Shown: one piece after another, positions 1 through 39,126 of the stretch
Layout of the letters: every line of letters begins with the position of its first letter
Position numbering within the stretch: the first letter of the stretch is position 1
Source of the DNA: a virus
DNA length: 39,126 nucleotides
Strand: one strand, 5' to 3'
Virus record (IMG/VR): IMGVR_UViG_3300027518_000001
Notes under the pieces: model-generated
Told to the model about the DNA's origin: nothing
Seen by the model: the letters and a program-made list of their open reading frames with translations, nothing else
Databases searched by the model: none
Made by a program: the position numbers and the translations under genes

Positions 1-127
1 TTAACCTCTGACCATTGAATAGAACGCACATGTTGATTAACATGCTGATGGTCTGTTCCTACAACTGAACCAGTAGTTTGATGCACATCGGCTACACTTT
101 TAAGTAAAGTTACTTGCCCCTGCTCAA
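1..127. repeat. Terminal duplication. 1-127 is identical to 39000-39126. Most likely the assembly overlap of a circular or circularly permuted genome; unique length 38,999 bp.
   Basis: Base-by-base comparison of the two window ends. Identity is limited only by the window edge. Confidence 0.95.
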
Positions 128-488
128 ATACATTAACCCCTTGGCTATCCGCAAAACGGTACTGTGCTGGAGAGTTGGCTGGCGCATCTGCTGGGTCAAA
201 AAATGTTATTCCATCTCCACCATGAAAGGACATCTGACTACGAATCCACCAACCAGTAAGCGACTGCTCACCTGGTTCTGTTTGATTATCAAATTGTTCT
301 TTACGAAATGGTGCGGTTTGACGGATGTATGGACGAGCATCGCTAATAGCATAGATAAACGGCATACCACCAACAGCAACGTCATAGGCTATATCTGTAT
401 TTTGCCAGATAGCAGAAGTAGCGACGACACCAACATCGACAGCAATGGCTCTCGTTGCACGACCTTCGGTAATATCACGATTAGCCAC
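1..488 (-). CDS. 5' part (about 162 codons) of a 750-aa virion protein that continues through the junction into 37235-38999. Putative tail nozzle/tubular-type protein.
   Basis: GTG at 488 is preceded in frame by TAA and by AGGAG 5 nt upstream, overlapping the TAG of the 497-1219 gene. Hand translation VANRDITEGRAT...GQVTLLKSVADVHQTTGS has no stop and is in frame with track ORF 37235-39085 after subtracting 38,999. Confidence 0.85.
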   Translation of the reverse strand, partial: MANRDITEGRATRAIAVDVGVVATSAIWQNTDIAYDVAVGGMPFIYAISDARPYIRQTAPFRKEQFDNQTEPGEQSLTGWWIRSQMSFHGGDGITFFDPADAPANSPAQYRFADSQGVNVFEQGQVTLLKSVADVHQTTGSVVGTDHQHVNQHVRSIQWSEV

Positions 489-496
489 TTAGACTC

Positions 497-1219
497 CTAG
501 TCTTGTTGTTCGTTAAGTTTATTCTTTAAATGTTCATGTGCCCAGTACAGTGCGTAGTATCCATAGTCAAGGCTAAAGCGTTTAATATGTTTTACTAATG
601 CACCAGTATGTGCATGTAATGGGATTCCCGCTGCTTGCATCTTGCGGAAAAAGACAATGTCTTCACCTACATACTTATCGCCAACGTTTTCTTGTTCTGC
701 AAACATTGACTGGTCTGGAAACTTCTCACGCATAGGTGCAATAATTGACTTGTGCATAAGTACAAAACCAAAGCCTGCACTATCTACTTTGATAAGTTCG
801 TTATCTGGTAACGGGTGAACATGCTGGATACTAAATTCATCTACATCATAGAACAATGCTGGGTATGGCTTAGCCAATGTACCTTCATGTTCTTTAGAAA
901 TAAAGTATGTACCACTAACTACTGGTCGGTTAATCTTGTCAACAGTATCCCAAAGTTTAGTAACTACTTCCATGTTGACTACAATGTCTGAGTCAATCCA
1001 TAGTAACCAGTCAGTTTTAATGTGGTCAGCCCAGTAGTCAAACAGAACCTGGCGTTGTCGACCAATCTGATTGCCTTGTACTCGCATACTATGGGTTAGT
1101 TCGATGCCATTGTTAGCGCATTGTAGCGCTACGCTAACGACACCTTCTGTGAACTTACCATCAGTGTTACCGTTGTCACACCAGCCAATTGCCAGTGTTC
1201 CCTTGTTTACTTTAGCCAT
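497..1219 (-). CDS. GT-A fold (family-2-like) glycosyltransferase
   Basis: 240-aa ORF. WLLWIDSDIVV (DxD-type motif after a hydrophobic strand), GFGFVLMHKS and GEDIVFFRK motifs. AAGGGGA SD 5 nt before the ATG. Confidence 0.6.
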   Translation of the reverse strand: MAKVNKGTLAIGWCDNGNTDGKFTEGVVSVALQCANNGIELTHSMRVQGNQIGRQRQVLFDYWADHIKTDWLLWIDSDIVVNMEVVTKLWDTVDKINRPVVSGTYFISKEHEGTLAKPYPALFYDVDEFSIQHVHPLPDNELIKVDSAGFGFVLMHKSIIAPMREKFPDQSMFAEQENVGDKYVGEDIVFFRKMQAAGIPLHAHTGALVKHIKRFSLDYGYYALYWAHEHLKNKLNEQQD

Positions 1220-1249
1220 TGTGTCCCCTTATGTTATGGCAAGGTTGCC

Positions 1250-1277
1250 TATATACTATTATGTCACACCTTGTCAA
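1250..1277 (-). promoter_or_regulatory. Putative sigma-70/SigA-type promoter for the glycosyltransferase and downstream genes
   Basis: Minus strand reads TTGACA (1277-1272), a 16-nt spacer, then TATATA (1255-1250). It lies just after an AGTAGG-n4-CCTACT hairpin (1277-1292). Confidence 0.3.
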
Positions 1278-1287
1278 GTAGGCAAAC

Positions 1288-1452
1288 CTACTCAGGCAGA
1301 ATCGGTGTGGATTGTTCCTTTTTAGGATTTAGGTATGCCTCATAGTCCGCGTTACTTGCAACCATAGGCACAAAAGAAACCACGCCATCAGGCGTTGTCA
1401 TCTCTAAGTAATTTGTGCCGTCTATTGTTTGTTTGATTTCATAAGTATTCAT
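1288..1452 (-). CDS. Mini-ORF (54 aa) trailing receptor-binding paralog 3; possible fibre chaperone
   Basis: ATG at 1452 lies 1 nt after the TAA of the upstream gene, giving MNTYEIKQTIDGTNYLEMTTPDG.... I trimmed the track ORF 1288-1506 to this ATG. Two other cassettes have the same layout. Confidence 0.55.
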   Translation of the reverse strand: MNTYEIKQTIDGTNYLEMTTPDGVVSFVPMVASNADYEAYLNPKKEQSTPILPE

Positions 1453-1453
1453 T

Positions 1454-2509
1454 TTACAACTCCGCACTTGCTGTGTAGTGACCATAGAATCCAGCAGCAT
1501 TTGCAAATGTTGCGTAAATTCTAAACTGATATTGACCTAATCTATCTGCAATTGCAGTTTGATTGTCCGTGTAACTTAAATCTGAACCATTAACCTTTGA
1601 GACTTTTCCTGAATTTCCAACTAAATCATAAATCGTGACAGTTGGTGTGGTTCGTTTTCTAACTTGAAAAATAGGATTAAATGTAAAGTACGGCGCAGTA
1701 GCATTGTTTTCACCTGCGCAAAAACCAAATGAACCTGCTTGGTCGGTAGAACCAGCAAACTCTCCCAGATTATAAGACTTCTCAAAGTAACGCTGACAAA
1801 CGGCTAATTCTCCTTGGATTGTTCCGCCAGCACGACTAAATGGTGTGGCTACTGAGCCAACCTCTAACTGTACGCCAGTCACTTCAAGGTAATCGTTGGC
1901 ACCAGCGGTGCCTGTTGGACTGTAAAAAATCACAGGGGCAATTTGCGTTGTTGTTGATGCAACTGTTCCAGTAAAACTAAATCGTTGCCAAGAAGTTGTC
2001 AGATTTGGACCACCAGAAATTGCATTTGTTTTTGTTCCAAGCATTGAAGGAAGTGATGAATCTGTTGTTGTTGCTTGCCATACTTCAACCCCTATTGTGT
2101 TTGAAGTTGGAGAAAAGTTTGACCCTGCTCGTGCCCAAAAACTGTAAGTGATGCTTTTGCCCGCAAAAGGAATTGAATTGACAGTTTCAAATACTTGACC
2201 CAAAACAATGATGCCAGTGTTCGTATTTCCAGCCACTCTTTGAAATCTGCCGCAGTATTGAATAAAAGGCAAATTCGTCGTGTCACCTGTTGCCTGTCGG
2301 CTAAGAGTGACTGACCCGCCTGAGCTTAATGTCCAAGCAAGCCAACGGTCAGCACTAATGTAACCACTGTTAGAAGTCACAGTTCCTGAAGTTCCACGCT
2401 GCCAGACATCAAACCCACCATTAATGATAGCGTTTTTACCAGCCACAAACGGAGGTACTGCACCACCAAGATTGTCTTGTGTGTCGGCTACATCTCTTGC
2501 TCTTGTCAT
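1454..2509 (-). CDS. Receptor-binding (tail-fibre tip) protein, paralog 3
   Basis: 351 aa. Shares GKNAIINGGFDVWQRGT, DRW, AGKSITYSFWAR, WQRFSFT, QLEVG..ATPF, ELA.CQRY and a C-terminal SAEL with 2641-3699 and with the C-terminal third of 3823-6711. Confidence 0.75.
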   Translation of the reverse strand: MTRARDVADTQDNLGGAVPPFVAGKNAIINGGFDVWQRGTSGTVTSNSGYISADRWLAWTLSSGGSVTLSRQATGDTTNLPFIQYCGRFQRVAGNTNTGIIVLGQVFETVNSIPFAGKSITYSFWARAGSNFSPTSNTIGVEVWQATTTDSSLPSMLGTKTNAISGGPNLTTSWQRFSFTGTVASTTTQIAPVIFYSPTGTAGANDYLEVTGVQLEVGSVATPFSRAGGTIQGELAVCQRYFEKSYNLGEFAGSTDQAGSFGFCAGENNATAPYFTFNPIFQVRKRTTPTVTIYDLVGNSGKVSKVNGSDLSYTDNQTAIADRLGQYQFRIYATFANAAGFYGHYTASAEL

Positions 2510-2640
2510 TCGTTGTTACCTCCTAGTTGGCTTGCTTGTGCTTGTTGCTCGTCATAATTGGCTTTAGTCATTGAAATAGTGGAACCATCCTCGCGTTCAA
2601 TCTGAACCCACTCAACGCCATCTAAAATAAAATCTATCAT
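2506..2640 (-). CDS. Mini-ORF (44 aa) trailing receptor-binding paralog 2; possible fibre chaperone
   Basis: ATG at 2640 abuts the upstream TAA. MIDFILDGVEWVQIEREDGSTISMTKANYDEQQ.... Its TGA overlaps the next ATG (ATGA). Below the 60-aa cutoff of the ORF track. Confidence 0.5.
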   Translation of the reverse strand: MIDFILDGVEWVQIEREDGSTISMTKANYDEQQAQASQLGGNNE

Positions 2641-3699
2641 TTATAACTCCGCACTTAGTCCGATGTATTGGTTTGAAGCATTTGTCGATTGAATGTTCAC
2701 TACCTCACCTTGAGTAAATACTCCAGAACCGTGAGTGTAAGCAACTTCGACCACAGAATTAGAAGCATTTGCTCCACCTGTTCCAGCGATTGCCCAAGTT
2801 CCACTTGTGTAGCGAACATCAGTCGATGCTCTGTTTGCAGCTATGTTTGCTTGCTCGATACTTGTTGGCATTGTTCTCATTGCACTTGGTAACATCAAAC
2901 CAAAACGAGCAATAGCAGTAGTTGATGCGTAACCGCTACTACTCATCAAATTAAAGTTTGCAGCATCTCTTTGAAAACGCCAGTAATACCTCTGGCAAGC
3001 GGCTAATTCACCCTGGATAGTGCTACCAGCACGACTAAATGGTGTTGCTACATTGCCTACTTCTAATTGGAATCCAGTAACTTCAAGATAATCTGCTGCT
3101 CCTGCTGTACCGCTTGGAGTCCAATCAAAGTGAACGGCTAATTCTGTAGCGGTAGCACCAACAGCAAAAGTAAATGTAAAGCGTTGCCAAGTGGTTGTTA
3201 GTGTTGAATGAATTGGTGAGTTAAGTAGTTGGCTTTGACCTGTATATCCGTTAATAAGATTTTGGTCTGTTCCTGTTCCAGAAAAAACTTGAGCAGCAAT
3301 AGTTCCTGAGAAATTAGCACCCTTGCGAGCATAGAAAGAATAGGTTACAGTTTTACCAGCATAAGGGATTGAATTTGCTGTTTCAATATTCTGTGTAAAA
3401 TAAAGCGGAGCAGTATTAGTGCTACCAGAATCACGAGAATAACGCGCACAATATTGAATGTTAGGCAAGTTTGTAGTATCACCAGTTGCCTGACGAGATG
3501 TTACTGTTGATGAACCTGTATTGCGAACATACCAACGGTCTACAGAATAACCAACACCATTAACGCCGTAAGCAACAGAAGTTCCACGCTGCCAAATGTC
3601 CATACTGCCATTAATGATTGCGTTCTTACCAGCAGTTACACCTGCTACTGCACCACCAGAGTTTTGCTGAGTAGTGGCTGTGTTATAGGCTCTGGTCAT
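2641..3699 (-). CDS. Receptor-binding (tail-fibre tip) protein, paralog 2
   Basis: 352 aa with the same motif set (GKNAIINGSMDIWQRGT ... ELAACQRYY ... GLSAEL). Confidence 0.75.
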   Translation of the reverse strand: MTRAYNTATTQQNSGGAVAGVTAGKNAIINGSMDIWQRGTSVAYGVNGVGYSVDRWYVRNTGSSTVTSRQATGDTTNLPNIQYCARYSRDSGSTNTAPLYFTQNIETANSIPYAGKTVTYSFYARKGANFSGTIAAQVFSGTGTDQNLINGYTGQSQLLNSPIHSTLTTTWQRFTFTFAVGATATELAVHFDWTPSGTAGAADYLEVTGFQLEVGNVATPFSRAGSTIQGELAACQRYYWRFQRDAANFNLMSSSGYASTTAIARFGLMLPSAMRTMPTSIEQANIAANRASTDVRYTSGTWAIAGTGGANASNSVVEVAYTHGSGVFTQGEVVNIQSTNASNQYIGLSAEL

Positions 3700-3820
3700 T
3701 GGCTTGCTCCTCTAGTAGTGCATCGTAGGTACTCTTAAGCATTGATGTAAATTGCTCGTTGCCGTGGTCAATGATGGCGTGTTCTAATCCATCAATTTCA
3801 ATAAATGTTACATTATCCAT
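3683..3820 (-). CDS. Mini-ORF (45 aa) trailing the long tail fibre; possible fibre chaperone
   Basis: ATG at 3820 lies 2 nt after the fibre TAA. MDNVTFIEIDGLEHAIIDHGNEQFTSMLKSTYDALLEEQ.... Overlaps the next gene by 17 nt. Below the track cutoff. Confidence 0.5.
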   Translation of the reverse strand: MDNVTFIEIDGLEHAIIDHGNEQFTSMLKSTYDALLEEQANDQSL

Positions 3821-3822
3821 TT

Positions 3823-6711
3823 TTATAACTCCGCACTTAATCCGAGATAACCAGAAGATGAATTGTTTACTTCAACAAAATAAGGACGATATTGAGTCAA
3901 ACTACCTGATGTAGTGAACTTTAGAACAGGTCGAGATGTTGAGGTTCTGTTCGCACTGTCAAAAGTAACAGATGACACAGTTGAAGCATTTTGTGTATCT
4001 ACAACACGAAGTGTTGAGAAATCAATTGCCGAAGGAGTTACTCTCATTGCAACTGGTAAAGATATTTGAGAGATTACATAGGTTGAATCTGAAGCCATAC
4101 CAAAACTTATCTGTTCGTAAACTCCACCAGTACCAAAGCGCACATAGTAACGCTGACACGCAGCCAACTCAGATGCTGGGTTGCCAGTAGCAGTTTGGAA
4201 GGCTGTTACTGTAGAACCTGCCTCGGCTTGCATACCCCAGAACTGGAATGTATTAGACTGCAATCCTGGATTACCACTTCGCGTTGCAAGTGTTGAACCA
4301 TTAGATAACCAGAAATTCAAAACTATATGCCCGCCACCACTAGGAGAACTTAATTGTCCTGATGTCCAAGTTAATGCAGGAACTACAAAGGTAAATGAAT
4401 ATCTTGCCCAAGATGTTGAAATAGTTCTAGTTGTTGAGTTAGTCCCAAAAACTGCAGAGCCAGAACCACCAGAGTTTTGAATAACTTCTAACCCTACTTT
4501 TGGTGTTCCACTTGTAGCCTTAGCCCAAAATGATACTGTAATTGTTTGCCCAGCAAAAGTTCTTGGGTCTTCAATTCTTTGTTCAAATGTGATATAACTT
4601 CCAGTATCACTACCTGATGTAGTAGCAACTTGATAAAAGTATGCACTTTCATAGCCAGATACAGGAGCAGTACCAGGTGTAAATGTTTGCTGCGTTACAG
4701 TTGCAGCAGCACCAGTACCACCAAAATCTAATTTCCATCTATCGGCTGTATAACCTGCTGTGCTAAATGTAGTACCACGCTGCCAGATGCTAAAGTCACC
4801 ATTAAGAATCTTATTCTTACCAGCAGAAAAATCACCAGTGTTTTGAACAAACCTAGCATTAGCCTCTGCCTGTGTATAAGTATTAGAAACACTAAATGCA
4901 GTAAAGGCTAAGACTGTAACAATGTCACTAGCAGTCAATGCTGCCATACCAGTAATGCTTGTACCATTAGATGCTGTGTAATCAGAGCCTCGTACCTGTA
5001 GCACACCATTGATATAGACCTGCTCTTTACCTACTATGTAGGACAGAGTTAAACTGTTGTCATCAGGACCAGATACGCTGGTTGCGCCTGCTGATACTGT
5101 GTACTTGTAGGCAATAATGTCAGCACTAGATGAGATTTCTCCCCAAGCAGTACCTGACCAGACGAACATCTTATTAGATACAGTGTTCCAATATAGAGCA
5201 CCAGTAAGTAGCGCATTGCCATCATTGTCTACTGATGGTGGAGATGACTTGGCACCTAGGTACCTATCGTCAAACTCATCATAAGATGTAGCGGCACTAG
5301 TTGCTGAAGTCAAGGCAGATGATGCTGAAGTAGATGCACTCGCTGCAGAAGTAGCAGCAGCGGTCTGGCTAGTTAGAGCAGAAGATGCTGATGTGCTAGC
5401 AGACGCAGCAGATGTTGCTGCAGCGGTTGCTGAGTTGCTTGCCGATGTTGCAGAAGTTGCAGCAGCACTTGCGCTAGCAGCAACTACAGATTCACTTGCA
5501 GCAGCATTGATAGCACTTGTATTAGCAGCAGTCGCAGAGGCTGCAGCAGAGGTAGCACTAGTAGCAGCAGCGGTTGCTGATGCGGCTGCACTGGCTGCGC
5601 TTGTGGCTGCAGCAGTTACGCTTGCATTCATAGTAGAAGCAGATGTGGCTGCAGAGTTTGCAGATGTTAAAGCAGATGATGCGCTAGTAGCAGCACTTGT
5701 CGCGCTAGTCGCTGCAGCAGTAGCAGAGTTTGCAGCAGATGTAGCATAGCCAGCAATCGTTGCTACTGAGTTGGCAGCAGTTGTTGCACTGTTCGCTGCA
5801 CTAGTTGCACTAGTTGCCGCTGCTGTGGCAGATGCTGCTGCTGAGGTAGCACTTGTCGCTGCTGCTGTAGCAGAACTTGCAGAAGCACTTGCAGATGTTG
5901 CAGATGCTATTGCTGATGTTTCTGAACTTCCAGCAGATGTAGCAGCAGATGCTGCACTAGTTGCTGCACTTGCAGCCGATGTGGCTGCTGCAGTTGCTGA
6001 GCCCAAAATGCTGTCTACATAATCCTTAGGAGTTGCAGATGAAGCAGACATCCCTGCAGAAGATAGACCAGTGATAACTGGTGAGCCTGAGATAGTCGGG
6101 CTAGTTAAAGTCTTGTTAGTAAGAGTCTGTACTGCCGTTGCAATAACCACTGTGCCTGTTGTGTTAGGCATTGTGATTGTATTGTCCTGTGTAGGGTCGA
6201 CCACTGTAAGGGTGGTCTCAAATGCATCAGGTGTTGCACCCTCAAAGACAATGCTTGCATCTACACCTGCACCAGAAATGCTTGGGTTGGTGATTGTAGG
6301 GCTTGTAAGGGTCTTATTAGTCAGTGTCTGGGTGTCGATAGTTCCGACAACAGAAGAGGAGTTTGAGATGCCGTGAACCCCTGTAGAAGCCTCAATATGG
6401 GTATTGGCTTCGCGGTAGTCACGACCGATTGCCATGTGGCGCGTAACTGCACCAGCCGAGTGGGCTTGGGCGGAAGAGCCATCAATACCACGGGTAATAG
6501 TAAAGGTATTAGTAGATACCGCCGTGGCATCTACAATTTCTTCAAGGGCTGTATCTGGGTCAATAACCAAAGTAAAGGTTGTGCCACCTGAAATGGTTGC
6601 ACCACCAAGAAGCGCAGGCCCAGACTGAACAGTAATTGTTGTTGCACCAGCAGTAACCGCGCTAGTCAGCGTAGATTGCTGAGAGCGTGAGGAGTAGTTT
6701 CTAGTTGTCAT
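3823..6711 (-). CDS. Tail fibre. N-terminal anchor with TLTNKTLTSP repeats, a roughly 34-heptad Ala/Ser rod, and a C-terminal receptor-binding domain (paralog 1).
   Basis: 962 aa. Two QTLTNKTLTSPTI repeats, a long SAxxAAT heptad tract, and a C-terminal roughly 340 aa homologous to the two downstream proteins. Confidence 0.85.
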   Translation of the reverse strand: MTTRNYSSRSQQSTLTSAVTAGATTITVQSGPALLGGATISGGTTFTLVIDPDTALEEIVDATAVSTNTFTITRGIDGSSAQAHSAGAVTRHMAIGRDYREANTHIEASTGVHGISNSSSVVGTIDTQTLTNKTLTSPTITNPSISGAGVDASIVFEGATPDAFETTLTVVDPTQDNTITMPNTTGTVVIATAVQTLTNKTLTSPTISGSPVITGLSSAGMSASSATPKDYVDSILGSATAAATSAASAATSAASAATSAGSSETSAIASATSASASASSATAAATSATSAAASATAAATSATSAANSATTAANSVATIAGYATSAANSATAAATSATSAATSASSALTSANSAATSASTMNASVTAAATSAASAAASATAAATSATSAAASATAANTSAINAAASESVVAASASAAATSATSASNSATAAATSAASASTSASSALTSQTAAATSAASASTSASSALTSATSAATSYDEFDDRYLGAKSSPPSVDNDGNALLTGALYWNTVSNKMFVWSGTAWGEISSSADIIAYKYTVSAGATSVSGPDDNSLTLSYIVGKEQVYINGVLQVRGSDYTASNGTSITGMAALTASDIVTVLAFTAFSVSNTYTQAEANARFVQNTGDFSAGKNKILNGDFSIWQRGTTFSTAGYTADRWKLDFGGTGAAATVTQQTFTPGTAPVSGYESAYFYQVATTSGSDTGSYITFEQRIEDPRTFAGQTITVSFWAKATSGTPKVGLEVIQNSGGSGSAVFGTNSTTRTISTSWARYSFTFVVPALTWTSGQLSSPSGGGHIVLNFWLSNGSTLATRSGNPGLQSNTFQFWGMQAEAGSTVTAFQTATGNPASELAACQRYYVRFGTGGVYEQISFGMASDSTYVISQISLPVAMRVTPSAIDFSTLRVVDTQNASTVSSVTFDSANRTSTSRPVLKFTTSGSLTQYRPYFVEVNNSSSGYLGLSAEL
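5285..6003 (-). repeat. Coding tandem repeat: about 34 imperfect 21-nt units (heptad S-A-x-x-A-A-T)
   Basis: Protein reads SATAAAT SAASAAT SAASAAT ... SASSALT SATSAAT. The DNA is GCN/TCN-rich, which produces spurious Ala/Val ORFs on the plus strand. Confidence 0.85.
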
Positions 6712-6719
6712 TTATATTC

Positions 6720-7640
6720 CTATCGGCTGTAGTGAACTCGTGTTGGGTACTGAGTTAATTGTTTTTGTTTTTCTTCATTAAGACGCTGTTGATATAGTCC
6801 AAAGATTTGACGCACTGCTGTATTAGATGCACCAAACGGACGCTTAGAATCAATCTCATCAGACTGTGGGCTGTACTGAGCAGCACGGGCTGGGTCAAGA
6901 TAGGATAGCAATCTATAGGCTGCGCCTAAAATAATTACATCTTTAACTGTATTTGATAATCCAGTTTGTGTGGCAAAATCTTGCGAGTTGCTTGTAAATA
7001 CTGCTGGGTGTGTAGCATACATAGCCTTAACAGTTCTACCAGGAATAATAACATCATGAATAGTTACAGTTTGTGAACCGCTACCCCAAGTTGCACTATC
7101 GGCCAATGGGTCAAAGGTCCATCTACGAACTCTAATCCACTCTTTTGTTGGACCAATATCTTGCCACGACATAGTAAGAATATTCTCTATGTTTAAATCT
7201 TGGAACTCATAAGTTGTTACTGCTGCATTGTAAACAAATGATGTTTGCTTAACTGCATAGATAGAAGAACCAACTGCTTCAATAGTATCGTTAATAGCCT
7301 TCTTAATAACATAGCGCGGGAAAATAGGTGAGATAGTAACCTTTACATCCGCAGCATGCGTGGCAGCATCTGTTCCCAGATAGCCTCGCCCGTAAGGGGC
7401 GACTGTTGCTGTATTGCCAACACGGTCAAACGAATCAACCCACATTAACTCTTCATCGATTTCAAGTACACCTTTGCCTACATTGCTAGTGTCTCCAAGA
7501 GACAAGATTGTAGGTGCAGTACTTGGTGAGGTTAAAGTACTAACCGCAGTTCTAAGATAGGTAGAGCGGTCTTGCTGATATGTGTAACCCGATAGATTAA
7601 TAAGCACTTCATCAATCATTTGTGTCAATGTTGTTGTCAT
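6720..7640 (-). CDS. Putative head-tail adaptor or tail protein
   Basis: 306-aa ORF directly upstream of the fibre gene and translationally coupled to its neighbours. Called from position only. Confidence 0.4.
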   Translation of the reverse strand: MTTTLTQMIDEVLINLSGYTYQQDRSTYLRTAVSTLTSPSTAPTILSLGDTSNVGKGVLEIDEELMWVDSFDRVGNTATVAPYGRGYLGTDAATHAADVKVTISPIFPRYVIKKAINDTIEAVGSSIYAVKQTSFVYNAAVTTYEFQDLNIENILTMSWQDIGPTKEWIRVRRWTFDPLADSATWGSGSQTVTIHDVIIPGRTVKAMYATHPAVFTSNSQDFATQTGLSNTVKDVIILGAAYRLLSYLDPARAAQYSPQSDEIDSKRPFGASNTAVRQIFGLYQQRLNEEKQKQLTQYPTRVHYSR

Positions 7641-7912
7641 AGGTCTATGCTCCTTAGTGCAACAACTGCTGACAGTCCAGTAGTTCCCGCTAGTTCGTTA
7701 CAGATAGCGTTTAGCATCTTGTAATTATTAGGCTGACGGCTAGCACTGGCTTTAATATTTAGTGCTGCAATAATACCTAAGCCATTAGTGTCAGCATAGT
7801 TGTTTGCTGCACCTTGTTCGGACTGGTATGCATCTGGTGTTGGGTATGTTCCGCCGTTTGCAAGACGATTTAACTCGTCAGCAAATGTGCTACCTGCTAC
7901 TCCTGTTGCCAT
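7637..7912 (-). CDS. Hypothetical virion-module protein (91 aa)
   Basis: ORF coupled to both neighbours (overlapping start and stop). Repeated LN..A(G/N)(G/T)T-like motifs. Confidence 0.6.
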   Translation of the reverse strand: MATGVAGSTFADELNRLANGGTYPTPDAYQSEQGAANNYADTNGLGIIAALNIKASASRQPNNYKMLNAICNELAGTTGLSAVVALRSIDL

Positions 7913-8148
7913 TATCTAAACCTCGCAGCCTTCTTTGCTATTGACTTTGGTTGTTTTACAAACTGCTTACCTTTTGCGTTGCCAGCAGCCTTTGCTTTAT
8001 TAGTGGCTGCTTTTTCAGCAGGACTTAATGCAGCCCATGCTGCTGCTGGTAAATATCTTTTCTTACCTTTAGATGGTTTACCATCAGAAGTCTTCCACTT
8101 CTGTGCAGTCCACTTTTTAAGAGACTGTTGTGATTTAGCAAGAGTCAT
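7912..8148 (-). CDS. Small Lys-rich basic protein (78 aa)
   Basis: About 21 of 78 residues are K or R against 2 acidic, by my count. Coupled TAATG junction. Confidence 0.65.
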   Translation of the reverse strand: MTLAKSQQSLKKWTAQKWKTSDGKPSKGKKRYLPAAAWAALSPAEKAATNKAKAAGNAKGKQFVKQPKSIAKKAARFR

Positions 8149-8336
8149 TACTTATATCCTCCGCCTGCCTTCTTGTACTGAACTGCAAGCAACTGTGCTT
8201 TACGAGCAGACCATTCTCCAGGGTCTCCACCCTTAGAGCCAGCCTTAATCTTCTTAAACAATGCGGCACGCATACCTGGCTTGGTATAATTACCTGCAGC
8301 ATTAACTTTAGATTTAGTTTTTTTCTTTGCTACCAT
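8148..8336 (-). CDS. Small Lys-rich basic protein (62 aa)
   Basis: MVAKKKTKSK...GDPGEWSARKAQLLAVQYKKAGGGYK. The GxWSARKAQLL..Y...GGGY motif resembles a conserved small bacterial/phage protein family, from memory and not searched. Confidence 0.65.
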   Translation of the reverse strand: MVAKKKTKSKVNAAGNYTKPGMRAALFKKIKAGSKGGDPGEWSARKAQLLAVQYKKAGGGYK

Positions 8337-8587
8337 TTGACTTTATCCGCCCAGTAGGCCGCAGACATTTTGCCCTTGGCGATGTTCTTAGCATGACGTG
8401 CCTTAAATGAAGCCTGACGTTTTGTAGGCTGCCTGTCACCAGTAACACCCTGTTGACCAAAGCGAATAGTTTTGACCTTGTCTCCCTCTTTAGCCACAAC
8501 TACGTGTGATTTTGTTGGATGATTTGGTGTGCGCTTAGGCTTGTTAAAGCCTGACACTCCTGCTCGCTTTAGTCTAGGGTCTGACAT
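8330..8587 (-). CDS. Small basic protein (85 aa)
   Basis: KPKRTPNHPTKSHVVVAKEGDKVKTIRFGQQG...FKARHAKNIAKGKMSAAYWADKVKW. Coupled to its neighbours. Confidence 0.65.
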   Translation of the reverse strand: MSDPRLKRAGVSGFNKPKRTPNHPTKSHVVVAKEGDKVKTIRFGQQGVTGDRQPTKRQASFKARHAKNIAKGKMSAAYWADKVKW

Positions 8588-8751
8588 TATCCTTTAACCT
8601 TCTTTAAACGTGGATTCTTTTTCTTAGCAGCAGCGCTAGCCTTACGAGTAGATGATGCAAGAATTGCACCTGCTGCTTCCATAGATACATTAGATTTTTT
8701 AGCAATCTTTTTTTGGACTGCTTTAAACCCAGGATTTTTTTTAGTCTTCAT
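8587..8751 (-). CDS. Small Lys-rich basic protein (54 aa, below the track cutoff)
   Basis: Hand translation MKTKKNPGFKAVQKKIAKKSNVSMEAAGAILASSTRKASAAAKKKNPRLKKVKG. Its TAA overlaps the next ATG (TAATG). Confidence 0.55.
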   Translation of the reverse strand: MKTKKNPGFKAVQKKIAKKSNVSMEAAGAILASSTRKASAAAKKKNPRLKKVKG

Positions 8752-8753
8752 AG

Positions 8754-9026
8754 TTATCCTCTTTTGTATTTACCTTTTGAGTCAAACTTGTCTGAACGTG
8801 TACCAGAAGTACCCTTCAAAATTGCTGCTGCAACCTCGGCTAATTGCTTGTCCCAGTTTTTGCTGGAAGCATTAGCATTTGCTTTTGTAGCAGAAGCATT
8901 TGCAGGACCGCGCTGTTGATAATCCTGTGAAGCGCCGATGCTAGTACCTAGTGCTGTAGGAATATCGCGAACCTCACGGGCTACCGTTTTGACTCGCTTA
9001 ATAACTCCTCTAACGGTATTTGCCAT
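8754..9026 (-). CDS. Small basic protein (90 aa)
   Basis: ORF in the same coupled series, with a K/R-rich N-terminus and C-terminus. Confidence 0.6.
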   Translation of the reverse strand: MANTVRGVIKRVKTVAREVRDIPTALGTSIGASQDYQQRGPANASATKANANASSKNWDKQLAEVAAAILKGTSGTRSDKFDSKGKYKRG

Positions 9027-9179
9027 TTACTTCTTCTTGCCCATTTTCTTCATAGCCATTTTCTTTGCTGTCTTTTTGGCTGTGTTCTTCATTGGCATAC
9101 CAGTCTTCTTAGCAGCCTTCTTTGCTGCCATCTTACCTGCTGCTGTATATGGGAACTCTTGATTTCCGACCATTGGCAT
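9027..9179 (-). CDS. Small Lys-rich basic protein (50 aa, below the track cutoff)
   Basis: Hand translation MPMVGNQEFPYTAAGKMAAKKAAKKTGMPMKNTAKKTAKKMAMKKMGKKK (15 of 50 residues are Lys). The ATG overlaps the upstream TAA. Confidence 0.55.
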   Translation of the reverse strand: MPMVGNQEFPYTAAGKMAAKKAAKKTGMPMKNTAKKTAKKMAMKKMGKKK

Positions 9180-9499
9180 TATATTTGTCCTATCTCTTTC
9201 ATTACCGCTACGGTTGATTTGTTTACTTTGTTTGCATCAGGCATTGTGTTCGAGTTGTATGGCTTGCCTAATACTTCGGAAGCCTTTTCGGCTTCACGAA
9301 TCCTTTGCATTGATGTACCGCCAGGTTGTATACCCTGTGCTCTAGCCTCATTGTAAGCATTTAGTTCTTGGTTAAACGCTCTCTGTGGTCTTTGACGACG
9401 AGAGTCAGCATCACCTGTACCTAGTTCAAGGGTCATTACCTTGCACCCAAAACATCCTTCTACATATTCAGGATGTGTCTGTATTTGATGTAGGCTCAT
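9179..9499 (-). CDS. Hypothetical head-module protein (106 aa)
   Basis: ORF with a HPEYVEGCFGCKV motif, coupled to its neighbours. Confidence 0.6.
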   Translation of the reverse strand: MSLHQIQTHPEYVEGCFGCKVMTLELGTGDADSRRQRPQRAFNQELNAYNEARAQGIQPGGTSMQRIREAEKASEVLGKPYNSNTMPDANKVNKSTVAVMKEIGQI

Positions 9500-9768
9500 A
9501 CTTCCGTAAAGTTTGCTTCCGTTATTCCTACGTTGCCAGCAATAAGTGCTGCCTTAGTAGTATCGTCTACTGTGTAGTTATATCCACCACGATAAACAAC
9601 TGGATAGTCTGGTAAATCAGAATCAAGTGGATAACGAATTTGCTGGTACTGTCCATTGGTATCTAATACAATAGATATACCACGGTCCAACTTATAAAAC
9701 TCAAACAGTCTGTGCATGCCAGCAGGGCCTTCTTCAACTGTTGGTGTTTTAAATAACCAGTTAGACAT
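9496..9768 (-). CDS. Hypothetical head-module protein (90 aa)
   Basis: First ORF downstream of the capsid gene, preceded by an AAGGAGGATG SD and start. Confidence 0.6.
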   Translation of the reverse strand: MSNWLFKTPTVEEGPAGMHRLFEFYKLDRGISIVLDTNGQYQQIRYPLDSDLPDYPVVYRGGYNYTVDDTTKAALIAGNVGITEANFTEV

Positions 9769-9831
9769 TCATCCTCCTTTAGTGGACTCACCATAAGGCT
9801 GGGTTGCCCCAACCCTACAGTCAATTAACTA

Positions 9832-11034
9832 CTAGAGAGCAGCGATTGATGAACCAGATGTGATTCGGTATAGAGCCTCATCGCGGTAGACTGCAAAGCC
9901 AAGTACGCCGTACCAACCCATTGGGCGGAAGCGCATCAACTTATCAGTTACGTTACCAATAACTACGTGTGGTTCTTCTGCTACGGCTTCTGCCATTGCC
10001 TGTGAACCACATGCGATTGTGTTGAATACACGTGTTACTGGAGTTACAGTTACAGTTGTTGAAACTGTTACTGCTGCTGTGTTTGCTGTGTCTACAGTAA
10101 ATGTAGTTGTTGAACCTGATGTAGTGATAGCAGTAATCTTTGCACCTGAAGCGATACCTGTTCCTGCAATCTTGTCACCAACTTCAGCACGTGTTGCAAT
10201 AACTGCAGATGAAGCAACGCCGAATGTAAATCCTGCTGATGTTCCTGCTACTGTTACTGCTGTTGTTGTTAGTGTTGACTGGTCTGCACCTGTCTTAGCA
10301 TTGTATAGACGTGATGACTCAACGAAGAACGCGCCTTCGTACTCACCAATTTCTCCAGCCCAAATCTTGCTTGCTTCTGAAGCAGACTGTGACTGTGGGT
10401 AACGCCATCCTAGGTCGCCTGTCTCGGCACGAAGGTCGTGTGAAACTTCTGGGTGAATACCAACCCAGTATGCATTTCCGCGACGGCCCTTAGCCTTGTT
10501 AGCACGCAACTTAGCAACAGCCTTGCGGAGGTCTGCTGAGTCTAGTGTATCTGCTGCATCAATTGTTGCAACTGATGTCGCATTACCTGCGAAGATGTTG
10601 TTTGTACCTGAGCGTAGAGTTGTCATTGCAACTGTGTCGATAGAATCTGCAAGGTTGTACGCAATGATGTTAGCAATTGCTGGGTCTACATCTGCAAGTG
10701 AGAAGAGTTCCAATGCGCGAGTTACTAGAACTGCGTTACCGTACTCATTAAGTGTTACTGTGATAGAGGTAGGAGTTGTCAGTGCTACTGCATCTGGGTC
10801 AACTGTCTCTGTGAGTGTTCCTGTTACTGCATCAAGGTCAACGTACTTCTGTAGAACTACTGTTGAACCTGGGATTGCTTGACGTGCGGGGCGCTTATCT
10901 GCGACAGAACGAATTAGGGGTTCTGAACGGAGAGCGAACTCGAGAAGGCGGTCATATGCCTTCTGAACGAGACCTGCGCCACCTACTGTACCACCGAACG
11001 AACCGCTCGATGTATCTGTAAAGGCGTTTGCCAT
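9832..11034 (-). CDS. Major capsid protein (HK97-fold type; resembles N4 gp56-like capsid proteins from memory)
   Basis: 400 aa immediately after an acidic coiled-coil scaffold gene, with no delta-like N-terminus and a conserved-looking C-terminus (DKLMRFRPMGWYG). Confidence 0.75.
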   Translation of the reverse strand: MANAFTDTSSGSFGGTVGGAGLVQKAYDRLLEFALRSEPLIRSVADKRPARQAIPGSTVVLQKYVDLDAVTGTLTETVDPDAVALTTPTSITVTLNEYGNAVLVTRALELFSLADVDPAIANIIAYNLADSIDTVAMTTLRSGTNNIFAGNATSVATIDAADTLDSADLRKAVAKLRANKAKGRRGNAYWVGIHPEVSHDLRAETGDLGWRYPQSQSASEASKIWAGEIGEYEGAFFVESSRLYNAKTGADQSTLTTTAVTVAGTSAGFTFGVASSAVIATRAEVGDKIAGTGIASGAKITAITTSGSTTTFTVDTANTAAVTVSTTVTVTPVTRVFNTIACGSQAMAEAVAEEPHVVIGNVTDKLMRFRPMGWYGVLGFAVYRDEALYRITSGSSIAAL

Positions 11035-11065
11035 GTTTTTTAGTCTCCTTGACTATGAACGGATA

Positions 11066-11539
11066 TTATTGTTGTGATTGAAGAAAAGCAATAAAATCTT
11101 CAGCGCTCTCAAAATTGCCATTTAGACGAGCGTTCATATCATTTGCTTTATCTGGCGAAATACCCTGCTGCGTCACAACATCTTGCTGGCGTAATGCTGC
11201 AAGATTAGTGTCGTCATTATTTGACTGAGGCTTATACCCAATTAAATCTCCATTGTCAGATAGCCAATTATTAATTGACTCTTCATTAACTTCGGAAATA
11301 TCTTTTAGGATTAGCCGTGCTGCTTTAGTATTTACGCCCTTCTTTTCTAGGACTTCCTTAAGTGTCGCCTCACGCTGCGCCTTGGAGAATATCTCAAGTT
11401 GCTCAGTAAGTTCCTTAATACGTTTTTCATCTGCACGCTTGGCTTTGCGTAACTTTTTAAGTAAGTCACTACCATCCAATGGTGCTTCTGTTTCTGTATC
11501 TAGGTCGTCATCTTCTTCATCCCAGTAGTTGTTGCTCAT
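11066..11539 (-). CDS. Scaffolding protein
   Basis: 157 aa. Very acidic N-terminus (DEEDDDLDTETE), a charged helical middle (KKLRKAKRADEKRIKELTEQLE), and position directly upstream of the capsid gene. Confidence 0.65.
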   Translation of the reverse strand: MSNNYWDEEDDDLDTETEAPLDGSDLLKKLRKAKRADEKRIKELTEQLEIFSKAQREATLKEVLEKKGVNTKAARLILKDISEVNEESINNWLSDNGDLIGYKPQSNNDDTNLAALRQQDVVTQQGISPDKANDMNARLNGNFESAEDFIAFLQSQQ

Positions 11540-11658
11540 AGCAACCCACCCTTCTATTCGTTGTTAGTTCGCAGGCCACAGTTCAGTTCGGGGAAACTGG
11601 CTGGCTCCTACTATCGGTCTATTACTCTGCATGGGGCCGATAGGTCCATGTCAGGAAT

Positions 11659-12969
11659 TTAAAATGTGCTTCGATTTTGTGAAGCCAGGCTCTTACTGCC
11701 TGCTATACCAGAGGAAGCCTTAAAGCGAGAAGCCTCTTCTTCAATTAATTTTTCTTGTTGTGTTAAAGCCTTACCGCTTTTACGCAGTACTACATCTTCA
11801 GCAAAACCTTGTGTATAAGCAGGACCACCTTGAGAAGATATCTCACTAAGGAAAGAACCACGCGGCAAAGCCTGTGCAATATAACGGTATCCAGCCTGTG
11901 CTTGAGTCTTGTCAATACCAAACTCAGCAAGTGATAGCGCTGATGTAAGCGATGTTGTTAAGCCTTGTGCTACAGCAGAACCACCAATTTCAGCAGCAGT
12001 TACTTTTTGCTGTAACTTAGGTAGATTTTCCGTAGGATTCAAAAAGTAAGAAACTAAATCAGTATCGTTAATGTTGTAAAAAGACTTAAGAGTATTACGA
12101 GTAAATGGGTCAGAGTTTTGAACTCTAGTTACTGCTAGGTCAATACGGTCTTTAAACTCAATAGCAGAAATATCTGCAGCAATAAAGTCAGCAAACTTTT
12201 TGTAGTTATCTTGACGATTGCTACTTACCATATTGCCTAAGCCATAGGCTTTAAGTGTTTTAGCATAAGAACTTTCAAGGTTAATATACTCAGCCTCAGA
12301 TAGTACATTCAAGCCCTTCTTAACACGTTCAAAGTTACCAGCAAAACGATTTGCGTAAGCACCACCAGGATTAGTCTTTAGTTTAATTAATGCTTCTGCT
12401 GCGGTAAGCCCTTGAGTCATATAACCAGCAATTTCACCCGCTAAACTTTCAAGCCCATATGATGCAAACAAATCTGTAAGAGCAGCAAAGGCATCGCGAG
12501 TAGCATCACTGATTTCTTTTGGTTTATCTGCAGTTTTGCTGCTTGACGAGGTACCAACAATTCCATCACCATCTGGGTCTACTTGTGATTTTGTTCCAGG
12601 CTTAACAACATAACCAGTTTTAGGGTCTATTGTCCCACCTATAGATTTTGCCACGTCAGCAGCATTTGTTGCTGCATCTAATTGTGCTTGGGTTTTTCCA
12701 GTTGTACCTACTTTGTCCCCAAAGTAAACATCATCTGCTGTTTTAGCATTTGGGTCAGCCATCAAACCAAGTTGGACTTTTTCTGCATTGCTCAATGCTC
12801 GTCCAGATGTCAACTTAGCAAGTCCCACGCGTGGGTCTGCATCTGCAGGTGCTAACTCAATTTGTTTCTTTTCCGCTGCGGCAAGTTCGGTTTTCTTTTT
12901 AGCGAGTAATGCTTGTGCTTGCTTTAAGGCTGCCGCTGCTGCCTTCTTTTCCGCTGCTGTCTGTGCCAT
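11659..12969 (-). CDS. Putative internal virion or ejection protein (436 aa)
   Basis: Ala/Lys-rich coiled-coil N-terminus. Coupled to the 571-aa and 1703-aa genes. Confidence 0.4.
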   Translation of the reverse strand: MAQTAAEKKAAAAALKQAQALLAKKKTELAAAEKKQIELAPADADPRVGLAKLTSGRALSNAEKVQLGLMADPNAKTADDVYFGDKVGTTGKTQAQLDAATNAADVAKSIGGTIDPKTGYVVKPGTKSQVDPDGDGIVGTSSSSKTADKPKEISDATRDAFAALTDLFASYGLESLAGEIAGYMTQGLTAAEALIKLKTNPGGAYANRFAGNFERVKKGLNVLSEAEYINLESSYAKTLKAYGLGNMVSSNRQDNYKKFADFIAADISAIEFKDRIDLAVTRVQNSDPFTRNTLKSFYNINDTDLVSYFLNPTENLPKLQQKVTAAEIGGSAVAQGLTTSLTSALSLAEFGIDKTQAQAGYRYIAQALPRGSFLSEISSQGGPAYTQGFAEDVVLRKSGKALTQQEKLIEEEASRFKASSGIAGSKSLASQNRSTF

Positions 12970-14684
12970 TAGCCCATGAATCCAAACGACTTAAGTATGG
13001 TGTCAGCAAAATTAGCAGCAGTATTGCGTGCTTCTTCTGTTTGCCGCCATAGTGGGTTTGCTTGCATCTGTCTATTAAACTCTGCGGTACTCATTAGTCC
13101 GCCATCTCTAGTAAGTGCCATCTGTACATCTTTGTCATTAAAAGCATCAGTAATTGGAATACCTAGTTTTTTTGACTTAATTAATGCATACTGGTCAGCA
13201 ATGTCTTTAACATTTCCACCATTAGTAATGTGGTCTTTAAGATTGCCATACATAGTTAGTGCATTAAGACGTAAACGTTCTGTTTGTTTTTGTATAGCAT
13301 CTTTTTCTGTACCACCAGCAATAACAAAAGCAAGTGCTTCTCCTGCTGTTAGTGGTTGTCCATACTCTGCTCCAGCCTTTTGCAAGGCTGCTATCTGTAT
13401 AGCAACTTGGCTGCCTTTAGCAGACTTAAGTAATGCTCCTGCGTCTGTACCCTCAAGGGCTTTAATAACAATAGCGTTCTGAGAGTTTTGGCGTTCTGCT
13501 GCAGTAAAGGCTGCGCCTTTACGAGTAGACTTAGTTATCTTTCCAGTTGCATCACGGGTTGTAACAACCTCAACAGCAGACTTTTTTTCACGCTCATTAA
13601 TATCTTTAAAGTATGCTTCTTTTTCTTCTTGTGTTGCTGGTCTACCTATAGCATCAATAAGGTAATCATTAATTTCAGTATAAGCATCGCCTGCTGTAGT
13701 AAGAATTATATCTGTATCTTTAAAAGTTCCAGCCTTACTTTCTGGCAATCCTGTTCCAGCCCCGCCTTTAGCAGAGTTAAACCAAGAAAAAAAAGGAACT
13801 TCTTTAACGCCTTCAATTTGAATTTTAGTTGCAGCATCAAATGTATATTTAGCAATTGCATTATCAAGACCAAACAACCAGTCGTCTTGTTCTAGTTGTT
13901 TTTTTGTAATCCAGGTACGATTAACTAACTCTCTTTTTAAAGCATCTAGTTGTCCAGGCTGTGAATAGTTCTTAAGAAAAGCCTCACGTGCTGAAATAAT
14001 ACTTTTATACTGGTTAATAGTTGTTGAGCCATCAGCGTTTTTTGTATCAACAAAATAGATACGCTCTCCATTAAGAATAACATTACCAGAAGATTCAATT
14101 GCATAACCTTTAAGTCTGTCTTCTGCTACATCTATAACACCGCCATCTTCAAGAGGTGCTGGTGTTTCTACAGTTTTATTTTCAGGTCGAATTATTCCCT
14201 TGGGTGCAGGCGGTAATGGTTTAACCTTCGCACCTGCATTTTTAGCAGCAGTCTGAGCATCATATGCAGCCTGTACCGCTGCTTCATACTGAGCCTGACC
14301 ACGTGAAGGAATAAGTGCTTCTGCTTTTTTAAGGTCAGTAAGTGATTTCTCATATGCATCAAGTGCACCTTGCGCATCCTTTTGTTTTTCACTTGTTCCT
14401 TGAGCGCGGTTAAGTTCTAAACGTGCAGCGTTTTTTGCATCTTGTGCTCGCTTATATGCAAGAGAAGCATCATCATATTGTTTCTTGATAGCATTAAAAT
14501 CTTTTATATTAAAGTTACGTATACTGCCTGGTTTTGCATCATTCTTTTCTTTACTATCTAAAGCAAGTAAATACTTTTGTTCTAAACCACCGCGCCCCGC
14601 AGTACCATTAAGGATGTCATAGGTACGGCGTGCTTCTTCTGAAGCATCAAAGAAGGCTTTTTCTAAACCTTTAATGTCAGCCAT
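12969..14684 (-). CDS. Putative internal virion or ejection protein (571 aa)
   Basis: Long ORF with a coiled-coil N-terminal third. Its start overlaps the stop of the 1703-aa gene. Confidence 0.4.
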   Translation of the reverse strand: MADIKGLEKAFFDASEEARRTYDILNGTAGRGGLEQKYLLALDSKEKNDAKPGSIRNFNIKDFNAIKKQYDDASLAYKRAQDAKNAARLELNRAQGTSEKQKDAQGALDAYEKSLTDLKKAEALIPSRGQAQYEAAVQAAYDAQTAAKNAGAKVKPLPPAPKGIIRPENKTVETPAPLEDGGVIDVAEDRLKGYAIESSGNVILNGERIYFVDTKNADGSTTINQYKSIISAREAFLKNYSQPGQLDALKRELVNRTWITKKQLEQDDWLFGLDNAIAKYTFDAATKIQIEGVKEVPFFSWFNSAKGGAGTGLPESKAGTFKDTDIILTTAGDAYTEINDYLIDAIGRPATQEEKEAYFKDINEREKKSAVEVVTTRDATGKITKSTRKGAAFTAAERQNSQNAIVIKALEGTDAGALLKSAKGSQVAIQIAALQKAGAEYGQPLTAGEALAFVIAGGTEKDAIQKQTERLRLNALTMYGNLKDHITNGGNVKDIADQYALIKSKKLGIPITDAFNDKDVQMALTRDGGLMSTAEFNRQMQANPLWRQTEEARNTAANFADTILKSFGFMG

Positions 14685-17600
14685 TACTTTAACTCCTTAT
14701 ATACATAGTATGATTCGCGTGAATAAAATCCAAGTATTGATTTAAAGATTGCACGGTTGGCTTCTGTTACATATAGGTCGCCTACCATTAATTCGTTTAG
14801 ATTAGCCTCTATTTGTTCTTTTCTTTCTCGCTTAAGTTGTGCAATGTTTTCAACATTCTTTAACTCTGGGTCAGTAGAGAAAGCAATAAATTCTCGTACC
14901 ATCTTAATTGCCATCATTAACTTTTGGCGTGTGGCTGGTCTAACATCAGTATTAGGGTTTGAAATTAATTGCTCAAGACTATCAAGCATTACAGATTCAT
15001 TACCAATTTCATTACCAGAACCAATAAGTTCTGAATTAAGCAATGGGTTGTTAGCCTTTAATGCAGCACGTTGCTGCTCTGCTGCTTTAATAACATTGGC
15101 TCGTAGTTCTGGGTCTGACAGATTGCTAAGAATATCTTTTTGCTGACGAGCAATGTCATAATACTTCTGCTTATCCTCTGCTACCTGTATATCTGTGTAG
15201 TAGTCTTCAAGGCTTTTGCTTTCAATAAGGCCTGCTGCCTTAATCCAGTTATAAGTACCAGCATTAAAGTCACCAATCTGTGGTGCAAAAATGTAGGCAA
15301 CCTCACCATAGGTCTTAATTAAGTCAGCGTTTTTAATGCCCCAGTTTTTTAACTTATCTGTGTTCTTAATAAGAACGCTAGTCTGCTTATCCTCACGGGC
15401 AACTGTGTAGATAAGTTTGCCTGGATTCTTACCAATGTATGTAGCAAGTGCTACCTCGTATGGGTCCGAAATGTCTCCATTATTAACAGCAGTTATGCCA
15501 TTAAGAATATCAAAGAACTCTGAGCGCAAAGTAGTAATACCAGTGTCTTTAATATAGTCAGGGATTCCTACAGACTCCATAGTTGTAGGTGCAACTGGTG
15601 ATAACAAACCTAGGAAGTGGCGCATAAATAATACATTATGTGCTGAGATACGAATGTTCTTTAGGTATTCAGACTTTTCTTCATCTGTAGCATTTGCTGT
15701 AATACCTATTCCGTTGGCTGCATTGTAGGCAATAGCCTGCTGTGCAGCGGTTACTTCTTGTCTAGACTTTTCATCAAATCCCAACATAGCCCAGACACGC
15801 TGTAAAGACGAAGGAACAACAGCACGGAATATATCAACATTGTCACCAATGTTACCTAATGCAAAAGTATCAATGCTTTCACCTAGTTGCTGTGAGTATG
15901 GCTGTATTGCACCACCAACAAATGGAATTTTTCCTGGAACTACACCAAGAATATTCTTTACAGCAATAACTCCTAGCCCTGCAATAGGGCCAGACAAAGT
16001 AGGAAGACCAGCATCTTGTGAAAATGATGGGCTAACCATTCTTAGTTTAAATGTAAACTCATTAAACAATGGCTGGCTATATCCAGTATTACCTGTTAGC
16101 GCACGAAACGCACCATCTGTAGCCTTATAGATAATGTTATCCATAGGCATTACTACATACGGCTCACCTTCGGCATCGTTAAAAATAGCGCCACTTGATT
16201 CAAGTCCTACGTTAACTAAACGCAAACGATACAAGGTACGTGGTGCTACATCCTTTAAACGATAGATACGGCGATAAAAATCCTCAGTTGCTCTATAGTA
16301 ACGACCAACGGTACGAATGCTAAATGAAAAGTTAGAACGTATCTTTGGGTTATCAGCAAACTTTAGAATAGTATCTGCTGCTTCACGCACCGCTAATTCA
16401 GTAAAACGCTTTTCTGCTATAGCCTTATACTTCTCAGTTACTAAATCAATCTGCTTTTGAGTAGCACCAGCAAAAGGACCCATCTCATTTGCTACCTGTT
16501 GACGAACAAACTCTTTTTCAATACCAGCATACTTTCTGCGCAACTGCGCATATGTAACCATAACTGCTGGTTGACGGAATAAACCAGTTACTTGTTGGTC
16601 CATCCAGTCCATCATAGTATTTCCGTAGCGTCTAAATACAGACTCTACATCAAAGTCACCAAAGGCTATTTCAGTATTGATAGGTCCGCTAATACGGAAT
16701 CCTTGGCTAGCATCTTGAAACTCATCTAAAGGAATACGTGCAACCGCTGCGTTCCAAGTAGGAGTGCGACCAGATTCTGCACTCATCTTAACTAGTTGCC
16801 CGTAACTATTCTTAACTACATCTAATAATCCCTGATTAAACTTGTTAGCATCACCATGGAATGTTTCGTACATATCAGTAAACATACGGAATAACTGACC
16901 ACGGGCAATTTGCTCATCATCTAGTCCACGACCACGTGCTTGAACTGTGTAGGCTGTGCGTTCTAAAAATGCACCAACAGATAGATTGTCTTGAATCTGC
17001 CAAGTATTAGTTAACGGTTCAAATTTAAAACCAATTTTTTCCATACCAGCATCAAGTGCTAGTTCCATCATTTCTTTACCAGTGCGTGGGTCTACCTCGC
17101 CTGGCTTTAATGCATTGTATCTAAAAAATATTTCTGCTGGATTAAGCGTAACTTCATCGGTTAGTTTGGCCTTGTTACCAGCCATCATCTTGAACCATTT
17201 TTCAAAGTGCGCTAATGCAACTTCGCGTTCTGTTAGCATAGCCGTATCAATAGTACGGGTTCCTTTACCCATCTTAATACCTAATGCATCAAAAGCCATA
17301 TCAAGCATAGATGGTGTAATAACTGATGCAACAATCTCCTCGCCATAGCGACCAGAGATACCACTGCTAGCAACAAGAGAAGCAGCCATTGAGTTAAGTG
17401 CATCAGGTGAATGTACAAAGGCTTGCATTAAATAACCAGCAGTTTCAGGGTCAACATAACGACCATACATTTGTGAAACAGCAGCAGATATTGCTTGACG
17501 TTTTTCTAAACTTGTTAAAAGAACAACATCAACTTCTAATTCATCTGCTTTGTTTTGTAAAATTGTTTGTCTATCTAAAATTGACAGTGCTTCTTCGTGT

Positions 17601-19795
17601 GAGTATCGTGGTTGTTTACCCATACGCATAGGTAAATCTGTGCGTGGCGCAAACTTTAATGTTTTCTGAATACTACGACGAATAGGACCACTAGCAGATT
17701 TAGAACCTGTAGCAGCGCGGGACATATTTCCTAGTCTTAATCCTTCTAGCGATGCAAATTTGCGCATATCTTTAGTAGGTGCAGACAATAAATACATAGT
17801 TGCTTCATCAATAGCAGAACGAACACCTAAGCGTGGGAACAAGGTTAAAATAGACCATGCATCAACTAGTCTTTTTGAAAAATTACCCTGTGTTGCTCCA
17901 CCAATTGCAGTAATAATGTTTTTCTTAGACTTAATTTCCCATACAGTTGACCCGATTGTGTCATAAGGTAGTGGACCAATAGCCCATGTAGTCTGATAAG
18001 GCTGCAATGGACCTTCAGTATTAACAAAAAATCCTGATTCAGATTCACGAACAGTATTTGCTGGTGCAAACTTAACATGGTCTGGATTAATTGCTAGGTC
18101 TCGCTTAGTAGCAAAGCCCGCTTTATCACCATACTTGTCTTGTAGTGTTTTAAGAATTAAATCTTCACCCTTAACACTGCCACCTAGTCCCATTGAGTAC
18201 ATAGTTGCAGCATCTAAGTTACGCAAAATAACTACTTGCTCATCAGCAGTTGATTCTAAAAAGCGAACAGTTAACGCTTGAGCCATATCTTTTGGCAAAA
18301 TCTGACGAGCACGGGCTGTAAAGTTAGAAGCAGTATCAATAGCATTAACGCCAACTCGTACTTCTAGTCCTTGTGGCGAACGTGCCGCTAAACGACCAAT
18401 TTTTTTCCAACCTTTAATCTCTTCATTAGCCTTTAATACTACAGACATATCAGAGTTAGGGTTAACTAAACGCTGTAGTGAATCTTCTGCATTAAGAAAT
18501 GCAGCACTAATTGGGTCAAGAGCAGCATCTCTTTCAGCAGCATTACGAGACATGTTATTAAAAACTCTGTCAAGTGAACGTATTAGTGCATCTGAAAATA
18601 AACGAGTTTGACGTGCTACTACTACGCCATTGCGCATGTAAGTTATACCATCAACTCGTCCTGCTAACAATAGATTTAGATTGCCAGCATTTTCAAAGTA
18701 TGCTTGTGCTGATGCAGCATCAAATACTTCTCCGTCAACTAAAGCCTTAATTGCGCTTTGGTCATTATACCCAGGAAAGTTTTTTGCAATTTCATCTAGT
18801 GCAATTGACTTTGCACCTGGAGTTCCGCTTGAGTCTTTTACCTTTTTAAGCGCAGGACCTAGTCCATCTTGCCAGAATGAATAAACTAACGGATTCTTAA
18901 ATGTATCTCCAACAGCCTTTTCTACTGAAACACCATTGTTAATTGCTTCAGTAAGCGAGTTAGCAATACGCTCACCTCTAGTTACACCCTTACTTAGTCC
19001 ACCTGTCATCCAGGTAAGTGGGTCTACAGCAATTTGATAAATAAAATCTATAACACCAGATACGTTTTTTGTTTTACTGCTTACACCACTTGATGGTGGC
19101 TTGCGGTCAAGCATACGGGCAATGTCTCGTCCTGGAGAAATCTGTGCGTACTTTACGCCATCTAATACTTCTTGAAAAGCCTCTGGTTCATCGTATGCTC
19201 TTTTAATTGAGTTAAGAAGATTAGCGTCTACTTTACCAAAGTCTTGAACAATTTCGCCAGGAGTTTTACCTGCAAGTAATCCTTTAGCAACCATAACATC
19301 AAACTCACCAAAGTAACTGGTCGCTTCCGCCAAAGCCTTGTCATCATATTGATTCTTTCCGTCCCATGCATCTGTCCATGTTTTCATTGAAAACAAATCT
19401 TCGCCCTGTGCAACCTGTCGTGCAATCTTATAAGGCTGATTAATTAAGCGGTTATACTGCCCACCTAGTTTAAATAAACCAATTAATGGTGATGCAACTA
19501 TTGTTCCAATAGTTTTAGCAACACCAAATAAACGGTCTGACACATCAGGTGCATCCTGCATATAGTCAGCATCTTTAAACATAAACTTTAGTTGGTCTTG
19601 AAATTGAGGCTCTAAACGGTTATATTCTTTACGAGCCATTTCTGTACCAAGTTTAACTAGTTCACGATGCTTTTTAATCGTGTAACTCATTTGTTCTATT
19701 TGGTTTTTTTCTACGCCAGTTAGGTTTGCGGTTTTTGCAGCAGCATAAATATTAGGTGATACCTCAGCAACAATCGGTTTAATGTACTGGGCCAT
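14684..19795 (-). CDS. Giant virion-associated protein (1703 aa), function unknown
   Basis: Uninterrupted 5.1-kb ORF in the head module. I recognised no polymerase, lysozyme or peptidase motif. Confidence 0.8.
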   Translation of the reverse strand: MAQYIKPIVAEVSPNIYAAAKTANLTGVEKNQIEQMSYTIKKHRELVKLGTEMARKEYNRLEPQFQDQLKFMFKDADYMQDAPDVSDRLFGVAKTIGTIVASPLIGLFKLGGQYNRLINQPYKIARQVAQGEDLFSMKTWTDAWDGKNQYDDKALAEATSYFGEFDVMVAKGLLAGKTPGEIVQDFGKVDANLLNSIKRAYDEPEAFQEVLDGVKYAQISPGRDIARMLDRKPPSSGVSSKTKNVSGVIDFIYQIAVDPLTWMTGGLSKGVTRGERIANSLTEAINNGVSVEKAVGDTFKNPLVYSFWQDGLGPALKKVKDSSGTPGAKSIALDEIAKNFPGYNDQSAIKALVDGEVFDAASAQAYFENAGNLNLLLAGRVDGITYMRNGVVVARQTRLFSDALIRSLDRVFNNMSRNAAERDAALDPISAAFLNAEDSLQRLVNPNSDMSVVLKANEEIKGWKKIGRLAARSPQGLEVRVGVNAIDTASNFTARARQILPKDMAQALTVRFLESTADEQVVILRNLDAATMYSMGLGGSVKGEDLILKTLQDKYGDKAGFATKRDLAINPDHVKFAPANTVRESESGFFVNTEGPLQPYQTTWAIGPLPYDTIGSTVWEIKSKKNIITAIGGATQGNFSKRLVDAWSILTLFPRLGVRSAIDEATMYLLSAPTKDMRKFASLEGLRLGNMSRAATGSKSASGPIRRSIQKTLKFAPRTDLPMRMGKQPRYSHEEALSILDRQTILQNKADELEVDVVLLTSLEKRQAISAAVSQMYGRYVDPETAGYLMQAFVHSPDALNSMAASLVASSGISGRYGEEIVASVITPSMLDMAFDALGIKMGKGTRTIDTAMLTEREVALAHFEKWFKMMAGNKAKLTDEVTLNPAEIFFRYNALKPGEVDPRTGKEMMELALDAGMEKIGFKFEPLTNTWQIQDNLSVGAFLERTAYTVQARGRGLDDEQIARGQLFRMFTDMYETFHGDANKFNQGLLDVVKNSYGQLVKMSAESGRTPTWNAAVARIPLDEFQDASQGFRISGPINTEIAFGDFDVESVFRRYGNTMMDWMDQQVTGLFRQPAVMVTYAQLRRKYAGIEKEFVRQQVANEMGPFAGATQKQIDLVTEKYKAIAEKRFTELAVREAADTILKFADNPKIRSNFSFSIRTVGRYYRATEDFYRRIYRLKDVAPRTLYRLRLVNVGLESSGAIFNDAEGEPYVVMPMDNIIYKATDGAFRALTGNTGYSQPLFNEFTFKLRMVSPSFSQDAGLPTLSGPIAGLGVIAVKNILGVVPGKIPFVGGAIQPYSQQLGESIDTFALGNIGDNVDIFRAVVPSSLQRVWAMLGFDEKSRQEVTAAQQAIAYNAANGIGITANATDEEKSEYLKNIRISAHNVLFMRHFLGLLSPVAPTTMESVGIPDYIKDTGITTLRSEFFDILNGITAVNNGDISDPYEVALATYIGKNPGKLIYTVAREDKQTSVLIKNTDKLKNWGIKNADLIKTYGEVAYIFAPQIGDFNAGTYNWIKAAGLIESKSLEDYYTDIQVAEDKQKYYDIARQQKDILSNLSDPELRANVIKAAEQQRAALKANNPLLNSELIGSGNEIGNESVMLDSLEQLISNPNTDVRPATRQKLMMAIKMVREFIAFSTDPELKNVENIAQLKRERKEQIEANLNELMVGDLYVTEANRAIFKSILGFYSRESYYVYKELK

Positions 19796-20226
19796 TAAAA
19801 GTCTCTATCAAGAATTGTTCTGTAAATTAACTCTGCATCTCCTGATGAATCAAACTGTGCTAAATACTTTAATGTGTCAAGAAGTGTTGGTGTTTGATTA
19901 GGTAAACCGCGCATTGCTTCTGAACCAGGACCAGGACCCATGTCAATACCAGATGTAATTGGTTCATCAGGACGCATAGTTGGTGCACCTAAAGGTGTTG
20001 GCATTTGCACTTGAGGCATCTGTGGCATTGAAGCGCCTTGCATAGGCGCACTTGTCTGTTGCTCCATAGTTGCTTGACCTTCTCCATATGGCAAGCCAGC
20101 AATGTATCTAGCAGGTTGTGTAGCGCGGCCCGATTGGCCAGCACCACCAGTTGCTGAAACATTTGCTGGATTATTTTGAGGGGCTGTTGGACGATACCCA
20201 CCACGATTTTCTGGGGCAGTTGTCAT
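19795..20226 (-). CDS. Pro/Gln/Met-rich low-complexity protein (143 aa)
   Basis: ORF coupled to both neighbours. MPQMPQVQMPTPLGAPTMRPDEP tract. Confidence 0.55.
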   Translation of the reverse strand: MTTAPENRGGYRPTAPQNNPANVSATGGAGQSGRATQPARYIAGLPYGEGQATMEQQTSAPMQGASMPQMPQVQMPTPLGAPTMRPDEPITSGIDMGPGPGSEAMRGLPNQTPTLLDTLKYLAQFDSSGDAELIYRTILDRDF

Positions 20227-20489
20227 TCTTCATCCTCCTCTTGCTCAATAGGTTCGTGCTTAGTACCAAGTACTTCGCTGTTGTACTCTTGTGCCATCTT
20301 CATCATCCCGTATGCGTTCCATGGTGTCATGGCTTCGCTAACTTCTGTATGTAAATATCGGGTCCCTTCGTAGTCTGCCCACTCGGTTATCATTAACCAG
20401 TTAGTGCAGATAAACTCAGTCCCCTTCGTATCTTCTTCAAGAAGAATTTTTAATGCTTCTTCTATTTTATTTCTAAACTGTTTGCTCAT
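20223..20489 (-). CDS. Hypothetical protein (88 aa, acidic C-terminus)
   Basis: ORF coupled by an ATGA overlap to the upstream gene. Confidence 0.55.
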   Translation of the reverse strand: MSKQFRNKIEEALKILLEEDTKGTEFICTNWLMITEWADYEGTRYLHTEVSEAMTPWNAYGMMKMAQEYNSEVLGTKHEPIEQEEDEE

Positions 20490-21058
20490 TTTGTGTTCTG
20501 TATCTTTACTACAACTGGCTCACCAGTATGTATATCCCAGCGAGATGCAATTTTAATTGCCATTCTAATATCTATTTCGGCCACCTTTGGCGTAGTTTGC
20601 TTTCTAGAATTAGCAAAAGCCTCAATGGCACCGAGAGCAATGTCAGCACCACTGCCAGAACAATAGATACCACGAACATCGCGGTCCCAAGAATAATCTT
20701 CAAAGATAGGATAAATAACTCCGCGAACGACGACAAGAAATTGCGAATCATGTGCTGCTGCATCCCCATCTTCTTTCATGTCATAACCAGAATCAATAAA
20801 CAATTTACGCATTGCTGGTATAAAAGTCTGTGTCATAAATACATCTAAGTCATCAGTAGCCCGTGGCTTAGGTGCTTTCCATCCAAACTGCAAAATGTTA
20901 GAACCACGACTAGCACCAGAACCTGCAATTAAGATTCCGTTGTTTTCAATAATCTTATGTGTTGCTAGTTCCATAAAGCGACCATCATCACCAGATGAAC
21001 GAGAGTCACAGCCAACGGCTGCCCAACCATTTCCCTGAATTGCTACAAGCGTTGTCAT
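20486..21058 (-). CDS. HslV/20S-proteasome-beta-like N-terminal-nucleophile hydrolase; candidate prohead/virion maturation protease
   Basis: M-TTLVAIQGNGWAAVGCDSRS (Thr1, Asp17), THKIIE (Lys34, matching Lys33), ILIAGSGASRG, IYCSGSGADIALGAIEAF, and an HslV-like C-terminus (AIKIASRWDIHTGEP). 190 aa. AAGGAGG SD. Sits right after the portal gene. Confidence 0.75.
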   Translation of the reverse strand: MTTLVAIQGNGWAAVGCDSRSSGDDGRFMELATHKIIENNGILIAGSGASRGSNILQFGWKAPKPRATDDLDVFMTQTFIPAMRKLFIDSGYDMKEDGDAAAHDSQFLVVVRGVIYPIFEDYSWDRDVRGIYCSGSGADIALGAIEAFANSRKQTTPKVAEIDIRMAIKIASRWDIHTGEPVVVKIQNTK

Positions 21059-21073
21059 TGTCCCCTCCTTAAG

Positions 21074-22816
21074 TTAGCGTCGCGTAACTGTCCTTGCTGA
21101 TGCTGATGCTTCTCCACCTGATGTTAAACTTGCTAAAAGACTTTGTAGTTGTAGTGGTTGCTGTGGTTCTAAAGAAGCGCCTCCTGCTGGCGCGGCGGGA
21201 ACAGGGGACGGTTGCTCAACCTGTGCACCAGCAGGAGGTAATTCTGGGGCAAAGACTTCTTCAACCGCATCCTCTACTGGTATGCCACGTTGACGAGCCT
21301 TAATAACTCCAGCAATTTTCTTTACCACGCCCGATGGGTCCCCACCTTGTACAGCCATTTGTGGAATTGCTTGTGTATATGCTTGTAAAGAACTAACCAG
21401 TGCTTTACGCATATTTTCAATTTCAATCTTTTCTTGCTCTTGTGTTACGTTAATACCAAATGGTAGTTCACGCATTGCTAGGTCTGTAGAAATTAATCCA
21501 CCACCTAATGCTTGTAACATAAAGATAAGTCCCTGTGCTGGGTTAAGCCCAGCAAGCATGCCGTATCTAACATCGGCAGTAAAGTCACTCTTAATATCTT
21601 TGCCTGGCTTGTAGGTAAGGCTATAAGGAGAGCCTGCATCTACGCCACGGATTGTCTTTTCAAAATCAAAAAACTTCTCATCTACCTCAAAACATACAGA
21701 AATAACATCTCTTAATGCAGAAGCAAAGATAGCCTGAGCAGATTTAACCTGCGTATCAAAGCCACCCATAAGTGCTTGAACACCTTGACCAGTAATAATG
21801 GAAGCATCAATGTTTCCAGTACGTCCCTCTGGGTAACGCGTTCCTGTTCGTAGTTCCTGCTGTAACAAAGCCTGCTCAGTAAATGCGCCAGGTGGAATGT
21901 TAAGGTCTACGCGTCTTACACCTGCTGGGTTTGCTGTGCGAATAATTGCATCGCCACCCAGTTCAAGTTCTGTTACATCTGTTGGTAGAACAATTGGAGC
22001 CTGTACTGACTTCTCTGCTGCTTCCATCGCAAGTAATGCGAACCTGTTACGAAGCAACTGAATACCCAATACATCATCAAACTGTCCACGCATCTCACCA
22101 TCAACTGATGGACGCTTGGCAACAACAACCATCATCTTACCAAGCGGATTAGCCGCCTTAGATAAAACTAAATTGTTTCTATCTGGAACAAACAACAGAG
22201 ATTGTTGTGCATCGTAATAACGAATTATCTCTAGTTGAGCGTTAAGGTCCTGCTTGTACATTTCTGGACCAAGCAGTTCTCTTGCATACTCAGGGAACTC
22301 TGAAGCGAGTTCTCCGACGCTTAAGTAATAACGCTTAGCAAAGGCAATACAGCGTCCGTAGCGGTCAAATTCTGGGTAAGCCCCCACTGGATTTTCTACG
22401 CGGATACGCGGCAGCCCTGCTTCTTCGTCTAATTCAATAATGAAAGGGACGAAACCAAATGTGATGTACATGTCTGCGCCTGTGTACATCTGTACTTGCA
22501 AATCAGAGTTTGCAAAATAATTATTAGCAATGCGAGTACGTGTGTCTGCAAACTTGCGAGCACGGTCGTTTGCTTGATTAGCAGCAGAACAATTAACAGA
22601 TGGCAATGGAGCCATTACCTCTGATAGGTCACGGGCTACAATGTCAATAAAGTTAGCAACTACGTTAGCATCAACACCCTGTGGAAAGAAGTCTGGGTAA
22701 ACACTTGCTATCTGTCCTTTACGGACGGCAAGAACATCTTGCTGGCGTGCATCACGCTCTGCAGCACGGTCTTTAAGAGATGCAACCCGTGCTGAAATCT
22801 GCTCTATCGAAAGCAT
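21074..22816 (-). CDS. Portal protein
   Basis: 580-aa ORF immediately downstream of TerL. Called from size and synteny. Confidence 0.7.
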   Translation of the reverse strand: MLSIEQISARVASLKDRAAERDARQQDVLAVRKGQIASVYPDFFPQGVDANVVANFIDIVARDLSEVMAPLPSVNCSAANQANDRARKFADTRTRIANNYFANSDLQVQMYTGADMYITFGFVPFIIELDEEAGLPRIRVENPVGAYPEFDRYGRCIAFAKRYYLSVGELASEFPEYARELLGPEMYKQDLNAQLEIIRYYDAQQSLLFVPDRNNLVLSKAANPLGKMMVVVAKRPSVDGEMRGQFDDVLGIQLLRNRFALLAMEAAEKSVQAPIVLPTDVTELELGGDAIIRTANPAGVRRVDLNIPPGAFTEQALLQQELRTGTRYPEGRTGNIDASIITGQGVQALMGGFDTQVKSAQAIFASALRDVISVCFEVDEKFFDFEKTIRGVDAGSPYSLTYKPGKDIKSDFTADVRYGMLAGLNPAQGLIFMLQALGGGLISTDLAMRELPFGINVTQEQEKIEIENMRKALVSSLQAYTQAIPQMAVQGGDPSGVVKKIAGVIKARQRGIPVEDAVEEVFAPELPPAGAQVEQPSPVPAAPAGGASLEPQQPLQLQSLLASLTSGGEASASARTVTRR

Positions 22817-22823
22817 TTATTTC

Positions 22824-24710
22824 CTATCCGTATTGATGATTCCACATTTCAGATGCGGCATCATCTAGATTGATTGATGTACGTTTATGTTGTTGCGCTC
22901 TAGTAGCCCAACGATTGTTAGCGTACCTAGCGATATTGCTATTTTGCTGCATGAACTCACGGGCACGGATAACCGCAAACCACAAAGCCATAACAGTATC
23001 TGTCTTACCTCTGGTGTCAGGCTTCCAAGTAATTAACTGTTGGACCAATGCCTTCATACCTTCTGAGTTTTCAGTACTAGGTAATTCTATAATGTTGTTC
23101 TTTTGGAACTTACCTTCGCGACTTGTGCCAAAGAGTGTTGACATAGATGCCACACCGAAGTTTGTGTCCCATTTGTTCTTGCCTGTAAAGTGAGAATTAA
23201 GCCGTACGCCGTGTGAAGAGAGCCATGTTCGTAGTTCTTCATCAAGGGAGTAGGCTTTTTGGTGAGCGTTGATTTCAACGCGGAACTCTTGCGGTCTGTA
23301 CCGAAGCGTAAAATCTTCAATGGCTTGCCTAATCTTTTGTGGCGTAGGGTCTGGCATGTTCAAACACTCTAGAACATAAATCTTTCCATCAGTCCTGTTA
23401 TAGGTGATAGCCACAAATGCAGCGTTACCCGCCATAGCGGGGTCAAAGCCCACGATGGTGTAGCCCTCAACTTGGTTCGGGTGTCCCGTTGCACCTGGCT
23501 TTAATGGACCACGCTTGCGCATACCATTGATAGAACCTTGCACCAGTTCAGGTGGAAAGATAGAGTCTTCGGTTACATCTTCTTGTTGATAAACAAGCGC
23601 CCATGTTGCTGGGGTTACTTCGCTTCTACGCTTGAAAAGCGTTTCGCCATCCCACTTAGGGTATAACCCTTCTTCGTTAGGTGGGGTGTCTTCATCCCCG
23701 TCCCAGGGTGTATCACTTGCAGGCCAGAGAGTTGTCCAGTCTTCTGGCTTATCGCTATAGTCAAGAACTGCTGGCATACCCATGTATGTGAAAGGTGACT
23801 TGCCACCAGACCAATGCTTAGGGTCGCGGAGTTCTTTATAAAAATCAGATGGCGCAATACGGGTACCTACCACCAGTAACTTACCGTTCTTGCCCAAACG
23901 GGTAATAACTTCCTTTTGCAGCCAGTTAATTTGCTTTTCATGCTCGTGAGCGTTAGAGGTAGTTATACAGTCATCTAGGATAATCAGGTCGGCACGGGCA
24001 CCGTAAATCTGACCACCCATACCCAGTGCCTGAATCGTTGGGTCTTTTTCACTTGAGTTTCTCGCATCACTCCCAAGATAGACCGTGTCAACTCGCCAAG
24101 TATCTGAGTCTTCTTTCCAGCCCCCTTCTGGTCCAAAAGTTGTTTGTAACTTTAGCCAGCGCGGGTGGGATAATCTCTGCTTGATTGCGTACACGAACTC
24201 GCGTGCTTTAACAAGGGTCTTCGAGACCACAATAATGCGGACGTTCGGATTGAGAGCGATGCGATAAGTTGCGTAGTTAACCGTAATGACGGTTGATTTG
24301 GCGTGCTCAGGGGGAACGTTTAAAAGAAGGCGGTTCCGATTGCCTGGCTCGTAAATCATATTGGGGTGCAGCCACGAAGGCTCGCGGCCCTCTAATAGGT
24401 CAATCCAATCCATATGGTGTGGAAAAACCCGCTGGTCCAAAAACATTTCAGAAAACTGAGGAAAAGTAATATCTTCACGGGCTACGCCCATGGCTTTTAA
24501 TGAACGCTCTTTAGCGTTTTCCTTTGCCTCCACAAGGGCGGTAGCAAAGGCTGGGTCTCTTAAACACCAGATACGAACAGTGTCTGGCTTTTTGCCATTT
24601 TGTTCCATAGCCTTATGCACAGACATACCTTCAGAAACCAGCGCCAAAACTTTGGCTTTAGCCTCTGCCGCCATAGCGGTACGAGGATTATTAGTCTTCT
24701 GAAAAGTCAC
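22824..24710 (-). CDS. terL: Terminase large subunit with an N-terminal TerS-like HTH extension
   Basis: NVPPEHAKST (Walker A-like), DLIILDD (Walker B), and a C-terminal nuclease-type region (IVGFDPA). The N-terminal roughly 70 aa, KVLALVSEGMSVHKAMEQNGKKPDTVRIWCLRDPAFATALVEAK, look like a small-terminase HTH. GTG start at 24710. Confidence 0.85.
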   Translation of the reverse strand: MTFQKTNNPRTAMAAEAKAKVLALVSEGMSVHKAMEQNGKKPDTVRIWCLRDPAFATALVEAKENAKERSLKAMGVAREDITFPQFSEMFLDQRVFPHHMDWIDLLEGREPSWLHPNMIYEPGNRNRLLLNVPPEHAKSTVITVNYATYRIALNPNVRIIVVSKTLVKAREFVYAIKQRLSHPRWLKLQTTFGPEGGWKEDSDTWRVDTVYLGSDARNSSEKDPTIQALGMGGQIYGARADLIILDDCITTSNAHEHEKQINWLQKEVITRLGKNGKLLVVGTRIAPSDFYKELRDPKHWSGGKSPFTYMGMPAVLDYSDKPEDWTTLWPASDTPWDGDEDTPPNEEGLYPKWDGETLFKRRSEVTPATWALVYQQEDVTEDSIFPPELVQGSINGMRKRGPLKPGATGHPNQVEGYTIVGFDPAMAGNAAFVAITYNRTDGKIYVLECLNMPDPTPQKIRQAIEDFTLRYRPQEFRVEINAHQKAYSLDEELRTWLSSHGVRLNSHFTGKNKWDTNFGVASMSTLFGTSREGKFQKNNIIELPSTENSEGMKALVQQLITWKPDTRGKTDTVMALWFAVIRAREFMQQNSNIARYANNRWATRAQQHKRTSINLDDAASEMWNHQYG

Positions 24711-25130
24711 GTAACTGTCCCATCTGCATATAGTACAGACTAGTTAGTAACGGATAGTAGATACAGTCTGTAACGCAAGTTCCTAAAGAACTTGCTTAGG
24801 TAGTAAAAGAAATAGTCTCTATATAGTATTAATCCGTTCAAACAGCCATTCCGAACGGTTCAAAGGCAAAAATCTTTTTACTTAATTAAAACAGTTAAAT
24901 AACAGCCTAAACAGGGCATAGGGGACTGTACGGGAAAATCTTTATTGGAGATACAGTATATCTTACAGCCGTAGTTTAATCACTCTAGGGTCAGAACTAG
25001 AGTACAGACAGACAGATACAGGTTGACCTGTACTGTACAGACTGAGTGTAGACAGAGACTAGTCTGAGGCTCGATAGACAAGACTACCTCGCCCCTGTTT
25101 TATTAAACTGAAATAGTTACAGCCCTGGCG
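24711..25130. promoter_or_regulatory. Divergent control region, candidate origin. TACAG/CTGTA repeat cluster, ACAGCC repeats, palindromes and an AT-rich core.
   Basis: No ORF of 60 aa or more on either strand. 12 TACAG/CTGTA in 24734-25122. GTACAGAC three times (24733, 25002, 25035). (A/T)ACAGCC four times on the plus strand. TACAGGT-TG-ACCTGTA at 25017-25032. GCAAGTTC-n5-GAACTTGC at 24775-24795. About 14% GC at 24867-24902. Confidence 0.5.
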
Positions 25131-25616
25131 ATGGCTATGTCTTTAACCCTCGCAAATGCAGGACGTAGACCAATGGTCGTAATCTGTCCTATGATTTGGA
25201 GACAAAGACAACGCGCCTGCGTTGTTGCCTTTGTCTATCAAATCAAAGGCAGACCAGACGGCGATACAATTCCTGAGAATTGATATCCCCGTCTTTTACT
25301 CATGACCCCTTGGATTTTATCTCCATCAGCAAAATAGCAAGCCTGCCTCACCATGATTCCCGTCACGCCCTTCTGGCATGACAGTAATCACAGTTCAGCC
25401 TGTGCTTGCCATTTCAGTCGCGTTGTTCTACGACTGCCTGGCTGGCGTGCTGATGACGGCTCTCGATTTTGAGCATCAGAGGCTTGTCAAGCCAAACCTC
25501 TGATAAACGCGCTCAAAATAGGCTGGCAGGCTAAAGCCTGCGTAGCCATTGCTCGAGCCTGAGATGGATGGGCGTTGCCCTTAAAATTTGGGGGTGGCTA
25601 ACGAAAGGAAAGTAAA
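25131..25616 (+). other. ORF-poor, GC-richer, hairpin-dense segment. Candidate structured RNA(s) and/or leader of the early operon.
   Basis: Stems at 25200-25236 (15 bp plus a bulge), 25256-25294, 25415-25436, 25467-25518 (16 bp with a 6-nt bulge), 25521-25547 and 25570-25580. About 50-55% GC in the lines I counted. Confidence 0.35.
25256..25297 (+). terminator. Rho-independent-terminator-like hairpin inside the ORF-free region
   Basis: AGACGG-c-GATA-CAATTC [ctga] GAATTG-a-TATC-c-CCGTCT, followed by TTTT. Confidence 0.4.
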
Positions 25617-26006
25617 ATGTCTGATGAACTGACTGTCTCCAACCCATGCTACCAGTGCATGATTCAGATGGAACTATGTATGGACTGCCAAGACCTACGC
25701 GACTCACGGGCGACTAACATCGCCCATGAGATAGTAGATGAGGCAAACCTCATCTACCCTGCGCAGTGGCACAGTATAACTGAACCAAGTGGACACGAAT
25801 GGGTCAGCCCTACCACAAGGGTAGAGCCGTATTTCGTTTACGTTACCCAAACATGGGAAGATACCCGTGACGAGTTCCTCGAACCTATCACCAACCTATC
25901 CGATAGGTTCTTTGAACTGGTTGTGGACTTAGGTCCACATGAGATGGTCTGTCAAGACTGTCGAATGGTGTGTAACAAGCACGCTGTATGTCCAAGTTGT
26001 AACTAA
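25617..26006 (+). CDS. Cys-rich early protein (129 aa) with two zinc-ribbon-like clusters
   Basis: CYQC-x6-CMDC near the N-terminus and CQDC-x3-C-x5-CPSC at the C-terminus. GAAAGGAAAG SD. Confidence 0.7.
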   Translation: MSDELTVSNPCYQCMIQMELCMDCQDLRDSRATNIAHEIVDEANLIYPAQWHSITEPSGHEWVSPTTRVEPYFVYVTQTWEDTRDEFLEPITNLSDRFFELVVDLGPHEMVCQDCRMVCNKHAVCPSCN

Positions 26007-26083
26007 CAAACCAAGCAGACCTGCTCTGAACAAGTGCAGGAGCAGGTCTGCACAACAACACTACCAACAGAAAAGGAAACAAA

Positions 26084-26398
26084 ATGAACACAGTCACATT
26101 CAAGAACAGCGTAATCAAGAATGTTGTTGACCGCAATGGTTTCTACACAGCAACCATCAACGACTACGAACAACTACCAACAGGGCGACAGATTTGCTCT
26201 GACTCCACACGCGTAGTTATCTTCGATGAGAAGGTAATCGCAGAACTTCGAGCACTCAACTGGCTCGATGACCAAACCGCATACATCAACGCAGAGGGAA
26301 TCGGTAACACTCGATGGGACCGTCGCCCAAACATTGACAACAAGGACAGAAAGCCTGGTCTCAAGCAGGTAGTCCTTACCTCAGTATCGCAAGCATAA
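26084..26398 (+). CDS. Early protein (104 aa), possibly OB-fold/SSB-like
   Basis: ORF with an AAAGGAAA SD. Its hydrophobic/Gly/Trp pattern is loosely SSB-like, which is weak evidence. Confidence 0.6.
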   Translation: MNTVTFKNSVIKNVVDRNGFYTATINDYEQLPTGRQICSDSTRVVIFDEKVIAELRALNWLDDQTAYINAEGIGNTRWDRRPNIDNKDRKPGLKQVVLTSVSQA

Positions 26399-26403
26399 AC
26401 AAA

Positions 26404-26450
26404 GAGGGGTGGGTGGGGGCTTAGGCTCTCACTCACCTCTCCATTTTTTT
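26404..26450 (+). terminator. Strand-specific rho-independent terminator closing the first early operon
   Basis: 16-bp stem 26404-26419/26426-26441 that includes 4 G-U pairs (so it folds only in plus-strand RNA), a 6-nt loop, then TTTTTTT at 26444-26450. Confidence 0.7.
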
Positions 26451-26514
26451 GCTCGGCCCAGGGCAGTTAACACGGATAACTACAAGTCCATTATATAATT
26501 AGAAAGGTAACAGA

Positions 26515-26727
26515 ATGTTATTAGATTCCATAACTATACTTGCAATACTAATAGCGTTGAGCACAAGTATTGCAGTTATTACACTAGCAATTAGGCAGAA
26601 CATGTTGTTAATGAAAGAGAATACAAATCTGCGCCGTGCTTTAAGAACGGAAAAGCAGGCGCGTAGTAACTACTACTACATAGACCCAGATGTAGCAAAG
26701 GAAGACTTATGGTCAAAGAGTTCATAA
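26515..26727 (+). CDS. Small membrane-anchored protein (70 aa)
   Basis: N-terminal hydrophobic helix ITILAILIALSTSIAVITLAI. Confidence 0.6.
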   Translation: MLLDSITILAILIALSTSIAVITLAIRQNMLLMKENTNLRRALRTEKQARSNYYYIDPDVAKEDLWSKSS

Positions 26728-26891
26728 CCAAAGCGCACTATCCAGTGCAAAGTAAATACAAAATAGATGAATGTCATGCATGTGGCATGGACATTCTTGT
26801 AGATAGAGATAAGACAGCGCCCCGAAACTACTGCAGCCCATGTGCATGGGCAAAGTTAGGAGAAACAAACTATGTCGTACACAGTTCATGA
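26709..26891 (+). CDS. Zinc-ribbon mini-protein (60 aa)
   Basis: CHAC ... CSPC. Confidence 0.55.
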   Translation: MVKEFITKAHYPVQSKYKIDECHACGMDILVDRDKTAPRNYCSPCAWAKLGETNYVVHSS

Positions 26892-27015
26892 AATAGCGGA
26901 CTTGAATGAGTCCATTGATGCAGCAATAGCATCAATCAAGAAAGCCAACGCTATCCTCGAAGAGATGATGGCGACTGGACGAATCTATATAGAAGGAGAA
27001 GACAATGAGTGGTAG
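26872..27015 (+). CDS. Mini-ORF (47 aa, below the track cutoff)
   Basis: AGGAG lies 9 nt before the ATG. MSYTVHEIADLNESIDAAIASIKKANAILEEMMATGRIYIEGEDNEW. It bridges two flanking ORFs with overlaps. Confidence 0.4.
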   Translation: MSYTVHEIADLNESIDAAIASIKKANAILEEMMATGRIYIEGEDNEW

Positions 27016-27187
27016 AACTCATACAGCAATTAGAGCCAAAGCATCAGAGTATGCAAAAACATTTCTTGCAAAAAAATACAGAGAGGAATATCAAGAACTG
27101 TACCGCGCATACCTAATTAATAGAGGAGTTGCTGTGCGTGAACAAGGCAATGTAATAGATGAGCGTCTATTAGTTAAGGAACAGTAA
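27005..27187 (+). CDS. Hypothetical basic protein (60 aa)
   Basis: ORF in the coupled series. Confidence 0.5.
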   Translation: MSGRTHTAIRAKASEYAKTFLAKKYREEYQELYRAYLINRGVAVREQGNVIDERLLVKEQ

Positions 27188-27294
27188 TGACAGGCCCATA
27201 CATACCACCATATTGTGAAGTATGCGAGCAGTATAACTTTACATGTGACGAATGTGGACTATGCAAAGAGTGTGATGATTGTGAAGAAGAATGA
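27187..27294 (+). CDS. Cys-rich mini-ORF (35 aa, below the track cutoff)
   Basis: MTGPYIPPYCEVCEQYNFTCDECGLCKECDDCEEE. TAATG and ATGA overlaps with its neighbours. Confidence 0.45.
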   Translation: MTGPYIPPYCEVCEQYNFTCDECGLCKECDDCEEE

Positions 27295-27512
27295 AAGTAT
27301 TTAACACACTACAAGAAGCAATTGATTCTATTGGCTATGGCTTATGCTCACTATGCGAAGCAAAGCATGAGTTCCCTAATGTTAAATGCGACTTAATGAT
27401 TGGAGAAAAAATGGGCTACGAACCACCGCTTGAAGATGACATAGCACTAGACAAAGATGTAGAAGATGAAGAAGATACGGGAGAACCAGACAGGATGTGG
27501 GGAGATGAATGA
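27291..27512 (+). CDS. Acidic protein with a CxxC motif (73 aa)
   Basis: CSLCEAKHEFPNVKC and an acidic tail LEDDIALDKDVEDEEDTGEPD. Confidence 0.55.
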   Translation: MKVFNTLQEAIDSIGYGLCSLCEAKHEFPNVKCDLMIGEKMGYEPPLEDDIALDKDVEDEEDTGEPDRMWGDE

Positions 27513-27600
27513 CATTACATTCCTCCCTCTCACACCATTACAGTCCTGGGTCTTCCTCATTACAGTTTTCTATATCCTCTACAGATGGGTTGTTAGATGA
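27505..27600 (+). CDS. Possible 31-aa transmembrane mini-ORF
   Basis: MNDITFLPLTPLQSWVFLITVFYILYRWVVR. Overlaps both neighbours (the ATGA junction at 27597-27600). No clear SD. Confidence 0.3.
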   Translation: MNDITFLPLTPLQSWVFLITVFYILYRWVVR

Positions 27601-28010
27601 ATAAACTATTCGCAATATTTACGGCATGGTATGTAGCATTCCTATCGCTACTACCATGGCAGATAGCACCAATACCAACACATACAGAACTAAAACCTAC
27701 AGAGATGAGCGAGTTTCATTGGACACCTCGTGCTCTAAAACTATATGCAAAACAGTTCATGAAGATGGCCTATCCCGAGTGGAATATGTCTGAGCATCGT
27801 GCACTTATGAAACTATGGGGAAAGGAATCAGCCTGGAATCCAGCAGCAGATAACCCAAACAGTTCTGCATTTGGTATTCCACAACTGTTAAACCTTGACC
27901 CGTCAACGCCAGCCCCGCTTCAGATTGAGCGGGGGCTGGCTTATATCCAGCACCGTTATGACAAACCATCAGTCGCTTGGTCACATTGGCGAAGCAATGG
28001 CTGGTACTAA
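27597..28010 (+). CDS. Secreted or membrane-anchored lysozyme-like (SLT-type) transglycosylase
   Basis: N-terminal signal/TM segment MNKLFAIFTAWYVAFLSLLPW. Catalytic-type WGKESAWNPAADNPNSSAFGIPQLL and a C-terminal ...AWSHWRSNGWY. Confidence 0.65.
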   Translation: MNKLFAIFTAWYVAFLSLLPWQIAPIPTHTELKPTEMSEFHWTPRALKLYAKQFMKMAYPEWNMSEHRALMKLWGKESAWNPAADNPNSSAFGIPQLLNLDPSTPAPLQIERGLAYIQHRYDKPSVAWSHWRSNGWY

Positions 28011-28024
28011 CTAAGGAGAAAGAA

Positions 28025-28522
28025 ATGACAGTAACAGCAGAAGAAATCCAAAACTACCACAACATCTTGTTAGATGAGAATGGTAAAGAAGAACAACTAC
28101 AAGCACAGCGCAAGCGTTTAACTGACGCTATTTATACACAGGTTGATTCAGATACAGCACCAGATGATGACCACATTGCAGAGGTAACAGCAGCAATGAA
28201 TAAAGATATTCAATTGCGTGACTTCATGTTAGGTTTACCATCTGAGCGTCCAATTGAAGTAGTAAATACTTACCTCGCATCCTTTATGGATGTAGTTCCA
28301 GGTGAGTTTATCGCACCAGTTGCTAGTGTATTGGCTGCTAACTTGTATTCAATTGAAGATACATCAGCCAAAGATGTACTATCACAGGCGCTAGAGAACA
28401 ACCCAAGTTATTCACTAGCCCAGTTACTTAACCGTGTATTCAATTCAGGCTGGCCTGCAGGTGCGTTTGTTGCCATGACATACGAACTACACCCAAAGGT
28501 TAAAGAAGGTATGGGTATCTAA
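28025..28522 (+). CDS. Hypothetical protein (165 aa)
   Basis: I trimmed the track ORF 27977-28522 to the ATG at 28025, which follows an AAGGAGAAAGAA SD. Confidence 0.6.
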   Translation: MTVTAEEIQNYHNILLDENGKEEQLQAQRKRLTDAIYTQVDSDTAPDDDHIAEVTAAMNKDIQLRDFMLGLPSERPIEVVNTYLASFMDVVPGEFIAPVASVLAANLYSIEDTSAKDVLSQALENNPSYSLAQLLNRVFNSGWPAGAFVAMTYELHPKVKEGMGI

Positions 28523-28524
28523 TC

Positions 28525-29001
28525 ATGGGATTGGATATGTATCTTTATGCCCGTAAAGGCATAGCATCTATTGACTGGCAGCCAGAGAAAAAACTTAACG
28601 CTGACTACACAATACTAACCGCTCTTATGGGAGCAACAGATTGGGCTTATGACCCAAACGAACTAGCCTTTGCTCAGGTATCTATTCAAGTTGGATACTG
28701 GCGTAAGGTTAATGCTATCCATAACTGGTTCATTCAAGAACTAGCAGATGGAGAAGACAACTGTCAGCCAATCTATGTGCCTCGCAGTTCTTTGGTTGAC
28801 CTAAAAATTATATGCGAACAAGTATTGGCAGACCACAGTAAAGCAAATACACTACTGCCAACAGGCTCTGGTTTCTTCTTTGGAAGCACAGAGTATGACG
28901 AATGGTATTTTCATGGTCTTGAAAAAACCGTGAAGATAGTAAGTAAACTCATTGAAGATGTACCCGAAGGATGGGCCTTCGAGTATCAGGCTTCATGGTA
29001 A
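28525..29001 (+). CDS. Conserved phage hypothetical protein (158 aa)
   Basis: MGLDMYLYARK...GYWRKVNAIHNWF...GFFFGSTEYDEWY, a pattern I recall from many phages with no assigned function. Confidence 0.6.
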   Translation: MGLDMYLYARKGIASIDWQPEKKLNADYTILTALMGATDWAYDPNELAFAQVSIQVGYWRKVNAIHNWFIQELADGEDNCQPIYVPRSSLVDLKIICEQVLADHSKANTLLPTGSGFFFGSTEYDEWYFHGLEKTVKIVSKLIEDVPEGWAFEYQASW

Positions 29002-29013
29002 AGAAAGGGACGC

Positions 29014-29967
29014 ATGACTACAGCAGATGTAGTAGAAAAGAAAAACCGTTCAGCCTGGATTAAAGCGGGCGTAGCGGTAGAAGCAACCAGCGCAGCACAG
29101 GTAGCACAACAAGCAGGACTTAACTGGACTGTTGGATTATCTGAAATGCACACCTCCGACTTCTTGCATGTACCAAAGAAGCAAGCAGTCGTAAAAACAC
29201 ATGATGGAAAAGAGTCAGTCATTGGTGTAGTGGGTAACAAATACAAAGTCTTTCAGAACTCTGAAGTCTTTGGCTCACTAGATGGATTGATTGATTCAGG
29301 CGAGGCTCGCTATGCAGCAGCAGGTGAGTACGATGACGGAGCAAAAGTATGGATGCTCATGTCATTACCAAAAGAAATGGAAATCCAGGGCGACCCACAT
29401 GCTGCCTTCTTACTAGCCAAGACTAGTCATGACGGTTCATCATCGGTAGTAGTACGCCCTATCATTGAACGATTGTTTTGTGCTAATCAAATCAATCGTA
29501 TCTTTAGAGCCAAGAACAAAGCACATACATATACACTGCGTCATACACAAAACGCGGTGCTATCAGTATCTGATATGCGAAACATTCTTGACCTAACCTA
29601 CACCAGTATTGATGAGTATAGCAATCTTGCTAACTATCTAATGCAGCGTGAAGCAGACATCAACAAAGCAACTGCGTACTTCAAAAAGGTATGGGCATTG
29701 CCAACCAAAATAGAGAACGCACCGCTGCACCTACTATCCAAGGGTGAAAAGAACGCCAAGTCTCGTGCTCTCAATGCACGACAAAAGGCGTTTGCTATCT
29801 ACTCAGATAGCCCAACGCAAGAGAACATTCGCGGAACAGAGTTTGGTTTATGGCAAGCAGTTGTAGAATATGCTGACCATTACTCTCAGAAAGATGCTAG
29901 TATTGCTACCCTAGCAGGGCGTAATGATGGCATTAAACTACGAGCACTAGAACTAGTCGGAATCTAA
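29014..29967 (+). CDS. DUF932 (phage/plasmid-like protein) family
   Basis: AQQAGLNWTV and VGNKYKVFQNSEVFGSLDGLIDSGEARYAAAGEYDDGAKVWMLMSLP match the DUF932 pattern from memory. Confidence 0.65.
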   Translation: MTTADVVEKKNRSAWIKAGVAVEATSAAQVAQQAGLNWTVGLSEMHTSDFLHVPKKQAVVKTHDGKESVIGVVGNKYKVFQNSEVFGSLDGLIDSGEARYAAAGEYDDGAKVWMLMSLPKEMEIQGDPHAAFLLAKTSHDGSSSVVVRPIIERLFCANQINRIFRAKNKAHTYTLRHTQNAVLSVSDMRNILDLTYTSIDEYSNLANYLMQREADINKATAYFKKVWALPTKIENAPLHLLSKGEKNAKSRALNARQKAFAIYSDSPTQENIRGTEFGLWQAVVEYADHYSQKDASIATLAGRNDGIKLRALELVGI

Positions 29968-29972
29968 GGAGA

Positions 29973-30410
29973 ATGATGTACTTAAACCCAATAACAGTAG
30001 ACGCAGTAACTTACAACTTCACAGAAGAGTCACTCAAAGAACTAATCAAGAGTGAGTCTGCTACTAAGTTGAGACTAGAATCAGTCTCACTTGAAGCACA
30101 AGAAGGCTATAGAAAGATTGCAACTTTGCGTGGCAAAGTGTACGATTTCTTTTCGGAAGCATTTGATGATGGTTCAGATGAAGTAACAGTTACACGTGAC
30201 GATGTGAACGAATTACTAGAGTCAATCGGTTCAGATGTACTTACTGCAACCTGGTCAGCAACTGTAGAGATTACAGTTACTGTTACTGGTATCAAGGCTA
30301 CCTCCCCTGAGGAAGTTGAAGATATCATTACGGACAACATCGAAGTCAGCGGCTACGACTTAGAGTTGCACGACCCAGATGTACGAGTACAAGACATCGA
30401 GCGAGAGTAA
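29973..30410 (+). CDS. Strongly acidic hypothetical protein (145 aa)
   Basis: ORF after an AAGGAGA SD. D/E-rich throughout. Confidence 0.6.
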   Translation: MMYLNPITVDAVTYNFTEESLKELIKSESATKLRLESVSLEAQEGYRKIATLRGKVYDFFSEAFDDGSDEVTVTRDDVNELLESIGSDVLTATWSATVEITVTVTGIKATSPEEVEDIITDNIEVSGYDLELHDPDVRVQDIERE

Positions 30411-30428
30411 CCAACATCAGCAGCGCTA

Positions 30429-30469
30429 TCTGACACATAGGAGTTTATTCATTTCTACTATGTGTTAGA
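30429..30469 (+). other. Intergenic hairpin (12-bp stem with one G-U pair, 17-nt loop) without a U-tract
   Basis: TCTGACACATAG ... CTATGTGTTAGA. A second GTCCCG-n13-CGGGAC stem follows. Confidence 0.3.
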
Positions 30470-30525
30470 CTTGGGGATGGGTGGTCCCGCCATCTGCGAA
30501 CACGGGACACTAAACAAGGAGACAA

Positions 30526-31308
30526 ATGCCAACAGAAATAGCAAGAGATAGATACGGTAGACCAATGGTTGTGCCACCAAAAGGTGGTAAAGCAATTGCT
30601 TATACTCGCGCTACTACAATCGCTAATAGTCTTGATGATGCGTCAGCATTAACGGCATGGAAAATGAGAATGGCTGCAATAGGTTTAACAAGCAGACCAG
30701 ACTTGCTACTAGCAATAGGTGTAGCAGCAGAAGATAACAAGTTAGTTAATGCATACATTGAAGAAGCCATGGATGCAGCAGGTGCAAGTAAGGCAGCAAC
30801 AATAGGCACAGCCATACACGCACTAACAGAAAAGTTAGATTTAGGATTAGAATTAGGTCCAGTACCAGAACAATGGATGCCAGACATTAAAGCCTACGAA
30901 CAAGCAACCAGTATATTAACTAACTTATTCATTGAACAGTTCACAGTTCTTGATAAGTTTAAGATTGCTGGCACACCAGATAGAGTTGTTGAGTACAAAG
31001 GTGAGCGATTTATTGCTGACCTTAAGACAGGTCGCATTGACCATCCAAATAATATATCAATGCAGTTAGCAATTTATGCCAACGGCATGCCGTATATGGT
31101 GGACACGGCAAGCCGTGGCACATGGGGCGACATCAACAAAGAGAAAGCAATTATAATTCATGCCCCAGCAGGGACAGGAACATGCAAACTAGTATGGGTT
31201 GACATCAAAGAAGGATGGAAAGGTGTACAGTTTGCAATGAAAGTAAGACAGTGGCGTGACCAGAAGGGTCTAGCCACTCCATTTGAGCAAGGAGAAGATA
31301 GTGCCTAG
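30526..31308 (+). CDS. PD-(D/E)XK RecB/Cas4-like exonuclease
   Basis: GTAIHALTE, GTPDRVV, IADLKTG (D..DxK core) and QLAIYA (QxxxY). Confidence 0.65.
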   Translation: MPTEIARDRYGRPMVVPPKGGKAIAYTRATTIANSLDDASALTAWKMRMAAIGLTSRPDLLLAIGVAAEDNKLVNAYIEEAMDAAGASKAATIGTAIHALTEKLDLGLELGPVPEQWMPDIKAYEQATSILTNLFIEQFTVLDKFKIAGTPDRVVEYKGERFIADLKTGRIDHPNNISMQLAIYANGMPYMVDTASRGTWGDINKEKAIIIHAPAGTGTCKLVWVDIKEGWKGVQFAMKVRQWRDQKGLATPFEQGEDSA

Positions 31309-31753
31309 CACAGAAGCACCAATCAGTATCACAGTAAAAACAGCAGCAGGTAGTTTAGTAACAGTCCGTGCAGAAAGCGGAGACGAACTAGACAACATCA
31401 TTGCACTATCAGTGCATGCAATCGCATCAGCAGCACAAGAACTAGAGTCCGCAGTACGCGGTACTCCAGCCCCATCAGCACAGTCAGTAGCAGCAGCGTT
31501 CAATGGCAACATCATTGAAACAGGAGCACCAGTTCCTACCCAAGAATATGCACCAGCACCAGCACCAATCATTGGTGGGCGCAATTGTCCACACGGTAAG
31601 ATGACTGCAATTCAAGGCATGGGTAAAGATGGTAAGCCATATAAAGGTTACTTCTGCCCAGCACCGAAGGGTGCATTTGATAAGTGTAAAAATCAATATG
31701 TCACAGTTCAGTCACCCGATTGGAACACATTTGTTCCAGAACAGATTAAGTGA
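31301..31753 (+). CDS. Hypothetical protein with a C-terminal Cys cluster (CPHG...FC...C)
   Basis: I trimmed the track ORF 31283-31753 to the GTG at 31301, 6 nt after AAGGAG. Confidence 0.5.
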   Translation: MPSTEAPISITVKTAAGSLVTVRAESGDELDNIIALSVHAIASAAQELESAVRGTPAPSAQSVAAAFNGNIIETGAPVPTQEYAPAPAPIIGGRNCPHGKMTAIQGMGKDGKPYKGYFCPAPKGAFDKCKNQYVTVQSPDWNTFVPEQIK

Positions 31754-32562
31754 AAACCCTTAAACGCTCTATAAATAAAGCAGAGGTAGGTGGCGAACCA
31801 TTACCACCTGCCTTTGCTGCATTTGAAAGGGCTGGTATTATTCTGCGTCGAGCAGAAGTAACTGTAATCGCTGGCACTCCAGGTGCAGGCAAGTCATCAG
31901 TTGCATTGTCTATTGCTGCAAAAACAAAACATCCGACACTTTACTTTTCAGCAGATACCAATGCACACACAATGGCTATGCGCTTGATTGCCATGACTGG
32001 CAAGATGACACAAACAGCAGCAGAAAGTTTGCTAAAGAATAACCCAAACAAGTCACATGAAATACTGCAACTCAACAATCATTTGTTCTGGTCATTTGAA
32101 TCTAGCCCTACACTCAAAGACTTAGATGATGAAGTCTCAGCCTTTGAAACTGTATGGGGTAAGAGTCCTACCTTGATTGTGGTAGACAACCTAATGGATG
32201 TAGCAATGGATGGGTACGATGAGTTTGGTGCAATGCGTGCCGTTATGAAAGAACTTAAGTATCTAGCCAGAGATACCAACGCAGCAGTGTTGGTACTACA
32301 CCATACTAAAGAAGGCTTTGATGGCTATCCTTGTCAGCCGCGTAGCGCAGTGCAAGGCATGGTCAATCAGATACCAGCAATGGTACTTACAATCGGACAG
32401 ATGAAACAAGGAGATGAAACATATCTATGTGTAGCCCCAGTTAAAAACAGATACGGACGGGCTGACCAGACAGGCAGCAACTATGTTACTCTGTCATTTA
32501 ATCCTGAGTCTATGTACTTAGAAGATGTAACAGTTAGATACCAACAAGAGGAGGTAGTGTAA
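31750..32562 (+). CDS. RecA-fold ATPase, DnaB C-terminal/RepA (AAA_25)-like; likely replicative helicase
   Basis: Walker A VIAGTPGAGKSS, Walker B LIVVDNLMD, VLVLHHTKEG. GTG start overlapping the upstream TGA. Confidence 0.6.
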   Translation: MKTLKRSINKAEVGGEPLPPAFAAFERAGIILRRAEVTVIAGTPGAGKSSVALSIAAKTKHPTLYFSADTNAHTMAMRLIAMTGKMTQTAAESLLKNNPNKSHEILQLNNHLFWSFESSPTLKDLDDEVSAFETVWGKSPTLIVVDNLMDVAMDGYDEFGAMRAVMKELKYLARDTNAAVLVLHHTKEGFDGYPCQPRSAVQGMVNQIPAMVLTIGQMKQGDETYLCVAPVKNRYGRADQTGSNYVTLSFNPESMYLEDVTVRYQQEEVV

Positions 32563-32705
32563 TGCCAAAGTATAGAGTTACATACTCACAATATAAAGTA
32601 AAAGTTATTCGTGCATCATCATTAAAGATAGCCGAAGAACGTGCAAAGAAAGCAGAAACAGGTAGATGGGAACTAACGGAAGTTAGGGACGAGCCACAAG
32701 AATGA
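32562..32705 (+). CDS. Mini-ORF (47 aa, below the track cutoff)
   Basis: MPKYRVTYSQYKVKVIRASSLKIAEERAKKAETGRWELTEVRDEPQE. A TAATG junction upstream and an overlap with the next ATG. Confidence 0.45.
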   Translation: MPKYRVTYSQYKVKVIRASSLKIAEERAKKAETGRWELTEVRDEPQE

Positions 32706-33046
32706 GTACAGCAGCCAAGCGTAAAGGCAGCAAAGCAGAAGCAGATGCTGTCAAGTGGTTAAAGGTTAATGGCTTTCCATATGCAGACCGCAGAATTGCA
32801 GGAGCACAACTAGACAAAGGTGATATCAGCGGTGTGAATGGAGTGACCATCGAGGTTAAAGACCACGTCCGCATGGACTTGAGCGCTTGGGTCAAAGAGT
32901 TAGAAGTAGAAATTAAGAATGATAACGCGTGGACTGGGACAGTTCTGCACAAGCGGAAAGGTAAGTCAGATGTTGGTGAATGGTATTGCACAATGCCAGC
33001 CAGCATTTGGCTTGCCCTAATCAGAAAGGCAATGGGTGAAACATAG
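32702..33046 (+). CDS. Hjc/PD-(D/E)XK-type Holliday-junction resolvase-like endonuclease
   Basis: RKGSKAEADAVKWLKVNGF...DKGDISG...TIEVKD motif order. Confidence 0.5.
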   Translation: MSTAAKRKGSKAEADAVKWLKVNGFPYADRRIAGAQLDKGDISGVNGVTIEVKDHVRMDLSAWVKELEVEIKNDNAWTGTVLHKRKGKSDVGEWYCTMPASIWLALIRKAMGET

Positions 33047-33410
33047 TATCGCGGACTACTTAAGATATGTAGGCGCAGCCGTGCCTGCTGAGGGACACGG
33101 CTGGCGCAAAATTAAGTGTCCATTTCATGCGGACAGTCATGCATCAGCAGGTATTAACTTTGAAGAAAACAGATTCAAATGCCACGGATGTGGTGTTGGT
33201 GGAGATGTATACGATTTAATTATGCATAGAGAAGGAGGTAACTACAGTGAGGCTGTCAAGTTCGCACAGACAATTTCTCTTACAGGCGACGCACCAGTAC
33301 GCAAGTCAGATTCATCTAGCAGCAGAGTATCTAGCAACACGCAATCTCTCGGTCGAAGAGGCGCAACGCTTTCATCTTGGAGTGGTAAAGGACGCTCTTC
33401 CAGGTCATGA
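33036..33410 (+). CDS. DnaG-type primase, CHC2 zinc-binding domain ORF; the last roughly 45 codons are low-complexity read-through
   Basis: CPFHADSHASAGINFEENRFKCHGCGVGGDVYDLI. Sense is lost after ...EAVKFAQT into SDSSSSRVSS...GRSSRS. Confidence 0.7.
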   Translation: MKHSIADYLRYVGAAVPAEGHGWRKIKCPFHADSHASAGINFEENRFKCHGCGVGGDVYDLIMHREGGNYSEAVKFAQTISLTGDAPVRKSDSSSSRVSSNTQSLGRRGATLSSWSGKGRSSRS

Positions 33411-33873
33411 ACAATACACAGGCAGGCTAGCAATACCCTACATAACACCATCAGGTGTAGTTGATATTAGATTCAGAGCAATAAGTAATGCTGACCCAAA
33501 GTATATGGGCATGCCAGGTGCTAAGACCAGCATGTTCAATGCACAAGTAGTTCTTACTGCATCAGATTACATCTGTGTGACAGAAGGAGAAATAGATTGC
33601 ATTACAGTTAGTGTCAAGACTAACCATCCAGCCGTAGGTATTCCAGGAGCCAACAATTGGAAACCGTTTTACTCTAAGATATTAGATGATTTTGATACAG
33701 TAATTGTGTTAGCAGATGGTGACACAGCAGGTATGGATTTTGGCAAGAAGGTTAGCCGAGAGTTAGGTAATGTTAATATAGTGCAGATGCCAGAAGGGCA
33801 TGATGTAAACAGCATAGTAATGCTAGAGGGGGCAGAGTTTATTAATGAGCGAATCCGAAAATGCATTTCTTAA
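33247..33873 (+). CDS. DnaG-type primase, RNA-polymerase/TOPRIM domain ORF, in the +1 frame relative to the zinc-finger ORF
   Basis: AAEYLATRNLSVEEAQRFHLG, ICVTEGEIDCITV and VIVLADGDTAGMDFG (TOPRIM E and DxD). GTG at 33247 lies 8 nt after AGGAGG (33233-33238). Confidence 0.7.
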   Translation: MRLSSSHRQFLLQATHQYASQIHLAAEYLATRNLSVEEAQRFHLGVVKDALPGHEQYTGRLAIPYITPSGVVDIRFRAISNADPKYMGMPGAKTSMFNAQVVLTASDYICVTEGEIDCITVSVKTNHPAVGIPGANNWKPFYSKILDDFDTVIVLADGDTAGMDFGKKVSRELGNVNIVQMPEGHDVNSIVMLEGAEFINERIRKCIS

Positions 33874-34159
33874 TAATGGTGAGGAAGTATGGGAGTTCAT
33901 CAAAGAACATCCTAGATACATAGGCATACCAATCTCCAACAGCAAGGGATTAGATATCCTTAATGCATTAAGAGATGTGTGGATGGCAAATAAAACAGAC
34001 CCACAAAAAGCCAACAGCATGTTAACTATGCTGGCAGCCGTGCTAGTATCATCAGAAGCAGGGCACGGAAATGAAATTGTAGAAGAAGTATTAGTGCAAG
34101 AAGCAATGATGGACTTTGAAGAACAGGCTAGGGAGATACTTGATGAAAGACTTGAATAA
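33845..34159 (+). CDS. Hypothetical protein (104 aa)
   Basis: ORF overlapping the 3' end of the primase gene by 29 nt. Confidence 0.5.
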   Translation: MSESENAFLNNGEEVWEFIKEHPRYIGIPISNSKGLDILNALRDVWMANKTDPQKANSMLTMLAAVLVSSEAGHGNEIVEEVLVQEAMMDFEEQAREILDERLE

Positions 34160-34433
34160 TTTTGAAGATATATTAAATGAACTGCGTATAATTATGATAC
34201 GTAAACACCAAGACTACGGCCCATTTAACATAGCCAATGCTCCAGGTGGTGCAATGAATGGACTGCTTGTGCGTATGCACGACAAGATGGCACGATTGGA
34301 AAATCTTTACTATAAAAAAAGCGACACGCCCAACTATGAAAGTATTGAAGATACCTTTATTGACCTAGCCAACTATGCAATAATCGGACTATTGGTGCAA
34401 AGGCGACAATGGGAAGGCGTAGCAGAGGGATAA
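34143..34433 (+). CDS. DUF1599 (nucleotide-modification-associated domain 1)-like protein
   Basis: KHQDYGPFNIANAPGGAMNGLLVRMHDKMARLENL. I trimmed the track ORF 34116-34433 to the ATG at 34143, 7 nt after GGGAG. Confidence 0.45.
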   Translation: MKDLNNFEDILNELRIIMIRKHQDYGPFNIANAPGGAMNGLLVRMHDKMARLENLYYKKSDTPNYESIEDTFIDLANYAIIGLLVQRRQWEGVAEG

Positions 34434-34436
34434 CGC

Positions 34437-35084
34437 GTGGACTACTTAGAAGAGTATGAGCAGATGGTTGTGGCTATTGCTGCCGAATACCAGCGCAAAT
34501 ACCCTATGACTGACCAGCAAGACATACAGCAGGTGCTGTGGATATGGTTTGTTAGTCATCCACAAAAGTATAAAGAGTGGTCAGAGTTACCAAGAAAAGA
34601 CAAGGACAAACTCATAGCCAAGTCTTTACGCAATGCAGCACTTAAGTATTGTGAAAAAGAAAAGGCGCGGACGGTTGGCTATGAGTTGCTTGACCTGTAC
34701 TACTACGATGCATCTGTTATCGAAGCGTTCTTACCATCAATCATTGCTGAATCGTATGAGATTCCAACTAAAATTAAAGACCTTAACTTTAAGTTCAACA
34801 AGTCAGAGCCTGCCAATGATGGCAACAACTGGCTAGTGCTTAGGTCTGATATCGCAGCAGCATATTATAAACTGTCAGAAGCAAAACAGTTTATCCTTAA
34901 GGTTAGATTCACAGTGGACAATGTCGACTGGAGTGAGACAGCCAAAGAGTTGGATACAACGCCAGATGGTGCACGGATGAAAGTTCAAAGAACTATTGCA
35001 TCTCTAATTAGAAATTTGGGCGGATGGAAGCCACAGCCTGATGATGATTTAGTAGAGGCAGATGATGACCAACGGGGAGAATGA
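34437..35084 (+). CDS. ECF/sigma-70-family-like sigma factor
   Basis: Region-2-like MVVAIAAEYQRKYPMTDQQDIQQVLWIWF and region-4-like LSEAKQFILKVRF...WSETAKELDTTPDGARMKVQRTIASL. GTG start after GAGGGA. Confidence 0.5.
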   Translation: MDYLEEYEQMVVAIAAEYQRKYPMTDQQDIQQVLWIWFVSHPQKYKEWSELPRKDKDKLIAKSLRNAALKYCEKEKARTVGYELLDLYYYDASVIEAFLPSIIAESYEIPTKIKDLNFKFNKSEPANDGNNWLVLRSDIAAAYYKLSEAKQFILKVRFTVDNVDWSETAKELDTTPDGARMKVQRTIASLIRNLGGWKPQPDDDLVEADDDQRGE

Positions 35085-35310
35085 TGTTGCTAAAGAAATC
35101 AGAGAGTTACTACATCCAACGGATTACTCACGTGCTATGGACTTGCGAGGAGAATCTATTGGAGATGTTTGCGTATGTGGAGGGGATGTATTTCATGCGC
35201 TTGTTGCATTTGACCAAGGTGAAATATGCTTTTATTTCCTTGATGGAGAGTGCGTTAACTGTGGGTCTATGGTCACACTCCCTCACCCAACGAACCAGGA
35301 GTTTGACTAA
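35062..35310 (+). CDS. Cys-rich mini-protein (82 aa)
   Basis: CVCGG ... C ... CVNCG. Preferred over the overlapping frame 35081-35323. Confidence 0.5.
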   Translation: MMTNGENDVAKEIRELLHPTDYSRAMDLRGESIGDVCVCGGDVFHALVAFDQGEICFYFLDGECVNCGSMVTLPHPTNQEFD

Positions 35311-35471
35311 TGCCACTATTTGATTTTAAATGTTATTGTTGTTCAGATGTAATTGAAGTAACCGAAAATATACCGCCAGCCTGCACAACTTGTGGTGAAA
35401 CTATGCAGCGTATATGGTCAGTACCAGCGGTCAAGTTTAATGGCTCAGGCTTCTACTCAACAGGAGGATAA
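35310..35471 (+). CDS. FmdB-family (CxxC_CxxC_SSSS) zinc-ribbon protein (53 aa, below the track cutoff)
   Basis: MPLFDFKCYCCSDVIEV...PACTTCGETMQRIWSVPAVKFNGSGFYSTGG. TAATG coupling. Confidence 0.6.
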   Translation: MPLFDFKCYCCSDVIEVTENIPPACTTCGETMQRIWSVPAVKFNGSGFYSTGG

Positions 35472-35473
35472 AA

Positions 35474-35607
35474 TGGCAGCAAAAAAAGTAGGTAAAAATA
35501 AGTACTTAACCTATGGTCGTAACTCTGGGTTTGGACTTGGATTTAACATAACTAAATATTACATCAGCCTAGAACTAGGCTTCTGGTATTTAGCATTTGA
35601 GTTCTAA
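35474..35607 (+). CDS. Mini-ORF (44 aa)
   Basis: ATG follows CAGGAGGATAAA. MAAKKVGKNKYLTYGRNSGFGLGFNITKYYISLELGFWYLAFEF. I trimmed track ORF 35392-35607. Confidence 0.45.
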
Positions 35608-35873
35608 TGGAGTACCCAGACTGGCAAGGTGAACCTAACTGCAGAAGTGTAGATTCAGAGGAGTTCTTTGTACCAGATGGTAGTTCTACATACAGAGATG
35701 TTAATATGCTTAAGAAAATCTGTAACAATTGTGAAGTTAAACAACAGTGTTTAGATTACTCACTTAAGAATGGTGTCTTTGGATACTGGGGTGGAACAAC
35801 AGAGTTCCAACGTAGAGTACTAAGAAAGAAATTAAAGATTACGGTCAAGCCACTATACTTAGGATACCCATGA
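35607..35873 (+). CDS. whiB: WhiB-family Fe-S transcription factor
   Basis: Four Cys (C-x29-C-x2-C-x5-C), a GYWGGTT turn matching G[VI]WGG, and a basic tail RRVLRKKLK. Confidence 0.85.
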   Translation: MEYPDWQGEPNCRSVDSEEFFVPDGSSTYRDVNMLKKICNNCEVKQQCLDYSLKNGVFGYWGGTTEFQRRVLRKKLKITVKPLYLGYP

Positions 35874-36244
35874 GCAAACTATCAGACTTCGACTTAGACC
35901 TAGCAAGAGGACAAGAAGGAGAAGGGTTAGTAGAACAACTACTAACAGGTGGTACCACAGTAGAAGTAAAGACAGATTTAAAATGGAAAGATACTGGCAA
36001 CCTATACATCGAAACAGTTTGCTGGTCGCACAACAACGAGAATTGGTACCTGTCAGGATTGTCCAGTACTAAAGCAAAATACTGGGCTTTCGTGCTGGAG
36101 GGGACAACCCTGTTGGTACCAACGGAGGTACTGAAACAAGTAGTTACGGCAAGGGGAAGAGCCATTACCTGCAACATACCTCCAAACCCTAGTAAGGGTT
36201 ATCTTATTAAGGTAGAGGACATAATCAACTCTCTGCGTAAATAA
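35870..36244 (+). CDS. Hypothetical protein, possibly PD-(D/E)XK fold
   Basis: GQEGEGLVEQLL...TVEVKTD...TGNLYIE. Last gene of the plus-strand arm. Confidence 0.55.
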   Translation: MSKLSDFDLDLARGQEGEGLVEQLLTGGTTVEVKTDLKWKDTGNLYIETVCWSHNNENWYLSGLSSTKAKYWAFVLEGTTLLVPTEVLKQVVTARGRAITCNIPPNPSKGYLIKVEDIINSLRK

Positions 36245-36252
36245 CAAAAAGA

Positions 36253-36286
36253 CCCCCAGCGCTGGTAGAAATACCAGTTCTGGGGG
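36253..36286. terminator. Bidirectional rho-independent terminator at the convergence of the two arms
   Basis: CCCCCAG-cg-CTGGTA [GAAA] TACCAG-tt-CTGGGGG. AAAAA upstream gives a U-tract for minus-strand RNA; CTTCTTGTCTCT lies downstream. Confidence 0.75.
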
Positions 36287-36327
36287 CTTCTTGTCTCTAT
36301 GGGGCTGCTAGGCCCCTTAAATAGGTA

Positions 36328-36516
36328 CTACTTTGAACCGCGACCAAACTCTGGGGCAGAGTTATCTAGCCACTTGAGTAGAGGACCAGCAAAACCAGCC
36401 AATGCTGCCATTGCTAGTGTCTTAGGGTCTGACTCACCTGCAAGGAATAGTGCTACAGCAGATGCTGCTGCTGCACGAAACCATGTTAGTCCGAGTTGTT
36501 TGAATTGTTCCATCAT
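36328..36516 (-). CDS. Holin-like small membrane protein (62 aa, two hydrophobic segments)
   Basis: AAAASAVALFLAG and LAMAALAGFAGPLL. Last gene of the lysis cassette, ending 40 nt before the terminator. Confidence 0.55.
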   Translation of the reverse strand: MMEQFKQLGLTWFRAAAASAVALFLAGESDPKTLAMAALAGFAGPLLKWLDNSAPEFGRGSK

Positions 36517-36530
36517 TTCCTCCTAGGGGA

Positions 36531-37037
36531 TTAGGATTTTGTACTGTGCAATTTGCAGCAAGTACAAACTTGTTTTGTATATGCTTTCTTAGCAGGTACT
36601 GGTGTTACCTTTGATATAACTTGGTTAATAATCTTAGGTTGATTCATCCACCAAAACCACGGAGAAGTATCGGTACAAAAAGCGGACTCAATAGAAATAT
36701 GTAAATGCTTATTATGAGGATTAGACCCAGTGTACTGTCTGTTTCCTTGTTTAGCCTTTTCTTTAGACCATATCTTGCCTTGAAAGATAAGATACTTAAC
36801 CCGCTTATCTTCTTTAAGTTTTTCAAAAATGTCAGCACAATCAATTCCATTCTTAAGGTCATGTGTTAGGTCAACTGCAAGTCCAGTATTGTGGTCGCTA
36901 GTTGGACTCTGTTTCAGATGAGCGTTCGACGGCAGAAGTCCATCGCTGGCTTTCATACGCAATGGCGAAATCGCTGTGGCTTGTCGAAGGACAGCAATAG
37001 CGGCAGGTGTGGCTTTCTTGACAACAGGTTTCATCAT
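36531..37037 (-). CDS. Peptidase M15 (VanY / L-Ala-D-Glu peptidase-like) endolysin
   Basis: SDHNTGLAVD fits SxHxxGxAxD, and NPHNKHLHIS supplies the distal His. 168 aa between two membrane mini-proteins. Confidence 0.65.
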   Translation of the reverse strand: MMKPVVKKATPAAIAVLRQATAISPLRMKASDGLLPSNAHLKQSPTSDHNTGLAVDLTHDLKNGIDCADIFEKLKEDKRVKYLIFQGKIWSKEKAKQGNRQYTGSNPHNKHLHISIESAFCTDTSPWFWWMNQPKIINQVISKVTPVPAKKAYTKQVCTCCKLHSTKS

Positions 37038-37040
37038 TAC

Positions 37041-37235
37041 TCATTTCTCTGCAATCAATCGGTATAAGTCATCTATACGGTCTTCTAGTCTTTTAACTGA
37101 ATCTTTAATTGATGAACCACCATTAGGCTTAAGTTCATTAAGGTAATGCTTAACTAACCAGCGTACCGATGCGGCAAAGCCACCTACAATTGTCATTACA
37201 GCAACAGCAACGGTTGCATAGTCTTGTGCTTGCAT
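37041..37235 (-). CDS. Single-TM membrane protein (64 aa); holin or antiholin candidate
   Basis: YATVAVAVMTIVGGFAASVRWLV followed by a charged helical tail. Confidence 0.5.
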   Translation of the reverse strand: MQAQDYATVAVAVMTIVGGFAASVRWLVKHYLNELKPNGGSSIKDSVKRLEDRIDDLYRLIAEK

Positions 37236-39126
37236 TACACAGTCCTTATCGTGATATCAATAATGCCACCATAACCATTAAAGCCACGGTCAGGTGGGGT
37301 GAGTCGAGTAAATGAGACCTGCTCGATGAGTGCCTGACGTGATTCACCTGTGGTTAAATCTTGCCATGTAACAACGTCACCGTTTTGTTCGACAGATTCT
37401 AGTTGTGAGATTCTGTCAAATGCTCTTCCGTCATATCCCGTTAGTACATTGTACTTATCTGTTTCTACATCATAACAATAAACAGGAAACTTTATAATTC
37501 TTTGGCGTGGTGTAGCAATGTAAGCCTTTGCCTGGTAGCCTTCCATAACAGGACCTTTACTTGAGTCATCGCCATCACGAAACAATATAAACTTGTAGGA
37601 TAAATACTCCTGTGCTTCTTGTGGATTAGATGTAGTTACTTCAACTGGTGGTACTGATGAGTCATAAGATACGACATCAAACGCAGTGCCATCAGCAGTA
37701 ATTGTTTGTAAAGTCATAGACCCAAACTCATAATCTCCACGTGCAATAAGACGCTTAAAGTTTTTAGGTTCTAATGTGTTGTATCTAATATAACCAGTAG
37801 TTAAGTAGCCATTAGATACTAATTCTGTGTCTGACTCTAAGTAGATTGCACCATCTGTAACATTGTATGCTGTTGTAAATGCAAGTCTGTTGGTTGTGCC
37901 AAGAAATGCTACACCTGTTGTGTAATGTTCTGTTGTTTGTTGAACCTGTAAGTCATTTGCATAAGCAAAACGCAATGGTTCTATTTCTGTTCCTAAATCA
38001 AGGCGGATAAGTCCGCCATCTAAAGAACCTATACCTGATGCTGCCCAAACAAATCTATCTCTAGCAGCAAAGTCATAGACTGGTTGTGTTGTCTCTACAA
38101 TTAAAGGGCCATAGTTAATAGAACCGTCTTGGTCTGAGACTGTTGCAACTCGAATACCTTTATTGGTTCCAATCATCATGTAACCTAGGTAGTAGTATAA
38201 CTTTTCTACAATTTCACCAGCAGGTAATTCTGCTGCAACAACAGCAGATGTAAGAGTAGGCATTACACCAGCAGTAGATAGTGTGTACTTTTGGATAGTA
38301 GAATAAATACCAGAATGTCCAGCAGTATAAATAGCAGGACCAGATGCAGCCACAGATGTATAGTGATAGTTAGTATTAGGATTTGTGTATACTGGGCTTG
38401 GAAGTGCAGTAGCATTAGTTGCTAATTCATACACTGCATTATTTACACAAAGAACTATACGGTCTTTAACAAACTCCATAGTAGCATACTGAATTTCTAT
38501 GCTGCCGCTTTGGAACATCTGAGTAACGTCACCTGATGCAGATGGATTAGATGAACCAGTAACTGAGTCACCTGATAGTGGCTTCTTAAACATAGTAAGG
38601 CGTTCATTTCCACCTACCGTTTTGTTTGTTATCCAGTAAGCATTAACTCCATCATCACAGATAGCAAATACTTTTTTATCAGTACCTGAAAGATAATCAA
38701 TGTAGTGGATTACTGGGTCTGTTACACCAGTACCAACTGGTGATACAGCACTTGAACCTACATTAGATGCAACCTTAGCGTAAGTAAAAGTGGTAGTAGT
38801 AGGTATAGCAGTAATGCGATAAGAGCCATTGAATGTAGCGTCAACATCTGTTATTACAATTGTCATACCTACTGTAAGCCCGTGTGCTACTGATGTAGTA
38901 AGGGTTGCTACATTGCTAGTTAAAGCCTTGTTAGTTATTGATACAGTAATTGATGGGTAGATTTTATCTACATCAAACTCATCATGTAGCAAGACACCAT
39001 TAACCTCTGACCATTGAATAGAACGCACATGTTGATTAACATGCTGATGGTCTGTTCCTACAACTGAACCAGTAGTTTGATGCACATCGGCTACACTTTT
39101 AAGTAAAGTTACTTGCCCCTGCTCAA
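37235..39126 (-). CDS. 3' part of the 750-aa wrap-around virion protein (see 1-488). The track start at 39085 is an internal GTG.
   Basis: The ORF stays open to the window edge and is continuous in frame with 128-488. Beta-rich sequence, encoded between the glycosyltransferase and lysis genes. Confidence 0.85.
   Translation of the reverse strand, partial: EQGQVTLLKSVADVHQTTGSVVGTDHQHVNQHVRSIQWSEVNGVLLHDEFDVDKIYPSITVSITNKALTSNVATLTTSVAHGLTVGMTIVITDVDATFNGSYRITAIPTTTTFTYAKVASNVGSSAVSPVGTGVTDPVIHYIDYLSGTDKKVFAICDDGVNAYWITNKTVGGNERLTMFKKPLSGDSVTGSSNPSASGDVTQMFQSGSIEIQYATMEFVKDRIVLCVNNAVYELATNATALPSPVYTNPNTNYHYTSVAASGPAIYTAGHSGIYSTIQKYTLSTAGVMPTLTSAVVAAELPAGEIVEKLYYYLGYMMIGTNKGIRVATVSDQDGSINYGPLIVETTQPVYDFAARDRFVWAASGIGSLDGGLIRLDLGTEIEPLRFAYANDLQVQQTTEHYTTGVAFLGTTNRLAFTTAYNVTDGAIYLESDTELVSNGYLTTGYIRYNTLEPKNFKRLIARGDYEFGSMTLQTITADGTAFDVVSYDSSVPPVEVTTSNPQEAQEYLSYKFILFRDGDDSSKGPVMEGYQAKAYIATPRQRIIKFPVYCYDVETDKYNVLTGYDGRAFDRISQLESVEQNGDVVTWQDLTTGESRQALIEQVSFTRLTPPDRGFNGYGGIIDITIRTV
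39000..39126. repeat. Second copy of the 127-bp terminal duplication
   Basis: Identical to 1-127. Confidence 0.95.

Follow-up and report, generated by a model that had tools for sequence, protein, structure and literature searches.

A proteasome-like peptidase gene as a putative exchangeable accessory cassette next to the portal gene of podophages, probably of Actinomycetota

Introduction

The group I proteasome-like homologues comprise HslV, BPH, AAH, CPH and PPH, and two of them, AAH and PPH, are found in many phage genomes (Fuchs, Alva and Lupas, 2021; PMC8665760). In the same survey, which gives WP_035979212 as the AAH reference, no Actinobacteria-specific phage with AAH was found, and Actinomycetota are not among the HslV-carrying phyla listed in its Table 1. 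When we searched the literature for tested functions of phage HslV or proteasome homologues, we retrieved annotation-level mentions and this survey only.

HslV alone is a weak peptidase. The slot just after the portal gene is the classical place of the prohead protease, an enzyme of the HK97 gp4-type (S78/U35), T4 gp21/assemblin-type or ClpP/S49-type. Here, we analyse a gene occupying this place in a viral sequence of 39,126 nucleotides (IMG/VR record IMGVR_UViG_3300027518_000001; hereafter the window, meaning the whole stretch of DNA analysed), whose product resembles the proteasome-like homologues instead of these proteases. The original prediction, made from the sequence alone, had proposed that such an enzyme at the prohead-protease locus would be a different solution to capsid maturation, with the scaffold or large internal proteins as plausible substrates.

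Compared with the described systems, the window protein is most similar in kind to AAH, PPH and PHROG 1040, with which it shares a compact format of ~180-190 aa without propeptide, a tailed-phage carrier and the residues Thr1, Asp17 and Lys33, although PPH is proteobacterial and has only ~140 aa. It differs from AAH as surveyed (PMC8665760) in that the carriers found here look like actinophages, and a portal-adjacent slot holding one of four alleles or none is not described in that survey. With BPH (PDB 5ovs, 5ovt, 5ovu), which has an N-terminal Thr and also stands alone as a proteasome-like subunit, it shares the closest structural match (Foldseek E 7e-11, TM 0.72-0.77), but the sequences are only 18-21% identical and BPH is a cellular protein of Proteobacteria. 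HslV (ClpQ) has a similar size, the same M-T-T start without propeptide, the same catalytic residues and a matching fold (E 1e-9), in contrast to a sequence identity of 14-18%. Finally, the window gene has in common with prohead protease genes its place just downstream of the portal gene in a late operon, whereas its product, an Ntn threonine peptidase, is unrelated to them in fold and catalytic type.

Results

Genomic context of the peptidase gene

The first ~113 nt of the window are repeated at its end and it therefore represents a closed genome of ~39 kb, with a G+C content of 42.7%. The genes relevant here belong to a leftward late block with the order terminase, portal, protease, 88-aa ORF, 143-aa protein, 1703-aa protein, 571-aa protein, 436-aa protein, scaffold candidate, capsid and tail-fibre genes:

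22824..24710, minus strand: large terminase subunit (phrog_38, E 1e-65), first gene of the leftward late block
21074..22816, minus strand: portal gene, 580 aa (phrog_104, E 2e-29), conserved and bordering the variable slot on its upstream side
21059..21073, minus strand: spacer of 15 nt from the portal stop to the protease start, CTTAAGGAGGGGACA, with the Shine-Dalgarno sequence AAGGAGG within it
20486..21058, minus strand: gene of a proteasome-like (HslV/BPH/AAH-type) N-terminal-threonine peptidase, 190 aa, M-T-T start without propeptide
20223..20489, minus strand: 88-aa ORF with an acidic tail, found only alongside slot types A and D (see below)
19795..20226, minus strand: 143-aa Pro/Gln/Gly-rich protein (phrog_8200), the conserved downstream flank of the slot
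14684..19795, minus strand: 1703-aa putative internal/ejection protein; a giant homologous gene follows the portal region in phage Immanuel3
11066..11539, minus strand: 157-aa candidate scaffolding protein (phrog_7813; weak match to the scaffold family phrog_648), directly upstream of the capsid gene
9832..11034, minus strand: major capsid protein, 400 aa (phrog_1357, E 7e-75)

The protease gene is thus the third of the block and, as predicted, directly follows the portal gene. The N-terminus of its product reads MTTLVAIQGNGW (longer stretch, MTTLVAIQGNGWAAVGCDSRS). Its stop codon overlaps the start of the 88-aa ORF as ATGA (20486-20489). A scan for promoters and terminators near the gene gave no signal above chance, promoter-like sites being fewer than the shuffle mean and terminator-like sites lying ~1.5 sd above it, and the spacer from the portal stop to the protease start contained no terminator-like site. 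The spacer with its Shine-Dalgarno sequence, the ATGA overlap and the missing promoter and terminator signals therefore place the protease gene in the late operon.

The gene lies 9.5 kb upstream of the scaffold candidate and capsid genes, a distance that, together with a capsid protein lacking a delta domain, sets this locus apart from those of prohead proteases. The capsid protein is considered to lack this domain because its alignment begins at its residue 3; both this feature and the presence of a separate scaffold, as anticipated in the original prediction, were hence recovered, the latter as the 157-aa candidate. These same features, with the position immediately after the portal gene, the late operon and the translational coupling, could also be read in favour of a facultative head-maturation protease, in which a ring co-assembled into the procapsid would degrade the 157-aa scaffold or trim the 143-, 1703-, 571- and 436-aa internal proteins. 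Pfam and PHROG searches detected no other protease family in the head module, which is also compatible with such a role. As detailed below, the distribution of the gene makes this reading quite unlikely.

Carriers, relatives and probable host

The clade has no cultured member, and the 6-kb region gave no megablast match among cultured phages. Of these, Streptomyces podophages of the Beephvirinae are the closest relatives (portal 44%, capsid protein 52-57% identical), and other genes of the window, for an L5 gp49-like and a DUF4192 protein, are likewise reminiscent of actinophages. The clade is one of roughly 39-kb aquatic podophages, probably of Actinomycetota. No proteasome-like gene was detected by tblastn in any Streptomyces phage. 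In Immanuel3, a member of the Beephvirinae, five small hypothetical ORFs separate the portal gene from the gene of a 1648-aa protein, without a proteasome-like gene, and this absence from cultured Beephvirinae argues against a role of the enzyme in head maturation.

The window-type gene was found at 433 loci in IMG/VR. Among the best 80 of these, the order terminase, portal, protease is kept in all (80/80), so that the portal-adjacent synteny proposed beforehand holds in these loci; the 143-aa protein follows in 77, where the fetched DNA extends there, the 88-aa ORF follows the protease in 69, and a homologue of the 1703-aa protein was detected in 58. In cellular genomes, no close copy was found: a scan seeded with the window-type sequence (type A; a broad alignment of 45 sequences being too diverse as a seed) gave four matches in 185,579 species genomes, all in MAG contigs, one of which is a whole mis-binned phage of the window clade.

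Fold and active site

The protein matches PHROG 1040, "peptidase HslV family", at E 6e-20. As a single sequence it scores 19.1 bits against the Pfam Proteasome model (PF00227), i.e. below the gathering cut-off of 22.4, and single-sequence phmmer against the PDB gave no match; a precomputed PF00227 match exists for many homologues 60-73% identical to it. A profile of 41 homologues searched against the PDB retrieved 20S beta5 (E 1e-4) and, at E 9e-4, HslV; in the alignment, Thr2 falls on Thr1 of the mature beta5 chains and a C-terminal "D-x-y-T/S" segment on the Asp166/Ser169 segment. The AlphaFold2 monomer model (pLDDT 86.7, pTM 0.84) matched BPH, 20S beta and HslV in Foldseek with E 7e-11 to 1e-9 and TM 0.66-0.77. 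The search returned 1047 PDB matches at E<=1e-3, and the best 50 of these 1047 were all BPH, 20S proteasome subunits or HslV; in BFVD, ~37 viral proteins match the model structurally. Searches in Pfam, PHROGs, the PDB and Foldseek gave no match to the known prohead-protease folds, only to proteasome/HslV.

In mature numbering, the motifs are Thr1, Asp17 (GCDSR), Lys34 (THKII), Gly47 (AGSGA) and Ser135 in SGSG. The corresponding residues T2, D18, K35, G48 and G135-S136-G137, together with D175, are invariant in 41 close homologues. In a more distant alignment, comprising the window protein and 123 full-length representatives (124 sequences), position 2 is Thr or Ser in 121/124 and position 18 Asp or Glu in 122/124, while Lys35 and Gly135 are each present in 123/124 and Gly137 in 124/124. 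Overall, D18, K35, G48 and G135-S/T136-G137 are conserved at 92-100%, and D175 at 73% (90/124). The catalytic residues named in the original prediction are thus kept across distant relatives. Most of the 123 representatives begin with MTT or MTC and therefore have no propeptide. The family is large, with 3855 clusters at 50% identity (E<=1e-3).

These profile and structure matches bear out the predicted proteasome/HslV-fold Ntn hydrolase: sequence conservation and the structural model give solid support for a compact protein of the proteasome-beta/HslV/BPH superfamily that has no propeptide and a complete catalytic layout. From its compactness, its Thr start and the order of the Foldseek matches to the model (BPH, then 20S beta and HslV), we place it among the group I proteasome-like homologues. 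What these data do not add is novelty of kind, as had been suggested, since proteasome homologues have been described from phages before (PHROG 1040; Fuchs et al., 2021, PMC8665760).

Relationship to HslV

The cluster carries the IMG label "ATP-dependent protease HslVU peptidase subunit" and, together with the HslV-like size and the N-terminal TT motif, this might suggest a true HslV orthologue, which would join the HslU of the host and thereby raise ATP-dependent proteolysis. The label should not be taken as HslV orthology. The window protein fell far short of the NCBIfam equivalog models for HslV (NF003964, 16.2 bits with a cut-off of 137; TIGR03692, 15.2 bits with a cut-off of 157.75), and in structure it comes closest to BPH rather than to HslV. 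Scanning the ORFs of the window for an HslU- or Clp-type gene revealed none, the only P-loop protein being a DnaB-like helicase, so that the predicted lack of an HslU/AAA partner is upheld. The likely hosts, Actinomycetota, are absent from the HslV-carrying phyla in Table 1 of PMC8665760, which likewise speaks against a host HslU partner. Therefore, orthology with HslV appears very improbable.

Allelic exchange at the protease gene

Four relatives (L089, L092, L096 and L113) are nearly identical to the window around the protease gene, with 98% identity in the portal, 95-98% in the 88-aa ORF and 93-94% in the 143-aa ORF, and their proteases are 67-68% identical to that of the window. At the nucleotide level, the window and L089 are mostly 93-100% identical along the portal gene (two segments of 100 nt towards its 5' end reach 88-90%), 61-80% identical exactly from 21058 to 20486, and 88-99% identical again downstream. 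The sharp drop at the ends of the ORF therefore indicates cassette exchange. In addition, protease copies that are 97-99% identical adjoin homologues of the 1703-aa protein that are either 96-98% or 28-32% identical, and the protease allele is uncoupled from that of the 1703-aa protein. Exchange of alleles independently of the putative substrates is difficult to reconcile with a head-maturation protease acting on these internal proteins.

Within type A, dN/dS is 0.08, close to the 0.06 of the portal gene, and the protease gene is under strong purifying selection. On this value, we reject diversifying selection by point mutation within type A.

One of four alleles, or none, in the portal slot

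To describe the slot independently of its content, we used a portal-anchored set of 75 loci whose portal proteins are 74-99% identical to that of the window, two of which were too short to be judged. The slot 3' of the portal gene holds type A in 16 loci and types B, C or D in 34, and is empty of a protease gene in 23, the gene thus being absent in 23/73 assessable loci. Types B (189 aa, starting with MTAIVGIQGKGW), C (180 aa, starting with MTTIIGLEH) and D (178 aa, starting with MTTIIGVEFANRC) are also proteasome-like; their identity to type A is 28-35% in each case, and that among themselves 23-44%. The Thr, Asp, Lys, Gly and G-S/T-G motifs are kept in all four types, apart from one type-B sequence in which Ala replaces the Ser, and the equivalent of Asp166 varies in types B and C.

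The absence of the gene was also assessed away from the slot. In a second scan, anchored around a gene-less relative, all frames were searched with the family HMM as far as 10 kb to either side; 44/57 assessable loci gave no match, and in the remaining 13/57 the protease gene was always right after the portal gene. Two further anchors, covering 845 kb of early and tail regions, gave matches only at the portal slot of type-B contigs. These assessments were made on overlapping fragments: one 39.5-kb gene-less contig was covered for 35.6 kb without a copy, and for the rest the syntenic part was covered in a related contig, also without a copy.

The gene-less genomes have the portal gene followed by an unrelated 86-aa ORF and then by the 143-aa homologue, which is thus found both with and without the protease gene. 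Their head modules are otherwise similar: the portals of many gene-less relatives are 77-87% identical to that of the window, and the gene-less L233 keeps the scaffold candidate (70% identical, full length) and the capsid protein (78-82%). In contrast to prohead proteases, the window gene is therefore not conserved among relatives sharing the head module, which speaks against the head-maturation reading. On the other side, the position immediately after the portal gene is kept not only in the best 80 type-A loci but also in three other diverged lineages.

The slot between the portal and 143-aa genes contains five small ORFs in Immanuel3, one in the gene-less relatives, and the protease gene with or without the 88-aa ORF in the others, and on this comparative basis it appears as a plasticity region of the whole lineage. 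The 88-aa ORF was considered as a conserved partner of the protease and rejected, being absent from type-B and type-C loci; it also shows no relationship to the ORF that follows the homologue in 99-kb phages or to the small ORF of the gene-less slot.

A hypervariable slot with cassette exchange and a presence/absence polymorphism among near-identical genomes is what might be expected of a counter-defence or host-takeover effector that destroys a host immune or regulatory protein, its pattern of alleles and presence resulting from host-specific selection. The low dN/dS within type A, without diversifying selection, argues against this, and a late-operon position, as in the window clade, is late for anti-defence.

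Homologues at other loci

Proteins 65-67% identical to the window protease are encoded in unrelated phage contigs of 50-100 kb with WhiB. In three lineages of these larger phages, the protease gene lies 0.1-1.1 kb downstream of an Hsp20 gene and starts a rightward operon. Among the genes around these homologues, PHROG searches recognised Hsp20 only, and no recognisable head gene was found nearby. The window phage itself has neither an Hsp20 gene nor an unfoldase gene. More distant homologues are present in the cultured phages DSL-LC01, D'Alembert, Pitbull, pT24 and MTATph1, in which the gene has small early or accessory genes as neighbours and is never next to the portal gene. Of these, gp77 of the Arthrobacter phage Pitbull and DAL_45 of the Psychrobacter phage D'Alembert are ~30% identical to the window protein.

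Such close copies in unrelated phages, away from recognisable head genes, are a further point against a head-maturation role. The other loci are, on the other hand, compatible with a counter-defence or takeover effector, since the genes accompanying the homologues in cultured phages include methylases and HTH regulators and, in other cases, homologue genes adjoin WhiB-type regulators. Weighing these contexts with the selection data and the late position in the window clade, we consider such an effector unlikely, if still the more plausible of the alternatives discussed here.

Discussion

Taken together, the comparisons indicate that the gene, lying between those of the portal and the internal proteins, is an accessory cassette open to exchange, and that it does not appear to be an obligatory capsid-maturation protease. 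The latter conclusion is drawn because relatives that share the portal, scaffold and capsid proteins lack the gene, because it is exchanged independently of its supposed substrates, and because it is common to unrelated larger phages at another locus with 65-67% identity. The suggestion that the prohead-protease slot holds here a different solution to the same task is therefore not sustained, the gene being dispensable, exchangeable and found at non-structural loci in unrelated phages.

Our results are best explained by a late-expressed, self-compartmentalised accessory peptidase that probably acts on cytoplasmic targets. In the mechanism we propose, the host methionine aminopeptidase would remove Met1, exposing the Thr as nucleophile as in HslV, and the subunits would stack into rings with the active sites facing inward. 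The enzyme would be produced late, along with the head genes, and would most likely work late in infection either as a stand-alone peptidase, an activity that we assume, or by borrowing a host unfoldase. Judging from the context, its substrates may be unfolded or surplus proteins, or host proteins. The pairing with Hsp20 in the larger phages suggests a role in protein quality control or host takeover, and hints at a function in which an ATP-independent holdase could be combined with a peptidase. That four diverged lineages are all kept exactly after the portal gene suggests that co-expression with the head genes may itself be selected.

The persistence at this site leads back to the head. A proteasome-like ring could be co-assembled with the portal into the procapsid of the carriers and trim scaffold or ejection proteins there. 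We give this scenario little credence. In the AlphaFold2 model, the catalytic fold of 190 aa is not accompanied by a further domain for targeting, which weighs against it. If it were nevertheless true, the enzyme would constitute an optional fourth class, in structural terms, of head-maturation protease, dispensable to close relatives.

The present evidence adds no new class of capsid-maturation enzyme. What is added here to the known phage proteasome homologues is their likely actinophage carriers, the multi-allele, present-or-absent slot adjacent to the portal gene, and the linkage with Hsp20. Phage-encoded proteasome homologues are widespread, as illustrated by the 3855 clusters of this family, and the clade described here represents a natural experiment, in which near-isogenic genomes have, at the same late-operon site, any one of four alleles or no copy. 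Comparing carrier with gene-less phages therefore makes the role of a lone proteasome-like subunit approachable.

Genome organization

A stretch of ~113 nt at the start of the window (positions 1-113) is repeated at its 3' end (39014-39126), and the window is therefore a complete, circularly closed genome of ~39.0 kb, with a G+C content of 42.7%. Among its replication genes, the primase is seemingly split in two ORFs, which overlap by ~160 nt in different frames:

33036-33410, + strand, CHC2 zinc-ribbon ORF
33247-33873, + strand, Toprim ORF

This arrangement could stem from a frameshift or from an error in sequencing, or the primase could truly consist of two pieces.

Mosaicism of the structural genes

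Two proteins of the structural block differ among genomes:

9832-11034, - strand, major capsid protein
14684-19795, - strand, putative internal protein of 1703 aa

The capsid protein carries an insertion of ~90 aa (residues ~251-339), which is missing from the capsid proteins of protease-less relatives (L233) and of the Streptomyces Beephvirinae, and which is also found in OX376640. Even where portal and protease are 97-99% identical between genomes (loci L002-L030), the 1703-aa protein occurs in alleles sharing just 28-32% identity, which amounts to strong mosaicism within the structural block. A second variable slot was observed at the terminase-portal junction (L215, 8619-10001; L082, 2661-3425), where some relatives encode a 460-aa ORF with no assigned function and the Streptomyces phage Immanuel3 an endolysin; this slot is empty in the window.

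Three consecutive tail-fibre-like genes share a common C-terminal family, phrog_4492, and look like paralogous receptor-binding modules:

3823-6711, - strand, tail-fibre-like gene
2641-3699, - strand, tail-fibre-like gene
1454-2509, - strand, tail-fibre-like gene

Distribution of the proteasome-like gene

The 90%-identity cluster of the 190-aa protein (20486-21058) is represented by a 580-aa protein of portal length and also includes a 395-aa member, both of which look like a gene-call or clustering artefact. This apparent artefact explains why the best listed homologue is merely 86% identical, despite the existence of copies with 99% identity.

Phage contigs are also present within MAGs, as exemplified by L327 (CAYQOJ010000008.1, 41.9 kb), a complete phage of the window's clade binned into a 'Methylococcus' MAG, and by L326, a contig binned to a Nanopelagicaceae MAG and bearing a further copy of the proteasome-like gene. 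Their binning gives a weak hint regarding the host.

In 50-100 kb phage contigs carrying WhiB, the type-A proteasome-like gene (the allele of the window) always lies a short way downstream of a gene for the small heat-shock protein Hsp20 (9453-10567 in L083-L085, 4377-6365 in L321 and 4392-6567 in L322/L323), and is placed at the operon start in these contigs. Together, Hsp20 and the proteasome-like protein may constitute a phage-borne holdase-plus-peptidase pair.

Follow-up and report, generated by a model that had tools for sequence, protein, structure and literature searches.

A strongly folded, horizontally exchanged non-coding module upstream of the early genes of an uncultured tailed phage

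The divergence point of the genome arms and its exchangeable module

The window analysed here, i.e. the whole 39,126-nt (~39 kb) stretch of DNA, looks like an entire tailed-phage genome with two arms. The structural arm is encoded on the minus strand and includes the large terminase (22824-24710), portal, major head protein and tail fibres, and the early/replication arm runs on the plus strand from 25617 and encodes an exonuclease, a DnaB-like helicase, primase-like proteins and a sigma-like factor. An actinobacterial host is suggested by several genes: the phage carries an L5/D29 gp49-like domain and a DUF4192, a WhiB gene occurs in a relative with 62% terminase identity, and the nearest cultured terminases, about 47% identical, are those of Streptomyces phages. 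A 906-nt non-coding region (24711-25616) separates the diverging arms; its terminase side is an AT-rich conserved control region (24711-25136) bearing four of the 12 TACAGAC words of the whole window. The control region remained 95-98% identical in close relatives carrying other modules (see below), and its part from 24715 to 24860 (often to about 25000-25040) 70-83% identical in relatives with 81-86% terminase identity. At the opposite end of the non-coding region, the Shine-Dalgarno sequence (SD) GAAAGGAAAG (25604-25613) and the ATG at 25617 (together 25604-25619, plus strand) lie where the original prediction had put them, and open the first early gene (25617-26006), which encodes a Cys-rich protein of 129 aa. 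In what follows a strand is named where a feature is assigned to one.

By BLAST breakpoints, homology with relatives that carry other modules stops at 25136, where the control region ends and sets the left border, and resumes at 25603 at the SD, thus delimiting an exchangeable non-coding module of ~465 nt (25137-25602) with a conserved core at 25168-25598. The junction word GCCCTGGCGATGGCT (25121-25135) and the word AACCCTC (25145-25151) are common to all module types, and the junction words recur at the start of the L007, L009, L005, L021 and L026 type modules. The GC enrichment noticed at this place earlier is real, with 49.8% in the module, but had been overstated, since the window overall has 42.7%, the control region 39.7% and the flanking genes 45-47%. 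As had been claimed, no ORF of at least 60 aa lies inside 25131-25616 on either strand, the longest being 50, 42, 41, 39 and 33 aa; a minus-strand ORF of 58 aa (25531-25707) merely overlaps the right edge. Among 20 aligned copies single-base indels were found at about nine places, the 50-aa ORF (25131-25283) had a 7-nt gap or had lost its ATG in some copies, and no reading frame was conserved, so that the module is judged not to be coding. That the locus works through one or more small proteins, such as the 50-aa product, is hardly credible: ORFs of 33-50 aa do exist, but the indels, the gap and the lost ATG refute this for conserved ORFs.

A terminase-based scan of IMG/VR yielded 494 related loci, and only five of the 80 fetched carried the module sequence of this phage, the others having 274 to about 670 nt of different sequence at the same site. 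Through exact-word scans of IMG/VR and JGI metagenomes, 34 distinct copies of the 25137-25602 module were collected, and those recovered with both flanks were 82-98% identical to the module of the window. Phages with a 95-98% identical left flank carry unrelated, equally GC-rich and folded modules; lineages with just 77-80% terminase and 34-49% first-early-protein identity share a module that is 87-92% identical at the DNA level, at about 70-75% identity in the right flank and adjacent gene DNA. Judged by these identities, the module has been exchanged horizontally as a unit between related uncultured phages. Its orientation was constant, and in the aligned copies it lay directly 5′ of the SD and ATG even where the first early proteins were only 34-49% identical. 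This cassette nature was absent from the original prediction, which had taken its downstream stems for a structured leader.

The sister modules at this site all have 54-57% GC, and most of them fold beyond shuffles, with z down to -8.6. They possess covarying hairpins of their own, such as GCGCC-CAT/CGC/CAC...ATG/GCG/GTG-GCGC and AGCCC/AGCGC...GGGCT/GCGCT, and one of these hairpins presents a constant loop on three different stems. Homology between module types was not detected, in that an nhmmer profile of the window's own type matched no L007-type module, and only short common words and hairpin motifs link the types. Outside the metagenomic relatives, blastn of 24700-25700 matched no GenBank phage; OX376640/1, nearest in GenBank by terminase (62% identity), have a different and only moderately folded intergenic sequence. 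Exact-word scans of cellular genomes from 185,579 species revealed no module copy, and a single 21-mer match in a helicase/intein ORF of a Nitrosotalea MAG was discarded as chance, no further similarity accompanying it.

Helices and covariation within the module

Compared with dinucleotide shuffles, the segment 25131-25616 folded far better than expected on both strands (z = -6.4 on plus and -10.5 on minus), as the original prediction requires, and 25090-25525 did so even more strongly (-7.8 and -11.6, respectively). Consensus folds were computed by RNAalifold on 20 distinct copies. The plus-strand consensus comprised 136 pairs, 15 of them with compensatory double changes, and 98.8% of cells form standard pairs; that of the minus strand comprised 137 pairs, 14 with double changes, and 99.2% of cells. 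When the structures were slid by 1-3 columns only 0-4 double changes remained, 0-2 in the case of the plus-strand consensus, and none of 500 shuffles reached the observed values, so helices of the module do covary in related phages. Double changes were distributed over helix H1, helix H2, the central rod and the helices at 25415-25436, 25466-25519 and 25521-25547. Because the helices are kept by compensatory substitutions, the module can be taken to act as a folded single strand.

All six stems that had been paired by eye exist, but the one at 25570-25580 is weak, that at 25200-25236 is only the tip of a longer helix, and the largest helix of the module had been overlooked. The minimum-energy and consensus folds both hold 25415-25436, 25466-25519 and 25521-25547. 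H1 (25183-25253), of which 25200-25236 is the tip, is a bulged helix of about 27 bp and has by itself eight pairs with compensatory changes, e.g. 25206-25230 (A-U in 16 copies, G-C in 14) and 25210-25226 (A-U in 12, G-C in 18). In L003 and L006, carriers of the commoner H1-tip sequence, the minus strand forms a GGGA tetraloop at the tip. A pairing of an H1 arm with 25415-25426 was considered and dropped, as it showed no covariation. H2 (25256-25294) has 16 pairs, one of them compensatory (25260-25290, G-C in 26 copies and A-U in 4), and is followed by TTTT (25295-25298), which gives it a terminator-like look on the plus strand. The T run is kept in nearly all copies and provides only four U; the terminator scan did not list H2 and listed the H1 tip on both strands. 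A C.A at 25262-25288 in H2 reads U.G on the minus strand in 18 of 20 copies. H1 and H2 show no strand preference in folding, and for 25180-25300 the z-scores were -10.2 (plus) and -10.4 (minus).

The overlooked helix is a 33-bp rod (25332-25414), which is good on the minus strand only. Each of its five non-Watson-Crick positions (25336-25410, 25352-92, 25353-91, 25361-83 and 25366-78) is A.C on plus and G.U on minus, and the pair 25367-25377 alternates between G-C (12 copies) and, on minus, G.U (8 copies). Next to it, the short hairpin CAGTCG/CGACTG (25415-25436) appears in both consensus folds, with the pair 25420-25431 being G-C in 9 copies, A-U in 5 and G-U in 4. The long helix TTTTGAGCATCAGAGG.../...CCTCTGAT...GCTCAAAA, formerly placed at 25467-25518, spans 25466-25519 (helices 15 and 16), contains two compensatory pairs (25479-25500 and 25485-25494) and gave z-scores of -3.5 (plus) and -4.7 (minus). 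From about this helix onward L117 diverges in sequence, and the contigs L105, L106 and L121 stop there.

Toward the SD follows an invariant 43-nt block (25512-25554; alignment columns 405-447), found in all 20 aligned copies, within which lies the hairpin GGCTG-GCAGGC-TAAA-GCCTGC-GT-AGCC (25521-25547). Its G25525.U25543 pairs on the plus strand only and is G-C in L103 and L104; in the minus-strand direction, UAUUUUGAG comes after the hairpin. Sister modules have GCGTGGTAAACCACGC or GCGTGTCTAAAGCCACGC, i.e. the TAAA centre is kept and the arms differ. The weak stem at 25570-25580 (GGGC-gtt-GCCC) competes with a better hairpin, GUUGCCCUUAA-AAU-UUGGGGGUGGC (25574-25598), which forms on the plus strand only through U.G pairs, and two of these (25581-91 and 25582-90) become U-A in 4-5 copies. 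A small hairpin 5-15 nt upstream of the SD ends every sister module too.

In agreement with the original prediction, the module fits no known RNA family. At Rfam 15 gathering scores the whole window gave no match, and at E up to 10 the region 24600-25750 gave sub-threshold miRNA/sRNA noise, the best being 21.9 bits against a 54-bit threshold; ARAGORN found no tRNA or tmRNA gene in the window. Several particular identities were also rejected. A phi29 pRNA-like packaging RNA is ruled out because phages with near-identical terminase swap modules. N4-like hairpin promoters served by a virion RNA polymerase were dismissed, since N4 promoters are much smaller than these helices and the 1703-aa virion ORF was without a match in PHROGs, Pfam and PDB. 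A sigma-54-like reading of TGGCGATGGCT does not fit the consensus.

Strand preference of the fold

The two strands were compared by energy, by substitutions and by loop composition. The consensus energy over 30 copies was -143 kcal/mol on minus versus -108 kcal/mol on plus, and for 25330-25440 the difference was larger still (-58.1 kcal/mol, z = -9.9, versus -31.4 kcal/mol, z = -3.0). Among helices predicted on both strands, 12 pairs had turned into G.U on the minus strand through one-sided transitions and two on the plus strand, an asymmetry (binomial p = 0.013) of about a dozen events that fall in different sequences; leaving out the divergent L117, the numbers were 9 and 1, and unpaired columns had no transition bias (41 versus 40). 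The L007-type family also leans to the minus strand (3 versus 0). All eight module types compared were more stable on minus and seven of the eight had the lower z there, as determined with mononucleotide shuffles. Hairpin loops are 59% purine on minus versus 46% on plus, and the minus strand carries GGGA and GAAUA loops, the latter in sister modules only. As a control, the energy test was applied to the L5 Pleft leader RNA and chose the strand that experiments had mapped (z = -3.7 versus -2.0; mapping from PMC5712189). The minus strand of the module reads toward the terminase/late operon.

Near the SD the preference is reversed. The segment 25512-25616 has -38.0 kcal/mol on plus versus -26.1 kcal/mol on minus, the SD-proximal ~80 nt (25521-25598) fold better on plus, and G.U pairs within them turn Watson-Crick in some copies. 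A weaker polarity of the same kind was seen in the L007 type, in which the body is slightly better in the terminase sense and the SD-proximal part in the early sense; a recurring hairpin followed by UUUCUCUC in this type is a plus-strand signal. Folding energies, one-sided substitutions and loop composition thus favour the minus strand for 25180-25520, above all for the rod at 25332-25414, and this is the strand opposite to that assumed in the original prediction; only the SD-proximal ~80 nt look plus-strand.

The promoter searches bear on both directions of transcription. No sigma-70-like promoter for the minus strand was found to the right of the module, where the sequence varies between lineages. 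By eye, no TANNNT or other -10-like box was seen near the SD in sister modules; as some promoter must serve the early genes, plus-strand transcripts are likely to run across the module. A pair of divergent promoters within 25520-25600, with CTGAGA-17-TAAAAT for plus and TAGCCT for minus, was rejected, as sister modules have no equivalents and the plus-type hairpins would stay untranscribed.

Interpretation and relation to known phage elements

Taken together, the module very probably represents, with its sister modules, an undescribed family of structured, non-coding, horizontally exchanged elements whose acting form is a folded single strand, most likely of RNA. How it works can be proposed more tentatively, and a two-part arrangement, modelled on the strand preferences, is our preferred though still doubtful reading. 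The body (~25180-25520) would be a stable minus-strand transcript, running antisense to the early leader and in the sense direction of the terminase/late operon, either as a separate antisense RNA or as the 5′ part of the late-operon leader, and the SD-proximal hairpins would be part of the early mRNA. As a candidate regulator, the minus-strand RNA could through its overlap with the early leader tune early-gene expression or the early-to-late switch, and frequent module swaps would then change the regulatory specificity.

The main rival account, which we consider less likely, makes the whole module a long 5′ untranslated leader of the early operon on the plus strand. Transcription would start from a promoter in the AT-rich region around 25100-25120, H1 and H2 would form a stable 5′ domain, H2 with its UUUU would attenuate most transcripts to give an abundant RNA of about 180 nt, and read-through would carry the downstream helices and the SD-proximal hairpin, matching the ~500-nt Pleft leader of L5/D29. 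Consistent with this are the constant placement and orientation of aligned copies against the SD and ATG of the first early gene, A/T-rich -10-like boxes seen by eye just upstream of modules in several lineages, the promoter requirement of the early genes together with the missing TANNNT boxes near the SD, the conserved T run, the plus-only pairing of the SD-proximal hairpins and the gp49-like domain shared with L5/D29, as well as the L5/D29 precedent itself, which has the same position, size and absence of ORFs (PMC5712189). Against it, the plus strand folds less well overall, markedly so within 25330-25440, one-sided substitutions on it leave A.C mismatches far more often than G.U, its loops are pyrimidine-rich, the better folder is the sense strand in L5 but the antisense strand here, and the promoter scan passed no candidate at the expected place.

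In a further, improbable account the hairpins act at the DNA level, in single-stranded DNA of one strand, either as a priming or single-strand initiation signal beside an AT-rich, repeat-bearing origin, likened to the RSF1010 ssi signals and the exchangeable single-strand origins of rolling-circle plasmids, or as palindromic protein-binding sites. The adjacent AT-rich region with its four TACAGAC repeats, the DnaB-like helicase and primase-like protein of the phage, a perfect 7+7 palindrome in the invariant block, and the strand bias and cassette exchange reminiscent of plasmid single-strand origins would all suit this idea. However, bulged helices of 27-33 bp with arms 40-70 nt apart are not operator-like, the tolerance of G.U rather than A.C is an RNA signature, and the CS-6 word of ssoA-type origins, TAGCG(A/T), is absent from both strands of 25131-25616. 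Less plausible again is that the module has no function of its own and consists of debris left by recombination at a hot spot close to the genome end, with incidental hairpins and an identity owed to recent transfer. The module clearly passes between lineages, and genome-end regions of actinobacteriophages are indel-rich (PMC5712189), but debris would hardly show 14-15 compensatory pairs with about 99% of cells paired, z-scores below -6 and down to -11.6, unrelated module types that are all GC-enriched and mostly folded, and loops conserved on covarying stems across module types.

The two-part reading, with its minus-strand body, also admits a more specific and rather improbable extension, in which the modules are interchangeable RNA specificity cassettes of ~350-450 nt, antisense to the early leader. 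Such cassettes would set who activates the early genes, or would serve as decoys for a host factor or defence, and relatives sharing an environment would swap them under conflict-driven selection.

Among known systems, the closest functional analogue, by our best reading, would be the Pleft leader RNA of mycobacteriophages L5 and D29, to which the module is not homologous. In L5, D29 and StarStuff a ~500-nt non-coding region separates Pleft from gene 89, and in L5/D29 no early transcript is more abundant than its leader RNA, from which stable RNAs of 100-500 nt are processed; the region is toxic when cloned, and the function of the RNA is not known (Dedrick et al. 2017, PMC5712189). Both elements span about 500 nt without a conserved ORF, extend from the control region to the first early gene in an actinobacteriophage with divergent arms, where the control region lies beside the genome end or the terminase side, and are indel-rich, variable among close relatives and folded beyond shuffles (z = -3.7 for the L5 sense strand). 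They differ in that the L5 RNA is mapped and sense to the early genes, whereas the module is read from sequence and its better-folding strand is antisense; the module is also more strongly folded (z of -6 to -12) and is exchanged whole between lineages. Sequence similarity is lacking: an nhmmer profile of 20 copies found no match in L5 50500-52297 at E up to 10, and blastn against the L5 leader returned only words of 9-12 nt.

Further resemblances are offered as leads only. P22 sar, lambda OOP, the P4 CI RNA and P1/P7 c4 are small non-coding RNAs of 70-200 nt with mapped promoters. Their genes lie within, or on the strand opposite to, the leader of an early or immunity operon, with whose transcript the RNAs pair, and their specificity varies among related phages. 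The module could likewise be a leader-associated small non-coding RNA; unlike these, its element is about 350-450 nt, and the phage shows no integrase or repressor. No target pairing of the module was found beyond the trivial antisense overlap. The module may also be compared with the RNase III processing sites in the early leader of T7 (R0.3 and others), since in both cases a podovirus has long, imperfectly paired helices in a leader of several hundred nt that precedes its first early gene. The two are not homologous, and each T7 site is a single sense-strand hairpin. In the leaders of long operons, lambda nut (boxB) and HK022 put present conserved-loop hairpins on variable stems, which the GAAUA pentaloop (GNR(N)A-like) on covarying stems of the sister modules' minus strands may echo, as a lead only; the module of the window itself has no GAAUA loop. 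The single-strand origins and ssi signals of rolling-circle and IncQ plasmids are strand-specific folded cassettes of 150-300 nt exchanged between replicons. The module resembles them as a strand-specific, highly folded, non-coding and exchanged cassette, but they act in DNA with a single-stranded stage, and the module is without CS-6; a tailed dsDNA phage is not known to pass through an obligatory single-stranded stage.

The module very probably represents a new family among the non-coding RNAs of phage control regions, unusual in its size and degree of folding, in the several non-homologous families occupying one site, in its exchange as a cassette and in its apparent antisense polarity. We know of few large structured non-coding phage RNAs, and of almost none with a known function. 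A well-delimited family with covariation support, tens of natural variants, sister families and evident horizontal exchange offers a comparative handle on the function of leader-region RNAs. If the modules were specificity cassettes, they would parallel, at the RNA level, the exchangeable regions for immunity or anti-defence that other phages have. If the minus-strand reading is true, a large cis-antisense RNA would face the early operon of a lytic-looking phage, and the locus would serve as a model of how RNA controls the early-to-late switch, or of how phages compete with one another.

Structural arm and genome length

In the structural arm, an ORF of 1703 aa is encoded on the minus strand (14684-19795), for which no match was found among PHROGs, Pfam or PDB sequences. 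Within the phage group, whose genomes are about 39.7 kb, the record IMGVR_UViG_3300042567_000108 (L130) reaches 79,356 bp, about twofold that length; this contig probably reflects assembly as a dimer and not a phage of greater size.

Repeats and a hairpin in the control region

Word counting over the whole window yielded 12 occurrences of TACAGAC (versus 5.6 expected), four of them lying inside about 310 nt of the AT-rich control region (24734-25042) and one of these four being inverted; the words of this region could be operator- or iteron-like sites. The same region carries a hairpin at 24829-24863, TTAATCCGTTC...GAACGGTT, resembling AACCGTAGAGCAAACGGAGGTTAATCCGTT in the GenBank relatives with 62% terminase identity (L001, ~4790-4830; L002, ~3010-3050), and this hairpin is among the few motifs preserved out to those relatives.

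Shared elements and composite build of the module

At the left border of the module, the words GCCCTGGCGATGGCT and AACCCTC(A/G)C (window 25121-25151) are common to module types that are otherwise unrelated, being located as well at the module starts in the related phage loci L007, L009, L005, L021 and L026; they could represent a shared transcript end, a protein site or a recombination junction. Comparison of the sister modules of L007, L009, L005, L012, L021, L026 and L020 revealed a common hairpin with a constant loop, namely CUAUUC(A/G) on the early-gene strand and GAAUA on the terminase strand, beneath which the stems covary (GCTCTGC, CCGCC, GTCTGCC). TAAA-centred palindromes of 16-18 nt, such as GCGTGGTAAACCACGC and GCGTGTCTAAAGCCACGC, also recur across sister modules, and GCAGGCTAAAGCCTGC is the window's counterpart.

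Among the contigs with a window-type module, L105, L106 and L121 all stop at one point within it (window ~25465-25495), and the 3′ domain of L117 differs from ~25465-25495 onward. The module itself is composed of at least two exchangeable parts.

Small Cys-rich ORFs downstream of the module

The product of the first early gene (25617-26006) is a Cys-rich protein of 129 aa that matches nothing in Pfam, PHROG or PDB, and in all module-bearing lineages the first early gene is a homologue of this protein (34-49% identity). After some module types, those of the loci L009, L016, L005 and L020, an additional small ORF, likewise Cys-rich and provided with a separate SD sequence, lies between the module and the usual first early gene, so that the module site also takes small accessory genes.
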